64,000 nucleotides of DNA from Actinomycetota bacterium (GCA_040880705.1 JBBDHU010000001.1:315573-379572), one strand, 5' to 3'. Positions 1 through 64,000 are shown, numbered from the stretch's first letter. Translations and numbers: made by a program. The notes: generated by a model not told the origin, from the letters alone.

Positions 1-398
1 TTTCCCAGCAGGTCGGGTGTGGGGACGAAGATGTCGAAGTCGAGCTGCGCGCTCCTGATTTTCGCCAGCGCCTCGTCCGTGTTGTTGAAGGTGGATATCT
101 CCCAATTGATGTCGAAGTCCGCATATTTCTTCTTGAAGTCGTCCAGTACGGCCTTGTAGATGTACTGATCCCAGTTGTAGATCTTGAGGGTTGCCCCCTT
201 CTCGATCGGCAGATCGCTTGCGATCGGCTTGTTGTTGTCGTGAATCAGCCAACGAACCGGGCTGTCTCGCCGGGCGAGCGGGATGCTGGCGCCGGCGCCC
301 GAGGTGCCGGGCTTGCCGCAGGCCGCAAGGATCGCGCTGGCAAGCGGAACGCCTGCTGCAGTCGCCGCGGACCTACGGAGGAAATCACGGCGATTCAT
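1..398 (-). CDS. PotD/PotF-like polyamine-type ABC substrate-binding lipoprotein, 5' portion only (gene runs off the window start)
   Basis: Minus-strand ATG at 398..396 gives MNRRDFLRRSAATAAGVPLASAILAACGKP..., with a Tat RR motif and lipobox LAAC. Downstream DNA is roughly 75-80 percent identical to the 5' half of the complete paralog at 704..2044. Not in the ORF track because the window edge truncates it. Confidence 0.6.
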   Translation of the reverse strand, partial: MNRRDFLRRSAATAAGVPLASAILAACGKPGTSGAGASIPLARRDSPVRWLIHDNNKPIASDLPIEKGATLKIYNWDQYIYKAVLDDFKKKYADFDINWEISTFNNTDEALAKIRSAQLDFDIFVPTPDLLG

Positions 399-703
399 GC
401 GTCCGAAGCTCGGCTTCCAACGCGGGTGCGGTGCCATTCTCTCTCCCTTCAACCAGGACGGCCGGGTCATTGGTAGGCGGCCGTGAACGATTCCTAAGAA
501 TTCGCTGCTTCAATTATCACAAGCGACAAAGTACGCGCAACCCAACAAGGAGAGGCTCCGGACGAATCGCCTATCCCATGGGCTACCCACCCATGTTTCT
601 ACGGCAAGAGCCCTGTTTAGCCGTGGATTCCTCGATCGATGGTCGAGCACCGGACTAGGCAGGTCGAATTGGCCCGTGGCGGGTGGCTCCTGCCGCTCCG
701 ACT

Positions 704-2044
704 TCAGACCCCCGAGGCGAACCTCTCCCAGTTGTCGTGCCACATCGCGTCGACCTCGGGGCTGAGCCCGGTAAAGATCCACCCCTTGTCGAAGTCTTCT
801 GGAAGGACGATGGCGTTCTCGCCCAAGTGGGGCCAGTAGCAGACGATCCATCCCCATTTCCAGCCGCACTCGAGCAGCTCCTTCGGGTCGAGCTTCTGCT
901 GCGGCGGCTGGTAGCCCACCCAGCTGAAGTTCTTCATGGCGTGTTCGAACTCGAGTAAGTAGTCGAGGAATAGGTGTGCTAGGACGGGATTCCTCGCGTT
1001 CTTCAGGACGGCGACGAGGTCGTTTCCTATTAGCCCACGCTTGTCCTTCGGGTACCAGAACCCGAGGTCGGGGGCAGTGTGATAAGCGTTGGACTTCCCG
1101 TAGTAGGGAGCCGCGATGACGTCGCCCGACCAGGCTTGGTGCGCGGCGAAGACACCCCTCGGCAGCTGCTCGTAAGCGCCGTTGATCGTTAGTTGCACGT
1201 TGACCCTGTCGATCATTTCGATCAATGAGTCGGTTGCCCTCTCGACGACCGCCGGGTCGGTCGTGTTCAAGTCGACGCTGCCGGGGAACGTGCCGTCGTC
1301 GATCGCGTTCTTCATGATCCCGAAGTCGATGGCTTCGCTGTACACGTCGTACATACCTATCTTGCCCTTGTACTTGGGGTTCCAAAGAAGGTCATAGGGG
1401 TTCTTTCCCGCGTCCTCCAGCGCCGGTGGAGTGTCGCGCTCGTCGACGACGTCGCTCCTCCATTCGATCCCCGTTGTATAGACGGCATAGGGGACCGAGT
1501 ACCTCTGCCCCTGGTCGTAGTAAGGGTTCTCATCGCCCAGGAACTGCGGCCACAGCTCCTTGGTATGGGGCAGGTAGTCGTGATTCAGAGGCCGAATCAG
1601 CCTGAACTCGGTCAGTCGTCCGAGGAGGTCCGGGGTCGGGAAGAAGACGTCGAAGTCCACGTCGGTGCTACGGAGTTTCGCCTGAGCCTCGTCCAAGTTG
1701 TTGAACGTGGAGATCTCCCAGTCGACATCGTATTCCTCGTACTTCTTCGCGAAGTCGTCGAGGACCGCCTTGTAGATGTACTGGTCCCAGTTGTAGAGCT
1801 TCAGAGTCGCGCCCTTCTCGATGGGAAGGTCGCTCGGTATCGGCTTGTTGTCGTCGTAGATGGGCCATCTGACCGGCGAATCCTTCCTTGCGAGACGAAT
1901 GTTGGATCGTGGTCCGTTACCGGGCTTCCCGCATGCAGCGAGGATCGCGCTCGCCAGGGGGACGCCGGCCGCAGTTGCTGCCGATCGGCGGATGAAGTCG
2001 CGGCGATTGATCGGTTCCGGGCTCGGCTTCCAGCGGGGATGCAT
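704..2044 (-). CDS. Spermidine/putrescine-type ABC transporter substrate-binding lipoprotein (PotD/PotF family), Tat signal
   Basis: C-terminal 446 aa of the 867-aa minus ORF 704..3307. True start MHPRWKPSPEPINRRDFIRRSAATAAGVPLASAILAACGKP carries a twin-arginine motif plus lipobox. The body has PotD-like motifs (KLYNWDQYI, GYSVPY, WSGD). The N-terminal 421 aa of the tracked ORF is an antisense artefact over the crtI-like gene. Confidence 0.8.
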   Translation of the reverse strand: MHPRWKPSPEPINRRDFIRRSAATAAGVPLASAILAACGKPGNGPRSNIRLARKDSPVRWPIYDDNKPIPSDLPIEKGATLKLYNWDQYIYKAVLDDFAKKYEEYDVDWEISTFNNLDEAQAKLRSTDVDFDVFFPTPDLLGRLTEFRLIRPLNHDYLPHTKELWPQFLGDENPYYDQGQRYSVPYAVYTTGIEWRSDVVDERDTPPALEDAGKNPYDLLWNPKYKGKIGMYDVYSEAIDFGIMKNAIDDGTFPGSVDLNTTDPAVVERATDSLIEMIDRVNVQLTINGAYEQLPRGVFAAHQAWSGDVIAAPYYGKSNAYHTAPDLGFWYPKDKRGLIGNDLVAVLKNARNPVLAHLFLDYLLEFEHAMKNFSWVGYQPPQQKLDPKELLECGWKWGWIVCYWPHLGENAIVLPEDFDKGWIFTGLSPEVDAMWHDNWERFASGV

Positions 2045-2227
2045 ACGGGCTCCCTTCGCGCGTGCTCTGGCCGCTTTCTGGAACCAGCTAACAGAACGCG
2101 CCGCTCGGGCGCAACCCAGGGCACTTCCGCACGGGATCGCCGAAGGCTGCGTCGAGGGCGCGGCCGGTCGCGCGTTCGGCTTGTGGGGTATAACTTCTTC
2201 CTGTCCCGACCGAAGGATCATCCTTCC

Positions 2228-3850
2228 ATGCCGGCCAATATCTACGACGCCCTCATCGTCGGAGGAGGCCACAACGGCCTCATCTCGGGCGCCTACTTCG
2301 CACGCGCGGGCGCCAAGACCGTGGTCCTCGAGCGCCGGCACAAGACGGGCGGCGCCGCCGACACCAGTGCTCCGTTCGCCGATCATCCTGAGATCAACGT
2401 AACGACCTACTCGTACGTGATGAGCCTGATGCCCCCGACCATCATCAAGGAGCTCCAGCTCGAGAAGAACGGCTACGACGTGACCCCATTCGGGCCCTAC
2501 TACCAGGCCTACCCGGACGGGCGCTCGGTGAAGGTGTATCCCGACGACGCGAAGAAGAGCTACGACTCGATCGCGCAGTTTTCGAAGAAGGACGCCGAGA
2601 TCATGCCGAAGTGGGAGGAGTGGCTGGCCGGCGTGGCGGACGTCATGGGTCCTCTGCTTCTTCAGGTCCCTCCGAAGCTCGGCTCGATGAAGGTGGGAGA
2701 CCTGATCGAGAGCGCGAAGGTCGGATGGAAGATGCGCGGCCTGGGCGTGCGAGGCGTGGCCGACGTAACGCGGCTCTTCACGATGAGCGTCGCCGATCTC
2801 CTCGGCGATTGGTTCGAATCCGACCAGGTCAAGGGCATGCTCACGGTGAACGGCGTCATCGGAACCTGGGCAGGCCCCGAGGAGCCCGGCACGGCATACG
2901 TGATGCTGCATCACTCGATCGGAGACGTCGGCGACGGACACCTGGGAAGCTGGGGATTTCAGCAGGGCGGCATGGGCGGTGTCGCCGACGCATGCCGGAA
3001 GGCCGCGGAGTCGTTCGGCTGCGAGATCAGAACGAATTCCGGTGTCTCGAAGATCCTCACGGAGAACGGACGAGTCAAAGGAGTCGTTCTCGAGAATGGG
3101 GAGGAGCTTCGCGCGCCCACCATCGTGTCTACGATCCACCCTCAGATCGCTTTCCTCGATCTGATCGACAAGGAACAGCTGCCGGAGGAATTCGTCTGGG
3201 ACATCGAGCATTGGAAGACGCGAAGCGGCGTAGTGAAGGTGAACGTTGCCCTCTCCGAGCTGCCCGACTTCATCGCCGATCCCGGCAAGGAGATGCAGGA
3301 CATTCACACGGGTTCGGTCGAGCTCTGTTTCTCGCCCGAATACGCAGAGCGGGCGTTCCTGGACGCGAAAGAGGGACGTGCCGCCGAGCGGCCTTTCGTC
3401 GACGGGACCATCCCGACGACCCTCGACAAGAAGCTAGCTCCCGAGGGAGTGCATGTTTTCTCCATGTTCACGCAATGGGTTCCGCACTCGTGGGTCAAGG
3501 AGCCGCACCGCGACGAGCTGGAGGCATACGCCGACCGGATCATCGACATCTACTCGGAGCTGGCGCCGAACTTCAAGGGCGCGGTGATAGATCGGCAGGT
3601 GATCGGCCCCTACGACATGGAGCAAGACTTGGGGCTGATAGGCGGGAACATCTTCCAAGGGGAGTTGTCGGTCGATCAGCTTTTCCACATGCGTCCCTCA
3701 CCGGGCTACGCCGACTACCGAACACCGCTCAAAGGCCTCTATCACGGTTCGTCGGCGACACACGCCGGCGGCGGGGTCGTCGGCATCCCAGGCTGGCAGG
3801 CGTTTCGCCAGGCGAAGAAGGACCGGAAGGTGAAGAAGTCACGCGCCTGA
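2228..3850 (+). CDS. CrtI/phytoene-desaturase-family (COG1233, amine-oxidase fold) FAD-dependent oxidoreductase, paralog 1
   Basis: Start MPANIYDALIVGGGHNGLISGAYFARAGAKTVVLERRHKTGGAADT is a Rossmann FAD-binding GxGxxG motif. Conserved TYSYVMSLMPP, FSKKD and C-terminal LYHGSSATHAGGGV match the phytoene-dehydrogenase-related family. The 221-aa upstream extension in the ORF track overlaps potD and is not real. Confidence 0.8.
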   Translation: MPANIYDALIVGGGHNGLISGAYFARAGAKTVVLERRHKTGGAADTSAPFADHPEINVTTYSYVMSLMPPTIIKELQLEKNGYDVTPFGPYYQAYPDGRSVKVYPDDAKKSYDSIAQFSKKDAEIMPKWEEWLAGVADVMGPLLLQVPPKLGSMKVGDLIESAKVGWKMRGLGVRGVADVTRLFTMSVADLLGDWFESDQVKGMLTVNGVIGTWAGPEEPGTAYVMLHHSIGDVGDGHLGSWGFQQGGMGGVADACRKAAESFGCEIRTNSGVSKILTENGRVKGVVLENGEELRAPTIVSTIHPQIAFLDLIDKEQLPEEFVWDIEHWKTRSGVVKVNVALSELPDFIADPGKEMQDIHTGSVELCFSPEYAERAFLDAKEGRAAERPFVDGTIPTTLDKKLAPEGVHVFSMFTQWVPHSWVKEPHRDELEAYADRIIDIYSELAPNFKGAVIDRQVIGPYDMEQDLGLIGGNIFQGELSVDQLFHMRPSPGYADYRTPLKGLYHGSSATHAGGGVVGIPGWQAFRQAKKDRKVKKSRA

Positions 3851-3876
3851 CGCAAGGCAAGTCTTAGGAGCCCCCA

Positions 3877-5502
3877 TTGAGTGCTAATCAGTACGACGCG
3901 ATCGTGATCGGGGGCGGCCACAACGGTCTGTGCGCCGGCGCATACCTCGCGAAGAACGGCGCCAACGCCATAGTCCTGGAGAAGCGCCACAAAACCGGTG
4001 GCGCCGCCGACACCTCGGCCCCCTGGCCCGAGCACCCCGACTTCAAGGTCACGACCTATTCGTATGTCTCCGGGCTGATCCCTCCACGAGTCGTAAAGGC
4101 GCTTCAGCTGGAGAAGCACGGGTACAAGGTCCACCCTATGGGCCCCGTTTACCAAGCATGGCCCGACGGGCGTTCGATGATGTTTCAGTTGGGCAATGCC
4201 AAGGCAGGCAAGGACGAGATAGCGAAGTTCTCCAAGAAGGATTCCGAGGCGATCTTCGAATGGGAGGAATGGATCGGACGCATCGCCGACATCCTCGGGC
4301 CACTGCTCCTTTCCGTGCCGCCTAAGGTCGGCTCCAAGAGGCCCGGGGACGTTATCGACCAGGCGAAACTCGTGTGGCGGCTGCGAAAGGAGATCGACGT
4401 CCGCACGACTGCGCAGATCACCAAGCTAATGACGATGAGCCTCTCCGATCTCCTCGACGAGTGGTTCGAGTCGGATGAGATGAAGGGCGTGCTCGCGATC
4501 GACGGCGTGATTGGAACCTGGGCCGGGCCCGACGAGCCCGGAACGGCCTACGTCCTGGCACACCACGCGATCACCGATATTGGCGACGGCCTGCTCGGCA
4601 ACTGGGGATTCCCTGAAGGTGGCATGGGTGCCGTGGCCGATGCGTTCAGGCGTTCGGCCGAAGCGTTCGGATGCAGGATTCGAACCGAGGCCCCCGTAGA
4701 GAAGATCCTGATCGAGAACGGCAGGGCGAAGGGAGTCGTGCTTGCAGGCGGCGAGGAGCTTCGCGCGCCGGTCGTAGTTACGGCCTGCCACCCGCAAATC
4801 ACGTTCCTTCAGCAGATCGAACCCGAAGAGCTGCCGGACGATTTCGTTCGCGACATCGAGAAATGGAAATCGCGCAGCGGGACCGTGAAGATCAACCTGG
4901 CGCTTTCCGAACTGCCCAACTTCATAGCCGATCCCAACCCGCGCGACGGCAGCGTTCCGGAGCACCTGACGGGGTCGGTCGAGCTTTCGCTCTCTCCCAA
5001 GTACGTTGAACAGGCTTTCCAGGATGCGAAACAAGGGCGCGCGGCTACGGCGCCTTTCTCGGACGGGGTGATCCCGACGGTGATCGACAAGACGCTGGCA
5101 CCGGAAGGAGTTCACATCTTCTCGTTGTTCACACAGTGGTGTCCCCAGGAGTGGTCGACCGAGCCGCACACCGGCGAGCTGGAGGCCTACACCGACCGAA
5201 TCATCGACCTATACGACGGCCTGGCTCCCGGTTTCAAGGCCTCGGTCATCGCCCGTCAAACACTCGGCCCTCACGAGATGGAGGAGGAACTCGGCTTGAT
5301 CGGCGGCAACATATTCCACGGCGAACTCTCGGCCGATCAGCTCTTCCACATGCGCCCGGCGCCCGGTTTCGCGGACTTCCGTTCGCCGATCAAGGGTCTC
5401 TACCAAGCCCATTCCGGGACGCACGCCGGCGGAGGAGTGAATGGCATCCCCGCGTATCACGCGGTGCGCCAGATAAGAAAAGACAGAGCGCTAAAACGCT
5501 GA
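3877..5502 (+). CDS. CrtI/COG1233-family FAD-dependent oxidoreductase, paralog 2 (tandem to paralog 1)
   Basis: TTG start at 3877 preceded by AGGAG at 3866-3870. LSANQYDAIVIGGGHNGLCAGAYLAKNGANAIVLEKRHKTGGAADT. Colinear with paralog 1 over its full length. Confidence 0.8.
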   Translation: MSANQYDAIVIGGGHNGLCAGAYLAKNGANAIVLEKRHKTGGAADTSAPWPEHPDFKVTTYSYVSGLIPPRVVKALQLEKHGYKVHPMGPVYQAWPDGRSMMFQLGNAKAGKDEIAKFSKKDSEAIFEWEEWIGRIADILGPLLLSVPPKVGSKRPGDVIDQAKLVWRLRKEIDVRTTAQITKLMTMSLSDLLDEWFESDEMKGVLAIDGVIGTWAGPDEPGTAYVLAHHAITDIGDGLLGNWGFPEGGMGAVADAFRRSAEAFGCRIRTEAPVEKILIENGRAKGVVLAGGEELRAPVVVTACHPQITFLQQIEPEELPDDFVRDIEKWKSRSGTVKINLALSELPNFIADPNPRDGSVPEHLTGSVELSLSPKYVEQAFQDAKQGRAATAPFSDGVIPTVIDKTLAPEGVHIFSLFTQWCPQEWSTEPHTGELEAYTDRIIDLYDGLAPGFKASVIARQTLGPHEMEEELGLIGGNIFHGELSADQLFHMRPAPGFADFRSPIKGLYQAHSGTHAGGGVNGIPAYHAVRQIRKDRALKR

Positions 5503-5526
5503 GAACCGTTTGGTCTGCCTGAGAGA

Positions 5527-7623
5527 ATGACGACCGTGACCAGGGATGCCGTTGCAACGATGCTCGAGGCTCGCTCCGTCGCTGTAGTTGGGGCTAGCCC
5601 GCGCGAGGGCTCGTTCGGCGAGATGATGATGCTCGAACTCACCCGCGCCGGGTTCGACGGTGACATATACCCGGTCAACCCCAAGTACGAGGAGATCCTC
5701 GGTCACCGCGCCTATCCATCCGTTTCGGAGGTGCCTGTTTCCGTGGACATCGCGATCCTCGGCGTATCGAACTCGAGGATCGAGGGGGCGCTAACGGAGG
5801 CCGCCGATTCGGGGGCGCGATCGGCCGCGATATTCGCCAGTTGCTACGAGGATCCCAAGGACGGGGTTCCGCCTCTTACGGAGAGGCTGGCCAAGATCGC
5901 TCGTGATGCCGGCATGGCGGTTTGCGGGGGCAACTGCATGGGCTTTCTCAACATGGAGAACGGACTACGCGTGTGCGGTTACGTCGAGCCGGAACGTCCC
6001 GCCGGGAGCGTTGCATTCATTAGCCATTCCGGGTCGGCGTTTTCCGCAATGGCTTACAACAACCGCGATCTGGAGTTCAACCTGCTGGTGTCTGCAGGGC
6101 AGGAGCTGGTGACGACCGCGGCCGACTACATGACCTATGCGCTCGAGCGCGAAAGCACCAAGGCCGTTGGTTTGTTCATAGAGACGGTGCGCGACCCCGA
6201 CAAATTCCACCTCGCACTCGAGCGAGCGGCGGAGCGCGACATCCCGGTGGTTGCTTTGAAGGTCGGCCGCGAGGAAGGCGCTCGCGAGATGGTTCAGGCG
6301 CATTCCGGCGCTCTTGCCGGAGAGGACGGCGCGTACGAGGCGCTCTTCGACGCGTATGGGGTTCAGAGGGTCAACAGTCTCCACGAGATGTGTGACACCC
6401 TCGAGCTGTTCACGAGAAACGGCCGCCGTGCGGGTCCCGGCGCGTTCGCTTCGATCCACGACTCGGGCGGGGAGCGCGCACTGATGATCGATTCGGCGGC
6501 CGAAGTCGGCGTCCCTTTCGCGCAGATTTCCGATGAGACGAAAAAACGGCTGGAGGAGAGTTTGGAGGAAGGCCTCCCGGCGGTGAACCCTCTCGACGCA
6601 TGGGGGACCGTGGAGGAGGCCCGGCGAGTGTTCACGGAATGCATCGAGGTGCTGCTGGACGATCCCGACACCGCCGCGCTTGCCTTCGCGGTGGACATGA
6701 CGTCCGAGGACGACGAGGAATTCTCCAACGCGGCATTCGCCGAGCGCACACTCGTGGACCGGGACAAGCCGGTCGCCGTGCTGTCCAACCTCTCGAGCGC
6801 CATCCACGCTCCGGACGCGAAAAAGCTGCGGGAGATCGGGATCCCCGTTCTCGAGGACACATTGACCGGCCTGGCGGCGTTCAAGCATCTCTTCGACTAC
6901 CGGGACTTCCACGCGCGGCCGCCGGCCGGCAAGGCGGCTCTTCCGGGCGACGACACTCGATCGCGCTGGCGAGAGCGGCTCTCAACCGGCGAACCGCTAG
7001 CGGAGGTGGAGGGACTGTCTCTGCTTTCCGATTACGGGGTGCCCGTTGTCGGCGCCGAGCCCGCCGCTTCGGCCGAGGAGGCTAGAGCCGCAGCCGAAAA
7101 GGTTGGTTACCCCGTTGCCGTCAAGACGGCTGAGCCGGGAGTGCTGCACAAGTCGGACGCGGGGGGAGTGAAGCTGGGCCTTGAGACCGATGAAGATGTG
7201 TCAGCCGGGTATGAAGAGCTGGCGGCGAGTCTCGGCCCGAGGGTCGTGGTCGCGCCGATGGTGTCCCCCGGGGTTGAGTTCGCCCTCGGTGTCGTGCGCG
7301 ACCCGCAGTTCGGTCCGCTCGTGCTGGTGGCCGCCGGCGGGATATTCGTTGAACTCTTGAAGGATCGCCGGCTGGCGTTGCCCCCGGTCGACGAAGCGGG
7401 TGCGCGAAGGTTGTTGGATGGTTTGAAGACGCGCCCGCTGTTGGACGGGGTCAGGGGGGCGCCGTCCGCCGATATCGATTCGATCGCGCGTGCGATCGTC
7501 GCCGTTTCCTCACTCGCATCAGACTTGGGAGAGCATCTGGAGGCGCTCGACGCGAATCCGTTGATTGCGGGGCCGGACGGCTGCGTCGTGGTCGACGCGC
7601 TGGTCATCCCGCGGCGCGTCTAG
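5527..7623 (+). CDS. Acetate--CoA ligase (ADP-forming) / NDP-forming acyl-CoA synthetase family, CoA-binding plus ATP-grasp domains
   Basis: N-terminal CoA-binding domain (SVAVVGASPREGSFG...YPVNPKY...GGNCMG). C-terminal ATP-grasp (GYPVAVKTAEPGVLHKSDAGGVKLGL). 698 aa. Follows the two crtI-like genes with a 24-nt gap. Confidence 0.75.
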   Translation: MTTVTRDAVATMLEARSVAVVGASPREGSFGEMMMLELTRAGFDGDIYPVNPKYEEILGHRAYPSVSEVPVSVDIAILGVSNSRIEGALTEAADSGARSAAIFASCYEDPKDGVPPLTERLAKIARDAGMAVCGGNCMGFLNMENGLRVCGYVEPERPAGSVAFISHSGSAFSAMAYNNRDLEFNLLVSAGQELVTTAADYMTYALERESTKAVGLFIETVRDPDKFHLALERAAERDIPVVALKVGREEGAREMVQAHSGALAGEDGAYEALFDAYGVQRVNSLHEMCDTLELFTRNGRRAGPGAFASIHDSGGERALMIDSAAEVGVPFAQISDETKKRLEESLEEGLPAVNPLDAWGTVEEARRVFTECIEVLLDDPDTAALAFAVDMTSEDDEEFSNAAFAERTLVDRDKPVAVLSNLSSAIHAPDAKKLREIGIPVLEDTLTGLAAFKHLFDYRDFHARPPAGKAALPGDDTRSRWRERLSTGEPLAEVEGLSLLSDYGVPVVGAEPAASAEEARAAAEKVGYPVAVKTAEPGVLHKSDAGGVKLGLETDEDVSAGYEELAASLGPRVVVAPMVSPGVEFALGVVRDPQFGPLVLVAAGGIFVELLKDRRLALPPVDEAGARRLLDGLKTRPLLDGVRGAPSADIDSIARAIVAVSSLASDLGEHLEALDANPLIAGPDGCVVVDALVIPRRV

Positions 7624-8012
7624 GCTGGCTTCAAGCTCGAGATGACTCCGAGGACGTCGCCGACGTCTCCCAAGCTTTCCCGCTCGGGTTCCGCGATCGC
7701 CAGGGAGTCGGCGAGTTCCCGTAGCGGCGCGAGGATCGGCCTGTAAAAGGCCCATCGCCCTCTCTTCTCCCGTTCGAGAAGGCCGGCGTCCTGCAGCACC
7801 TTGAGGTGGTGGCTCACCGTGGGCTGCGACAGCCCGAGTGGCCCCGTGAGCTGGCAAACGCAGGCCTCACCGGCACGCGTAATAAGACTGAGGGCCCGAA
7901 GCCGGGCCGGGTCTGCGAGGACCTGCATGGCCGAGGCCATCTTCCCCGCCGCCTCGGCGCTCATCGGAGCTCCGAGCGGGGTGCAGCAGTCGATCATTGG
8001 CAGGGGCTTCAT
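7620..8012 (-). CDS. ArsR/SmtB-family metalloregulatory transcription factor
   Basis: HTH signature LSQPTVSHHLKVLQDAGLL. N-terminal Cys pair (MIDCCTPL) and CVCQL, typical of metal-sensing sites. Start taken at MKPLP (ATG 8012..8010); the tracked ORF extends 12 codons further upstream into an AT-rich stretch. 4-bp convergent overlap with the acyl-CoA synthetase gene. Confidence 0.75.
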   Translation of the reverse strand: MKPLPMIDCCTPLGAPMSAEAAGKMASAMQVLADPARLRALSLITRAGEACVCQLTGPLGLSQPTVSHHLKVLQDAGLLEREKRGRWAFYRPILAPLRELADSLAIAEPERESLGDVGDVLGVISSLKPA

Positions 8013-8060
8013 ATTGACATCTATCGATAGAATATCGTAGAAATACATCGATGTACGTCG
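8013..8060. promoter_or_regulatory. AT-rich operator/promoter region with two perfect palindromes sharing an ATCGAT core, immediately upstream of arsR
   Basis: CTATCGATAG (8021-8030) and TACATCGATGTA (8044-8055) are perfect inverted repeats in an unusually AT-rich patch containing TTGACA. Paired palindromes in the ArsR gene's own promoter are the standard autoregulatory arrangement for this family. Confidence 0.35.
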
Positions 8061-8148
8061 ATTTCCGGCAAGAAAAGGGAGGTGACCGCTGTGGAGCCGT
8101 GCTGCCCACCTGACAGCTGCCCGCCCGACTGCTGCTGAGGACGAGGCG

Positions 8149-9324
8149 CTAGGCCGGCCAGTCGGTATAGATCCCGGCCCCGCGTTTCTTCAGCTCGTTT
8201 CCTATGACGAGACGCTGGATCTCGGACGTGCCCTCCCAGATTCGGTCGACGCGGATCTCGCGCCATAGGCGCTCGACCGGCTGCTCGCGCATGTAGCCGC
8301 GGCCGCCGAAGATCTGCACGGCGTCGTCGGTGACCCTGCCTGCCGTCTCGGAGCAGACGAGCTTCACCGCGGATGCCAGGGCGTGGATCTCTTTGCGATC
8401 GGCCTCCGTCCGGGAAGCCTGCATCCCCGCGCGGTACAGGAGAGATTTCGCGGCCATGATTCCCGCGGCCATGTCAGCAAGCATGAACTCGATCCCCTGA
8501 AAATCGATTATCGGTTCGCCGAATTGCACGCGCGTCTTAGCGAACTCCAAAGAGAGATCGAGGGCACGCGTCGCCGCGCCCACCGTTCGCGCGCCGATCA
8601 TCAGTCGCTCCTCCACGAACCAGTCCTTCGTTAGCTCGTAGCCGCGGCCAATTCCACCAAGGACCTTGTCTTCTCCGACGCGGACGCCGTCGAACTCGAA
8701 GATCGGATGCTCGAAGTAAGCCGTGTGCGTGTACTTGGGCGTGCGAACCTCTCGGATTCCGGGCAGGTCCTTGTCGACCAGGAATATCGTCGCCTTGCCG
8801 GGATCGCCGTCAACATGTGCATGAACCAAGATGAAGTCGGCTATGTCGCCGGCGGTCACGTGCCACTTGGTCCCGGTGATGACCCAATAGTTCCCGTCCC
8901 TCGTCGCAGTGGTCTTGATCATCGTGGGATCCGAGCCTGCATCTTCTTCCGTGATCGCGTAGCAGTCCCGTCGATCACCTCGGCAGGCGGGTCGCAGATA
9001 TTCCTCTTTTTGTTTGTCAGTGCCCTCGGCAAGAACGTTCGAAGGGTGCCAGGGGATCGCCCATAGGCAGTTGGTTGCCTTCCCCAGCTCCTCCTCGATC
9101 AGGATCTGCTGGAAGGTGCTCAGTCCCTGCCCGCCCTCCTGTTTGGAATGGTTGATCGCGTTCAGTCCGTAGCCGGGGACGGCTCGCCGGATCGTCTGAA
9201 TGCTGGTTTCGGACAGCCCGCCGTTCTCCTCGCATTCCTGTTCGTACGGAAAGAGGTACTTCTCCGTGAACTCCCGGGCCCGCTTCTTGAGTTCCCGGTC
9301 GGCTTCACTCAGTTGCAGGTCCAC
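8149..9324 (-). CDS. Acyl-CoA dehydrogenase
   Basis: Full ACAD architecture, with the active-site region YMREQPVERLWREIRVDRIWEGTSEIQRLVIG. Start placed at GTG (VDLQLSEADRELKKRAREF), which is preceded by GAGGAGA. ACADs canonically begin MDFxLSEEQ. Confidence 0.8.
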   Translation of the reverse strand: MDLQLSEADRELKKRAREFTEKYLFPYEQECEENGGLSETSIQTIRRAVPGYGLNAINHSKQEGGQGLSTFQQILIEEELGKATNCLWAIPWHPSNVLAEGTDKQKEEYLRPACRGDRRDCYAITEEDAGSDPTMIKTTATRDGNYWVITGTKWHVTAGDIADFILVHAHVDGDPGKATIFLVDKDLPGIREVRTPKYTHTAYFEHPIFEFDGVRVGEDKVLGGIGRGYELTKDWFVEERLMIGARTVGAATRALDLSLEFAKTRVQFGEPIIDFQGIEFMLADMAAGIMAAKSLLYRAGMQASRTEADRKEIHALASAVKLVCSETAGRVTDDAVQIFGGRGYMREQPVERLWREIRVDRIWEGTSEIQRLVIGNELKKRGAGIYTDWPA

Positions 9325-9376
9325 TGCGGTTCTCCTCGCCTTGTGGTACTTGTGACGCATCCTAATTGGAGGCGTT

Positions 9377-9898
9377 GTGACGCTGCGGCGAGCCTTGATC
9401 GGCGGCGGGGTCCTTCTCGTCCTGACTGCGGGCGGGCTGTGGTTTCTCTTCGGACGCGGGGATTCGTCCTACGCGGCGCTTCGCCAGGCCGAGACCGAGC
9501 AGGTTCCCGGGACATGGGGGCTCGTTCTGGAGCCGCCGGGCGGGCTCGCTCCGAGGATCTCGCCCGAGCGTGCGTATGAGATCGCGGCCGGCAGCCGTCC
9601 GCCGAGCAAGATGTCGCGCTCACTGGCCCTGCTTACGAACCGGATCACTTATGTGGTCGACGGGGTGGAGTCCCCGATCCAACAGGTGCCGGCGTGGGTA
9701 GTCGTGGCCCACGACGTGTGCATCGCTTCGTTCAAGGGCGAGCTGGTTTCATCCGCCAGGCGTCCCGAGGCACCGGATCGGTGCACGGACAAGAACCTCT
9801 GGATCGCAGGGGTGAACGCGATAACCGGCGAGCGAATAATCGTTGCGAGGGGTTACGACGAGACCGGGGTTTGGAGACCCGATCGCGAAGGCTTCTAG
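9377..9898 (+). CDS. Hypothetical membrane-anchored/secreted protein
   Basis: GTG start after GGAGG. N-terminal hydrophobic helix (LIGGGVLLVLTAGGLWFLF). No recognisable domain. Confidence 0.4.
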   Translation: MTLRRALIGGGVLLVLTAGGLWFLFGRGDSSYAALRQAETEQVPGTWGLVLEPPGGLAPRISPERAYEIAAGSRPPSKMSRSLALLTNRITYVVDGVESPIQQVPAWVVVAHDVCIASFKGELVSSARRPEAPDRCTDKNLWIAGVNAITGERIIVARGYDETGVWRPDREGF

Positions 9899-11185
9899 CT
9901 AGGCTTTTTCCGCGTGCTGGAGGAACCGCTGCCACTCCGATTGCCAAAGAGCGTCGGTCTCGGGATCGAGCGGGAGCAGCATCTGCGACCGCTCGAACTG
10001 TTCGGGCGTGATCAACTCGGATCGCTCGAAGGGACCGTGCATCCTTACTTCATCACCGTTAAGGGTCGCGTGATAGGGGCACTCGACCCACGGTTGCTCG
10101 CACTTCAGGAGAGCGGGAGTCTCTCCGATCCCTTTCAGCGGAGGCTGGTACCCGTTCCACATGAAATTCTCAACGGCCACGTTTGAATCGAGCAGGTAGT
10201 TGACGAACGCGTGGGCCAGGACGGGATTGCTTCCTCCCGGGAGGATTGAGGTTAGGTCGTTGCCGACGATCCCATCCCCGTCGCTCGGCCAGAAAAAGTA
10301 AGGGGGGGAGTGGCTGCTTTTTCCCACGCGCGGCGACGAATAGACATCTCCCGACCATGACTGAGCCACGTCGATCCCTGCAGGGAGTCCATAGTATGCG
10401 GCTTCCGGGGTGACAAGTCTTGGGCCTAGCCGGATAAGGTCGTCGGTCGCCCGTCTGAGCGAGCCTACATCGTTTGTATTGATATCAGCTGCTCCGTTAC
10501 GCAGTAGTGCCATCCCGATGGCCTCCCGATATTCGTTCAGAACGGCGGCACCGTTCTTGTAGCGCCAAAACACGTCGTATGGGCCGTTCGCAAAGGGTTG
10601 CTCGGGAGGGATACTGGCCAGCTCGTCCCGGATCAAGATCCCGGTTCCGTAAACTGTGTAAGGAACCGAGTATCTCTGCCCCAAGTCGTAAAATGGCGCG
10701 CCTCGCCGCGTAAAAGACGTCCAGAGGTTCCCTAGGTTTGGCAAATATTCGTGATTTAGAGGCCGCAGCTCCTTCGACTGGACGAGCTCGCCCAATACTT
10801 CGACAGTGGGAAAGAACACGTCGAAGTCCCGCTGGGCTCCGCGGATTCCCGCAACCCCCTCTTGGATCGTCTCGTAGTTCTTGACCTCGTACGAGACGTC
10901 GAACTTCTTCGCAAAACTCTCCAGGACGTCCTCGTAGAGGTACTCCCGCCATTGATAGACCTTGAGCGTCGCGCCCTTCTCGATCTCGAGGCCGCTCGCG
11001 ATCGGAGGGTTGTCTCCGTAGATCGGCCAGGTGACGGGATTTTCCTTGCGAACCAGGGGGATCGAAGACGTCCTTGGTTTAGGCCTGGTCGGGGAGCACG
11101 CAGCGAGCAGCGACCCGCCCAGCGATAGGCCGGCGGCCGCCGCCGCCGATGACCTCAGGAACTCGCGCCGGGAAAGGGATCGCAT
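9899..11185 (-). CDS. PotD/PotF-like polyamine-type ABC substrate-binding lipoprotein (third paralog), Tat signal
   Basis: MRSLSRREFLRSSAAAAAGLSLGGSLLAACSPT (RR motif plus lipobox). Body colinear with the 704..2044 protein (KVYQWREYLYEDVLESFAKKFDVSYEV, GYSVPY, WSGDV). The 36-aa upstream extension in the track was ignored. Confidence 0.8.
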   Translation of the reverse strand: MRSLSRREFLRSSAAAAAGLSLGGSLLAACSPTRPKPRTSSIPLVRKENPVTWPIYGDNPPIASGLEIEKGATLKVYQWREYLYEDVLESFAKKFDVSYEVKNYETIQEGVAGIRGAQRDFDVFFPTVEVLGELVQSKELRPLNHEYLPNLGNLWTSFTRRGAPFYDLGQRYSVPYTVYGTGILIRDELASIPPEQPFANGPYDVFWRYKNGAAVLNEYREAIGMALLRNGAADINTNDVGSLRRATDDLIRLGPRLVTPEAAYYGLPAGIDVAQSWSGDVYSSPRVGKSSHSPPYFFWPSDGDGIVGNDLTSILPGGSNPVLAHAFVNYLLDSNVAVENFMWNGYQPPLKGIGETPALLKCEQPWVECPYHATLNGDEVRMHGPFERSELITPEQFERSQMLLPLDPETDALWQSEWQRFLQHAEKA

Positions 11186-11293
11186 TCGATGTCCATCTTG
11201 AGATGTGTGGGCCGGTTGGGCAACGGGTATCCCCCTGACCAGCGCACCTAAAGTTTTCGGCCTATTTCTGCCGATACCTAAAACTAGGTACAT

Positions 11294-12538
11294 ATGGTCT
11301 CGACCCTCGCACGTGCTCGGATAAGGCTCCCAGGCAAGCTGGCCGGCATGTTCTTGCTGGCCTCCGGGATCCTCACGATCGTCACCCTTCCGCTGGCCGC
11401 CGCGGACCTGAACGTCCCCGGAACGGCAGCCGTCGGCGTGGCGGCCGTCGCCCTCGGCGTCCTTGCCTGGGTTCTCCCCTGGGACCGCTGGCCGCGATCG
11501 GCAACGCTGGCCCTGGTTCCCCCGGCCTTCGTTCTGATTGCCCTAGGGAACCTGTTCGGAGGATCCGACGTGCACCTCTACGGCATCTTTTTCGTACTCG
11601 CGTTCGTTTGGCTCGGGGTTGCGCACCCGCCGCGCCGCTCGCTCATGGCCGCGCCGCTCGCTGCCATCGCGTACGTCGTCCCGCTCTTCTTCCTCCCGGG
11701 CGATATCGCATCCGGAGTGGGATCGGCAATCGTGACGGTCGGGGTGTGCGTCCTGGTAGGCGAAACGCTTGCCTGGTCGCGGCGCCGCGTTTCGGAGACC
11801 GAGCGCCTGTTGAAAGCGGAGCATTTGCAGACGGAGCACTTCAAGGAGCTGGATGAAATGAAACGAACGGTCCTTCACGCCGTGTCTCACGAGCTTCGCA
11901 CGCCCGTTTCCTCGATCCTGGGTTACTCGGTCACGCTCCAGCGCCAGGGCGAGGACTTGGGTTCTCCGCAAAGGCGGGAGATCGCCACCCGCATGGCGTT
12001 CCAATCGCGAAAGCTGCTTCAGATGCTCGAGGACTTGCTGGACCTCGACCGCATCGATCAGGGTCTCCTCGAGCCGAATCGCGAACCGGTCGACGTGGGC
12101 GCGCTGACCGCCCGGGTCGTTCGCGAGCTCGACGTCCTGCGAGGGCGAGACGTTCGAATGCAGATCCTTCCGATCGTGGAGTCCGTCGACGCGGTGAAGG
12201 TCGAGCGGATCGTGACGAACCTCCTTACCAACACGGCCAGGCACACGCCGCTGGATTCGGTTATCTGGGTGCGCGTTGTGCCGGCGGACGGCGGAGCCGA
12301 AGTCGCCGTCGAGGACAACGGTCCAGGAGTCCCTGCGGAGCTCCGCGAAGCGGTGTTCGAGCCATTCCGGCGAGCCGACTACGCGGAGGGCTCGAGCGGT
12401 TACGGAATCGGGCTGTCGATAGTCGCGCGCTTCGCCGAGCTTCACGGCGGCCGGGCTTGGGTCGAGGACCGGCCGGGCGGTGGCGCGTCCTTCAGGGTCG
12501 TCTTGCCGGGCCCGCCCGCTATGGCGCTGGGTGCCTGA
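11294..12538 (+). CDS. Membrane sensor histidine kinase (HisKA + HATPase_c), orphan
   Basis: About four N-terminal TM helices. H-box VSHELRTPVSS. C-terminal GYGIGLSIVARFAELHGGRAWVEDRPGGGASFRVVLP. No response regulator adjacent. Confidence 0.7.
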   Translation: MVSTLARARIRLPGKLAGMFLLASGILTIVTLPLAAADLNVPGTAAVGVAAVALGVLAWVLPWDRWPRSATLALVPPAFVLIALGNLFGGSDVHLYGIFFVLAFVWLGVAHPPRRSLMAAPLAAIAYVVPLFFLPGDIASGVGSAIVTVGVCVLVGETLAWSRRRVSETERLLKAEHLQTEHFKELDEMKRTVLHAVSHELRTPVSSILGYSVTLQRQGEDLGSPQRREIATRMAFQSRKLLQMLEDLLDLDRIDQGLLEPNREPVDVGALTARVVRELDVLRGRDVRMQILPIVESVDAVKVERIVTNLLTNTARHTPLDSVIWVRVVPADGGAEVAVEDNGPGVPAELREAVFEPFRRADYAEGSSGYGIGLSIVARFAELHGGRAWVEDRPGGGASFRVVLPGPPAMALGA

Positions 12539-12588
12539 GCAAGTACCTCTTTTGCTCCAACCGGTGATTCGCCTATAGATTCCGCTCG

Positions 12589-14211
12589 ATGCCGGACGAG
12601 CGAATCTACGACGTGATCGTCGTCGGCGGGGGTCACAACGGCCTGACCTGCGCCGCCTACCTGGCGCGCGCCGGGCTGAGCGTCCTGGTTCTGGAGCGCC
12701 GCGATGTCTTGGGCGGAGCGGCCGTAACCGAGGAGCCGTGGCCCGGATACCACGTGTCCAGCGCCTCGTATGTCGTGAGCCTCATGCCGAAAAGGATCGT
12801 CGACGAACTCTCGCTGAAGCGCTACGGCTACAGGGTTTCCCTTATCTCGCCCGACTACTTCGTTCCCTTCCCCGACGGATCCTCGATCACCTTCTGGGGC
12901 GATATGGAGCGAGACCAGGCCGAGATCGCCAAGTTCTCGAAGAAGGACGCCGAGGCATTCGCGGGGTTCGACGAGTATCTGGAACGGATAGGCCACCTCC
13001 TTCACGACCTGCAATTCGTGATTCCCCCGAACCTTCGCCTTCAGGATCTGCCGAAATGGGGATCGCTCGCCGGCAGGTTCCGGAACTGGACCGGGCGGGA
13101 CATCGCGGAAGTAATCCGGCTCTTCACGATCAGCGCATCCGACCTGCTCGACACCTGGTTCGAGGACGATCGCGTGAAGGGGGCGCTGGCCACCCAATGC
13201 GTGATCGGTTCATGGAACGGGCCGATGAGCCCGGGGTCCGCCTACGTTCTGCTTCACCATTGGGTCGGGGAAGTGGACGGGCAAGCCGGGGCGTGGGGAT
13301 GGGTCTACGGCGGCATGGGGGCGCTCAGCTGGTCGATCGCCCAGTCGGCGAAAGCGTCGGGGGCGCGGATAAGGACCGACGCTCCGGTCAAGCGCATCAT
13401 CGTTGCGGGCGGCCGGGCCACGGGTGTCGAACTGGAGAACGGCGAGGGCATTCGCGCGCGACGTGTCGTATCGAACGCCCATCCGGTGCTCACATACCTA
13501 GACATGGTCGGCGAGGAGCACCTCCCCGCCCAGGTCGTCGGCGACATCAAGAGGTATCGCACACGCTCGGGATCGGTGAAGGTCAATCTCGGCCTCTCGA
13601 AGCTGCCACTTCCTTCGGCGATGGGAGAGGATGCTGGCAACGTCCACAAAGGCCTCATGGCGATATCTCCATCGATCGAATACCTGGAAAAAGCGTGGGA
13701 CGACGCGAAATACGGCGGCATGTCGAAGCATCCTTACGTCGAGGCGGTGTTCCCGACCGCGCACGAGTCCGAGATCGCCCCCAAGGGCAAGCACATCGCC
13801 CTCGCGTTCTGCCAGTTCGCCGCCTACGACCTGAAACGAGGCAAGTGGGAAAAGGAACGCGAGAAGTTCGGCAAGAGAGTTATAGAAACGATCGGCGAGT
13901 ACTGTCCGGGATTCGAGGACACCGTCGAACACATCGAAGTTCTGGGGCCGCGAGATCTGGAAGAGCAGTTCGGGCTCGTCGGTGGAAGCATCTTCCACGG
14001 CGAACTCGCTCCAGACCAGCTGTTCATGCTCCGGCCGATCCCGGGATACGCCGACTACCGCACCCCGGTCGCCGGCCTTTACCTTTGCGGCAGCGGGACG
14101 CACCCGGGGGGCGGGGTAATGAGCGTCCCGGGATACAACGCCTCCAGGGTCGTATTGCGCGACTTCAAGCGAGGGCAACTCGTCGACAAGGTGCTCGACT
14201 TCGGGCGCTAG
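12589..14211 (+). CDS. CrtI/COG1233-family FAD-dependent oxidoreductase, paralog 3 (most divergent copy)
   Basis: MPDERIYDVIVVGGGHNGLTCAAYLARAGLSVLVLERRDVLGGAAVTEE. Has SYVVSLMP, FSKKDAEAF and C-terminal LYLCGSGTHPGGGV. Confidence 0.8.
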   Translation: MPDERIYDVIVVGGGHNGLTCAAYLARAGLSVLVLERRDVLGGAAVTEEPWPGYHVSSASYVVSLMPKRIVDELSLKRYGYRVSLISPDYFVPFPDGSSITFWGDMERDQAEIAKFSKKDAEAFAGFDEYLERIGHLLHDLQFVIPPNLRLQDLPKWGSLAGRFRNWTGRDIAEVIRLFTISASDLLDTWFEDDRVKGALATQCVIGSWNGPMSPGSAYVLLHHWVGEVDGQAGAWGWVYGGMGALSWSIAQSAKASGARIRTDAPVKRIIVAGGRATGVELENGEGIRARRVVSNAHPVLTYLDMVGEEHLPAQVVGDIKRYRTRSGSVKVNLGLSKLPLPSAMGEDAGNVHKGLMAISPSIEYLEKAWDDAKYGGMSKHPYVEAVFPTAHESEIAPKGKHIALAFCQFAAYDLKRGKWEKEREKFGKRVIETIGEYCPGFEDTVEHIEVLGPRDLEEQFGLVGGSIFHGELAPDQLFMLRPIPGYADYRTPVAGLYLCGSGTHPGGGVMSVPGYNASRVVLRDFKRGQLVDKVLDFGR

Positions 14212-14260
14212 GCGCCTTCCACCTGCTACTTTCTGAGCCCCAGACCGAGGGCTTTCATCC

Positions 14261-15394
14261 ATGGCCGTAGAACCCAGGGAAGTAACCGATCGTGCTCGCT
14301 CCGAATGGCGTCCCAAGGCGACGCTGCCCGGAGACGCCTACCACCGGCCTGAAGTGTGGGAGCGCGAGAAGGAGCTGATCTTCCAGGCAGCGTGGTACTG
14401 CGTCGGTCGCGAGGAGGAGATCGCCGAGCCGGGCGACTTCATGGTGCGAGACGTCGCCGGGGAGGGCGTGCTGCTTGCTCGCGCGAAGGGCGAGAAGCTC
14501 AGAGCCTTCTACAACGTGTGCCGCCATCGCGGAACGCGGCTCTGCGACGGTGAGGGGCACGCGAAATCCAACGTGTTCGTCTGTCCCTATCACGCGTGGA
14601 CTTACGACACCGCCGGGAACCTTCTCGGCACTCCGAACGTTCACGAGGACGAAGGGTTCGACAGATCGTCCAACTCTCTTTGGCAGATGGCGGTAGAAGT
14701 ACAGGACGGATTCATCTACGTGAACATGTCGAGCGACCCGGAAACTCTGGGCGACTTCCTCTCACGCAACCCCGAAGGCGATCCCGCGGAACACACCCGC
14801 TGGGGATTGGACGAACTTCGTCTCGGTCACCGCATCGACTACGAGGTCGCCGCGAACTGGAAGATCATTCTCGAGAACTACAACGAGTGCCTGCATTGCC
14901 CGAGCATCCATCCGGAACTCGTGAGCCTCGTTCCGCTGTTCAAGAAGGGCCTTGTCGAGGGCGAGCGCGGGGCTGAGCTGGTGCACGGCGCACAGACGCT
15001 GTCCATGGATGGGACGACCAACCGCCCGCCCTTTCCGAGCCTCGAGCCCGAGGACTGCCGTGTTTACTTCGGCATGACGGTGTTCCCGACCTTCATGATC
15101 AACTACCAGCCGGACTACGTGATGACCTACCGGCTCGAACCTAGGGATCCGCTCAACACCTTGGTCATAAGCGAGTTCCTATTTCGCCCCGAGGTCATCG
15201 AGTCGGCGGATTTCGATCCCTCGGGTGTCGTTGACTTCTGGGATCTGGTCAGCCGCCAGGATTGGTCGGTGTGCGAACGGGCGCAAAAGGGTGTTCGCTC
15301 GCGCGCGTTTTCCAAGGGCGGGGTCTTCCCCTTCAACGACCGGTGGGTGCACGAATTCAACCGGCGCTATCGGGAGTCGATGGACGAGGGCTAG
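14261..15394 (+). CDS. Rieske [2Fe-2S] non-heme-iron oxygenase alpha subunit (GbcA / CntA / stachydrine-demethylase-like)
   Basis: Rieske motif CRHRGTRLC...CPYHAW, followed by a mononuclear-iron catalytic domain (NYNECLHCPSIHPEL). 377 aa. Confidence 0.8.
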   Translation: MAVEPREVTDRARSEWRPKATLPGDAYHRPEVWEREKELIFQAAWYCVGREEEIAEPGDFMVRDVAGEGVLLARAKGEKLRAFYNVCRHRGTRLCDGEGHAKSNVFVCPYHAWTYDTAGNLLGTPNVHEDEGFDRSSNSLWQMAVEVQDGFIYVNMSSDPETLGDFLSRNPEGDPAEHTRWGLDELRLGHRIDYEVAANWKIILENYNECLHCPSIHPELVSLVPLFKKGLVEGERGAELVHGAQTLSMDGTTNRPPFPSLEPEDCRVYFGMTVFPTFMINYQPDYVMTYRLEPRDPLNTLVISEFLFRPEVIESADFDPSGVVDFWDLVSRQDWSVCERAQKGVRSRAFSKGGVFPFNDRWVHEFNRRYRESMDEG

Positions 15395-15416
15395 ACTCCC
15401 GCCACTGGGGGCTTGA

Positions 15417-16565
15417 GTGGATCCGATCTCGGCCGACACAATCACGAACGACATCTACGCCGGGCCATTTCACGAGCGACAGAAGGCAGCCGGCGGAACT
15501 TTCTATGAGGACATGGGCGGGCTGTGGACGCAAGCCTTCTCCGATCCGGTCGGCGAATACTGGGCGGTCCGTCGCGGAACGGCCATATGGGACGTTTCTT
15601 CGCTGGTCAAGTTTCGGCTTACCGGTTCCGATGCGCTTGCCGCACTCGACCGCCTGACAACCCGGCGTCTCTCCGGTGCGGATCCCGGAGTCATACGTTA
15701 CGGCATGATTCTCGATGAACGGGGCCGGATGCTCGACGAGGGGACCTCGCTGGCCGTTTCGCCGACCGAGGCTTACTTCTTCGGCAACGACGAACGCGAG
15801 CGGTTCGTCGAGCACTTGAACTCTCACACGCGGGACTTGGAAGTCACGATCGAGAACGTGACCACGAGGATTCCGAACATCGCCGTACAGGGGCCGGGGT
15901 CCTACGCTCTGCTTTCAGCGCTCTCGGATACGGAATTCGCCGGGCTGGGGTGGTTCCGGTTCATCCCGCAGCCCGTTCGGATCGCCGGAGTGCCGGGATT
16001 GCTATCGCGAACGGGGTTCACCGGCGAACTCGGATACGAATTCTTCCTGCTCGACGAAGGTGAGGGCGCGGGCCGGCTGTGGGACGCGATCGTCGAGGCC
16101 GGAGCCGCGCCGATCGGCCTCGATGCGATCGAAATGCTGCGTGTGGAAGCGGGTTTGGTTATCCAAGAGGAGGACTACTTTCCCGGCGAAACGGATCCGT
16201 ACGACCTCTCGCTCGATTCGTTCATCGACATCGACGGGCACGCTTTCGTCGGGCGAGAAGGGGCCGCGGAGACGGCTACCGCTCCTCTCCGGCGGTTCAA
16301 GACGCTCGTGTTCGAGGGCGACGGTGTCCCCGACCCTGGGGAGCCGGTTACCAAGAACGGCGTCGTCGTGGGCGACGTGAGGAGCGCCGAGCGCACGCCC
16401 CGCTACGGCGCGATTGCGCTTGCCGTTTTGCAAAGTCGTTCGGCTCGGGAGGGCGACACGGTCGAGGTCGGCGAACGAACGGCCACCGTGCGGGGCCTTC
16501 CCATCGACGACCCGAAGAAGGAACGCCCGCGAAGCGATCCGCTCAATCCCAAGATGGCCGGTTAA
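15417..16565 (+). CDS. GcvT-family aminomethyltransferase-like protein (folate-binding; DmdA/GcvT/DMGO C-domain-like), copy 1
   Basis: GTG start 6 nt after CTGGGGG. GCV_T-type fold signatures (IWDVSSLVKFRLTGSDA, IAVQGP, SRTGFTGELGYEF, EMLRVEAG). Stop is 3 nt from the start of the next crtI-like gene. Confidence 0.75.
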   Translation: MDPISADTITNDIYAGPFHERQKAAGGTFYEDMGGLWTQAFSDPVGEYWAVRRGTAIWDVSSLVKFRLTGSDALAALDRLTTRRLSGADPGVIRYGMILDERGRMLDEGTSLAVSPTEAYFFGNDERERFVEHLNSHTRDLEVTIENVTTRIPNIAVQGPGSYALLSALSDTEFAGLGWFRFIPQPVRIAGVPGLLSRTGFTGELGYEFFLLDEGEGAGRLWDAIVEAGAAPIGLDAIEMLRVEAGLVIQEEDYFPGETDPYDLSLDSFIDIDGHAFVGREGAAETATAPLRRFKTLVFEGDGVPDPGEPVTKNGVVVGDVRSAERTPRYGAIALAVLQSRSAREGDTVEVGERTATVRGLPIDDPKKERPRSDPLNPKMAG

Positions 16566-16567
16566 AA

Positions 16568-18184
16568 GTGGCTGCCAACACCTACGACGCGATCGTGGTG
16601 GGCGGGGGACACAATGGCCTCGTCGCGGCCGCGTACCTGGCCAAGGCGGGGGCGCAGACCTTGGTTCTGGAGGCGCGTGAACGAACCGGAGGGGCGGCGG
16701 ACACCAGCTCCCCGTTCCCCGATCTCCCCGATGTGAAGGTCACCACGCTCTCGTATGTGATGAGCCTCATGCCCCCGTCGATCATTCGCGACCTGCAATT
16801 GGAGAACTTCGGATACAAGGTCTTCCCGATGGGCCCGACCTACGCGCCGCAGCCGGGCTCCGGCACCCTTCGGGTGAGCGAAGACGAGGGTCTTCGCGAG
16901 CGCGTGGCGAAGTTTTCGAAGAAGGACGCCGATGCGATCGGCGGCTGGGGCGAGTGGATAGAAAGAAGCGCGAACCTCCTCGGCCCGATCCTGATGCAGA
17001 CGCCCCCGCCGGTGGGCTCAACTGCGATCGGTGACCTGATCGAGCAGGCCAAGTTCGCTCTGAAGCTTCGAAAGGGGATGACCGAACGCCAGGCGGCAGA
17101 CATAACGAAGCTCTTCACGATGTCGGCGGCCGACCTGCTATCCGAATGGTTCGAGTCCGACATTGTGAAGGGCGCGCTTTCGACCGACGGCGTCATCGGC
17201 ACCTGGGCCGGTCCCGAGGAGCCGGGAACCGCGTACGTCCTGATGCACCACCTGGTCGGCGACCTCGGTGACGGGCAGATCTCGGAGTGGGGTTATCCCG
17301 AAGGGGGGATGGGAGCGGTCTCGCGGGCGATTCGCGCGTCGGCGGAGAGCTTCGGTGCGGATGTTCGCGTGGGCTCTCCGGTCGAGAGGATTCTCGTCGA
17401 GGACGGCCGCGCGACCGGGGCCGTTATCGAAGGCGGGGAAGAGCTTCACGCACCGGTCGTCGTCACCGCTTGTCACCCGAAGATCACCTTCCTGAAGCAG
17501 CTCGATCGCGGCGATCTTCCCGGAGACTTCGTGCGGGACATCGAGAACTGGAAGACGCGAAGCGGCACCGTGAAGATCAACATGGCCCTGTCGAGGCTGC
17601 CGGAATTCCGTGACGACCCGGGCGCCGGACCGGAAATCCAAAGCGCCTCGATCATGATCGCGCCGAATCTCCGCTACCTGGAGCGGGCCTTCGAGGAGGC
17701 AAGAGGCGGCAAGCCGGCGACGGCTCCTTTCTCCGAGACATGTATCCCAACCGTGTTGGACCACACACTCGCTCCCGAGGGAACTCACGTCATGTCGATG
17801 TTCACCCAGTGGGTGCCCCACGAGTGGGCGAACGAACGCCACCAGGACGATCTGGAGGCATACGCCGACCGGTTGGTCGACATCCATGAGGACTTCATGC
17901 CGGGGTTGAAGGACTCCGTCCTGGGGCGCCAGGTGATCGGTCCCTGGCAGATGGAGAACGAATTCAACCTGATCGGCGGGAACATCTTTCACGGCGAGCT
18001 GGCGCCGAACCAGCTTTTTCACATGAGGCCGGCGCCCGGGTACGCGAACTACAGGACGCCGATCCGCGGGCTCTATCAGGCGTCGTCGGCAACTCACGCG
18101 GGCGGGGGCGTCACGGGCATGCCGGGACATCACGCGGTTAGGGAGATTGCCCGCGACCGCAAGCTTCGACGCAGCAAGGGTTAG
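16568..18184 (+). CDS. CrtI/COG1233-family FAD-dependent oxidoreductase, paralog 4
   Basis: GTG start (VAANTYDAIVVGGGHNGLVAAAYLAKAGAQTLVLEARERTGGAADT). TYSYVMSLMPPSI and FSKKD motifs. The tracked ORF carries a 163-aa spurious upstream extension. Confidence 0.75.
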   Translation: MAANTYDAIVVGGGHNGLVAAAYLAKAGAQTLVLEARERTGGAADTSSPFPDLPDVKVTTLSYVMSLMPPSIIRDLQLENFGYKVFPMGPTYAPQPGSGTLRVSEDEGLRERVAKFSKKDADAIGGWGEWIERSANLLGPILMQTPPPVGSTAIGDLIEQAKFALKLRKGMTERQAADITKLFTMSAADLLSEWFESDIVKGALSTDGVIGTWAGPEEPGTAYVLMHHLVGDLGDGQISEWGYPEGGMGAVSRAIRASAESFGADVRVGSPVERILVEDGRATGAVIEGGEELHAPVVVTACHPKITFLKQLDRGDLPGDFVRDIENWKTRSGTVKINMALSRLPEFRDDPGAGPEIQSASIMIAPNLRYLERAFEEARGGKPATAPFSETCIPTVLDHTLAPEGTHVMSMFTQWVPHEWANERHQDDLEAYADRLVDIHEDFMPGLKDSVLGRQVIGPWQMENEFNLIGGNIFHGELAPNQLFHMRPAPGYANYRTPIRGLYQASSATHAGGGVTGMPGHHAVREIARDRKLRRSKG

Positions 18185-18194
18185 GCTGGCCGCG

Positions 18195-19583
18195 ATGTCC
18201 GACGACGGACGGCACGAGGACCTCGCCAAAGCAGAGGCTTCCGGCGATGTGCCTCGCCTCGTTGCCGCGCCGCCGGGGCCTGAGTCCCGCGCGCTACACG
18301 AGAGACAGGAGAAAGTGGCTTGGTCGGGCGCGCTCGACACGATGCCGATCGGTGTCAAACGCAAACACAACGCGACGATCGAGGACGTCGACGGCAACCT
18401 GCTTATAGACATGCTCACCGGTTGGGGGGCGACCAACGTCGGCGCCACTCACCCGGAGGTGATGGCAGCGGCCATAGACGCGCTCCGCGACTACGGCCAG
18501 GAGATCCCCGACTACATATCCTCTCCGCTCGTCGTCGAGTTGGCCGAGAAGCTGGTCGGGATCGCCCCGGACCCGCTCGCACGCGTGACGTTCGAGATAA
18601 GCGGGACCGAAGCGGTCGAGTCGGCGATGAAGTTCATGCGCGCGAAGAGCGAACGGCCGTTCATCCTCACGTTCCTCGGCCAGTATCACGGGGAGAGCTA
18701 CGGGGCTCAGGCCGTCGGATCCCAGGCAAGCGGCTACTCGCGATTCATGCGCGAGTTGAACAACGGTTACGTACACGTTCCCTATCCGAACCCCTACCGT
18801 TGCCCGTTCCACGCGACGCCCGCCGAATGCGACGGCGTTTGTGTGATCGATTACTTGCGCGAACAGGTGCTGCCCTACCTGGTGGCGGCAGACCGGGTCG
18901 CCGGCGTAATGATCGAGCCGGTTGCGGGCGAGGCCGGCGTATGGATCCCGCCCGACCCCTTCTGGCCGGCCCTAATGGAACTGTGCGACGAGAACGGGTG
19001 GCTCTGGTGTGCCGACGAGGCGCAAACTCTCTTCGGCCGGTGCGGCCCGATGTTCGCGACGGAGCTTTGGGATCTGCACCCGGATTTGATGGTGCTGGCC
19101 AAGGCCCTGTCGGGCGGCGTGCTGCCGATTGCCGCATGCCTCGGATCCGAGGACGTGATGGGCGACTCGGAGGTGTACGCCGGCGGCACCTACTCGTGGT
19201 TTCCGCCCTCCTGTGCCGCAGCCCTCAAGGGGATCGAGGTCCTGGAGCGCGACGACATGCTCGAGAAGGGGCGGCGTCTCGAGCGGATCGCCCTCGAGCG
19301 TCTTGTTCCGCTCGCGGAGAAGTACGAGATCGTCGGCGAGGCTCGCGTCAAGGGCCTCTACATCGGCGTTGAATTCGTGAAGGACAAGGATTCGAAGGAA
19401 AAGGCAATCGAAGAGGCGCGCGCCGTTCACTTCAATTGCCTGGAACGCGGGATCGTCGACATATACGACCGTGGGATGAACGTGGTCCGGTGGCAACCGG
19501 CGCTCACGATGCCGGAGGACATGTTGATGAAGGCGTGCGACATCTTGGAGGAATCGATCGCCGCTGTGGACGGCGCTCGCTAG
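18195..19583 (+). CDS. Class-III (fold-type I) pyridoxal-phosphate aminotransferase (putrescine/GABA/omega-aminotransferase-like)
   Basis: Start placed at MSDDGRHED. Characteristic EPVAGEAGVWIPP and VLAKALSGGVLPIAA (PLP lysine region). 462 aa. Confidence 0.75.
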   Translation: MSDDGRHEDLAKAEASGDVPRLVAAPPGPESRALHERQEKVAWSGALDTMPIGVKRKHNATIEDVDGNLLIDMLTGWGATNVGATHPEVMAAAIDALRDYGQEIPDYISSPLVVELAEKLVGIAPDPLARVTFEISGTEAVESAMKFMRAKSERPFILTFLGQYHGESYGAQAVGSQASGYSRFMRELNNGYVHVPYPNPYRCPFHATPAECDGVCVIDYLREQVLPYLVAADRVAGVMIEPVAGEAGVWIPPDPFWPALMELCDENGWLWCADEAQTLFGRCGPMFATELWDLHPDLMVLAKALSGGVLPIAACLGSEDVMGDSEVYAGGTYSWFPPSCAAALKGIEVLERDDMLEKGRRLERIALERLVPLAEKYEIVGEARVKGLYIGVEFVKDKDSKEKAIEEARAVHFNCLERGIVDIYDRGMNVVRWQPALTMPEDMLMKACDILEESIAAVDGAR

Positions 19584-20554
19584 GTCTGCTGCAGCACTCG
19601 GTCCAGCACGTCCAAGGGAATCCGCGACCCGCTGATAACCAGAACCGTCCGTCGTCCCGAGAATTCCCCGCTCTCTTTGAGAAGGGCGGCAACTGACAGC
19701 ACTGCCGCGCCCTCGACCATCACCGAGTGCCGCCCAAGAACCAGTCGAAGAGCTTCGGCGATCTCGTCCTCGTCCGGAAGTATCCACTTGTCTACGTGGT
19801 CAATGCAGATGGGAAGGGTCAGCGTTCCCTGCTCCAGAGGGCCGACGGTCGCGTCGGACAAGGAGGACTCCCAAGGGACATCCACAAGCCCTCCCGCCTC
19901 GACCGACTTCGCCATTACCGGGGAAGCGGCGGCCTGGCACCCAATGACTTCTGTCTTCTTGGAGGCGAGGTACCCCGCGATCCCCGCGATCAAGCCGCCG
20001 CCGCCCACCGGGACGAAAATCGCGTCGAATCCGTCCAATTGCCTTTCCAGCTCGGACGCGACCGTTCCTTGGCCGGCGATAACCCGGCGGTCGTTGTAAG
20101 CCGAGACGAAAACCCTTCCGGTCTGCTCGGCAAGCCTTCTCGCGACGAGGTCCGTCTCGTTTGGATCGCCTTCGATCAGGCGAAGGTTCGCGCCGCGTGC
20201 CTCCAGGGCCTCGATTTTCGCCGGCGAAGCATTCAAGGGCAGGAGGATCTCGCCCTCGATCCCGAGCACCGACAGCGCGTGAGCCATCGCGTTCGCGTGG
20301 TTGCCGGTGGACGAGGTAACCACCCCGCCTTGCTTTTCCTCCTGCGTCAGCGAAAGGAGCGCGTTGAAAGCCCCGCGCGCCTTGAACGACCCGGTGACCT
20401 GGAAGTTCTCGAACTTGAGGTAAACGTCGGAACCCGTGGCCTTCGAGAGAAACGGCGAGCGCTCGACCGGCGTCTCGCGAATGTAGGGGGCGATGGCTTC
20501 GGATGCTCGTTCGACATCGGTTGCGATCTGCGCGGCACTTAGGTCCTCGCCCAT
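19580..20554 (-). CDS. PLP-dependent threonine/serine dehydratase-family enzyme (fold-type II), no ACT domain
   Basis: SFKARG PLP-lysine motif and GGGGL glycine loop. Start ATG 20554..20552 shares its A with the TGA stop of the upstream DAO gene (ATGA overlap). Confidence 0.7.
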   Translation of the reverse strand: MGEDLSAAQIATDVERASEAIAPYIRETPVERSPFLSKATGSDVYLKFENFQVTGSFKARGAFNALLSLTQEEKQGGVVTSSTGNHANAMAHALSVLGIEGEILLPLNASPAKIEALEARGANLRLIEGDPNETDLVARRLAEQTGRVFVSAYNDRRVIAGQGTVASELERQLDGFDAIFVPVGGGGLIAGIAGYLASKKTEVIGCQAAASPVMAKSVEAGGLVDVPWESSLSDATVGPLEQGTLTLPICIDHVDKWILPDEDEIAEALRLVLGRHSVMVEGAAVLSVAALLKESGEFSGRRTVLVISGSRIPLDVLDRVLQQT

Positions 20555-21966
20555 CAGCCCAGGTTGTAACCGAGCCTTCTCGGAAGCCGCGCCAGCCATC
20601 GCAGAAACCGGTTGGGTCGCCGCCCCGAGTCCTCGGCGTCATCCGTCCTGACGATCGCTTCGTGGGTGATGTACGCGCCGACCGAAAGGAACGGCTCCGG
20701 CGGGAAGAGCTTCGGCTTGTACCCGACCAGCGGGAGGCGCGTGTACTCGTTCTCGGTTCCTAGAGTCAGACCGGAAAGGATCTTTCCTGCCATATGGCAC
20801 GGCCCGACGCCGCCGCCGGTGAAACCGAGCCCGTAGTGAACGTTCGCCGACGGGAACGATCCGAAGAACGGGATGTGGTAGCCCGAGACGTCGATCGGTC
20901 CTCCCCAGGCCGCTTCGATCGGCACATTGGCGAAGTTCGGAAACATCCTGTGGAGGTCGGTCACAAGCTTGTGAACCGACTTCTCGTCGTAGTCGAGCCG
21001 CGGTCCCATGCCGGTGCCCATGCCGGCCCGGGAAGACGCGCCCCCGAATGCGATCCTTCCGTCGGGCGTCGTACGAAGGTAGTGAAGTGACGGCCTCAGG
21101 TCGTAGATGCCCTGTCTGCCCGTCCAGCCGATCTCCTCGAGTTTCTCCGGAGCCGGCGCCGTGAGAGCGATGTAGCTCGCGCGGGGGAGGATGGCTCGGC
21201 GAAACCTCTTCCATTGCCGGGCCCAAGCATTGATCGCGATGACCGCCCTTCCCGCGCGGGCCCGCCCGCCGCGAGTCTCCGCGAGGAGCGGAAGGCCGGC
21301 GTGGAACCTCGTCACCTGGGTCTTCTCGAAGATTCGAACTCCCTGCTCGAGCAGCACCCTTCTAAGGCCACGAGCCAGCCGCGCCGGCTGAACCATGGCC
21401 ACCTTTGAGAGCGCAACTCCGCCCCGGAACACCGGCGAGCGGCATACGCCGGCGACTTCCTCGGGTGAGAGTTCGCGGACCCGTCCGGCGGCGACCCCGA
21501 GCCGGCGCATCAGCGCCAGCCAGTCCTCGGCAGCATCGTCCTGGGCGGGTGAGGCCGAGACGCCCACGTGGTCGGCAGGTTCCCACCAGGCGTCGACTTC
21601 GTGTTCCTCGCACCAGGATCCCATCTCCTCGATGGAGCGGGCCGCCAGCTTTCCGATCCTCAGCGCCTTCCCCTCGCCGAAGACGTCCACCATCACCTCT
21701 AGGTCGTCCCACAGGTCGTTCACGAACCCGCCGTTCCTGCCGCTCGGGCCGCCGCCGCAGATGTCCTGCTCGAGCAAGACGACGTCTAAGGAGGGTTCGG
21801 CTTGCTTGAGGAAGTGGGCCGTCCACATGCCGGTGTAGCCGCCGCCGATGATGATCACGTCGGCCTCGGTGTCGTTTGCGAGGGGCGGGCAAGGCTCACC
21901 CGGATCGTCTGCGAGAGCTTCACGCAACCAGTAGCTGCGCTTTCCTGCTAGGTCGGTGCCGATCAT
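20554..21966 (-). CDS. FAD-dependent oxidoreductase, DAO family (gamma-glutamylputrescine oxidase / sarcosine-oxidase-beta-like)
   Basis: [18 protein letters not shown] dinucleotide-binding motif. DAO-type C-terminus (GYHIPFFG...GLGFTGGGV). 470 aa. Confidence 0.75.
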
Positions 21967-22010
21967 GGGAACATGGATTCCATCCGGGCAACGAGATTAC
22001 AGGAGGTTCC

Positions 22011-23687
22011 TTGGCCCCCGATGATCGACCCAGAAGCTGGGAAGTCACCGACGGTCCCGAACGCGCGCCCGCTCGGGCGATGCTCCGCGCCGTCGGGCTC
22101 TCCGACGAGGACATGTCCCGGCCCCAGGTCGGCGTCGCTTCATCCTGGAACGAGGTCACGCCCTGCAACTACCACCTGAACAAGCTGGCCGCGTTCTCGA
22201 AGGAAGGGGTTCGCGCGGCGCAGGGCGTCCCTCTTGAGTTCACGACGATCGCGGTTTCGGACGGCATCGCGATGGGCCACGAAGGCATGCGCGCGTCCCT
22301 GATCAGCCGTGAGGTGATCGCGGACTCGGTCCAGCTTGTCATGCACGCGGAGCGGATGGACGCGCTGGTCGGAATCGCGGGCTGCGACAAGAGCGAGCCC
22401 GGGATGCTGATGGCGATGGCCCGGCTGAACCTCCCGTCGGTTTACCTCTACGGGGGAACGATCCTTCCCGGTACCTATCAGGGGCGGGACGTGACGATCC
22501 AGGACGTCTTCGAGGCCGTCGGGGCGCACGCCCGCGGAACCATGACGGACGAGGAACTGTCGGGCATCGAGCACGCCGCATGTCCGGGCGCCGGCTCGTG
22601 TGCCGGCATGTACACGGCGAACACGATGGCTGCGATCGGCGAAGCCATAGGGATGTCGCTCCCCGGCAGCGCTTCGCCACCGGCCGTCGACTACCGTCGG
22701 GAAGTCGCGGCCCGCGAATCGGGGGAGGCGGTCATGGCCCTCCTGGAGAAGAACATCCGGCCGCGAGACATCATGACGAGGCCGGCATTCGAGAACGCGA
22801 TCGCCGTGACGATGGCGGTTGCGGGTTCGACGAACGCCGTCCTGCACTTGCTCGCGCTCGCACGCGAGGCGGAAGTCGAGCTCGAGCTCGACGATTTCGA
22901 CCGGATCGCGCGCAAGGTTCCCCATCTCGTGGACGTTCGCCCCGCGGGCCGCTTCGTCATGTCGGATGTCGACCGCGTCGGAGGAGTTCAGGTCGTCATG
23001 AAGGAACTCTTGGACGCCGGGCTTTTGGACGGCGACGCGCTAACCGTGTCGGGTAAGTCGATCGGTGAGAATCTCGACGAACTGCATCCGGCGAAGCCGG
23101 ACGGCGACGTCGTGCGCCCGATCTCGAACCCGATCCATCCGTGGGGCGGAACCGTCATACTTCGCGGCTCGCTCGCGCCGGACGGCGCGGTTTGCAAGGC
23201 GGCCGGGATGGAGGGAACGGTGTTCCGCGGCCGCGCGCGCCCGTTCGAATCGGAGGAAGACGCTTTCAAGGCCGTCCTGAACAACCAGATCGAGAAGGGC
23301 GATGTGATCGTCATCAGGAACGAGGGCCCGGTCGGGGCGCCGGGGATGCCGGAAATGCTTGCGACCACAGCCGCGGTCGCCGGTGCGGGGCTCGGCAAGG
23401 AAGTCGCGTTGGTCACAGACGGGCGTTTCAGCGGAGCGACGAAAGGATTCTCGGTGGGGCACATCGCGCCGGAGTCGGTCGTCGGGGGACCGATCGGACT
23501 GGTTGAGGAGGGCGACACCGTCGTGCTCGACGTCGACAATCGCCTCATCGACCTGGAGGTGGACGACGCCGAGTTGGCCCGCAGGCGCGAAGGGTGGACG
23601 CCGAGGCCGCCGCGGTACGAGACCGGAGCCTTGGCCAAGTACGCGCGGCTCGTCTCCCAGGCGAACGAGGGGGCCGTTACCGGATGA
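22011..23687 (+). CDS. ilvD: Dihydroxy-acid dehydratase
   Basis: Conserved [16 protein letters not shown] and [17 protein letters not shown] (Fe-S cysteines) and full-length colinearity with IlvD. Start assigned to TTG 22011 (AGGAGG 4 nt upstream), because the tracked ATG 21876 would overlap the divergent gene. Start uncertain. Confidence 0.85.
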
Positions 23688-24916
23688 CGGATCTGCTCAA
23701 CCCACAGGCTCTCGAGTGTCGCGAATGCCACAAGCGATACCCGGTTGAGCCTCGGTCGATCTGCGAAGAGTGCTTCGGCCCGCTCGAGCCTCACTACGAC
23801 ATCGAGTCGATGTCCCCGGACGACTTCAGAAAGCAGGTGGAGACGGGGCCGCCGACGCTTTGGAGATACCAGGGCCTGCTGCCGGGCGGGAACGTGGACC
23901 GCGTCGATCTCGGCGGCGGCTTCACGCCCCTTCGAAGGGCGGACAGGCTCGGGCAAGCCATCGGCATCAGGAACCTGTGGATCAAGGACGACACGGTGAA
24001 TCCCACCAACTCGTTCAAGGACAGGGTCGTCTCCGTGGCCTTGACGATGTCGCGGGCATTCGGCTTCGAAGCGGTCGCTTGCGCTTCCACGGGAAACCTG
24101 GCGAACGCGACCGCAGCCCACGCCGCGCACGCGGGGATCCCGGCGTACATCTTCATCCCGGCCGATCTCGAGCGCGCCAAGGTACTCGCCACCGCGGCCT
24201 ACGGCGCGAACGTCGTCGAGGTGCAGGGGAACTACGACGACGTTAACCGCCTTTGCTCCGAGGTCGCCGAGACACTTCCGTGGGCATTCGTGAACGTGAA
24301 CATGCGTCCCTTCTACGCGGAGGGTTCCAAGACCCTCGGGTTCGAAACCGTCGAGCAGCTCGGGTGGCAGATTCCCGACCATGTAGTGGTGCCGGTAGCG
24401 TCGGGCGCGTTGCTGACGAAGGTGCACCGCGCATTCAGGGAGCTAATAGAACTCGGGGTCGTGAAGGACTACCCGGCGAGGATCAGCGGAGCGCAGGCGG
24501 CGGGCTGCGCTCCGGTCGCCAATGCCTTCAAGTCCGGCGCCGACGAGATCCAGCCGGTCAAGCCCGACACGATCGCGCGGTCACTCGCGATCGGCAACCC
24601 GGCCGACGGGTTCTACGCGCTGCAGACTGCGCGAAGCACAGGCGGCGGCATCGAGGCATGCACCGAAGAAGAGGTCATTCAGGGGATCCAGTTACTGGCC
24701 GAAACCGAGGGAGTGTTCGCCGAAACCGCCGGGGGCGTGACCGTCGCGTGCATGAAGAGGCTTCGCGAGACCGGAGTCATTCGCCGCGACGAGGAGACCG
24801 TCGCCTACATCACGGGTTCTGGCTACAAGACCGTCGAGGCCTTGGAGGGGAAGGTTCAGCCCACGATGTCGGTTGAACCCAAGCTGAAGGACTTCATGGA
24901 CAAGCTGGAGAAGTAG
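23684..24916 (+). CDS. thrC: Threonine synthase-family PLP enzyme with N-terminal zinc-ribbon
   Basis: [23 protein letters not shown] Zn-ribbon. NSFKDR PLP-lysine motif. Start ATG 23684 overlaps the ilvD stop (ATGA). Confidence 0.75.
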
Positions 24917-24930
24917 CACCCGGGCGAGGT

Positions 24931-26148
24931 TCAGCCGCTGGGAGTTCGCTCCTCGATCTTCCAGGGTGCGCCGTATTCGTTCAACAGATCCAGGAACGGC
25001 AAGCTGTCGAACGCCTCCGGCCCGAGAACCCCGGCACCTTTCCAGGTTCCCGAAGCGATCAACTCTAGAGCCGCGGCCGGGTTGATGGCCGTTTGCCAAA
25101 CGACTGCCTGCACGCCGTCATTGGCCATCGTCTCTTCGTTGTCCGCTACTTGGTACAGGTACACCTCGCGCGGTTTTCCGTCCTTATCCGTTCCGCGAAC
25201 CCAGGTCCCGGCGCATGTCTTTCCGGTCATCTTGTCGCCGAGCGTGGCCGGATCGGGAAGCGTCGCCGCGACTACGTCGCGGGGGGAGACTTCCACATTG
25301 CCCACCTTGACGGCATCGGTCTTGTCCAAGCCGAGCTTGTGGAGCGTCTGGAGGACTTCGACGAACTCGTCGCCGAGCCCGTATTTGAACGTCACGCGGC
25401 CGGCGTCGACCCAGCGAGGGATCAACATGACTTCCTCGTGTTCGACCATGACGCACTTGATGGTTCCGATTCCTTCGGGGAACGAGAATTCCTCGGGCTC
25501 GGAGAAAGGTTCCGTCGTGAACCACCCTCGGTCCTTCTCCCACACGATCGGTGGGTTGAGGCATTCCTCGATCGTGGTCCAGATCGAGAAGGTAGGCGCG
25601 AAGTCGAAGCCTTCGACCTCGAGGTTCGCTCCGTCGCGCACCCCTATCTCTTCGATCGAGTCGAATAGATGGTCCGCCGCATAGCGAGCGAACACGTCCG
25701 ACATCCCCGGCTCGACCCCCATTCCGACGAGCGCAAGTTGTCCTCGCTGCTCCCACACGTCCGCGAGGTCCCATTGGTACTGGCCGAGCGGCCGGCCCAG
25801 CTCCTCGTAAGGCCTCTCGGCGTGCGGTTGCGAAAGCGACATCGCCATGTCGACGTAGGTCGCCCCGGCCTCCAGCGACGCGTCGAATATTGCCGGCACG
25901 AACCGGGGGTCTGCGGCATTGAGGACCGCGTCACAGCCGTGTTCCTTCGCGAAGTGAGCGATTGCCGGCGCGTCCGATGCGTCCAGGCGAGCCGCCGAGA
26001 AGCGGCCGTCGTCCAAACTCTCGGCCACCGAGCGCGCGCGAGCCTCGTTCAGGTCGGTCAGGATGGCCGATTCGAAGAAATCCCTGTGCCTGACGACAGC
26101 AGCGAACGCGGAGCCCACCCCTCCGGACCCGACCACGAGGATTCGCAT
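24931..26148 (-). CDS. Saccharopine-dehydrogenase-family NAD(P)-binding enzyme (carboxynorspermidine dehydrogenase / homospermidine-synthase-like)
   Basis: Start MRILVVGSGGVGSAFAAV (Rossmann). Sacchrp_dh-type body. The tracked 64-aa upstream extension was ignored. Confidence 0.7.
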   Translation of the reverse strand: MRILVVGSGGVGSAFAAVVRHRDFFESAILTDLNEARARSVAESLDDGRFSAARLDASDAPAIAHFAKEHGCDAVLNAADPRFVPAIFDASLEAGATYVDMAMSLSQPHAERPYEELGRPLGQYQWDLADVWEQRGQLALVGMGVEPGMSDVFARYAADHLFDSIEEIGVRDGANLEVEGFDFAPTFSIWTTIEECLNPPIVWEKDRGWFTTEPFSEPEEFSFPEGIGTIKCVMVEHEEVMLIPRWVDAGRVTFKYGLGDEFVEVLQTLHKLGLDKTDAVKVGNVEVSPRDVVAATLPDPATLGDKMTGKTCAGTWVRGTDKDGKPREVYLYQVADNEETMANDGVQAVVWQTAINPAAALELIASGTWKGAGVLGPEAFDSLPFLDLLNEYGAPWKIEERTPSG

Positions 26149-26177
26149 GACGGGGGAGTCTACGGGGCCCCGGCCGG

Positions 26178-26206
26178 TTGACCGGGGCCGGGGAGCCGCG
26201 TAAACT
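26178..26206 (+). promoter_or_regulatory. Putative sigma70-type promoter of the ilvB leader (TTGACC, 17-nt spacer, TAAACT)
   Basis: TTGACC 26178-26183, 17-nt spacer, TAAACT 26201-26206. The same geometry and -10 box occur upstream of the leuA leader. Confidence 0.4.
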
Positions 26207-26217
26207 TGCTGGTTACG

Positions 26218-26277
26218 ATGCAGAATTCGGGCATGTCTCGCACAGCAACGCGGCCGGCCCTGGTACTTATTCCGTAG
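26218..26277 (+). CDS. Putative ilvB leader peptide MQNSGMSRTATRPALVLIP (branched-chain codon run L-V-L-I before stop)
   Basis: 19-codon ORF starting about 12 nt after the -10 box. Ends with four consecutive Leu/Val/Ile codons. Lies between the promoter and an intrinsic terminator, upstream of ilvB. Confidence 0.45.
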   Translation: MQNSGMSRTATRPALVLIP

Positions 26278-26308
26278 GCGCGACGGGCTGCATCGGCCTG
26301 CGCGCCAA

Positions 26309-26332
26309 CCCCTCGATCCGAGGGGTTTTTTT
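26309..26332 (+). terminator. Intrinsic terminator / attenuator hairpin upstream of ilvB
   Basis: CCCCTCG atc CGAGGGG stem-loop followed by TTTTTTT (26326-26332), 50 nt before the ilvB RBS. Confidence 0.55.
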
Positions 26333-26385
26333 GTACCCAAGCGCGAGCACCGGTGAAACCGTCAAATGAGAGGAGGAGGCGCGTC

Positions 26386-28137
26386 ATGAAGCTCAGCGGA
26401 GCACAATCGTTGATCAAGTCGCTCGAGGAGCAGGGAGTCGACGTCGTATTCGGCGTGCCCGGAGGAGCCATCCTTCCCGCTTACGATCCGATACTGGACT
26501 CCTCGGTTCGCCACATCCTCTGCCGGCACGAGCAAGGCGCCGGCCACGCCGCTTCCGGCTATGCGTGGGCGACCGGAAAGGCCGGCGTTTGCATGGCCAC
26601 CTCCGGCCCCGGTGGTTGCAACCTGGTGACCGCGCTTACCGACGCCAAGATGGACTCGGTCCCGATGGTCGCGATCACCGGCCAGGTCCCGACGCCGGTC
26701 GTGGGCAACGACGCGTTCCAGGAAGCCGACATCACCGGCATCACGATGCCCGTGACCAAGCACAACATGCTCGTGACCGAAGTCGACGCCATTCCGAGCG
26801 CCATCAAGGAGGCGTTCTACATAGCCGAGACCGGCCGTCCCGGCCCGGTTCTCGTCGACATTCCGAAGGACGTTTTGCAGATGGAGGCCGAATTCCACTG
26901 GCCCGACTCCGTTGATCTGCCCGGCTACAAGCCGGTGACGAAGGGCAATCCCCGTCAGGTGAGGGAAGCCGTGAAGCTCATCTTGCAATCGGAGCGCCCG
27001 GTCCTTTACGTGGGCGGCGGGATCATCAAGTCCGACGGCTCGGAGGAGCTCTTCCGCCTGGCCACAGAGGGCCGGCTGCCCGTCGTCACTACGTTGATGG
27101 CCCGCGGCGCGTTCCCCGACTCGCACGAGTTGTGCGCCGGCATGCCCGGAATGCACGGCGGCTACACCGGCGTGACTTCCATGCAGAAAGCGGATCTACT
27201 GGTTTCGCTCGGCGCGCGCTTCGACGACCGGGTGACCGGCAAGCTCACCGAGTTCGCTCCCAACGCGAAGATCATCCACGTCGATGTCGATCCCGCCGAG
27301 ATCGGAAAGAACCGCAAGGCAGACGTCCCGATCGTCGGCGACGCGAAGATCGTCACCGGACAACTGGCCGACGAGCTTGCGAAGCAGCAGGCCGAGGCAG
27401 GCGGTCCGCCGGACCGTTCGCAGTGGCTCAATCTGCTCCAAGAGTGGAAGACGAAGTTCCCGTACACCTACGACCAGCCGGAGGACGGCCCGATCAAGCC
27501 GCAGTTCGTTACCGAGAAGCTGTACGAGGCGACGAAGGGCGACGGGATACTGGTCGCCGGCGTCGGCCAGCACCAGATGTGGGCGTCTCAGTACTGGAAG
27601 TTCGAGCGCCCGCGAACCTGGATCAACTCCGGCGGGCTGGGGACGATGGGTTATGCGGTTCCGGCCGCGATGGGCGCCAAGGTCGCGCGTCCCGATGAGC
27701 TGGTGGTGGCCATCGACGGCGACGGCTGCTTCCAGATGACCAACCAGGAACTGGCCACGATGACCACGGAGAACATCCCGGTGGTCATCGCGATCATGAA
27801 CAACGCCTACCTCGGGATGGTTCGCCAGTGGCAGGAGCTGTTCTACAACGAGCGCTATTCCCAGGTTTATCTGACCCACGACGTGCCCGACTACGTGCAG
27901 CTGGCCGAGGCATACGGATGCGTCGGCCTCAGAGCGGAAGCCCCCGAGGAGGTCGAGCCCGTGATCGACAAAGCGCTGTCCGTCGGCGACCGCACTGTCG
28001 TCATCGACTTCCGCTGTGACCAGGTGGAGATGGTCTTCCCGATGGTTCCGGCGGGAGCTTCGAACGACGACATCATCCTTGGCCCGGGCCAGGAAGCTCC
28101 CGAACCCGAGGATCCGAAGGCGGCTCCGCTCGCATGA
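26386..28137 (+). CDS. ilvB: Acetolactate synthase large (catalytic) subunit
   Basis: TPP enzyme signatures ([36 protein letters not shown]). Strong RBS GAGAGGAGGAGG. Start [19 protein letters not shown]. Confidence 0.9.
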
Positions 28138-28655
28138 GCCTTCACACGTTGTCCGTTCTCGTCGAGAACAGGCCCGGCGTGCTCGCGCGCGTGGCCGGGC
28201 TGTTCGCCGCGCGCGGGTTCAACATCCATTCGCTCGCCGTCGGCACGACCGAAACGCCCGACCTGTCGAGGATGACTATCGTCGTTGACGTGAAGACGAA
28301 GCCGCTCGAGCAGGTGGTCAAGCAGCTCAACAAGCTGATCAACGTGATCAAGGTGCTCGAGCTGGCCGCCGGCGAAGCGGTGGAGCGCGAACTCTCGATG
28401 ATCAAGGTGCGAACCGAAGGCGACGATCGCGCTCGCGTGATCGAGATCGTCGACATCTTCCGCGGGAGGATCGTCGGCGTGACGCATTCGACGATCACCG
28501 TCGAAGCGACCGGCACGCCGGAGAAGGTCGAGGCGCTGCTCGAACTCCTTTCGTCGTTCGGCGTCGTGGAGCTCGCGCGAACCGGGCGCGTCGCGCTTTC
28601 GCGGGAGGAGCGGGGGATCAACGAACGGGTGCTCAAAGCGGCACCGGACGACTGA
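28134..28655 (+). CDS. ilvN: Acetolactate synthase small (regulatory, ACT-domain) subunit
   Basis: [41 protein letters not shown] overlap with the ilvB stop. Confidence 0.9.
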
Positions 28656-28669
28656 GAGGGGAGTTCGGG

Positions 28670-29680
28670 ATGGCGACGATCTACTACGACAAGGATGTGG
28701 ACGGCTCGGCGCTGGACGGACAGAAGATCGCGGTGCTCGGTTACGGAAGCCAGGGGCACGCGCACGCCCTGAACCTTCAGGATTCCGGGCACGACGTCCG
28801 GGTCGGGCTCCGAAAGGACTCGAAGTCTTGGCCCGTCGCGGAAAAGGACGGGGTGAAGGTCCTCGAGACGCCGGATGCGGTGGCCGAGGCCGACGTCACC
28901 ATGGTTCTGCTTCCCGACACAGCGCAGTCCGCCGCTTACGACCGCGACATCGCGCCCAACCTTCAGGGCGGCAACATGCTGATGTTCGCGCACGGCTTCA
29001 ACATCCATTTCGAACAAGTGAAGCCGCCGGCGGAAATCGACGTCACGATGATCGCGCCGAAGGGACCCGGTCACTTGGTTCGCCGAACTTACACCGAGGG
29101 AATCGGCACGCCGGCTTTGCTTGCGGTGCACCAGGATTCGACTGGAAGCGGGAAGACGCGTGCCCTTGCGTACGCGCAGGGCATCGGCGCGACGCGGGCC
29201 GGCTTGATCGAGACGACTTTCAAGGAGGAGACCGAGACGGATCTCTTCGGCGAACAGTCTGTGCTTTGCGGAGGGCTTTCCTCACTGGTGCAGGCCGGGT
29301 TCGAAACGCTCGTCGCGGCCGGGTACCAGCCTGAGGTCGCGTACTTCGAGTGCCTTCACGAGGTGAAGCTGATCGTCGACCTGTTCTACGAGGGCGGGTT
29401 GAGCTACATGCGCTACTCGGTCTCGGACACCGCGGAGTACGGTGACTACACGCGCGGCCCGCGCGTCATCAACGACGAGACGCGTGCCGAGATGCGCCGG
29501 ATCCTCGACGAGATCCAGTCCGGTGAGTTCGCGAAGGAATGGGTCGGCGAGGCCAAGGACGGCTTCCCGCGCTTCCTGAAGATGCGTGCGGAGGCTCGGG
29601 AGACCCAGATCGAGGACGTGGGGGCGAAGCTGCGGGACATGATGCCTTGGCTCGGCGCGAAGAAGGCTCCGGACGCATAG
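28670..29680 (+). CDS. ilvC: Ketol-acid reductoisomerase
   Basis: [21 protein letters not shown], and conserved FAHGFNIHF and EQSVLCGG motifs. Confidence 0.9.
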
Positions 29681-29703
29681 GCCTCGTAGGTTCCGTCGAG
29701 GCC
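29680..29703. terminator. GC-rich hairpin between convergent ilvC and the ATPase gene (possible bidirectional terminator, no T-run)
   Basis: GGCCTCG (29680-29686) pairs with CGAGGCC (29697-29703) around a 10-nt loop. Confidence 0.3.
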
Positions 29704-29722
29704 CTCCCGCGTGCCCCCGCCG

Positions 29723-30859
29723 TTACGTGAGGGACTGCACAACTCCGGTTAGGTCTGTGTAGCGAACTCTTGCCTTGCCGGCCAGGCCGCGATCAAAGGA
29801 GGGCTCGACTACGGGAGCGACGACGAAGCTCGCTCCCTCCCGGTAGGCCCGTCGGAAGGCATTCAGCCCGCCAAGCGACTCGCGCCCGTCGACGCGCCAT
29901 TTGCACTCGATCGCGATCGGCGGGCGGCCGCGCCGGTCGAGGACGAAGTCGACCTCGGCTCCTTTGGTTGTGCGCCAGTACTGGATCTTCCCGACGCCGG
30001 GCGTGGACTGCAGCTCGTTCAGGACGTAGTGCTCCCACAGGACGCCCGCGTCATCGGGACGCGAGGCCGTCCAGCCGTTCAGCACGCAAACGAAGCCGGT
30101 GTCGAACCCGTAGACCTTTGGGGCGCGAGTGAGTTCGTTCGACCGGTTGCGCGAGTACGGCGTGATCACGTGCGCGACTTTCGTGAGTTCCAGTACGGAC
30201 AGGTAGTTGGACACCGTTGGGCGGCTAGCCTCGATCGGACCGGCGAACGCGGTTGCCTCGAAGATCCCGCCGCTGCGCGCGAGGACCATCTCCACCAGAC
30301 GCTGGAACGAGCTGCGACGTTCCAGGCGAAAGAGTTCCTGGATGTCGCGGGACCAGTACGCGTCCAGCCATTCCTGGACGTCGGACTCGGGCAGGCCTGC
30401 GAGATAGGAGGCGGGGAGCCCTCCTCGCTCAAGACGCTGCTCCAACGAGCCGCCCGCCGCTGCGCGGTCGGCCTCGTTCATGGGCGTGAGCCACAGCTCC
30501 TCCTTTCGCCCGGCGAGGGAGTCCCGGAACCGGTCGGCCGCTTGGAGCGTCGATGAGCCCGTGGCCACTATGTGGGTGTCGGGGAAGTGGTCTGTCGCGA
30601 TCTTCAGCAACTCGGCCGGATCCGGGAGGCGGTGCACTTCGTCGAGCGCCAGCCGCTGGCCTCGGGTCGCGGCCAGGAACGACTCCGGATCGGCGAGAGC
30701 GCGCCGGACGCTGGGAAGTTCGCAGTCCAAATAGCGCACGTCCGGGAGGGACTTCACCAGTACCGTCTTGCCTGCTCGCCGGACTCCGGTGAGCCAGACG
30801 AGCGATCGGCGCTCCCAGGCATGCTCGATGCTATCGGCCCAGTGCTCCCTGCGGAACAT
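29723..30859 (-). CDS. AAA+ ATP-binding protein of the PF13173/DUF4143 family
   Basis: Walker A GVRRAGKT. Walker B-like hydrophobic stretch plus DE. C-terminal DUF4143-like region. 378 aa. Opposite strand to the flanking ilv/leu genes. Confidence 0.75.
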   Translation of the reverse strand: MFRREHWADSIEHAWERRSLVWLTGVRRAGKTVLVKSLPDVRYLDCELPSVRRALADPESFLAATRGQRLALDEVHRLPDPAELLKIATDHFPDTHIVATGSSTLQAADRFRDSLAGRKEELWLTPMNEADRAAAGGSLEQRLERGGLPASYLAGLPESDVQEWLDAYWSRDIQELFRLERRSSFQRLVEMVLARSGGIFEATAFAGPIEASRPTVSNYLSVLELTKVAHVITPYSRNRSNELTRAPKVYGFDTGFVCVLNGWTASRPDDAGVLWEHYVLNELQSTPGVGKIQYWRTTKGAEVDFVLDRRGRPPIAIECKWRVDGRESLGGLNAFRRAYREGASFVVAPVVEPSFDRGLAGKARVRYTDLTGVVQSLT

Positions 30860-30868
30860 GCAGGTAGT

Positions 30869-30914
30869 CTTGCATATTCTGCCCGGAATTGCAATCTGAG
30901 TTGCATATTATGCC
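30869..30914. repeat. AT-rich direct repeats CTTGCATATTCTGCC / GTTGCATATTATGCC flanking ATTGCAATCT, immediately upstream of the ATPase gene
   Basis: Two 14/15-nt near-identical direct repeats plus a related TTGCAAT core in a locally AT-rich patch. Confidence 0.3.
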
Positions 30915-31386
30915 AGGCCTTGCGGGCGGGCTTGGGGCTGATTAGCTTTGCCCGCGTGAGACTCCGTACGGTGGTCCGAAAAGTTGGACTGATGAGCAGG
31001 CCGGCGCTCTCGGTCCGGCTCGCCCCGGATTCGACTTGGGCCATTCGCTGGTGGCGTCGGCCACGAGCGGGGCGGTCGCAGCAACGCTCCTATTCATCGT
31101 CGTGTTGCGCGCGCGAGGGCTTGTGCGCACCGGCCCGGCCGTAGTCGCCGGCCTTTTCACACTCTTGCCCCTGCTCGCCCCGGGAATCGGTCCCCTCGCC
31201 GTCGCCGGGCTGCTCATCCTCGCCGTGGACGTGTGCATCCCGCGACCGCCTCTCCTGAGGCCGCCCCGGTCGGGAAGTGAGCGTGAGCGGCGGTACGGCG
31301 CTCCCTTAGTGACCTCGGAACGGTTTGCGGATACCCTGAGCGGCGGGTGGTTCCCGCCCGACCGACGAGCTTGGGGAGGGGAGCGG

Positions 31387-31881
31387 ATGTCCATCCCGCA
31401 GGAAGGGTATGCCCTCGGTCCGGACGACGGGGAGGCATTGTGGTTCAACGGTGGACTAGCCGTGCTGAAGGCGACGGCGGAGAGCACCGGTGGCCGCTTC
31501 GCGGCTGTGGACTTTCGCGTGCCGAAAGACTTCGCGTCACCCCTGCACATCCACCGCGCCGAGGACGAGTTCTTCGTCGTGCTCTCGGGCGAGGTGCGGG
31601 TGCGTCACGGCGACGAGGTCATCGAGGCGGAGGCCGGCTCCATCGTCTACGGCCCTCGCGATGTTCCGCACGGGTTCCGGGTCGACTCACCGGAGGCCCG
31701 CCTGCTGTTGTTCTTCGGTCCCTCCGGGGTCGAGGGGTTCTTCCGGGACGGCGGGAAGCCGGCCGGAGGCGTTCACCTGCCCCCGCCCGACGAACAGTTC
31801 GTGGACAAGGAGGTGCTCACGGAGATCGCCACGGGGTTCCAACAGGAGTTCATAGGACCACCCCTCCCCCCGAAGGAGTGA
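31387..31881 (+). CDS. Cupin-domain protein (cupin_2 / quercetin-dioxygenase-like)
   Basis: Start MSIPQEG after GGGAGGGGAG. Cupin motifs PLHIHRAEDEFFVVLSGEV and VYGPRDVPHGF. The tracked ORF (31036..) adds a 117-aa hydrophobic N-terminal extension that may or may not be real. Confidence 0.6.
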   Translation: MSIPQEGYALGPDDGEALWFNGGLAVLKATAESTGGRFAAVDFRVPKDFASPLHIHRAEDEFFVVLSGEVRVRHGDEVIEAEAGSIVYGPRDVPHGFRVDSPEARLLLFFGPSGVEGFFRDGGKPAGGVHLPPPDEQFVDKEVLTEIATGFQQEFIGPPLPPKE

Positions 31882-31888
31882 AACCGGG

Positions 31889-31916
31889 TTGACACATCGC
31901 CTGACCTGCGTAAACT
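31889..31916 (+). promoter_or_regulatory. Putative sigma70-type promoter of the leuA leader (TTGACA, 16-nt spacer, TAAACT)
   Basis: TTGACA 31889-31894, 16-nt spacer, TAAACT 31911-31916. Leader ATG follows 10 nt after the -10 box. Confidence 0.45.
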
Positions 31917-31926
31917 GACTTTTACC

Positions 31927-31980
31927 ATGCAGACCAAGGGCGACCAGACGCACGCGCACGGCCTGCTGCTTATCCGATAG
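31927..31980 (+). CDS. Putative leuA leader peptide MQTKGDQTHAHGLLLIR (three consecutive Leu codons then Ile)
   Basis: 17-codon ORF between the promoter and a terminator hairpin upstream of leuA. The control codons are Leu-rich. Confidence 0.5.
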   Translation: MQTKGDQTHAHGLLLIR

Positions 31981-32011
31981 GCGCACGCGGGCCTTGCCCT
32001 GCGCGCGCCGA

Positions 32012-32034
32012 CCCCTCCACGCGAGGGGTTTTTT
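32012..32034 (+). terminator. Intrinsic terminator / attenuator hairpin upstream of leuA
   Basis: CCCCTC cacgc GAGGGG followed by TTTTTT, 20 nt before the leuA GTG start. Confidence 0.55.
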
Positions 32035-32055
32035 CATGTCCGGAGGTGACAAGAG

Positions 32056-33615
32056 GTGAGCGAGAACCAAGTGCGGTTCTTCGACACGACGCTGCGCGAC
32101 GGCGAACAGGCGCCGGGCATCGCGCTGACGCGTTCCGAGAAGGTCGAGATCGCGGAGCAGCTCGCGCGCCTCAACGTCGACATCATCGAGGCCGGCTTTG
32201 CCATATCGGGCGAGGGCGAGTTCGAGGCCATCCGCGAGATCGCGTCAAGTGTGCGAGGCCCCGTGATTTGCTCGCTCGCCCGCGTGACGCCGGGCGACAT
32301 CGACCGCGCTGCGGAGGCGCTGAAGGGCGCCGAGCGCTGGCGGATCCACACCTTCATATCCACGAGCGACATACACATGCAGGACATGTTGCGAATGTCG
32401 AACAACCAGGTGCTGGATTCGATCCGCGACGGCGTCAAGCACGCTGTCTCCTACACCGACGACGTCGAGTTCTCGGCTCAGGACGCCACGCGAACCGAGC
32501 TGGACTTCTTGCTGGAGTGCTTCAAGGTCGCCGTGGACGCGGGCGCGACAACGATCAACGTTCCCGACACGGTCGGCTATGCGATGCCGCACGAGTTCGG
32601 CGAGCTCGTTCGAGTAGTTCGTGAACAGACTCCCGACAACGTGATCATCTCGACTCATTGCCACAACGATCTCGGCCTGGCCGTGGCAAACGCGCTGGCC
32701 GGCGTCGTGAACGGTGCACGGCAGGTGGAGGTCGCCGTCAATGGGATCGGCGAGCGGGCCGGGAACTGCTCTTTGGAAGAGGTCGCGATGATCGTTCGGA
32801 CGCGCGGCAAGACGCTCGGCGTACGCCACAACCTCAAAACCAAGGAGATCATGCGAACCTCACGTCTTGTATCGATGACCACCGGCTACACGGTGCAGCA
32901 GAACAAGGCCGTGGTCGGCTCGTCGGCGTTCGCGCACGAATCGGGAATCCATCAGCACGGCGTGCTCTCCAACCGCGCCACCTACGAGATCATGGATCCG
33001 CTCGAGATCGGGTTGGAAGGCAACCGCATCGTTCTGGGCAAGCACTCGGGGCGCCACGCGTTCGACGACGCGCTTCACAAGATGGGCTACGACCTGGACA
33101 AGGACTCCTTGAACCACGTGTTCGGGCGGTTCAAGGAGCTGGCCGATCGCAAGATCGAGCTGACCGACCAGGACCTCGAGGCGATCGTGTCCGAGGAGGC
33201 CGGGAAGCGAAAGCGGGTTGCGGCAGCCGACGAATGGGTCATCGAGGAACTCGAGTTCACCGGCGGAACGGACCTGTCTCCCAAGGCGAAGGTTCGAATG
33301 CGCCGCGGCGAAGAAGTGATCGAGGACTCCGCGAAGGGCAACGGGCCGATCGATGCCGTGTGCACGGCGGTTCAAAGGGCCACGGGGGTCTTCGCGAAGC
33401 TCATCACGTTCAACGTTGCGGCCATCACCGGGGGCACCGACGCTCTCGGCGACGTGGTGGTGCAAGTCGAGATCGACGGCCGGCGGGTGACCGGCCGCGG
33501 AGTCTCGGTGGACACTGTGGAGGCATCCGCGCTCGCCTACCTGGCCGCGATCAACCGCTCGATTCAGGTCGCGGCGGCGGAGGACGACACCTCCTCTGCG
33601 GAAAAGACGCCGTGA
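32056..33615 (+). CDS. leuA: 2-isopropylmalate synthase
   Basis: GTG start after GGAGG. FDTTLRDGEQAPG HMGL-like TIM-barrel signature. HCHNDLGLAVAN. C-terminal LeuA dimerisation/regulatory domain. Confidence 0.9.
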   Translation: MSENQVRFFDTTLRDGEQAPGIALTRSEKVEIAEQLARLNVDIIEAGFAISGEGEFEAIREIASSVRGPVICSLARVTPGDIDRAAEALKGAERWRIHTFISTSDIHMQDMLRMSNNQVLDSIRDGVKHAVSYTDDVEFSAQDATRTELDFLLECFKVAVDAGATTINVPDTVGYAMPHEFGELVRVVREQTPDNVIISTHCHNDLGLAVANALAGVVNGARQVEVAVNGIGERAGNCSLEEVAMIVRTRGKTLGVRHNLKTKEIMRTSRLVSMTTGYTVQQNKAVVGSSAFAHESGIHQHGVLSNRATYEIMDPLEIGLEGNRIVLGKHSGRHAFDDALHKMGYDLDKDSLNHVFGRFKELADRKIELTDQDLEAIVSEEAGKRKRVAAADEWVIEELEFTGGTDLSPKAKVRMRRGEEVIEDSAKGNGPIDAVCTAVQRATGVFAKLITFNVAAITGGTDALGDVVVQVEIDGRRVTGRGVSVDTVEASALAYLAAINRSIQVAAAEDDTSSAEKTP

Positions 33616-34664
33616 ATTCCTATCGCATCGCCGTCATCCCCGGCGACGGCACCGGCCCGGAAGTCATCCGCGAGGGCTGCAAGGTTCTAGACGCCGTCTC
33701 GGGCGGTTCCAAGCTGGATTGGGTGGACTACGACCTCTCGGGTGAGCGTTACCTTCGCGACGGTACCGTCCTCCCCGACGAGACGCTCCAGGAACTTCGG
33801 GCGATGGATGCGATCTATCTGGGCGCGGTCGGACATCCCGACGTCCCGCCCGGCGTGATAGAGCGGGGACTGTTGCTGAGATTGCGCTTCGGGCTGGACC
33901 AGTACGTGAACCTTCGCCCGGTCGTTCGCTATCCGGGCGTGCAGACACTCATTCCGTCACACGGCGACGACGACGTCGACTTCGTCGTGGTGCGCGAGAA
34001 CACCGAGGGACTGTACGTCGGCGCCGGCGGATTGTTCCGCAAGGGCGCGCCGCAGGAAACGGCAATCCAGGCCAGCGTGAACAGCCGGTTCGGCGTCGAG
34101 CGAATCATTCGCTACGCGTTCGAATACTCGAAGCGCCCCGACAGGCGCAAGCACGTCACGATGGTTCACAAGACCAACGTGTTGAACTTCGCCGGCGATC
34201 TCTGGTCGCGAGTGTTCGCGGAGGTCGCATTGGAATACCCGGACGTGGACACGGCTTACGTCCACGTCGACGCTGCGTGCATCTACTTCCTGGATTCTCC
34301 GCAACGATTCGACCTGATCGTCACGGACAACATGTTCGGCGACATCATCACCGACCTCGGAGCGATGATCCAGGGCGGCATGGGCGTAGCTGCGGGCGGC
34401 AACATCAATCCCGAGGGCGTCTCGATGTTCGAGCCGATCGGCGGAACGGCGCCGTCCGAGGTGGGGAAGGGCACTATCAACCCGATAGCGGCGATCGCCG
34501 CCGGGGGGATGATGCTCGACCAGCTCGGCGAAGCCGGCGCGGCGGCGCGGGTAGACCGCGGGGTGCGGTTCGCGGTATCGAAGATGGCCTCGATGGCTGC
34601 CGGCCAGATGGGCTACTCGACGAGCGAAGTAGGCGACCTGGTGGTGGAGGGGGCGTCGCGATGA
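33612..34664 (+). CDS. leuB: 3-isopropylmalate dehydrogenase
   Basis: GTG start overlapping the leuA stop (GTGA). IAVIPGDGTGPEV, NMFGDIITDLGA, GGTAPSEVGKG. The track shows a 318-aa spurious upstream extension. Confidence 0.9.
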   Translation: MNSYRIAVIPGDGTGPEVIREGCKVLDAVSGGSKLDWVDYDLSGERYLRDGTVLPDETLQELRAMDAIYLGAVGHPDVPPGVIERGLLLRLRFGLDQYVNLRPVVRYPGVQTLIPSHGDDDVDFVVVRENTEGLYVGAGGLFRKGAPQETAIQASVNSRFGVERIIRYAFEYSKRPDRRKHVTMVHKTNVLNFAGDLWSRVFAEVALEYPDVDTAYVHVDAACIYFLDSPQRFDLIVTDNMFGDIITDLGAMIQGGMGVAAGGNINPEGVSMFEPIGGTAPSEVGKGTINPIAAIAAGGMMLDQLGEAGAAARVDRGVRFAVSKMASMAAGQMGYSTSEVGDLVVEGASR

Positions 34665-36226
34665 ACGTCGAGCTTTACGACACCACGCTTCGCGACGGGG
34701 CGCAGCGCGCCGGTCTCTCGTATTCCATCGAGGACAGGATGCGGATCCTGCATAAGCTAGACGAGCTTGGGTTTCCGTATGTCGAGGGCGGATGGCCCGG
34801 CGCGAACCCCCGCGACACGGAGTTCTTCCGGCTCGCGACCAAGGAGAAGCTCAAGAACGCGCAACTCACCGCGTTCGGAATGACTCGAAAGGCCGGGGAG
34901 AAGGCTGCCGACAGCCCTGTGCTCCGGGATCTCATCGATGCCGGAACAGAGACCGTGTGTCTCGTCGGGAAGTCCTGGGACCTGCACGTCACCGAGGCGC
35001 TCCGAACCGACCTGAAGGAAGGCGTCCAGATGGTCGCCGATTCGATCGCCTTTCTCGCAAACGAAGGCCGGCGTGTTTTCTTCGATGCCGAACACTTCTT
35101 CGACGGCTATCGAAACAACCTCGAATACGCGATGGAGGTGCTTCGAGCCGCGGAGGATGCAGGCGCCGAGCGCCTCGTCCTTTGTGACACCAACGGAGGG
35201 TCGCTCCCCGCGGGCATCTCACACGTGGTTGCCGCGGTGCGCGATACCGTCGAAGCACCGCTGGGAGTTCACGTTCACAACGACACGGGGTGCGCCGTTG
35301 CCGGATCGCTGGTCGCCGTCGAGGCCGGGGCGCTTCAGGTTCAGGGGACCATCAACGGCTACGGCGAGCGCTGCGGCAATGCCGACTTGGTCCCGATCGT
35401 CGCCGACCTGCAGCTGAAGATGGGCGTCGAGTGCTTGCCGCAGGAATCCATCGGACGCCTGACCGAGCTTTCCCACTTCGTCGCCGAGGTCGCCAACGTC
35501 ATCCCCGAGGCGCACCAGCCTTACGTCGGCCGCTACTCGTTCACTCACAAGGCGGGGTTGCACACGGCGGGGGTGGCACGCCTGACGGAGGCTTACGAGC
35601 ATGTTCCGCCGGAATCCGTTGGGAACCATCGCGGAGTCGCCGCGTCGGATCTCGGGGGGAAGGCGACGCTTCTCATGAAGGCGACGGAGCTGGCGATCGA
35701 CCTGGATGAGAAGTCGATCCCTTCGATCCTGACCAGGTTGAAGGAGCTGGAAGCGAAGGGCTACACGTTCGAGGCGGCCGACGCGTCGCTCGAGTTGCTG
35801 ATGCGCCGCGACATGGGATGGGAACAGGACTGGTTCAGCATCGAGAGCTTCCGGGTGACCGTCGACGAATGGGAAGGGGCCGGAGTTCAGGCGGAGGCCA
35901 CCGTGAAGGTCCACGCGGCCGATGAGCGCCACCTCGCGACGGCCGAAGGAGCCGGCCCGGTCGGCGCCCTCGACAACGCGTTTCGAAAGGCCGTCGGGCA
36001 GATCTATCCGGAGTTGGAGTACATAGAGCTGACCGACTACCGAGTGCGCGTCCTGGACACGAAATCGGGGACCGGGGCGGTCGTTCGCGTGCTGATCGAT
36101 TCGTCTAACGGCGAGCGGGAGTGGACCACGATCGGCGTCTCGGAGAACATTATCGAGGCATCGTGGGAGGCGCTCCAAGATTCGATCGTCTTCGGGCTCC
36201 TGCATCCGCGTGAGCACGCGGCCTAG
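34661..36226 (+). CDS. cimA: LeuA-family paralog, citramalate synthase-like (CimA/LeuA_rel)
   Basis: ATG overlapping the leuB stop (ATGA). YDTTLRDGAQRAG, HVHNDTGCAVAGS. C-terminal LeuA_dimer-like domain. 521 aa. Confidence 0.8.
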   Translation: MNVELYDTTLRDGAQRAGLSYSIEDRMRILHKLDELGFPYVEGGWPGANPRDTEFFRLATKEKLKNAQLTAFGMTRKAGEKAADSPVLRDLIDAGTETVCLVGKSWDLHVTEALRTDLKEGVQMVADSIAFLANEGRRVFFDAEHFFDGYRNNLEYAMEVLRAAEDAGAERLVLCDTNGGSLPAGISHVVAAVRDTVEAPLGVHVHNDTGCAVAGSLVAVEAGALQVQGTINGYGERCGNADLVPIVADLQLKMGVECLPQESIGRLTELSHFVAEVANVIPEAHQPYVGRYSFTHKAGLHTAGVARLTEAYEHVPPESVGNHRGVAASDLGGKATLLMKATELAIDLDEKSIPSILTRLKELEAKGYTFEAADASLELLMRRDMGWEQDWFSIESFRVTVDEWEGAGVQAEATVKVHAADERHLATAEGAGPVGALDNAFRKAVGQIYPELEYIELTDYRVRVLDTKSGTGAVVRVLIDSSNGEREWTTIGVSENIIEASWEALQDSIVFGLLHPREHAA

Positions 36227-36649
36227 CTACTCGCCGAAAAGCACGAACACCTTGAACTTGTTGCTCTCTCCGTGACCGCCGATCTTCCACTGGAACTTGT
36301 AGGGATGGTTTTGGACGGCGTGCCGACGGTGAGTTTGCCAGGCGACGCGCATGATCCCCCCATCGGTTATGTCGGCCGTGGCGAAACGGTTCCACTCGTC
36401 GCTTCCGGGCCGCTTGCGGAGCAGGCGCCCTTCCAGATGGGGGTGCGGCGGATCGACGATGCCACGGATGTGCACCTTGTCCCCGAAGTGGAAGCTCTTG
36501 TTTCGCCCACAGGGCGGCCCTCTTCTCTCTTTCGACGAACAGCCGGTGAACGACTCCGGTGGATCTGCGGCCAAAGGAATCGCGGGCAGGAGAAGCGCAG
36601 AGGAGACCAGGAGAACGGCACTAACAGCCTTAGGGACGACTCGAGCCAT
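36227..36649 (-). CDS. Hypothetical secreted protein (signal peptide)
   Basis: MARVVPKAVSAVLLVSSALLLPAIPLAADP signal. No recognised domain. The 53-aa upstream extension in the track was ignored. Confidence 0.45.
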   Translation of the reverse strand: MARVVPKAVSAVLLVSSALLLPAIPLAADPPESFTGCSSKERRGPPCGRNKSFHFGDKVHIRGIVDPPHPHLEGRLLRKRPGSDEWNRFATADITDGGIMRVAWQTHRRHAVQNHPYKFQWKIGGHGESNKFKVFVLFGE

Positions 36650-36680
36650 GGCCCTTCCTCCTTGCATCGATGTGGGGACG

Positions 36681-37352
36681 CTAGGCCCGGTCCTTTCTGC
36701 TGTCAAACCTGCGCTCCGGCGCCTTTCGGTCCGTCCAGCCCGGCCAGAGGATTTCCGCGAGCCGGACCGGGACTTCGCCGTTGCCGTGCATCGCTCGCCA
36801 AACGCCACGGTAAGCCGGCAGGAGGCCGGTTGCCACGACCAGATGTCCGATCACCGACAGGAGAAGGACAACCGTCGCGATCTGATGCAGGCGGATATTA
36901 AATGCGTATACGCCCGGGGCGAACTGCCGGGGGAACGCCATGAAGAGGCCGGTCACCGAGAGAACGAGCAGCGAGATGACGACGACGATGTTGAAGACGC
37001 GCTGTCCCGGATCGAAGTGGTTGTTGTGATTCGGGAGTGTGTTCCGGGTCGGGTGCAAGACGAATCCCGGGTAGCTTCGAAACCACCAAACGTCCGACCT
37101 TCGAAAATGGAAGGAGTCGCGAAGGAATCGTCGCGCCGACCTGGGGTTGGCCACCACGATGACTCCGGCTGCGGCGATCAAGAGAAATCCCACCCATCGG
37201 TGCGAGACGGCCGCTCCGACGTGGCCACCGAAAACTGCGGCGATCCAGTGCTGACCCTCAGCGAAGACCGCCACTCCGGAAAGGAACAGAAATCCGGTGG
37301 TCAGGTAGAGGGTCGCGTGGATCCGGCGGGCCTGCCGCGCGTTTCGCGGCAA
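36681..37352 (-). CDS. Cytochrome b-family (PF01292-like) integral membrane protein
   Basis: Four predicted TM helices with conserved His in helices (HWIAAVFGGHVG, HQIATVVLLLSVIGHLV). 223 aa. Confidence 0.5.
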   Translation of the reverse strand: MPRNARQARRIHATLYLTTGFLFLSGVAVFAEGQHWIAAVFGGHVGAAVSHRWVGFLLIAAAGVIVVANPRSARRFLRDSFHFRRSDVWWFRSYPGFVLHPTRNTLPNHNNHFDPGQRVFNIVVVISLLVLSVTGLFMAFPRQFAPGVYAFNIRLHQIATVVLLLSVIGHLVVATGLLPAYRGVWRAMHGNGEVPVRLAEILWPGWTDRKAPERRFDSRKDRA

Positions 37353-37374
37353 CCTGTCGAGGTCGGATGCGGGG

Positions 37375-37836
37375 TTAGTACCCCCGGTCGTAGCCGCCGT
37401 CGTCGGCCCCGGTCGTGTCGGGCGGTTGCTCTTCCGGCGCCCCGCCTGTCCCCGCGACGCTCACGCGAACGGAGGTGGACACGTCGGTCTCGTTGTGGTT
37501 GGCGTCGGCCAGCACGACGCGGATCTGCTTCGTGCCGGCTGGAACCTTGAGGTCTGCGGCGGTGCTTTCCACGACTTCGTACTCGGAGCTGTCGTCGTAG
37601 TAGACGTGAATGTGCATCTTTCCGGTGTCCGTTGGGCCGATCTCGGCGCCGTTGACCACCATGACCAGATGGACCGGGTTGGAGACCTCCTGGCCCTCGG
37701 TCGGGCTGGTGATGATCAGCTGTGACTGCCCGCCCGCACCCGAGCCCTGGCCGGCCGTGCCGCCTTGCGAGGCGTTCCGGCACGCGGCCGTCGCCAGCAG
37801 GCTTGCCGCGAGCAGTATCCAGACTCGGCTTCTCAT
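37375..37836 (-). CDS. Small secreted lipoprotein (DUF4399-like)
   Basis: Signal plus lipobox (LLAASLLATAAC). GKMHIHVYYDD motif. 153 aa. Directly upstream of the cytochrome b gene on the same strand. Confidence 0.5.
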   Translation of the reverse strand: MRSRVWILLAASLLATAACRNASQGGTAGQGSGAGGQSQLIITSPTEGQEVSNPVHLVMVVNGAEIGPTDTGKMHIHVYYDDSSEYEVVESTAADLKVPAGTKQIRVVLADANHNETDVSTSVRVSVAGTGGAPEEQPPDTTGADDGGYDRGY

Positions 37837-37896
37837 CTCTTCGCACGAGTCTATCCCGTCTCCCCGTTTGGGTGGCCTCCCCTAGACTTGGGCGCG

Positions 37897-38376
37897 ATGG
37901 CACATGAACACGGCGGCCTGCGGCAGATCGAGTTCTTGCTGGGGACATGGCGCGGCGGGGGAGAAGGTGACTGGCCGGGGGCCGATCACTTCGTCTACGA
38001 GGAAGAGATTCGTTTCGAGGACGGAGGCGCAGGTGCGGACTTCCCGTTCTTCTCGTACCTCGAGCGATCGTGGGATCCGCAGACGGGGGAGACCCTTCAC
38101 AAGGAGGCCGGCTTCTGGCGATGTCATGAGGGCGGAGCCGTCGACGCAGTGCTGTCGCACCCGGTCGCGGTCACCGAGGTCACCGAGGGACGGCTGGAGG
38201 GCTCGAGCATCGTGCTTTCGTCCAAGGCGATTGCCCGCGCGAGTGAGAGCGACCCGGTGACACGGCTCGAGCGGCGATACGCCATCAACCGCGACACGCT
38301 GACGTACGAACTGGAGATGGCGACCGAGGATGTGGTGCTCACGCATCACCTCAGCGGCAGGCTCGAACGAGCCTAG
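37897..38376 (+). CDS. FABP-family / nitrobindin-like (THAP4-type beta-barrel, DUF1794) protein
   Basis: Start MAHEHGGLRQIEFLLGTWRGGGEG, the hallmark of this family. 159 aa. Confidence 0.65.
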   Translation: MAHEHGGLRQIEFLLGTWRGGGEGDWPGADHFVYEEEIRFEDGGAGADFPFFSYLERSWDPQTGETLHKEAGFWRCHEGGAVDAVLSHPVAVTEVTEGRLEGSSIVLSSKAIARASESDPVTRLERRYAINRDTLTYELEMATEDVVLTHHLSGRLERA

Positions 38377-39071
38377 ATCTCCACCTTGCCGAGGTTCTCT
38401 CCCTTGTAACGATCCTTGTCGACGCATCCGTCGATGCCGTTGACGGATCCGCAATCCGTCCATTGCCAAAATGTCCAGCCGTGTCGCGACCAATTTCGTG
38501 CCGGCACGTCCGGGTTGCGTGTGAACCAGTGCGCGATCCACAGCCGGTATCCGTTCTTGGCGAACCTTCGTGTGTTGTCGAGCGCTCCCCTCCAGAAACT
38601 GGGGCTCGTGTAGATCATCGGCTTGACGCCGATGCGATTTTGCACTCGGTTCAGCCAGATCGCCGCCCATTGGGCCATGCGCCGGGGGCTCAGCCCCCCG
38701 GTCTGCTCGAGATCCAATGCGGGAATCATGTTCCCCGAGTGCAGATCCGCGTTGTCCACGAAATGGTTCGCCTCTTCGAGTGCGTCCGGCTTGCCGCCGT
38801 TCGGCTTCGCGTAGTGGTATGCGGTGAAATGGATTCCCTCTCCTTCGGCGCCGTCCTTGTTGAAGTCGTACATCGGATCGGCGTAGTTGTTCCCGCGCGT
38901 CGCGCGCGCGATAACGAAACGAATCGAGGTGTTTCCGACGGCCGGCCAATTGATGACGTCCTGGTATTGCGAGACGTCTATTCCTTTTGCGCGCCCTGCA
39001 GAAGCGGGCTCTGCCTGCAGGACCATCGACAGGGAGACGACGAGCACCAGAGTAGAGAGCATTTTTCGCAT
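38373..39071 (-). CDS. Glycoside hydrolase family 25 lysozyme (secreted)
   Basis: Signal peptide. KGIDVSQYQ catalytic signature. C-terminal DxxD motifs. Confidence 0.8.
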   Translation of the reverse strand: MRKMLSTLVLVVSLSMVLQAEPASAGRAKGIDVSQYQDVINWPAVGNTSIRFVIARATRGNNYADPMYDFNKDGAEGEGIHFTAYHYAKPNGGKPDALEEANHFVDNADLHSGNMIPALDLEQTGGLSPRRMAQWAAIWLNRVQNRIGVKPMIYTSPSFWRGALDNTRRFAKNGYRLWIAHWFTRNPDVPARNWSRHGWTFWQWTDCGSVNGIDGCVDKDRYKGENLGKVEI

Positions 39072-39108
39072 CGGTAAATACCCTAGCAACACGAGCGGCA
39101 AACGAAGC

Positions 39109-39423
39109 TCAGTCCCTTAGTTTCTTACGCTCCGCGATCATTTCAACGGCACTCGTGATGCGGCGGGCCCGCGTCTCTTCCCTTTTGGCTTCCTCGATCC
39201 ATTGCACGTACTCGCGTTGATGCGAATAGGAGAAGGAACTCCACGCCTCGAGAAGCCCCTTCCGGCGTGAGAGTGCTTTTCTGAGGTCGTTCGGCAACTC
39301 GACGACGCGGGGTTGTTCATCCAGCTCCACAACTACCTCGACCTTGTCGCCCGCCTCGGCCCCGGCTTCCGCCATCACGGCCGTCGGCACGCCGATCATC
39401 GTTACGCCTCGCATCTTCATCAC
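39109..39423 (-). CDS. DUF1905 / YdeI-OmpD-associated-family small protein
   Basis: LPNDLRKALSRRKGLLEAWSSFSYSHQREYVQWIEEAKREETRARRI resembles the YdeI C-terminal region. 104 aa. Start ambiguous (several Met). Confidence 0.4.
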   Translation of the reverse strand: MMKMRGVTMIGVPTAVMAEAGAEAGDKVEVVVELDEQPRVVELPNDLRKALSRRKGLLEAWSSFSYSHQREYVQWIEEAKREETRARRITSAVEMIAERKKLRD

Positions 39424-39565
39424 GGAGCCGCGATACGGCGCGCCGTTGAACCGGGCAACACCGGCGTGCGGCCTTTGCCGCCGAGCGCAGCGACGACCTT
39501 CGCAGGGACCTTTACGAAGTGCCCGCTGCCCCCGGCGGACTTGAGCGGTGCGGTGAACCGCTCCC

Positions 39566-40354
39566 TCATCTACCCTCCAGTTCTTGTACTGCCCCTAGAT
39601 CCTTCTCGGATATCCCCGGCCGCTCGGCCTCGGCCCCGGGCGGCAGCTCGACCTGAAGCACGGTCGCGCGCATCACTCGGATCCGCACATCCGTCGCTTG
39701 GTAGTCGAGCATGTGCCCGCCTCTCGTTCGATCCTCCGTGACGAAATGCAGGTGGTATCCGGGAATCTCGATCCCCCGGGCTTCGTCGGGAAACCGATAG
39801 CCGAAGAACGACCCCGTAGCTTGCTCGAACTTGAATTTCCGCTGATTCGCTGCCAGCGCCTCGGCGAACAGGCGGTACTGCTTGCGCTCCGGAACGGCGC
39901 TTCTGGCATCGACCCGCGGGAAGTGGCCGTCGAGCCGGATGCAGAGCGACGCCTCCGGCGAGTCGGCCAGCCGGCCGATCTCCGCCTCGATCTCCGAGCG
40001 GTCGTGGGTTCCCTCGAATATCTCGTCGGCGTCGGGTCGCATGAAAGTGACCATGGCGAACGGCGTCAGCCTCTCGGGGGGAACGGGATGCGAAACCCCG
40101 TCCGCCGTCATCTGGAACACCTCGCCGTCGAGAACCAGCAACTCGCCGTCGAGAGAGTTCAGTGTTCCGATCCCGTGATCCCCGTGAGCGAGCAACTCGC
40201 CGATCGTGACGTCACCGTCGTATCGCCCGGCCATGAGCCCGTCCAGGGTCGCAACCTGCAGGATGTGCCGCTCGCCCGGGCGATCGGGTTGAACCTGGGC
40301 GCGCGGAACCTCGACTATCCGAAGTCCGGGGATTCGGATTTCGTTCTCACTCAC
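39566..40354 (-). CDS. alsD: Alpha-acetolactate decarboxylase
   Basis: Full-length AlsD/BudA architecture with conserved His/Glu metal ligands (GTLNSLDGE, IPGYHLHFVTEDRTRGGHMLD). Confidence 0.85.
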   Translation of the reverse strand: MSENEIRIPGLRIVEVPRAQVQPDRPGERHILQVATLDGLMAGRYDGDVTIGELLAHGDHGIGTLNSLDGELLVLDGEVFQMTADGVSHPVPPERLTPFAMVTFMRPDADEIFEGTHDRSEIEAEIGRLADSPEASLCIRLDGHFPRVDARSAVPERKQYRLFAEALAANQRKFKFEQATGSFFGYRFPDEARGIEIPGYHLHFVTEDRTRGGHMLDYQATDVRIRVMRATVLQVELPPGAEAERPGISEKDLGAVQELEGR

Positions 40355-40392
40355 GGCTTCGACCCTAACCGAGTGCCGGCGGGCCGGGCCCC

Positions 40393-41511
40393 CTAGTCGA
40401 AGAGCTGAATGCTCCCCGCTTTCACGAATCGAACGAACGGCGGGTACTCGGCCTCCCGCTCGTCGGAGAAACTGACCAGTCCGAGGATCGTTTCGTCGGC
40501 GACGAATTCGCGGAGCCCCTGCTCGATGCCGGAGGATCCCTTCCCTCCCAAGACGACGGCCCGGGTCAGGATTTCAACTGCGGCGTATCCCTGCGCCGCG
40601 AAGGTGTCCGGGGCCCTACCGATCGCCTGCTCGTAGCCCTTCACGAACTGCTTGCTGAGTGCGTTGGGGCGTCTGGGGTCCCAGGACGAAGCCACGATTA
40701 GGCCCCCACCCGTTCGGCCGGCCGCCCTCAGGACAGATGGAGTGTTGAAACCGTTTCCCCCGACGACGAGCTGCCGTCGCCGCTGGTCCTTCATCACTCT
40801 CATTAACATCAGCGCGTCGGCCGCGTAGGACGGAATGAAGAACGCCTCCGGGCCCGGTGCGGCCGCGTTCTCGACGGCCTCGGCGTGGTCTCGCCCGTTG
40901 GTCGTGAAATGAGCTTGGCGAATGATCGTGATCCCGTATGCTTTCGCGGATTCACGGAACCATCCGGCTGCGGCACTCGAATATTCCTCGTTCGGATCGA
41001 AGATGATTGCCGCGGTGGTGAGGCCGGTTCTTTCCGCCGCCGACTCTACTCCGGCGTCTATGATCGCCCGCTCACTCAACGACACCCTCCACACCGTGTC
41101 GCCGAACTTGGTTATGTCGAGGGCCGAGTTCGTTGCTGCCAGGACGGGCACTCCCGCCTGCTGCGCTATCTGGTCGGTCTCGGCCGCCACGACCGAGAGC
41201 ATCGGCCCGATTATCACGTTGACCTTCTCCGCTATGAGTTCGCGAAAAGCCTGCTGGGCACCGGCTACGGTCGACTTGTCATCGCGAGAGACCAGTTCCA
41301 CGTGGGTGTCCCCGAGATCTCCGGACTGGTTCAGGCGTTCGACCGCATACCTGACGCCGGCAAGCGCGCTCCTTCCGTAGACGGCCGCGTCGCCGGTCGT
41401 TGACATCACGACGCCCACCTTGAGGTTGTCCGTTGGGGTCGGCGCAGGCTTGCCGCCGCAGGACGCCGCGAGCAGAGCCAAGGCGCATAGAAGGGAGGGC
41501 ACGCGTTTCAT
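40393..41511 (-). CDS. LivJ/Peripla_BP_6-type ABC substrate-binding lipoprotein
   Basis: Signal plus lipobox (ALALLAASCGG). Type-I periplasmic binding fold. Confidence 0.75.
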   Translation of the reverse strand: MKRVPSLLCALALLAASCGGKPAPTPTDNLKVGVVMSTTGDAAVYGRSALAGVRYAVERLNQSGDLGDTHVELVSRDDKSTVAGAQQAFRELIAEKVNVIIGPMLSVVAAETDQIAQQAGVPVLAATNSALDITKFGDTVWRVSLSERAIIDAGVESAAERTGLTTAAIIFDPNEEYSSAAAGWFRESAKAYGITIIRQAHFTTNGRDHAEAVENAAAPGPEAFFIPSYAADALMLMRVMKDQRRRQLVVGGNGFNTPSVLRAAGRTGGGLIVASSWDPRRPNALSKQFVKGYEQAIGRAPDTFAAQGYAAVEILTRAVVLGGKGSSGIEQGLREFVADETILGLVSFSDEREAEYPPFVRFVKAGSIQLFD

Positions 41512-41582
41512 GGGCAGACATCCTAGCCGTGCCTAGCATTCTCCAGCCGTTATCGTCTGCGCTTCCGGCCAAGGGACAAATA

Positions 41583-42755
41583 ATGATGAGAGCAACTCGC
41601 CGTCTGGTTGTCGGGACGGTTGCGGCCGTCCTCGCCGCGGGATGCACGAGCACCGGGAGCACGACCTCCGGCACCACCGGCGGCGGAGGCGGCGACGCGA
41701 TCAAGATCGTTCTGGAGGGCCCGATCACGGGCGATCAAGGTGCAACCGGAACCGACATGCTGTATGCGGCTCAGCTCGCCGTCGAGCAGGCCAATGCGGA
41801 TGGAGGCGTGCTGGACCAGCAGGTCGAACTGATCGAGGCCGACGATCAGGCGCTAACCGGCAAAGGAGTCCAGCTGGCGAAAGAGCTTGCCACCGACGAT
41901 GTGTTCGCCGTAGTCGGCCCGTACAACTCCTCTGTGGGGGTCAAGAATCTGCCAATCTGGATCGACGGGGGAGTGATCCCCATCCACCTCACGAGCAACG
42001 CCGACACGGACGGGATGGGCTACACCGTCCAACCGAAGGACTATCAGGTGGCTCCCGTCGAGGTCCCCGCGCTGTCGGACTGGCTCGAGGCGGGGAGCGT
42101 CGCGATCGTGTACGACACCTCCACATACACGGCGGACATCGCGAAGCAGGTCAAAGACGATCTGGAGAAGGCGGGCGTGGAGGTTCCCCTCTTCGAAGGA
42201 TTCAAGACCGACAGGCTCGACGCAGGCAAGGTAGTGGATGCGATCGCCGCAACCGACGCGGATTACTTCTACTCCAGCACCTACTTTCCCGAGGGCGGCC
42301 AGATTGCGAAGGCGGCGCACCGAGTACTCGATCAAGACTGTTTCATGGGGCTCGCGAACCAGGATGCGGGTTTCGTCAAAGAGGCCGGCTCGGCGGCGGC
42401 CCAGGAGTGCTACGTAAGCGGCGTCCCTTCGGCCGAGCAGTTTCCGGAGGCCAAGCAGTACGTCGCCGACTACAGGGAGGAGTTCGGACGGGATCCGGGG
42501 ACTTGGGGCACCTTTACCTACGATTCGGTGAACCTTCTCTTCGATGCGGTCCGGCGCGCCGGCGCGTGGGATAAGCAGAAGTTGATGGACGAGCTCTCCG
42601 CCACGAAGGGCTACGAGGGCCTGACGGGGCCGATCACCATCGACCCGAAGACGGGGAATCGGGTGGTCCTTCCGATAGTCATTCTGAAGGTCGACGCCAA
42701 GGGGGACTTCGTCGTCGATCGAAGCTGGGCGAAGTTCGCCGGGTTCGAAATCTAG
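41583..42755 (+). CDS. LivJ/Peripla_BP_6-type ABC substrate-binding lipoprotein, second divergent copy
   Basis: MMRATRRLVVGTVAAVLAAGCTS signal plus lipobox. Type-I PBP fold. Divergently transcribed from the previous SBP. Confidence 0.7.
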   Translation: MMRATRRLVVGTVAAVLAAGCTSTGSTTSGTTGGGGGDAIKIVLEGPITGDQGATGTDMLYAAQLAVEQANADGGVLDQQVELIEADDQALTGKGVQLAKELATDDVFAVVGPYNSSVGVKNLPIWIDGGVIPIHLTSNADTDGMGYTVQPKDYQVAPVEVPALSDWLEAGSVAIVYDTSTYTADIAKQVKDDLEKAGVEVPLFEGFKTDRLDAGKVVDAIAATDADYFYSSTYFPEGGQIAKAAHRVLDQDCFMGLANQDAGFVKEAGSAAAQECYVSGVPSAEQFPEAKQYVADYREEFGRDPGTWGTFTYDSVNLLFDAVRRAGAWDKQKLMDELSATKGYEGLTGPITIDPKTGNRVVLPIVILKVDAKGDFVVDRSWAKFAGFEI

Positions 42756-42897
42756 CGCTCCCCAGGCACGACACCCCCGGGCACCGCTTGTAGTCGGGCG
42801 CGAAATCCCGGTAGATTTCGCCTTCCACGCTGGGATGCCGGGAGCGAACCCCCGCCCGGAATCGGGCTCCGCTTTTCGGTGAAGGAGAGGTGCAAGT

Positions 42898-43659
42898 ATG
42901 GAGAGGCTCGCGTCCGACGTAGGTGCGCCGGTCGAGAACGGACACGGAAAAATGCCGAAGGAGATAGCGGAGCGGCTCGAGGAGCAGCTCGAGTACTACC
43001 GCACGCGGGCACCCGAGTACGACCTGTGGGCGGAGCGCCAAGGTCCCTGGGCGCGCGATCCCGGGATCAGGAAGCAGTGGTTCGACGAGATAACGCTGCT
43101 GGAGGCTGCCCTCGACGTATTCGAGCCACGGGGCCGCATCCTCGAGATCGCATGCGGGACGGGGGCCTGGACCGAGCGGCTGGCCCGCCACACGAACGAA
43201 CTGACCGCCATGGACGCGGCGCCCGAAGTCCTCGACATCAACAGGGCCCGCCCGCACGGAGAAAACGTGGAATTCATCCACGCCGACATCTTCAGCTGGA
43301 CTCCTACCGAAAAGTTCGACGTGATCTTCTTCTCGTTCTGGCTCTCGCACGTGCCCCCGGCTTTGTTCGATCGCTTCTGGGAGGTCGTCGGACAGGCCCT
43401 CGTTCCCGGCGGCCGCGTGTTCGTGATCGACAACGTGCCAAGCGAGGACGCCGACAAGGTGGACCCGGAACTTCCAGGGCCGGACGCGAACTCGGTCGTT
43501 CGAAAGGTGACGGCCGGGGATGCGTTCAGGGTATTCAAGGTGCTCTACACCCCCGACGAGCTCGAGGAGCGCGTAGAGCCGCCGGGCTGGGATCTGCACG
43601 CCAAGTCGACCGGCTCGTTTTTCCTCTACGCGTCAGGGCAGCAGAACATCCCCGACTAG
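42898..43659 (+). CDS. Class I SAM-dependent methyltransferase
   Basis: ILEIACGTGAWT motif I. DVIFFSFWLSHV. GGAGAGG before the ATG. Confidence 0.75.
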   Translation: MERLASDVGAPVENGHGKMPKEIAERLEEQLEYYRTRAPEYDLWAERQGPWARDPGIRKQWFDEITLLEAALDVFEPRGRILEIACGTGAWTERLARHTNELTAMDAAPEVLDINRARPHGENVEFIHADIFSWTPTEKFDVIFFSFWLSHVPPALFDRFWEVVGQALVPGGRVFVIDNVPSEDADKVDPELPGPDANSVVRKVTAGDAFRVFKVLYTPDELEERVEPPGWDLHAKSTGSFFLYASGQQNIPD

Positions 43660-43678
43660 GCCGGCGCGCGAGGTCTCG

Positions 43679-43837
43679 CTAGCTCCTCAGATCTCTGAGC
43701 ACGGTCGTGGCCAGCTTCAGGACCACCACCAGCAGGAACGCGACGAGCAGGAGCAAGCCTGCGAATCTCGCCGTCCGCGACACTACGAAGACGAAAGCCG
43801 ACGAAACAAGCACCAGGAACGACACCGTGGAGGGCAT
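43679..43837 (-). CDS. Possible small hydrophobic membrane protein (52 aa), below ORF-track size cutoff
   Basis: Minus-strand ATG 43837..43835, MPSTVSFLVLVSSAFVFVVSRTARFAGLLLLVAFLLVVVLKLATTVLRDLRS. Two predicted TM segments. Confidence 0.25.
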   Translation of the reverse strand: MPSTVSFLVLVSSAFVFVVSRTARFAGLLLLVAFLLVVVLKLATTVLRDLRS

Positions 43838-44110
43838 GCGCCCACCCTAGTTCTACCCAACGACAGGTACGCCCGGCGCTGTTTTCGCAGCTCGACGAAG
43901 CCGCCGAGAGCGTTTGATATCCTGGACTCGGCATCAAGAGCACCCGGGAAAAGGCCGGGTGCGGCAACCTGGGACGGACACCCAAGGTGCCCTCCCGCGA
44001 CGGCGGGGATGCGGTCGCCGAAACGGCGGCAAGGAAGTGTCCTGAAGGCGAGGCCCGTTCTCCAAGGAGAGCGGGCTCATCGCATTACGGAACCGGCGCG
44101 GGTTGGTGGT

Positions 44111-45361
44111 CTAGCGGCGCCGTGGCCGTCCGGTCGGACGGCGCCTCCCCTTCTTGCTCGAGAAGACGACCCGCGGGGGCTCGATCTTCATTCCGGCCTC
44201 GACGAACTCGGCCTGCAACTTTAGACGCTTCGCGATCCGGCTGACGTCGGCCCGCTGCATCGGAGTGACGAAGGTGATCCCCGTTCCGGCGCGTCCGGCG
44301 CGGGCTGTTCGCCCGACCCTGTGCACGTAGCCCTTCTCGTCCTCCGGGGGATCGAAGTTAACGACGTGGGTGATGTGCTCCAGGTCGAGCCCGCGGGCGG
44401 CTACGTCCGTGGCGACCAACACGTCGTTCTTGCCGGCCGCGAAACGCCCCAGTGCCCGCTCCCTCGACGGCTGCGTCATATCGCCGTGCAATTCCTGCGC
44501 GTGGAATCCCTCCCGCCTGAGCGTTCTCGCAAGCTTGTCGGCTCCGCGTTTGGTGCGAACGAAGATCAGGGTCAAGCCGCGATCGGCCGCCAGCTCTCTT
44601 ACAAGAGCTGAGACTTTTCCCTCCGGTTCGACCGCGACGAAACGGTGGGCGGCCTCGGGGACGAGTTGAGCCTCGTCCACCACCTCGTGGCGGATGGGAT
44701 CCCTCGTGTAACGCGAAGCCAGCCTGCCGACCTCGCCGCTAAGCGTGGCGGAGAAGAGCATGGTCTGGCGATCGGACCCTAGAAAGGACAGGATCATGCT
44801 CACGTCGGGCAGGAACCCCATGTCGAGCATCCGGTCCGCCTCGTCGAGAACGCAGATGCGAACCGCGTGCAGCTTCAGGAGCTTTCTCCTGACCAGGTCG
44901 AGGAGTCTGCCGGGGGTGGCGATCACGATGTCCGCGCGTCTCGCTCGCTTTCCCTGGTCGGTCAGGCCGACACCGCCGTAGACGGCGGAGACCGAAAGGT
45001 GCTTCACGTCGGCGATCGCTCGGAAGTCCTCCGCCACCTGGCTCGCGAGTTCCCTGGTCGGGACGAGGATGAGTGCGGCCGGCGGGCCCTGGTCGTGAGC
45101 GATTCGCTCGACGATGGGGACGGCGAAAGCCAGGGTCTTTCCCGAACCCGTCCGCGATCGTGCCAGGACGTCGCGTCCGGCGATCGCGTCCTTGAGGACC
45201 AGCGACTGGATGGCGAAGGTGCCGTTGATGTTGCTGAGCGCCAGAGCCTCGACCACCTCGCCGGAGACGCCGAACTCGGCAAACCCCTGCGGCGTGGCCG
45301 GGACCTCCACGGGGGTCTCGACCACGGCTTCGACTTTTTCCTGCCCGGGCTCGGTACTCAT
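44111..45361 (-). CDS. DEAD-box ATP-dependent RNA helicase
   Basis: Q-motif, TGSGKT, PTRELA, DEAD, SAT, HRVGRTARAG motifs all present. Arg-rich C-tail. Confidence 0.85.
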   Translation of the reverse strand: MSTEPGQEKVEAVVETPVEVPATPQGFAEFGVSGEVVEALALSNINGTFAIQSLVLKDAIAGRDVLARSRTGSGKTLAFAVPIVERIAHDQGPPAALILVPTRELASQVAEDFRAIADVKHLSVSAVYGGVGLTDQGKRARRADIVIATPGRLLDLVRRKLLKLHAVRICVLDEADRMLDMGFLPDVSMILSFLGSDRQTMLFSATLSGEVGRLASRYTRDPIRHEVVDEAQLVPEAAHRFVAVEPEGKVSALVRELAADRGLTLIFVRTKRGADKLARTLRREGFHAQELHGDMTQPSRERALGRFAAGKNDVLVATDVAARGLDLEHITHVVNFDPPEDEKGYVHRVGRTARAGRAGTGITFVTPMQRADVSRIAKRLKLQAEFVEAGMKIEPPRVVFSSKKGRRRPTGRPRRR

Positions 45362-45429
45362 GCCCCCGAGGCTACCGCCCCTGCCATGCCACCGGTCGCC
45401 AAAAAAGGGATCATGGTCTCTAGCGCCAG

Positions 45430-47121
45430 ATGGGGGACCCAGGCTCGACCCACGCTGCAGGGACCAGGGCTGAGGACACTTCGGTCCTGCTTAGACGCGA
45501 CGCCATCCTCGACGCCGTCGGGTTTGCAGCCGAGCGTTTCCTGAGAAGCGAGTCCTGGGAAGACACGATCGACGAGGTCCTGGAACGCCTTGGGGAGGCC
45601 ACCGACTCCAGCCGGGTTTACGTCTTCCGGAACCGCCTGGGTGGAGACGGGGAGCTCGTCTCGGACCAGATATACGAATGGTGCGCTCCCGGGGTATCCC
45701 CGGGCATAACGTTGGATTGGAATCACAACTGGCCGTACCTGCCCGACTATGCGCACCATGTCGAAGCGCTCTCAACCGGCGAGACGCTCGTCTTCCGGCT
45801 GAGTGATGCACCCCCCATCGATCGCCAGGATCTGGTGGACGAATCGACGCTCTCCACCGCCTGCGCGCCGATCTTCACGGTTGATGAATGGTGGGGTTAC
45901 CTCGGCTTCGACGATTGCGTCGTCGAACGCGAATGGGCGAAGTCGGAGCTGGATGCCTTGCGCGCGGCGACGGCGACGCTCGGTGCGGCCATCGAACGCG
46001 AGCGCGCCGACAGGGAACGGCAGGAGGCGGAAGAGAGGTACAGGGCGATCGTGGAGCAGATGCCGGCCGTCAGCTACATCGAGGAGGTCGAGGACCCAGC
46101 CGACTTCCCTTACCCGACGGTTTTCATCAGCCCTCAGATCGAGGAGCTCATCGGATATTCACCCGAAGAGCTGATGGCGGATCCGGGGATCTGGGAGCGG
46201 ATCGTGGTCCCCGAGGATCGCGACATCCTCGTCACGTCCGACATGGAGGCGACGAGAGCCAACAAGCGCTACGAGTCCGAGTACAGGTTGATTTCGAGGG
46301 ACGGCCGGACCGTCTGGGTGCATGACGAAGCGGTTGTCCTCAGCGCTCGGCCGCACGGCCACCAGATCTGGCACGGGGTCATGTACGACATCACTGCCTT
46401 GCGGGAAGCGCTTGAATCAGAACAGGAGGTCGCGCGGCGTCTGCGCGTGCTCGACGAGATGAAGGATACGTTCCTGAACGCGGTCTCTCACGACCTTCGC
46501 ACACCCGTCTCGGCGATCCTCGGGCTGTCCCTCACGCTTCAGCGCGGGGAGGGGCTCAAAGAGGAGGAGAAGAGCGAGTTCGCCTCGCGGATCGCCACGA
46601 ATGCGCTGAAGCTGCAGAGGCTTGTCGACGATCTTCTGAACCTGGACCGGCTGACGAGGGGAGTTATTGAACTCGACCGGGAAAAGACCGAGCTATCAAC
46701 CTTGGTGGGGCGGGTTCTGGAGGAAACGGATCTTGCCTCGAAACGTCCCGTTGAATACGAGGCCGAGCCGACCTACGCGGATGTGGATCCCGCGAAGGTC
46801 GAACGGATAGTCGAGAACCTCGTGCTCAATGCTCTGCGTCACACGCCCGACGGGACACGGATCCACATCTCCGTGCGTCCGGGCGAGTCGGGGGCCCTGA
46901 TCAAAATCGAGGACGAGGGGCCCGGGGTCTCCCCCGATCTCAGGGAGGAGATCTTCGAGCCGTTCAGACAGACCGGGCAGAGCGCGTCCCCCGGGGCCGG
47001 GATCGGGCTTTCGCTGGTCGCCAGGTTTGCCGAGCTTCACGGCGGAAAGGCCTGGGTAGAGGAGCGCGAGGGCGGCGGTGCCTCGTTCCGTGTGTTCCTG
47101 CCGATCAAGAAGCCGGCGTAG
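45430..47121 (+). CDS. Cytoplasmic sensor histidine kinase (GAF-like + PAS + HisKA + HATPase_c), orphan
   Basis: H-box VSHDLRTPVSA. C-terminal GAGIGLSLVARFAELHGGKAWVEEREGGGASFRVFLP is near-identical to the C-terminus of the 11294..12538 kinase. No TM segments. No response regulator nearby. Confidence 0.75.
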   Translation: MGDPGSTHAAGTRAEDTSVLLRRDAILDAVGFAAERFLRSESWEDTIDEVLERLGEATDSSRVYVFRNRLGGDGELVSDQIYEWCAPGVSPGITLDWNHNWPYLPDYAHHVEALSTGETLVFRLSDAPPIDRQDLVDESTLSTACAPIFTVDEWWGYLGFDDCVVEREWAKSELDALRAATATLGAAIERERADRERQEAEERYRAIVEQMPAVSYIEEVEDPADFPYPTVFISPQIEELIGYSPEELMADPGIWERIVVPEDRDILVTSDMEATRANKRYESEYRLISRDGRTVWVHDEAVVLSARPHGHQIWHGVMYDITALREALESEQEVARRLRVLDEMKDTFLNAVSHDLRTPVSAILGLSLTLQRGEGLKEEEKSEFASRIATNALKLQRLVDDLLNLDRLTRGVIELDREKTELSTLVGRVLEETDLASKRPVEYEAEPTYADVDPAKVERIVENLVLNALRHTPDGTRIHISVRPGESGALIKIEDEGPGVSPDLREEIFEPFRQTGQSASPGAGIGLSLVARFAELHGGKAWVEEREGGGASFRVFLPIKKPA

Positions 47122-47189
47122 ATCTCCCGAAGAGCTTGCATCGCCCTTCTTCCCTCGCTAGCTTGGCCTAGCTCCCCTCCACTATTCCC

Positions 47190-47615
47190 ATGAACCCAAC
47201 CACTCATTTGCGTGCGTGCATGCGTGCCGTTCTGGCCGCCTTCCTCGTGCTGGCCGTGCTCGCCGGAACCTTCGGCGGAGTGACTCCGGCGTCTGCATCC
47301 TCGGCGTCGAAGATGCTTCATCTGACCAACGGCGCGCGAAAAGACCGAGGGTTAAAGCCGCTCAACAGGAGCCGGAAGCTCTCCCGCCTGGCGCGGGAGA
47401 ACGCGCGGAGCAACTCGGAGAGTGAGACGCTCGTCCACAGCGGTTCGGGAAAAGCTGAGAACGCGGGGTACGGCCCGTCGGTACGCGCGGTGTACAAGGC
47501 GTTCATGAACAGCGGTGTTCACAGAAAGAACATCCTCAACGGCTCGTTCCGTCGCGCGGGGGTCGGCGTGATCTCAGAGGACGGTTACAAGTGGGTGACT
47601 CTGATCTTCGCCTGA
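47190..47615 (+). CDS. Secreted CAP/SCP/PR1-like domain protein
   Basis: Signal peptide. HLTNGARKDRGLKPL...HSGSG...NILNGSFRRAGVGV resembles PF00188. Confidence 0.65.
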   Translation: MNPTTHLRACMRAVLAAFLVLAVLAGTFGGVTPASASSASKMLHLTNGARKDRGLKPLNRSRKLSRLARENARSNSESETLVHSGSGKAENAGYGPSVRAVYKAFMNSGVHRKNILNGSFRRAGVGVISEDGYKWVTLIFA

Positions 47616-47655
47616 TTCGGTGTGATAGTTTTCCTCGTCCGGAACACCGGAAGCC

Positions 47656-49989
47656 ATGCCAGAGTTCACCGACGAGTTCACAGCTGCCGCTCCGAACCTT
47701 TCGCCGGACGAGGCTCGAGAGGTCGCCGAGCGTTACTTCGGCGTTAGCGGGCCGGCCCAAGCGCTCGACAGCGAACGCGATCAGAACTTCCGCATAACGA
47801 ACGAAAACGGCGAGTCGTTCGTCCTGAAGATTGCCAATCCGGCTGAGGACCCGGCGGTGGCCGAGATGCAGGTCGATGCCCTCCGGCATGTCGAGGGAAC
47901 CGATCCCGGTCTTCCGGTTCCGCGTGTGGTACCAACGACAGAGGGTGTGCCGATAGCCGTCGTGGAAACTCCTACGGGAGAGAAGTGCACGGCGCGAATG
48001 GTGACCTTCCTCGAAGGAGTCAACAATGACGAACCCGCCCTCGACCTTGCCGCCATCCGGGATATCGGAGTCCTCGGTGCGCGGCTGTCGCGTGCCCTGC
48101 GCGGGTTCTTTCATCCCGCGGCCGGCCGGCCCCTGGTGTGGGACATTCGCCGCGCCGGAGAGCTGGCGCCGAAGCTCGAAGAGATCGCGGATTCGAGGTG
48201 GCGGGAGCTCGTCGCCGGCGAATTGGATCGATTCGAGGAGGTCCGCCCTTCGATAGGTGGGTTGCGCGCGCAAGTAGTTCACAACGATCTTTACGCCGAC
48301 AACGTGCTGGTCGATGCCGACGACGAGCGCCGGGTCACCGGGATCATCGACTTCGGGGATCTGCTGCACGCGCCTCTCGTGTGCGATCTGGCCGTAACCG
48401 TGTCGGCCATGATGTGGGCCCGGCCCGATCCGTTCGCCGCTGCCGAAGCTGCGATCGGCGGCTTTGTCTCGCTCACTCCCTTGGAGCCCGACGAGGTCGA
48501 GCTGCTGCCCGACCTCATGGCGGCCAGGCTGGCCGCAACCGTGCTGATCGGTGCGTGGAGATCAAAGCTGCATCCCGAGAACGTCGACTACATCTCGGTC
48601 GGGGACGCGCGTGCCGCCGATCTCCTCACGCTGTTCGAGGAGATCGGCAGGCCCGAGCTTCGTCGGCGGATCGCGGAGATGGCCACGCGCCCCCCCGCGA
48701 AGCCTGCCGTCGTGCCCGACGAGGAACTGATCGAGCGCCGCAGGCGAGTACTCGGCCCGATGCTTCCGCTCTCGTACGACGAGCCGGTCCATCCGGTACG
48801 CGGCGAGGGGGTTTGGATCTACGACGCCTCGGGCCGTGCTTTCCTCGACGCGTACAACAACGTGCCGCAGGTCGGGCACGCGCATCCGCGCGTAGTCGAG
48901 GCTCTGACGAATCAGGCCCGCCTTATCAACACGAACACCCGTTATCTGCACGAGTCGATCGTCGAGCTGTCGGAGCGGCTCATAGCCACGATGCCCGAAG
49001 GGCTGGACACCTGCCTTTATTTGAATTCGGGAAGTGAGGCGAACGACATCGCGTGGCGGATGTCGGTGGACTTCACAGGAAACGAGGGTGCGATCGTGAC
49101 GGAGTTCGCGTATCACGGCGTGACGGTCGCCTCTGCGGGGCTTTCCCCGGAGGAGTGGCCTGAGGGAAAACCGGTGAACGTCTCAACGGTTCCTCCTCCG
49201 GACGGTTTCCGCGGAGAGCACAGATCGGGTGAATCCGGCTGGGCCGGGCGGTTCGCCGAGTATCTCGACGATGCGGTCGCGTCGTTGCACTCGGCACGAA
49301 TCGAGCCGGCCATGTGCCTGATGGACTCGTCGTTCGCGAGCGACGGGATCTTCTTCCCGCCCGGCGAATATCTCCAAGGCGTCGTTCAAAAGACCCACGA
49401 GGCGGGGGGGCTGTTCGTTGCGGACGAGGTGCAGGCGGGCTTCGGACGCACCGGCGAGATGTGGAGCTTCGCCGCATCGGGAATTTCGCCCGATTTCGTT
49501 GCGCTGGGCAAGCCCATGGGCGACGGTCATCCCGTCGCCGCTATCGTGACGCGGCGACAGATCGCGGAACGCTTCTCAGAGTCCTATCCGGAGTTCTTCA
49601 GCACCTTCGGCGGGAACACCGTTTCCTGCGCCGTCGCCCTGGCCGTCCTGGACGTACTGGAAGAAGAAGGCCTCATGGCGAACGCCGCAGAGGTCGGGTC
49701 CTATCTGATGGACGGACTCGAGGGCCTCAGTCACGGGCTGATCGGAGACATCCGGGGTTCGGGACTGATGATCGGGGTAGAACTCGTGCGAGATGCGGAC
49801 ACGCGTGAAGCGGCAACCGAGGAGACCGATGCCGTCGTGAACGCGATGCGAGCGAGGGGTGTCCTCATCGGAAGCACCGGCCCGGCGGGCAATGTACTCA
49901 AGATCCGTCCGCCGCTCCCGTTCTCACGCGCGAACTCCGACCAGCTGCTCGAGACTCTCGATTCGGTTCTCCAGACGGCCGCCGGCTGA
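47656..49989 (+). CDS. Fusion protein: N-terminal APH/hydroxylysine-kinase-like phosphotransferase domain plus C-terminal class-III aminotransferase-fold (phospho-lyase-like) domain
   Basis: N-half has the kinase catalytic motif VVHNDLYADNVLVD and IIDFGD. C-half has class-III aminotransferase signatures (GRAFLDAYNNVPQVGHAHP, ADEVQAGFGRTGEMW, LGKPMGDGHPVAA). 777 aa, single uninterrupted frame. Confidence 0.8.
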   Translation: MPEFTDEFTAAAPNLSPDEAREVAERYFGVSGPAQALDSERDQNFRITNENGESFVLKIANPAEDPAVAEMQVDALRHVEGTDPGLPVPRVVPTTEGVPIAVVETPTGEKCTARMVTFLEGVNNDEPALDLAAIRDIGVLGARLSRALRGFFHPAAGRPLVWDIRRAGELAPKLEEIADSRWRELVAGELDRFEEVRPSIGGLRAQVVHNDLYADNVLVDADDERRVTGIIDFGDLLHAPLVCDLAVTVSAMMWARPDPFAAAEAAIGGFVSLTPLEPDEVELLPDLMAARLAATVLIGAWRSKLHPENVDYISVGDARAADLLTLFEEIGRPELRRRIAEMATRPPAKPAVVPDEELIERRRRVLGPMLPLSYDEPVHPVRGEGVWIYDASGRAFLDAYNNVPQVGHAHPRVVEALTNQARLINTNTRYLHESIVELSERLIATMPEGLDTCLYLNSGSEANDIAWRMSVDFTGNEGAIVTEFAYHGVTVASAGLSPEEWPEGKPVNVSTVPPPDGFRGEHRSGESGWAGRFAEYLDDAVASLHSARIEPAMCLMDSSFASDGIFFPPGEYLQGVVQKTHEAGGLFVADEVQAGFGRTGEMWSFAASGISPDFVALGKPMGDGHPVAAIVTRRQIAERFSESYPEFFSTFGGNTVSCAVALAVLDVLEEEGLMANAAEVGSYLMDGLEGLSHGLIGDIRGSGLMIGVELVRDADTREAATEETDAVVNAMRARGVLIGSTGPAGNVLKIRPPLPFSRANSDQLLETLDSVLQTAAG

Positions 49990-49990
49990 G

Positions 49991-51181
49991 GTGAGGCGGT
50001 CCGCCGCCATTGCCGCGGCGCTGGTGATCCTCGCCCTTCAAGCATGCACCAGTGCTGTCGAGCCGTCCGGGACGGGTGAGCCGACGGTTCCCGTGGAACC
50101 GGAGCGAACCACGACTGAGGTCACAACGGGCCTGTCGCTCACGGAGATCACCGATCCTGCAGGCCCCTACAAGATCTTCGTATTGACTATGACTCCCTCA
50201 TCGGTGCTGACGCTCGACGTGGGGCTTCCCCGCAAGTCGCTCGGTGGACAAGGTCCGCTTACTCGGATCGCCGCCCGGCACGACGCGATCGCGGCGGTGA
50301 ACGGGGACTACGGGACGTCTTCCGGTCGCCCGCTTCATCTGTTCGCCATGGACGGCGAGCTGTACCAAACGACGCTGATCAACCGCTCCGGGAGGAACTT
50401 CGCCATGTCCTCGGACGAGCGCCGCGCGTATTTCGGCAAGCCCGATGCGTCGATCGTGATCGAACGCCCCTTGGCCGGGCGGACGATCGATGTTCAGCGC
50501 TGGAACGATGGGGCGCCCGCGCCGGCGCAGGTCGCCGGCTACACGGACCGGGCGGCGGGTCTCGAACACCCGCCGGAGAACGCATGCTCGGCGCGACTGA
50601 TGCCTGACGGTGGGCCGGACTGGGAATCCGGTGAACAAGGGGTGCGCCGTGCATTCACCGTGGTGAAGGTCCGCTGTGGGGAAGACCCGGTGGATGTTGA
50701 ACCCGACACGGTCGTTGTTTCGGCGTCGATCAATGGGAGGCGAGCCGCCGAGGTCGGGGATCTTCGGATGGGGGAGCGCGTCGTTTTGACCTGGTCGATC
50801 GGCTGGCCGGGGGTGCTCGATGCCATCGGCGGCAGCGCGCTGTTGATCGAGGACGGCGAGATCGTCGCCGAGAAATGCCACGGCCACTACGAGTGCTGGC
50901 GGCATCCCCGGACGGGGGTCGGTATCACCGCCGACGATCGGATCCTTTTGGTCGTGGTCGACGGCCGCCAGGAGGACTACTCGATCGGGATGCGGCGGGA
51001 GGAATTCGCCGAGCTTATGCAGGAACTGGGCGCGGTTGATGCGCTCGCTCTCGACGGCGGCGGATCGAGCACGATGGTTATCGAGGACGGGCTCGTGAAC
51101 CATCCCCCGGATGGAGAGGAACGCCCGATCATGTCCGCACTGATGATCCTGGCCGGCCCCGATCCGGACGAGAAGCTCTAG
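49991..51181 (+). CDS. Phosphodiester glycosidase-family (NAGPA/DUF2233) lipoprotein
   Basis: GTG start right after the previous stop. Lipobox LALQAC. AAVNGDY and ALDGGGSSTM motifs. Confidence 0.6.
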   Translation: MRRSAAIAAALVILALQACTSAVEPSGTGEPTVPVEPERTTTEVTTGLSLTEITDPAGPYKIFVLTMTPSSVLTLDVGLPRKSLGGQGPLTRIAARHDAIAAVNGDYGTSSGRPLHLFAMDGELYQTTLINRSGRNFAMSSDERRAYFGKPDASIVIERPLAGRTIDVQRWNDGAPAPAQVAGYTDRAAGLEHPPENACSARLMPDGGPDWESGEQGVRRAFTVVKVRCGEDPVDVEPDTVVVSASINGRRAAEVGDLRMGERVVLTWSIGWPGVLDAIGGSALLIEDGEIVAEKCHGHYECWRHPRTGVGITADDRILLVVVDGRQEDYSIGMRREEFAELMQELGAVDALALDGGGSSTMVIEDGLVNHPPDGEERPIMSALMILAGPDPDEKL

Positions 51182-51675
51182 CTCCTTGCGTCCGTCGTCC
51201 GGCGACGCTCACTCGATCGCTGAGCGAGTGCCGCGTATCGCCAGGTGTCCTTTCGGATCTTGAGGACGGTCAGTGTCTCGACGCGGGCAATACCGGGCAC
51301 TCGGCGAATCTCGCGCAGAACCCTCAAAAGGTCGTCGTTGTCTCGGCAGATCAGCTCGCAGAGGATGTCGAAAACTCCGCTGCATTCCGCGGCGTACGGG
51401 ATCTCCGGGATGTCCGCGATCGCCTCGATCACGCGATCGAGCGCCGGTCCTTGTACTTGCAGGCCCAGGTAGACCTCGATCAACCCTAAGTTCGCGGCGT
51501 CAACGTCGATGACGAACTTCACGAGTCTGCCGCGCTCCATGCGGTTCACCCTGGCGCGGACCGTCGCGTCTGATACTCCTAGCTCCTCGGCGATCCTCGA
51601 AAACGGCATCCGCCCGTCGACCTGGAGCTGCTCGAGGATCCCGGTGTCCAGCTCGTCGAGGCGTGGATCGGCCAT
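51178..51675 (-). CDS. Lrp/AsnC-family transcriptional regulator
   Basis: LDELDTGILEQLQVDGRMPFSRIAEELGVSDATVRARVNRM HTH, followed by a RAM/ACT-like domain. Confidence 0.85.
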   Translation of the reverse strand: MADPRLDELDTGILEQLQVDGRMPFSRIAEELGVSDATVRARVNRMERGRLVKFVIDVDAANLGLIEVYLGLQVQGPALDRVIEAIADIPEIPYAAECSGVFDILCELICRDNDDLLRVLREIRRVPGIARVETLTVLKIRKDTWRYAALAQRSSERRRTTDARS

Positions 51676-51737
51676 GGCCTCGAATCTAGCAAAACTCCAG
51701 TCCGGTCACTGATGTTATTCGAGGTATCAGCCCGGAT

Positions 51738-52835
51738 TTGCCTCTGGAAAGGCCGCTATCATTGGCGATGATGGATCGAAAGGCCTTGCGATTCGGCATT
51801 TTGTTCGGCTCGCTCTTCGTCGCGATCACTCTGACCTCAACTCTGTTTCCCCAGGCGGGCGCGCAGGAGGGCGAAGGCACGCGGATCGCGGCCGTGGGGG
51901 ACCTCGTCTGCGCCTTCGGTGCCCGCACGGAACGCCACGTCGCGGGCGCGGCGAAGGTCCACGGCAAGTGCGAACCCGGGAGGGTCGCGCGTTTGGTGAC
52001 GGAAGGTGGATACGACGCCTTCCTGCCGCTCGGCGACCTTCAGTACTCGTACGGCGGCTACTGGCGTTATGTCACTTACTGGGACAAGTTCTACGGTTCG
52101 GTGAAGGACATCACCCGGCCGGCGGCCGGAAACCACGAGGCCTACAACGATTTCTCCGGCTACGTCCGCTACTTAGGTTCGAAGCGAACGCACTTCCCCG
52201 ACAACTACGAGACATACCGGCCGGGCGACGAGCCCAGGCGCGTCACCGGCTACTACTCCTACAACATGGGAGGGTGGCACCTCATCTCGATCAACTCCCA
52301 GCTTTGCATCAACAAGATGTGGAATCTCAAGACCCGCTGGACGACGCCGATCCCCGGCGGCGGATGCGAGCCGGGTGACCCTCAATACGAGTGGCTGAAG
52401 CGCGACCTATCGCGGCATTCGAACGACGAATATCCGTGCACGATCGCGTACTTCCATCACCCGATGTTCAAGGTGACTAAGTACAAGCTCCCCGGGAACA
52501 ACGTCCAAGGCCCGCTCTACGAGTTACTTCACGGGGCGAATGCCGACGTCTTGCTCACCGGCCACCAGCACAACTACCAGCGTTGGGGCCCGATCGATCC
52601 CGAGGGGAATGCCGATCCGAACGGCATGATGCAGTTCATCGTGGGAACGGGCGGCGACTCGTACCAGCCCCTGCCGGACGAGAGCGAGTGGCCCGAGGAA
52701 GTGGCCACAGCCAACACGCAGACCTACGGCATCCTCGAGATGACTCTTCGTGAAGGGGCCTACGACTTCGAGTTCATCGCGGCCCCCGGCCAGCCGGTCG
52801 ACTTCGAGGACTCTGGCAGCGCGGACTGTCACTAG
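51738..52835 (+). CDS. Calcineurin-like metallophosphoesterase (purple-acid-phosphatase-like), secreted
   Basis: GDLQYSYGG, GNHE, FHHPMF, GHQHNYQRW metal-ligand motifs. The more likely start is the internal MMDRKAL about 30 nt downstream. Coordinates follow the ORF-track frame; my manual count disagreed by 1 nt. Confidence 0.7.
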   Translation: MPLERPLSLAMMDRKALRFGILFGSLFVAITLTSTLFPQAGAQEGEGTRIAAVGDLVCAFGARTERHVAGAAKVHGKCEPGRVARLVTEGGYDAFLPLGDLQYSYGGYWRYVTYWDKFYGSVKDITRPAAGNHEAYNDFSGYVRYLGSKRTHFPDNYETYRPGDEPRRVTGYYSYNMGGWHLISINSQLCINKMWNLKTRWTTPIPGGGCEPGDPQYEWLKRDLSRHSNDEYPCTIAYFHHPMFKVTKYKLPGNNVQGPLYELLHGANADVLLTGHQHNYQRWGPIDPEGNADPNGMMQFIVGTGGDSYQPLPDESEWPEEVATANTQTYGILEMTLREGAYDFEFIAAPGQPVDFEDSGSADCH

Positions 52836-52851
52836 GGTCGGAAGCGAACCA

Positions 52852-54456
52852 ATGGCGGCGAATCAATACGACGCGGTAGTCATCGGCGGAGGCCATAACG
52901 GCCTGGTTGCGGCCGCGTACCTCGCCAAGTTCGGCAAAAGGGTCGTCGTGCTGGAAGCCCGGCACAAGACAGGGGGCGCGACGGACACGTCGCAACCCTG
53001 GCCGGAGGCTCCGGAGTTCAAGGTGACGACCCTTTCGTACACGATCAGCCTTATGCCTCCCTACATCATCAACGACCTGAGGCTCCCCGAGTTCGGCTAC
53101 AAGGTGCTGCCGCTGTCGATGGGCTATCTCCCGCTTCCCGGCGGAGGTTCGATAAAGGAGGGTGGGGACGAGCGCCAAGTATGGGAGACCTACGCCAAGT
53201 TCTCGAAGGCGGACGCCGACAACCTCGGCCCGTATTTCGAGTGGATCGACCGAATCGGCAAGATGCTCAAGCCCCTCCTCGACCGGACGCCGCCCCATGT
53301 CGGTTCGAAACGCTTGAAGGACGTGCGCGATCAAGCGCAACTACTGTGGATGCTCCGAAAAGACGTCGACGAAAGCACCGCCGCCGACATCACGCGACTC
53401 TTCACGATGAGCGTGTCCGATCTCCTGGACCGCTGGTTCGAGAACGACACGATCAAGGGTTTCATGGCGGTGAACGGGATCATCGGAACTTGGGCCGGGC
53501 CGATGGAGCCGGGCACGGCGTATGTCCTGATGCACCATTCGATCGGCGAGGAAACCGAGGGGCAGGTGGCATCTTGGGGCCAGCCCGAGGGCGGAATGGG
53601 CGCGATTGCCGACGCCATGCGCCGTTCGGCGGAGGCGAGCGGGGCCGAGGTCCGCGTCAACTCGCCCGTCGAGAAGGTCTTGATTCAAAACGGGAGGGCG
53701 ACCGGCGTCGTGATCAAGGGGGGCGAGGAAGTGTCGGCGAAGGTTGTAATCACCGCCTGCCACCCGCAGATCACCTTCCTCGATCAGATCGATCGGGCCG
53801 ACCTGCCGGCGGAGTTCGTCAACGACATCGAGCACTGGCGGACCCGTTCGGGAACCGTGAAGATCAACCTGGCGCTCGCCGAGCTGCCCGAGTTCACGGC
53901 CGACCCGGGATTCGATCCGGACGTGCACGGATCGGCGATACAGATCCTCGACGACATGGAGTATCTCGAGCGCGCTTTCCAGGAGGCGCGAAGCGGCAAG
54001 GGAGCTGAGCTGCCGTTCTCGGACTGCGAGATCCCGTCGGTCTGGGACAAGACGCTCGCCCCCGAGGGCAAGCACGTCATGTCCTTGTTCTCCCAATGGG
54101 TTCCGAAGGAATGGGCCGACGAGGATCACACCGAGGATCTCGAGAGGTACGCGGACCGGCTGATCGACCGGTTCAACGCGGTCGCGCCCAACTTCAAGGG
54201 TTCGATCCTTCACCGGCAGATCATCGGTCCGAGGGAGATGCAGGAGGAATACAACCTGATCGGCGGCAACATCTTCCACGGTGAGCTGGCGGTCGATCAA
54301 CTGTTCCACATGCGCCCGGCGCCGAAATTCGGCGACTACCGAACGCCGATCAAGGGCCTGTATCAGGCATCGAGCGGAACGCACGCGGGGGGCGGCGTAA
54401 GCGGCCTGCCGGGGCACCACGCGGTGCGTGAGATTCGAAAAGACCGAGCACTCTAA
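52852..54456 (+). CDS. CrtI/COG1233-family FAD-dependent oxidoreductase, paralog 5
   Basis: MAANQYDAVVIGGGHNGLVAAAYLAKFGKRVVVLEARHKTGGATDT. TLSYTISLMPP, FSKAD. C-terminal LYQASSGTHAGGGV. Confidence 0.8.
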   Translation: MAANQYDAVVIGGGHNGLVAAAYLAKFGKRVVVLEARHKTGGATDTSQPWPEAPEFKVTTLSYTISLMPPYIINDLRLPEFGYKVLPLSMGYLPLPGGGSIKEGGDERQVWETYAKFSKADADNLGPYFEWIDRIGKMLKPLLDRTPPHVGSKRLKDVRDQAQLLWMLRKDVDESTAADITRLFTMSVSDLLDRWFENDTIKGFMAVNGIIGTWAGPMEPGTAYVLMHHSIGEETEGQVASWGQPEGGMGAIADAMRRSAEASGAEVRVNSPVEKVLIQNGRATGVVIKGGEEVSAKVVITACHPQITFLDQIDRADLPAEFVNDIEHWRTRSGTVKINLALAELPEFTADPGFDPDVHGSAIQILDDMEYLERAFQEARSGKGAELPFSDCEIPSVWDKTLAPEGKHVMSLFSQWVPKEWADEDHTEDLERYADRLIDRFNAVAPNFKGSILHRQIIGPREMQEEYNLIGGNIFHGELAVDQLFHMRPAPKFGDYRTPIKGLYQASSGTHAGGGVSGLPGHHAVREIRKDRAL

Positions 54457-54466
54457 GGAGGACGAA

Positions 54467-55648
54467 TTGTCAGCACAGGAAGACGTCTGGCCGAGCACCG
54501 ACCTCTACTTCGGGCCGTGGTACCGGCGTTCGCCATATTTCGAGGCGACACTGCGCGCCGGAGCCAAGGCCTACGACATCTACAACCACATGCTCTTGCC
54601 CGGCTACTACGACGACCCGAACGTCGAGTACGAAGCGATGATCAACGACGTCGTCGTCTGGGATGTCGCGGTTGAGCAGACCGTGGAAATCGCCGGCCCC
54701 GACGCCGATCGTTTGATCGACAGGATCACCTGCCGCGATTTGACGAAGTGCGCGGTCAAGCAGGGCAAGTACATGCTCGTTACCGCGCCGGACGGCGGCA
54801 TCGTCAACGACCCCGTTCTTCTGCATGTCGGCGAGAACCGCTGGTGGATGCAGCTCGCGGATTCCGACGCCGGACTGTACGCGCTCGGCGTCGGACAGGC
54901 AGGGGGATACGATGCGCAGGTCTCGTTTCCTCACGCGTACCCGATGCAGGTGCAAGGTGCGAAGTCCGCGAAGACGCTCGAGAAGCTGGTCGGGCCAGCC
55001 ATCTACGACCTCAAGTACTACTGGTGCGACTTCTTCGAGATCGAAGGCATTCCCGTTCTCATAAGCCGGACCGGCTACACGGCCCTGCCGGGCTTCGAAG
55101 TGAACATCCTCGAAATGGAACGCGGAACTCAGCTCTGGGACGCGGTGTTCGCGGCCGGGGAGGAGTTCAACATCCGCGCCGCCGCGCCGAACATGGCCAG
55201 GCGCATCGAGGCCGGGATCATGAACTACGGCTCCGACATGGACATCGAGAACAATCCCTTCGAGATCATGGGCTTCGAGCGTCTCGTCGAGGAACAGAGT
55301 CAGGACTACATCGGCAAGGAGGCTCTCGAACGGATTCGCCGCGAGGGTGTTAGCCGCAGGCTGGTCGGAATCGGGATCGACGGCGACGAGATCGAGGCGG
55401 ATCCCGAGGACTTCTGGCCGGTTCGCTCCGGAGGAAAGGAAGTCGGCAAGGTGACGGACGCCGTCTGGTCCCCGCGCCTGAAGAAGAACATCGGTTACGT
55501 ATGGGTGCCCGTTGAATTGTCCGAGCCGGGAAACAGGCTGGAGATCGAGTCAGAGAACGGTTCGCTCACGGGGACGACGGCGGCGATCCCGTTCGTCGAC
55601 CCGAAGAAGGAAGTCCCGGCCGGCTCGCTCGCTTCGCAGAAAACCTGA
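54467..55648 (+). CDS. GcvT-family aminomethyltransferase-like protein, copy 2
   Basis: TTG start 6 nt after AAGGAGG. LYFGPWYRRSPYFEAT... GCV_T fold (ISRTGYTALPGFE). 393 aa. Confidence 0.75.
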   Translation: MSAQEDVWPSTDLYFGPWYRRSPYFEATLRAGAKAYDIYNHMLLPGYYDDPNVEYEAMINDVVVWDVAVEQTVEIAGPDADRLIDRITCRDLTKCAVKQGKYMLVTAPDGGIVNDPVLLHVGENRWWMQLADSDAGLYALGVGQAGGYDAQVSFPHAYPMQVQGAKSAKTLEKLVGPAIYDLKYYWCDFFEIEGIPVLISRTGYTALPGFEVNILEMERGTQLWDAVFAAGEEFNIRAAAPNMARRIEAGIMNYGSDMDIENNPFEIMGFERLVEEQSQDYIGKEALERIRREGVSRRLVGIGIDGDEIEADPEDFWPVRSGGKEVGKVTDAVWSPRLKKNIGYVWVPVELSEPGNRLEIESENGSLTGTTAAIPFVDPKKEVPAGSLASQKT

Positions 55649-55658
55649 GGAGGTTTTG

Positions 55659-56834
55659 TTGACAGAAATAGGAGGACCCGCGAAGGCGCCGCCTGCGGCC
55701 GGCCGCACGAGGCTGTACTTCGGTCCGTGGTATCAGAAGTCGCCCTTCTTCGAGGCGACGAGGCGCGCCGGATGCTCCGCTTACGACATCTACAACCACA
55801 TGTATCACCCGAACTCTTACGGCGATCCCGAGGAGGAGTACCAGGCCCTGATCAACGACGTGACGCTCTGGGACGTGGCGGTCGAGCGAATCGTCGAGAT
55901 CTCCGGACCGGACGCGACGGAGCTCACCAACATGCTGACCTGTCGCGACCTCACCAAGTGCGATGTCAAACAGTGCAAGTACATGCTTGTGACTGCGCCC
56001 GACGGCGGGATCGTCAACGATCCGGTCTTGCTTCGGATCGAAGAGAACAAGTGGTGGATGGCGCTGTCGGATTCCGACGCAGGTCTCTATGCGCTCGGCG
56101 TGGCGGCCGAATCGGGTCTGAACGCCGAGGTCACACACCCCGAGGTCTATCCGGTTCAGGTCCAGGGGCCGAAATCGAAGGAAACGATGCGCGACCTGTT
56201 CGGAGACTGGGTCCTCGACATGAAGTACTACTGGTGCGAGGAGACGGACCTCGATGGCATACCGGTCGTGATCAGCCGTACCGGCTGGACGGCAGTCGTC
56301 GGTTACGAGATCTACCTGAGGGACCCGTCTAGAGGCGACGACCTCTGGGAGAAGATCCTCGAGGCCGGGAAGCCACACAATATACGAGTTACGCCGTCAT
56401 CCGACATCCGCCGCATCGAGGCGGGTATTTACGACTACGGATCCGATTTGTCGATCGACACAAACCCCTTCGAGGCGATGGGACTGGAACGCTTGGTCGA
56501 AGAGCAGGAGGCCGACTACATCGGCAAGGACGCCCTGGAAAGGATTCGCCGGGAGGGCGTGACGCGCAAGATAGTCGGGATCGAGATCGAGGGCGACCCG
56601 CAGGGGCAGCCGCCCGACCACCTGCCGGCGTTCAGCGGCGGCGAACGGGTCGGCTACGTGACCGACATCGCCTACTCGCCCCGGCTCGAGAAGAACATCG
56701 GGTACGTCTGGGTTCCGATCGATCTGGCCGAACCGGGCAACGAGCTCGCGGTTGAATCACCGCAAGGAACGCTCAAGGGCAAGACCGCCTCCGTTCCGTT
56801 CATCGACCCGAAGAAGAAGGTTCCGGCCCAGTAG
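55659..56834 (+). CDS. GcvT-family aminomethyltransferase-like protein, copy 3 (tandem paralog of copy 2)
   Basis: TTG start 5 nt after GAGGAGG. LYFGPWYQKSPFFEAT... Colinear with copy 2 throughout. Confidence 0.75.
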   Translation: MTEIGGPAKAPPAAGRTRLYFGPWYQKSPFFEATRRAGCSAYDIYNHMYHPNSYGDPEEEYQALINDVTLWDVAVERIVEISGPDATELTNMLTCRDLTKCDVKQCKYMLVTAPDGGIVNDPVLLRIEENKWWMALSDSDAGLYALGVAAESGLNAEVTHPEVYPVQVQGPKSKETMRDLFGDWVLDMKYYWCEETDLDGIPVVISRTGWTAVVGYEIYLRDPSRGDDLWEKILEAGKPHNIRVTPSSDIRRIEAGIYDYGSDLSIDTNPFEAMGLERLVEEQEADYIGKDALERIRREGVTRKIVGIEIEGDPQGQPPDHLPAFSGGERVGYVTDIAYSPRLEKNIGYVWVPIDLAEPGNELAVESPQGTLKGKTASVPFIDPKKKVPAQ

Positions 56835-56897
56835 GGAACTCCTGCCCCCGAGACGGTGTAGTAGTTACGTACTCATATCTCGGTGGGGGGCTGACCA

Positions 56898-57443
56898 CTG
56901 GAGGATGCGGAGCTCGTCGACCGGGCAAAGCGAGGTGACGTCGTTGCCTACGAGCAGCTCGTGCGGCGCTACCAGGACGACGCGATCCGGCTGGCGACGC
57001 TATTGACCGGATCCAGGCAGGACGCCGAGGACGCGGCACAGGAGGCGTTCGTCAAAGCCTATTTCGCGCTGGACCGCGTGCGCAAGGATACCTCGTTCCG
57101 GCCTTGGATCCTTCGCATCGCTGCGAACGAGGCGCACAACCGCCGGCGTTGGAATCGCAGCCGCGAATCCGTCGCGCTGACCGGCGATCACCCCTCGGGG
57201 GATGCAGCCCCGTCTCCCGAGGAGGTGGTCGTCGATCGCGAAAGCGCGGACGCCGTCCTCGCTTTGGTGTCCGGCCTCAGAGAGCAGGAACGGCTTGTCG
57301 TGGGTTGCCGTTATCTGCTCGGTCTCACCGAAAATGAGACGGCGGAGGCGCTCGGCATCCGGAATGGAACCGTGAAGTCCAGATTGTCGCGAGCGTTGGC
57401 ACGTCTGCGCGAGGCTGCTGAAGAGGAGGGAGGGCTTGCTTGA
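56898..57443 (+). CDS. ECF-type RNA polymerase sigma-70 factor; start codon unresolved
   Basis: Region 2 and region 4 signatures (DAEDAAQEAFVKAYFAL, LGLTENETAEALGIRNGTVKSRLSRA). The conserved N-terminal ELVDRAKRGDVVAYEQLVRRY is encoded in frame upstream of the first canonical start (GTG 56961). The only start-like codon after the in-frame TGA at 56892 is CTG 56898. Confidence 0.6.
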   Translation: MEDAELVDRAKRGDVVAYEQLVRRYQDDAIRLATLLTGSRQDAEDAAQEAFVKAYFALDRVRKDTSFRPWILRIAANEAHNRRRWNRSRESVALTGDHPSGDAAPSPEEVVVDRESADAVLALVSGLREQERLVVGCRYLLGLTENETAEALGIRNGTVKSRLSRALARLREAAEEEGGLA

Positions 57444-58159
57444 GCGAAGTTCCGGGACGTGAATTGATCGAGAAGCTGGAGGCCGCCGGGCGCATCCTGC
57501 CCGGCGCGCACCCGGACTTCGCGCGATCCGTCGCCGATGCCGTCCGCGAGCGGCGCCGGCCGAGGCTTCCCGCATTGGCCGCCTGGTCGAGGCGCCGGCG
57601 TGTGCTGGCGTTTGCTGCGGCGGTGTTGGCCCTGGCTGCCATCGCCGCGGCCGCGAAAATCACCGTCGGCGTCGTGACCATCCGGGAGGTGCCGGAACAA
57701 GGGCCGGCAGTTCCCGAGTTGGACCGGCGTCTCGGAAGGCCGGCGTCGCTTAGCGAGGCCCGTGTTGCTGTGCCCGGTCTAGCCGTTCCGGTCGAGACGG
57801 AACTCGGGCCGCCGGATTCGGTGTTCCTCGACCGCGACGAGGGACGGGCGACGCTGGCGTGGACGCCTCGAGAGGGCCTGCCATCCATCCGCGGACTCGG
57901 ATGGGGCCTTGTGCTAATGGAGTTCCGAGGGGACGCGCCCCTGGTTACGAAGGAAGTGTCGGCGCCGGTGGAGGAGGTTCTCGTCGAAGGCGAGTTCGGG
58001 TTCTGGATAGAGGGTCCGCACGCGCTCCTGCTTCCCGACGGAACCAGCCTTCGCATATCGGGGAACGTCCTCGTGTGGCAGCGGGGCGAGCTGACGGTGC
58101 GGCTTGAGTCGGAGCTCGGCAAGGCCGAGTCCTTGGATTTCGCGAAAACGCTCGCCTAA
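57440..58159 (+). CDS. Putative anti-sigma factor / single-pass membrane protein
   Basis: TTG start overlapping the sigma stop. Cytoplasmic N-terminus, one TM (VLAFAAAVLALAAIAAAA), extracytoplasmic C-domain. This gene order is typical of ECF anti-sigma factors. Confidence 0.5.
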   Translation: MSEVPGRELIEKLEAAGRILPGAHPDFARSVADAVRERRRPRLPALAAWSRRRRVLAFAAAVLALAAIAAAAKITVGVVTIREVPEQGPAVPELDRRLGRPASLSEARVAVPGLAVPVETELGPPDSVFLDRDEGRATLAWTPREGLPSIRGLGWGLVLMEFRGDAPLVTKEVSAPVEEVLVEGEFGFWIEGPHALLLPDGTSLRISGNVLVWQRGELTVRLESELGKAESLDFAKTLA

Positions 58160-58196
58160 GGGGAACCCGGAGGTCTCGGCGCGTGTAGTTCGGTTG

Positions 58197-58730
58197 ATGA
58201 GACGGATATTTCTGCTCACCTCTTTCGTGATCGCGGTTCTTCCCGCAACCGCGCTCGCGGGCGGCGCCTGCAGGGGAGTACCGGTCACGGAGGGCGCCGA
58301 CCCCGTAGTCGAGCTGCGCGATGCTTGTTTCACGCCGACTATCGTGAGGGTTGACCTCGGCCAGGAAGTGACTTGGATAAACCGCGATGGATTCATCCAC
58401 GCCGTCACCGGCGCGAACTCCAGCTGGGGCAACTACGACGAGCTACACCAGGGCGATCGAACGACCCACCAGTTCGTTGAGCCGGGTGTGTACCCGTACT
58501 TCTGCTTTTACCACCCGGGGATGACCGGCGCCGTCGTGGTGGGAGAGGGGCAGGCTTCCTCATCAAACGCCAAAGCGGCCGTGTCCGCGGGAGGATCCAC
58601 GGCGAACCCCGGCGCCGGTGCCGCGGCACTGGTCCTGTCCATCGGCCTCATGATCGGGGCTGCCGGGGCGGGCACGGGAGTCTGGGTGCTAAGAAAGCGC
58701 AAGGACCGGAAAGCCATTCCCCAGTTATAG
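58197..58730 (+). CDS. Cupredoxin (type-1 blue copper, plastocyanin/pseudoazurin-like) with signal peptide and C-terminal membrane anchor
   Basis: Cu ligand pattern H (FIHAV) ... C-x2-H-x2-M (YFCFYHPGM). N-terminal signal, and C-terminal hydrophobic segment followed by KRKDRK. Confidence 0.6.
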   Translation: MRRIFLLTSFVIAVLPATALAGGACRGVPVTEGADPVVELRDACFTPTIVRVDLGQEVTWINRDGFIHAVTGANSSWGNYDELHQGDRTTHQFVEPGVYPYFCFYHPGMTGAVVVGEGQASSSNAKAAVSAGGSTANPGAGAAALVLSIGLMIGAAGAGTGVWVLRKRKDRKAIPQL

Positions 58731-58777
58731 GCGCACTATTCGGCGACTGCGACATGCCCTTCGCCGCTCGGGGATAA

Positions 58778-58987
58778 TCGACGCAGTATGGACGGCGAGC
58801 GAGATATCACTCGCGCGCACCTGGTGCGCCGCTTCGCAATCGGGATCCTGCTCATGGGGGGACGGGGTTAGGGCTTCATCTGGTCAAGGTCCTGCTCGAC
58901 GACCTCGGCGGGACCGTCTCCGTCTCGGGCAACCTTGGCGAGGGGAGCACCTTCACCGTCCGGCTGCCCCGCGCGCGGCCCAGTTAG
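58778..58987 (+). pseudogene. Remnant of a histidine-kinase HATPase_c C-terminus (about 70 codons, no HisKA/sensor part)
   Basis: Frame reads ...[44 protein letters not shown]-stop, which is the G2 box and C-terminal tail of the HATPase_c domain. It is preceded by in-frame stops and overlaps the 3' end of betA on the other strand. Confidence 0.45.
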
Positions 58988-60642
58988 TCGCGCGCATACC
59001 GGTAGAAGCCGACTCCCTCCGCAGGCAGCGGCGTGTTTCCGAGGATCAGGTCGGCAGCTTTTTCCGCCACCATCATCACCGGTGCGTAGATATTGCCGTT
59101 CGTCACATAGGGCATCACCGATGCATCCACGACGCGAAGTCCCTCCAGGCCTTGCACCTTCATGGCGAGGGGGTTCACCACCGACATGTCGTCCACTCCC
59201 ATCCGCGCGGTGCACGAGGGGTGCAAAGCGGTTTCGGCGTCACTCGCGACCCACTCGAGGATCTGCTCGGGTGTCGAGACGCCCGGCCCGGGTGAAAGCT
59301 CCCCATCGTTGAACGGATCGAACGCCGGCTGCGTGAGGATCTTGCGGGCGACGTGGACGGCTTCCACCCACTCCCTGCGGTCCTGTTCCGTCGATAGGTA
59401 GTTGAAGACCAGTGCGGGGTGTTCCCTCGGGTCTGCACTCTTGATCTTTATCGAACCGCGAGCGTCCGAGTACATCGGCCCCACGTGCACCTGGTACCCG
59501 TGAGCGCTTGCGGGGGCCGATCCGTCGTATCGCACCGCGATCGGCAGGAAATGGAACATCAGGTTCGGGTATGCGACCTCGTCGTTGCTTCGAACGAACC
59601 CTCCCGCCTCGAAATGGTTCGTCGCGCCCGGTCCCTTCCGGAAGAACAGCCACTGGAAGCCGACCCAGGGGCGCCATCTCCATTTCATGTAAGGCGCGAC
59701 CGAGACGGGCTGCTTGCACGCGTATTGAACGTAGACCTCCAAGTGATCCTGAAGGTGTTCGCCGACGCCCGGCAGATCGTGGACGACCTCGACTCCCAAT
59801 CCTTCGAGTTCGTGGGCGTTCCCGACCCCCGAGACCTGCAGAACCTGAGGTGAGTTGATCGCCCCACCGCAAAGAACGACTTCCCCGGCCTCCACCGTCT
59901 GGGCCGAACCCCTGCGCCGTTCGTACTCGACGCCTACGGCGCGCGTGCCGTTGAAGAGGATTCTCGAGACGAAGGCCCGCGTCTCGACTTCCAGGTTTTT
60001 CCGCTCCATCACGGGATGCAGGTACGCCCTTGCGGCGGACAGTCGCCGGCCGTTGTGGATGTTGCGGTCGAAGGCCGCGAAGCCCTCCTGCTGGTAGCCG
60101 TTGACGTCTTCCGTGATCGGGTATCCCGCTTGCTGAACCGCCTCGAAGAACGCCCCGAACAATGGAGTGGTGGCCGGACCTCGCTCGAGAACCAACGGCC
60201 CGGCGTGCCCGCGGAACTCGTCGTCGCGTGCGGCCGCGAGGCAGCTCTCCATTCGCTTGAAGTAGGGGAGACAGTGCGCGTAGTCCCAGGTCTCCATGCC
60301 GGGGTCAGATGCCCACCGCTCGTAATCCATCGGGTTCCCGCGCTGGAAGATCATGCCGTTGATGCTGCTGGAGCCGCCGAGCACCTTGCCCCTCGCGTGA
60401 TAGATGCGCCTGCCGTTCATGTGGGGCTCGGGCTCGGACTCGTATTTCCAGTCGTAGAACTTGCTTCCTATCGGAAACGGCAAGGCCGCCGGCATGTGTA
60501 TGAAGACGTCCCAGATGTAGTCCGGGCGCCCGGCCTCCAGAACCAGAACGCTGTTCGAGGAATCCGCACTAAGGCGGTTCGCCAGCGCGCATCCGGCCGA
60601 ACCTCCGCCGATGATCACGAAGTCGTAACTCTTCGGCGCCAT
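58984..60642 (-). CDS. betA: GMC-family choline dehydrogenase
   Basis: [23 protein letters not shown] motif. GMC signatures ([15 protein letters not shown]-terminal HPSCTARMG...VVDASVMP). Confidence 0.85.
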
Positions 60643-60827
60643 TCGCTCTCCAGCCGGTCCGGTCTCTGCTGACCCCCGTCGGATGCTAGCCGGATTCCAC
60701 CGGTTGCGCGCTGGCTTGAATTCCGCCTCTGCCTTGCGCCGTCGCGGCGGGAGGACCAGTATGGGCCGAGCCGCCGGCCCGTTCGGCGGTCCATCCGATT
60801 ACGACGGGAAGGGAGGCGCTCCGCGGG

Positions 60828-61871
60828 GTGCGGGCGGTGGAGGAAGCGTCGTCGCCTGATGTGACGGTCTCGTGCCGGAACGCCTGGAAGGTCTACGGCC
60901 CCGATCCGGAGCGCATCGTGGGCTCCTCGGACGCCGACTTGCCGAGAGGCGAACTTCTCGAAAAGACCGGCTGCGTCGTCGCCGTTCGCGACGTCTCCTT
61001 CGAAGTTGCAACCGGGGAGGTCTTCGTCGTGATGGGCTTGTCGGGATCCGGCAAGTCCACGTTGGTACGCATGATCAACCGTATCCACGAGCCCACCGAG
61101 GGCGAAGTCCTGATAGACGGCGAAGACCTGCTCGAGGCCGGCAAGGAGAGGCTGCGCGACATCCGCCGCCAGAAGATAAGCATGGTGTTCCAGCACTTCG
61201 GGCTTCTGCCGCACCGCCGGATCGTCGAGAACGTCGCCTTCGGCCTGGAGATACAAGGAATGGACAAAGACGAGCGGACCGTCTCGGCAGGGGCGGTCCT
61301 GAACAAGGTCGGTCTCGAGGGGTGGGGCCAGTCCTTCCCGGACGAGCTTTCCGGCGGAATGCAACAGCGGGTTGGCCTTGCCCGCGCTCTTGCCAACGAT
61401 CCCGAGATCCTGCTGTTCGACGAGCCGTTCAGCGCCCTCGATCCGCTGATCCGGCGCGACATGCAAGACGAGGTGCTGAAACTCCAGCGGGAAGTCCGAA
61501 AGACGATGATCTTCATCACCCACGACCTGGCAGAGGCGCTCAAGCTCGGTGACCGGATCGCGATCATGAAGGACGGACGGTTCGTCCAGGTGGACACGCC
61601 CGAGCGCGTGGTCAGCCACCCGGCGAACGACTACGTCGCGGATTTCATCCGAGATGTGCCGCGGGCGCACGTTCTGACCGCGCAGTCGATCATGCGGCCG
61701 GCGGACGGGTTGCAGGGCGACGGTCCGACTGTTTCCCCGGAGACGGTCGTCCAGGACCTGATCCCCATGGTCGCGCAGGCGGACCTGACGATTCGTGTCG
61801 TGGACAACGGCAACGTACTGGGCGTCGTGGACCGGGGCGCGGTCATGTCGGCACTCGTCGAGGAGCGCTAG
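60828..61871 (+). CDS. proV: Glycine betaine/proline-type ABC transporter ATP-binding protein (ProV/OpuAA-like)
   Basis: Walker A GLSGSGKST. LSGGMQQRVGLARAL signature. Walker B ILLFDEPFSALD. C-terminal CBS-like tail. GTG start. Confidence 0.85.
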   Translation: MRAVEEASSPDVTVSCRNAWKVYGPDPERIVGSSDADLPRGELLEKTGCVVAVRDVSFEVATGEVFVVMGLSGSGKSTLVRMINRIHEPTEGEVLIDGEDLLEAGKERLRDIRRQKISMVFQHFGLLPHRRIVENVAFGLEIQGMDKDERTVSAGAVLNKVGLEGWGQSFPDELSGGMQQRVGLARALANDPEILLFDEPFSALDPLIRRDMQDEVLKLQREVRKTMIFITHDLAEALKLGDRIAIMKDGRFVQVDTPERVVSHPANDYVADFIRDVPRAHVLTAQSIMRPADGLQGDGPTVSPETVVQDLIPMVAQADLTIRVVDNGNVLGVVDRGAVMSALVEER

Positions 61872-63914
61872 GTGGCGGTAGCACCTCCCCGCGCCCGGCT
61901 GCCGGTGGCAACGGGCGAAGTCCCGTTGCTGCGGGCCGAACCGAGTCCTTGGCGTCGCAGGGCCGTATGGGCGGTGGCCGTCGTGGCCGTCATCTGGGCG
62001 GGACGGGCGATGTTCGCGCCCGGGTTCCCGCAACGATGGGTGGTCGACGTAACGGGATGGTTCGACGCGTTTCGGGATTGGGCGATCCTGAATCGCACTA
62101 CGAGCCCGCTCTTCGTGTACTTCCTCACACCGATCGAGGACGCCGCAACCGCGGTGGTGACGTCGACGGTCACCCTTCTGGAACGAATGACCTGGACCGG
62201 CCTGGTCGTGACCGCCTCGGCGATCGCAGGATTGGTCGCGGGATGGCGCATGGCCGTTCTCACCTTCGCGGGAGTGCTGGCCTTCGGCGTGCTGGGCGTC
62301 TGGGAGGAGAGCCTAATCACGCTGGCCCTGGTGCTCGTCGCGGTGATAATCGCCCTCATCATCGGCATTCCGGTCGGCATCTGGGCCGGGCGCAGGCCCC
62401 GAGTCGAGAGAACTCTTCGGCCGATCCTCGACGCGTTGCAGACGATACCGGCCTACTCGTATCTTCTCCCCGCGGTGCTGCTGTTCGGCATCGGCGAGGC
62501 CCCCGCTTTGATCGCAACGATGGCGTTCGCGTTGCCCCCGGCAATCAGGCTGACGGCGCTCGGGATCCGAAACGTCCCGAAGACATCCTTGGAAGTCGCC
62601 GATGCATTCGGCTCCACGCCGAGGCAGTCCCTTCGCCTGGTTCAGGTGCCGCTGGCAAAGCACTCGATCATGCTGGGCGTCAACCAGACGATCATGATGG
62701 CTCTCGGGCTGGTCGTGATCGCGGCGTTCGTCGGCGCGGGCGGGCTCGGGCAATCCGTGCTCGACGGGTTGCAGCGGTTGAACGTCGGAGAGGCGTTGAA
62801 CGGCGGCATCGCGATCGTCGTGATGGCCATCGTGCTCGATCGGGTGACGACCGCGTGGAGCCGTCGCGATCGCAAGCGGCTGCGGCCTCTGGTCGTGGCC
62901 GGGCGCACCCTGACGAGGCGGCGGGTGCTCATTGCTGCGGTGCTCGTGTCGGTCGCCGCGGTCGTCGTGGGGCGCCAGGTCCTGCAGCAGCAGGATTTCC
63001 CGGAGGGCTTGGAGGTGTCCGTGGCCACCCCCGCGAACGCCGTGGTCGAGTGGTCCCAGACGACCCTGGGCGGCGTCACCAGCGCAACCAGCGACTTCAT
63101 GCTGATCTACCTATTGGACCCGCTCGAGCGCCTGGCCGTCGATCTGCCGTGGTGGGTAATCGGCGGAGGCGTCGCGCTCGCGGCCCTGCGGATGTCCGGC
63201 GGCCGGCTCGCGGTGGGGCTGTTCGCCTGCGTCGCCGCGCTCGGGTCGCTCGGCATGTGGAACTTCGCCATGGCGACTGTGAGCCAGGTCCTTGTGGCCG
63301 TCGCCATCACGATCGTCGTGGCGATCCCCCTGGGAATACTCGCCGCGAAGAGCGATGCATTCGAACGGGTATCGAAACCGATCCTCGACGCCATGCAGAC
63401 GATGCCGGCGTTCGTGTACATCGTTCCGGTGTTGTTTCTGGTCGAGCCCGGCCGCGTTCCGGCGATCATCGCATCGTTCGTCTACGCGCTTCCGGTCGGA
63501 ATCCGGCTGACGAACCTGGGGATCCGTCAGGTCCCGAATGAGATCGTGGAGGCGGCGAAGGCGTTCGGCGCGACCTCCTGGCAGGTGCTGCGCAAGGTGG
63601 AGCTGCCTTTGGCCAAGCCGTCGATTCTGCTCGGAATCAACCAGACGATTATGATGGTGCTCTCAGTCGTGATCATCGCGGGTTTGATAGGCGCTGCCGG
63701 ACTCGGCCAGGAGGTCGTGTTCGCCCTGGGCAAGCAGCAGATCGGCCGGGGCGTGGTCGCCGGTGTCAGCATCCTGCTCCTCGCCATTGTCCTCGACCGG
63801 CTCACGCAGGCCATGGGCGCGGCGGCACGCACGATGCGGGGCCCCGTGGGGATCGGCATTGGGTGGTGGACCCGCGTAAAGGCGATCACAGTAGGAGCAC
63901 CGGATAACGGTTAG
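61872..63914 (+). CDS. proW: Glycine betaine-type ABC permease, tandemly duplicated/fused (two ProW-like BPD_transp_1 domains in one 680-aa protein)
   Basis: Two internal repeats each containing the EAA-like loop ([32 protein letters not shown] and [32 protein letters not shown]). GTG start 1 nt after the proV stop. Confidence 0.8.
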
Positions 63915-63930
63915 GGAGAGAGGAGGAGGC

Positions 63931-63999
63931 ATGAGAGCAGGAAAGTTGACGGGAGTTCTCGCGGTCCTCGCGACGCTCTCGGTGCTTGCCGCGGCATGC
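63931..63999 (+). CDS. Start of a lipoprotein gene, probably the cognate ProX/OpuAC-type substrate-binding protein (truncated by window end)
   Basis: GGAGAGAGGAGGAGG RBS, then MRAGKLTGVLAVLATLSVLAAAC (signal plus lipobox) directly downstream of proVW. Confidence 0.45.
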   Translation, partial: MRAGKLTGVLAVLATLSVLAAAC

Positions 64000-64000
64000 A

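Follow-up and report, generated by a model that had tools for sequence, protein, structure and literature searches.

A PYROXD2-family flavoprotein gene tightly linked to two DmdA-like GcvT-family genes: a candidate unit for folate-linked demethylation in a soil actinobacterium

The region analysed is a 64,000-nt stretch of DNA, referred to hereafter as the window, from a soil actinobacterium. Three genes lie on the plus strand between positions 52852 and 56834. The first (52852-54456; ATG at 52852, TAA at 54454-54456) encodes a 534-aa FAD protein of the PYROXD2 family with a GxGxxG FAD motif. It is followed by GcvT-a (54467-55648; TTG at 54467, TGA at 55646-55648) and GcvT-b (55659-56834; TTG at 55659, TAG ending at 56834), whose products of 393 and 391 aa are predicted DmdA-like folate-dependent one-carbon (C1) transferases, GcvT-a belonging to a variant clade. 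Both intergenic gaps are exactly 10 nt. The sequence holds a Shine-Dalgarno motif before each GcvT gene, AAGGAGG at 54455-54461 and GAGGAGG at 55647-55653, which overlaps the stop codon of the preceding gene. An earlier note on this DNA had described the gene order, the 10-nt gaps and the TTG starts after GGAGG-type sites, and that description was confirmed, with a spacer of 5 nt at both starts. NCBI gene calls, taken from the source contig (GCA_040878365.1 JBBDMK010000031.1, from an Actinomycetota MAG; the window is its reverse), gave the same starts and the same lengths of 534, 393 and 391 aa for all three genes. The TTG starts are also supported by homologue lengths, since homologues are typically 388-394 aa long. 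The three genes form a translationally tight unit.

Upstream, a divergent AsnC/Lrp-type gene (51178-51675, minus strand; Pfam HTH_AsnC-type and AsnC_trans_reg) is a candidate local regulator of the unit. A gene for a secreted calcineurin-like phosphoesterase (51771-52835, plus strand; Pfam Metallophos, signal-peptide-like N-terminus) stops 16 nt short of the flavoprotein gene and may head the transcript; it was not conserved beside the flavoprotein-GcvT pair in the relatives examined. Downstream on the plus strand are genes for an ECF sigma factor (56898-57443; Pfam Sigma70_r2/r4), an anti-sigma candidate (57440-58159; 239 aa, one transmembrane segment, no Pfam match) and a cupredoxin (58197-58730; signal peptide, C-terminal anchor, copper-site motif). 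A link between these genes and the unit had been suggested, but all three are missing from relatives that retain the flavoprotein-GcvT pair, and they are probably a separate unit. Farther on lie the choline dehydrogenase gene betA (58984-60642, minus strand; 839.5 bits with NCBIfam TIGR01810, whose cut-off is 732) and a gene for an ABC transporter ATPase and fused permease (60852-63914, plus strand; Pfam ABC_tran and BPD_transp_1). Directly past the window end, the source contig encodes an OpuAC-type binding protein and an aldehyde dehydrogenase (Pfam OpuAC and Aldedh).

The window contains five paralogous flavoprotein genes (tblastn), starting at 2228, 3877, 12589, 16568 and 52852, whose products are 42-63% identical to each other. 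They are 37-41% identical to mammalian PYROXD2 across the full length. Against mouse PYROXD2 (P0344) the 52852 protein gave 37% identity (341 bits, E 3e-115) and the 12589 protein 41% (395 bits, E 6e-136); a flatworm PYROXD2, at 347 bits, was among the best 150 representatives. Of 106 columns without variation among 28 bacterial members, 80 have the same residue in the PYROXD2 of mouse and gibbon. By these sequence comparisons the flavoproteins belong to the PYROXD2 family. The earlier name, CrtI-like, stands for the fold and fails for the family. An AF2 model of the 52852 protein (pLDDT 85.4) has the CrtI-type three-domain FAD fold, and Foldseek placed it nearest to C-C desaturases (4REP, E 2e-24, TM-score 0.76/0.83; also 4DGK); we counted this desaturase-like fold against a role in N-demethylation. 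CrtI, CrtD and CrtO have the fold in common with it but are only 15-18% identical, and the setting here is not one of carotenoid genes. The 52852 protein scored 89.3 bits with TIGR02734 (crtI_fam; cut-off 238.1) and 252.2 bits with the CrtO model NF045689 (cut-off 1000), and the other four copies were similar, so that all five fail the carotenoid cut-offs.

Three GcvT-family genes were found in the window (tblastn), at 15417 (GcvT3), 54467 (GcvT-a) and 55659 (GcvT-b). GcvT-a and GcvT-b are colinear and 62% identical, whereas each is only 24-25% identical to the product of the 15417 gene. All three proteins match Pfam PF01571 (GCV_T, 121-166 bits) and PF08669 (GCV_T_C, 34-59 bits) above the gathering score. 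Identity as the glycine-cleavage T protein was rejected for all three, which miss the cut-offs of TIGR00528 (235.85 bits) and PRK00389 (300 bits): the respective scores were 125.2 and 153.6 for GcvT-a, 135.9 and 169.5 for GcvT-b, and 109.6 and 171.7 for GcvT3. The nearest characterised relative of GcvT-a and GcvT-b is DmdA, the DMSP demethylase of Pelagibacter ubique (PDB 3TFH, 245 bits with GcvT-a). With the DmdA model PRK12486 they scored 320.9 and 314.2 bits, respectively, both below the equivalog cut-off of 410. On sequence, both are classed as DmdA-like and not as glycine-cleavage T proteins.

Residue roles in DmdA were taken from PMC7487153, and the 3TFH numbering was transferred by motif, not by structure. 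Mapped in this way, GcvT-b has nine of the nine signature residues (D59, N107, D108, S126, R194, W197, E204, Y206, R239; DNDSRWEYR) and GcvT-a has seven, with W197Y and Y206N. The earlier note had named loss of folate-binding residues as a point against its reading; the DmdA folate-site residues D59, N107, D108, S126, R194, E204 and R239 are retained in both proteins. Asn or Asp occupies the position of the folate-contacting Tyr206 in 88 of 88 GcvT-a-type proteins, and the pairing of a GcvT-a-type protein with a paralogue carrying the full DmdA signature, as in the window, recurs in about 57 further genomes. The suggestion that the tandem pair forms a hetero-oligomer or divides its labour gains support from both observations. 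A recent tandem duplication does not fit the tree: because GcvT-b branches outside the entire GcvT-a clade, the two are old paralogues.

A second arrangement of this kind lies at 12589-18184 on the plus strand, in the order PYROXD2-like gene (12589-14211), GbcA-like Rieske oxygenase gene (14261-15394), GcvT3 (15417-16565) and PYROXD2-like gene (16568-18184). GcvT3 is T-protein/Tdm-like, its top match being the Tdm C-terminal domain (224 bits). The idea that the two modules arose by en-bloc duplication was rejected, since their GcvT partners share only 24-25% identity and their gene orders are inverted relative to each other. The remaining two PYROXD2-like genes (2228-3850 and 3877-5502, plus strand) precede a gene for an ADP-forming acyl-CoA synthetase (5527-7623, plus strand), a pairing seen in about 25 other loci.

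To place the adjacency in a wider context, 80 metagenome loci selected solely by the flavoprotein were compared (499 kb of flank) with 902 kb of control flank. The PYROXD2-like genes were flanked by 12 GcvT-family genes, where 0.3 were expected, and by 14 GbcA-like Rieske genes, against none of either in the control (Poisson P about 3e-16, for loci that are not phylogenetically independent and control DNA from a different collection). Ten of the 12 GcvT-family genes lie within 400 nt of the flavoprotein gene. At least three clade pairings recur. The clade of the 52852 protein (CrtI5) is joined to the GcvT-a clade in three lineages, each with its own gene order (the window; L007, L169 and L170; L027). 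In L103, L108, L145 and L147 a DmdA-like GcvT gene comes after a member of a CrtI2-like clade, at most 65 nt away, and CrtI3-like tandem pairs accompany T-protein/Tdm-like GcvT3 in the window, L106, L154, L162 and L163. The adjacency is statistically recurrent and independent of gene order, and the earlier claim that it exceeds chance is borne out. It is also facultative, because most GcvT-a orthologues and several CrtI5-type genes have no such partner: a PYROXD2-like neighbour is absent from 20 of 24 window-type GcvT-a loci, and the CrtI5-type loci L084-L089 and L136 lack a GcvT partner. In about 32 genomes the GcvT-a orthologue is instead adjoined by MetV-like and MTHFR genes, in the cluster order Rieske - GcvT-x - GcvT-a' - MetV - MTHFR. 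PYROXD2-like genes mostly lack a GcvT neighbour and lie near genes for polyamine-type binding proteins, aminotransferases and acyl-CoA synthetases, the ADP-forming acyl-CoA synthetase being their most frequent partner.

Taken together, sequence and gene context suggest, with a probability of roughly 0.55, that the unit carries out folate-linked demethylation of a methylated ammonium compound, with transfer of the C1 unit to tetrahydrofolate (THF). The flavoprotein would oxidise the N-methyl C-N bond of a tertiary or secondary amine to an iminium or formaldehyde-level C1 unit, which the GcvT-family proteins would put onto THF. GcvT-b, with its full DmdA signature, would most likely form 5-methyl-THF by taking a methyl group straight from an 'onium substrate, and GcvT-a, with the Tyr206-to-Asn change of its clade, might be the partner of GcvT-b or the acceptor of the C1 product of the flavoprotein. 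This assignment of roles is the weakest step of the proposal. The substrate is probably a betaine, choline or a methylated amine, and glycine betaine would be supplied from choline by the products of the neighbouring genes for BetA, the ABC transporter and the aldehyde dehydrogenase. That the unit is linked to methylated amines is plausible. Published genetics offers a lead on the chemistry: plasma levels of N6-methyllysine and N6,N6-dimethyllysine vary with a PYROXD2 missense SNP, which accounts for about 50% and 48% of their variance, respectively (PMC8109053), and the PYROXD2 locus is associated with urinary trimethylamine and plasma dimethylamine (PMC3169529). Stand-alone T-protein/Tdm-like GcvT proteins need a C1-making partner, and in L162 the sole candidate enzymes beside the GcvT3-type gene are PYROXD2-like, plus a peroxiredoxin.

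The proposal likens the unit to dimethylglycine oxidase and dehydrogenase, sarcosine dehydrogenase and SoxA of heterotetrameric sarcosine oxidase, in which the N-methyl group is oxidised by a flavin enzyme and the C1 unit passes to THF at a GcvT-fold domain, yielding methylene-THF; the GcvT domains of these demethylases are matched by GcvT-a at 81-101 bits (PDB 5L46, 4PAB, 1PJ5). In the dimethylglycine and sarcosine enzymes, however, a DAO-type flavin domain is fused to GcvT. We rejected identity with the fused flavin/GcvT N-demethylases (DMGO, DMGDH, SARDH, MABO), as a separate PYROXD2/CrtI-type gene here stands beside DmdA-like GcvT genes; PF01571 was not listed for any of the best 120 flavoprotein homologues. 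A precedent for passing the C1 unit is Tdm, the TMAO demethylase, in which formaldehyde is channelled from the demethylating site to a GcvT-like THF site (PMC13619132), although Tdm involves no flavoprotein and demethylates by a Zn-dependent DUF1989 core to which the GcvT domain is fused. DmdA needs no flavoprotein and yields 5-methyl-THF (PMC7487153), which counts against a flavoprotein-coupled reaction. It acts alone, whereas GcvT-a and GcvT-b are paired with a flavoprotein and with each other; they also differ from it in their sub-cut-off scores, their soil actinobacterial host and the two substitutions in GcvT-a.

The strongest competing explanation, which we consider a real but clearly less likely one, is that the enzymes catalyse consecutive steps with no C1 hand-off. 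GcvT-a and GcvT-b would be DmdA-type methyltransferases that form 5-methyl-THF from THF and a methyl group of a sulfonium or quaternary ammonium carboxylate, and the flavoprotein would then dehydrogenate the demethylated skeleton or its CoA ester, as DmdC does in DMSP demethylation. DmdA is the nearest model and structure for both GcvT proteins, and in GcvT-b the nine signature residues are all intact, among them the Trp that is reported to be substrate-specific. The MetV-like and MTHFR genes in about 32 genomes fit methyl transfer rather than formaldehyde capture. LigM and DesA of Sphingobium SYK-6 are GcvT-family, THF-dependent O-demethylases of aryl methyl ethers that produce 5-methyl-THF, and their genes cluster with one for MTHFR. 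Their clustering with MetF parallels the Rieske-to-MTHFR cluster of the relatives, metF accompanying ligM as MetV-like and MTHFR genes follow GcvT-a orthologues, but their similarity to the window proteins is weak (39-57 bits) and the window has no MTHFR gene. Enoyl-CoA hydratase genes follow the flavoprotein gene in L007, L169, L170 and L086, with an SDR gene as well in the first three, and other PYROXD2-like copies are adjoined by genes for acyl-CoA synthetase and acyl-CoA dehydrogenase. Together with the synthetase as commonest partner, the hydratase and SDR genes point to a carbon skeleton or CoA ester as what the flavoprotein works on, and they argue against the demethylation proposal, as does a fold closest to C-C desaturases. 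Yet consecutive steps leave unexplained why PYROXD2-like genes are also paired with T-protein/Tdm-like GcvT3, a type of protein that is not a methyltransferase, in some cases with no further enzyme gene close by. Human PYROXD2 genetics indicates N-methyl amines as such (PMC8109053), and CoA ligase, enoyl-CoA hydratase and MTHFR genes are all absent from the window's unit.

Chance or permissive adjacency of genes from unrelated pathways is improbable. The pairing is missing in most relatives of either gene and both families are multicopy in these genomes, but the excess of GcvT-family genes over expectation, the 10-nt gaps with overlapping stop codons and Shine-Dalgarno motifs, and the persistence of the pairing through rearrangements and across three clade pairings speak against it. 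Slightly less probable still is oxidation by the flavoprotein of 5-methyl-THF, itself an N-methyl tertiary amine, to methylene-THF in place of the MetV/MTHFR pair. The two kinds of neighbour of GcvT-a-type genes are complementary: MetV and MTHFR adjoin them in about 32 loci and a PYROXD2-like gene in 4, with no locus having both, and no MTHFR gene was found in the window or near any PYROXD2-anchored locus. However, most window-type GcvT-a loci have neither neighbour, PYROXD2-like genes mostly occur in the GcvT-free settings described above, and the human data implicate free methylated amines. To take the names literally, as a carotenoid desaturase or ketolase beside glycine-cleavage T proteins, is very hard to sustain: the top NCBIfam names are CrtO and GcvT/DmdA and the fold is CrtI-like, but the scores fall far short (CrtO 252 against 1000, crtI_fam 89 against 238, GcvT 125-170 against 236-300 bits), and among the window genes scanned there were no carotenoid genes other than the CrtI-fold copies and, with Pfam, no gcvH or gcvP.

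Folate-linked demethylation by the unit has a possible extension to the whole family. Mammalian PYROXD2 is a mitochondrial orphan flavoprotein (PMC8777681) that shares its family with the window flavoproteins but has no folate partner described. In favour of the demethylation proposal, a PYROXD2 domain is naturally fused to a GFA (glutathione-dependent formaldehyde-activating) domain in one protein, although this is a single sequence, on a contig of 41% G+C that is probably eukaryotic. We suggest, as a tentative generalisation that may well prove wrong, that the PYROXD2 family, including the human orphan enzyme, comprises flavin-dependent oxidative N-demethylases of small methylated amines that deliver a formaldehyde-level product to a dedicated C1 acceptor, either THF via stand-alone GcvT proteins in bacteria or, in the one fusion, a GFA domain. 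If so, the bacterial operons would correspond, in a split and non-homologous form, to dimethylglycine and sarcosine dehydrogenase, and they would lead directly to an assay design for human PYROXD2.

The flavoprotein gene and the two GcvT-family genes behind it form a unit that is operon-like in structure. The flavoprotein ORF (534 aa) runs from an ATG at 52852 to a TAA ending at 54456, GcvT-a (393 aa) from a TTG at 54467 to a TGA ending at 55648, and GcvT-b (391 aa) from a TTG at 55659 to 56834, all on the + strand with intergenic gaps of 10 nt each. The stop codon of the flavoprotein gene is overlapped by AAGGAGG and that of GcvT-a by GAGGAGG, and in both cases the next TTG lies five bases on. 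The sequence thus bears out the arrangement described in the earlier note, a flavoprotein gene followed by two closely spaced TTG-start GcvT genes with GGAGG-type sites. The NCBI gene calls have identical starts for all three genes, and GcvT homologues are 388-394 aa long.

A secreted Metallophos gene, which ends 16 nt upstream of the flavoprotein gene, may be co-transcribed with the unit, and a candidate regulator is encoded by an AsnC/Lrp gene that diverges from it. A scan for promoters and terminators from 51.0 to 59.2 kb gave no signal above the shuffled expectation. No Rfam element, and hence neither a glycine nor a THF riboswitch, was found from 51.0 to 57.2 kb. The region 56835-56897, 3' of the GcvT-b stop codon, contains an imperfect hairpin (dG -33 kcal/mol) that is not significant (z = -1.7). 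GGAAC, a possible ECF-type -35 element, directly follows the stop codon, and the annotated start of the sigma factor at 56898 is a CTG codon. An ECF sigma factor, a single-pass membrane protein and an anchored cupredoxin do lie downstream of GcvT-b, but the regulatory link suggested for them found no support: in no relative examined did the sigma factor, the candidate anti-sigma factor and the cupredoxin stand beside a flavoprotein-GcvT pair, and we regard the three as a separate unit. At 5 of 24 loci (L041, L046, L057, L059 and L073; L-numbers denote compared loci from other genomes and metagenomes) window-type GcvT-a has, one or two genes away, a 352-aa ECF-type sigma factor that carries a C-terminal extension. 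Its identity to the sigma factor of the window is only 27%, and its position may reflect chance, given the many sigma factors per genome.

Five paralogous flavoproteins are encoded in the window (tblastn; genes at 2228, 3877, 12589, 16568 and 52852), with pairwise identities of 42-63%. The label "CrtI-like" proved right for their fold but not for their family. A confident AF2 model of the flavoprotein (pLDDT 85) had its best superpositions on two carotenoid desaturases, 4REP and 4DGK, with 15-18% identity. The proteins fall far short of the cut-offs for the CrtI family and CrtO, and the family match was to PYROXD2. A human PYROXD2 sequence served as bait solely to retrieve source-named database entries, and the comparisons use those entries only. 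Full-length identity to mouse PYROXD2 is 37% for the 52852 protein (E 3e-115) and 41% for the 12589 protein (E 6e-136). Twenty-eight bacterial members share 106 invariant columns, 80 of which hold the same residue in mouse and gibbon PYROXD2. Among 1.84 billion representatives, a flatworm PYROXD2 ranked in the best 150, and the clusters with a match at E ≤ 1e-30 numbered 1,869. Identity to the mouse protein, the shared invariant columns and the flatworm match together indicate that the flavoproteins of the window belong, as bacterial representatives, to the PYROXD2 family.

Human PYROXD2 is a mitochondrial flavoprotein; metabolite associations of its locus are among the strongest in the genome, and biallelic variants lead to severe infantile disease. 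Its enzymatic function is not known (PMC8777681), and our literature search found no report of one. The locus accounts for about half of the variance in plasma N6-methyllysine and N6,N6-dimethyllysine (PMC8109053) and is associated with urinary trimethylamine and plasma dimethylamine (PMC3169529).

The GcvT-family genes of the window number three (15417, 54467 and 55659; tblastn). GcvT-a and GcvT-b share 62% identity with each other and only 24-25% with the product of the 15417 gene, GcvT3. Pfam places the GCV_T folate-binding domain and the C-terminal barrel in each of the three. Their scores stay below the curated cut-offs set for glycine-cleavage T protein. DmdA was the top model for GcvT-a (321 bits) and GcvT-b (314 bits), below its cut-off of 410, and the DmdA structure 3TFH was their top crystal-structure match (245 bits). 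The 15417 protein matched best the GcvT-like C-terminal domain of TMAO demethylase (224 bits).

Nine DmdA residues, with roles taken from PMC7487153, were mapped by motif in 3TFH numbering. The folate-site residues, whose absence from the paralogues the earlier note had named as refuting its reading, are conserved in the GcvT proteins of the unit. The Tyr206 position is Asn or Asp in 88 of 88 GcvT-a-type proteins, while the complete signature, DNDSRWEYR, occurs in 54 GcvT-x proteins (neighbours of the GcvT-a-type protein, GcvT-a', in relatives) and in 6 GcvT-b-like proteins. By this survey the window pair repeats a widespread rule in which a full-signature paralogue stands beside a Tyr206Asn variant. 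Such pairing is compatible with a heterodimer, or with two steps divided between the paralogues, and not with simple redundancy. The earlier proposal of a hetero-oligomer therefore fits, but a recent duplication does not; the pair is old because GcvT-b branches outside the entire GcvT-a clade in a neighbour-joining tree.

About 57 of the 80 genome loci with a GcvT-a-like gene contain a conserved cluster, Amidohydro_3, (Rieske), GcvT-x, GcvT-a', (MetV-like DUF5981, MTHFR). This cluster, found in about 57 Actinomycetota MAGs (L009-L083 and L166-L168; for example L166, 5417-12568), is apparently uncharacterised and looks like a candidate methyl-THF-forming demethylation pathway. At L125 (8400-11108, - strand), a GcvT-x-like gene (78% identity) lies convergent with a PYROXD2-like gene, and its longest ORF spans 902 aa. 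The opening stretch of ~550 residues has no Pfam match and represents an artefact of ORF extension or else an unknown N-terminal domain.

The two modules of the window had been taken as copies of one another. In the first (12589-18184) GcvT3 (15417-16565) precedes a flavoprotein gene, whereas in the unit the flavoprotein gene precedes GcvT-a and GcvT-b. This inverted order, the GcvT identity of 24-25% and the different subfamilies of the GcvT partners rule out en-bloc duplication, without which the recurrence of the adjacency is more informative. The flanks (499 kb) of 80 metagenome loci, chosen solely for a PYROXD2-like gene, contained 12 GcvT-family genes compared to 0 in 902 kb of control DNA from the outer flanks of 80 actinobacterial genome loci (Poisson P ~3e-16, for loci that are not phylogenetically independent and control DNA from another collection). 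Ten of the 12 lie less than 400 nt from the flavoprotein gene. GbcA-like Rieske oxygenase genes numbered 14 and 0, respectively. Neighbour-joining trees gave at least three separate clade pairings of flavoprotein and GcvT. The CrtI5 clade, which includes the 52852 protein, is paired with the GcvT-a clade in three lineages and three gene orders (the window; L007/L169/L170, divergent; L027, reversed). A CrtI2-like gene is followed within ≤65 nt by a DmdA-like GcvT gene at L103, L108, L145 and L147, and CrtI3-like tandem pairs adjoin a T-protein/Tdm-like GcvT3 in the window, L106, L154, L162 and L163. Enrichment and pairings together uphold the claim that the recurrence exceeds chance. The coupling is facultative: the flavoprotein is present at only 4 of 24 window-type GcvT-a loci, and a GcvT gene is lacking at the CrtI5-type loci L084-L089 and L136. 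Clustering of the neighbours at the 24 loci showed no dominant conserved partner, mostly regulators and membrane proteins.

PYROXD2-like genes are partnered most frequently by an ADP-forming acyl-CoA synthetase, in many cases accompanied by PotD-like binding proteins, ABC ATPases and class-III aminotransferases. The synthetase gene follows the PYROXD2-like gene at about 25 loci, often with Rieske oxygenases near (window 2228-7623; L093, L096-L098, L100-L102, L104, L105, L107, L109-L111, L113-L117, L151, L156). Tandem pairs from two different PYROXD2-like clades lie beside a T-protein/Tdm-like GcvT at L162 (930-5967), and also at L106, L154 and L163. At L162 the only enzymes beside this GcvT are the PYROXD2-like proteins and a peroxiredoxin; the AhpC/TSA peroxiredoxin gene comes next and hints at H2O2 production. 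GbcA-like Rieske N-demethylases and their reductase co-occur with PYROXD2-like genes. In one natural fusion (P0387, 816 aa; L171, 1437-3887) a glutathione-dependent formaldehyde-activating (GFA) domain is N-terminal to the PYROXD2 domain. The case is represented by one sequence, whose 13.7-kb contig has 41% G+C and is probably eukaryotic. No bacterial locus examined contained a GFA-domain gene, and no MTHFR gene was found in the window or near PYROXD2-anchored loci.

Elsewhere in the window, a SAM-I/IV riboswitch (RF01725, 43926-44046, +; 49.1 bits against a gathering score of 41.1) lies downstream of a gene for a SAM-methyltransferase-fold protein (42898-43659, +). No obvious + strand gene directly follows it, the next being a DEAD-box helicase gene (44111-45361, -). 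A 777-aa fusion of an APH-type kinase domain and a class-III aminotransferase-like domain (47656-49989, +; PRK06148, 775 bits against a cut-off of 1128), followed by a NAGPA-domain gene, resembles kinase/phospho-lyase pairs whose substrates are hydroxylysine or ethanolamine. Between the two modules lies a branched-chain amino acid biosynthesis block (21876-36226 and 39566-40354) with ilvD, a PALP enzyme, ilvBN, ilvC and two LeuA-like paralogues (32056, 34277). Inside the block or close by are also a saccharopine-dehydrogenase-like gene (24931-26340) and one for an acetolactate decarboxylase.

Read from sequence and context, as is every functional claim made here, the flavoprotein would use its flavin to oxidise an N-methyl C-N bond and the GcvT-family proteins would pass C1 units to THF. 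Because the GcvTs of the unit resemble DmdA, itself a redox-neutral methyltransferase (PMC7487153), and because many GcvT-a orthologues are followed by MTHFR genes, a mixed scheme is the most economical for this unit. From a quaternary substrate GcvT-b would take one methyl group; the flavoprotein would oxidise the following one, with GcvT-a as partner or acceptor. Glycine betaine and its demethylation products are the first candidate substrates because betA (above the equivalog cut-off), an OpuAC-type transporter and an aldehyde dehydrogenase adjoin the unit. The main rival is a plain pathway neighbourhood, in which an 'onium carboxylate loses a methyl group to the GcvTs and the resulting compound, free or as its CoA ester, is dehydrogenated by the flavoprotein in the manner of DmdC after DmdA. 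It is favoured by ECH-SDR genes behind the CrtI5-type gene at L007/L169/L170, by an ECH gene at L086, and by acyl-CoA synthetase and dehydrogenase genes that adjoin other flavoprotein copies. The oxidative, formaldehyde-level reading of the proposed N-methyl oxidation, for its part, draws support from the pairing of PYROXD2-like genes with T-protein/Tdm-like GcvTs, the enzymes at L162, the Rieske co-occurrence, the human N-methyl amine genetics and the GFA-PYROXD2 fusion; the GcvT-like site of Tdm accepts an enzyme-generated C1 unit (PMC13619132). A second rival, oxidation of 5-methyl-THF by the flavoprotein in place of MetV/MTHFR, has complementary neighbours as its one ground. Chance adjacency is poorly supported, being contradicted by the enrichment of GcvT genes in the flanks. 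Also poorly supported is the literal reading, a carotenoid enzyme beside glycine cleavage, since the curated CrtI, CrtO and GcvT cut-offs are all missed.

Coupling of oxidative N-demethylation to a GcvT-fold folate site is already known from DMGO, DMGDH, SARDH, SoxA and Tdm. New here, by comparison, are a flavin partner that is a separate PYROXD2/CrtI-type protein and folate partners that are stand-alone, DmdA-like in this unit, and a fixed full-signature and variant pair; we found no paper describing a PYROXD2-like/GcvT gene pairing. For soil microbiology, the finding points to a widespread, uncharacterised route, in hundreds of Actinomycetota MAGs, by which methyl groups of osmolyte-type amines would enter the folate pool. 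The repeated wiring of bacterial PYROXD2 relatives (37-41% identity) to folate C1-transferases and Rieske N-demethylases suggests a testable reaction class for the orphan human enzyme, and the bacterial relatives offer soluble proteins on which to try it.
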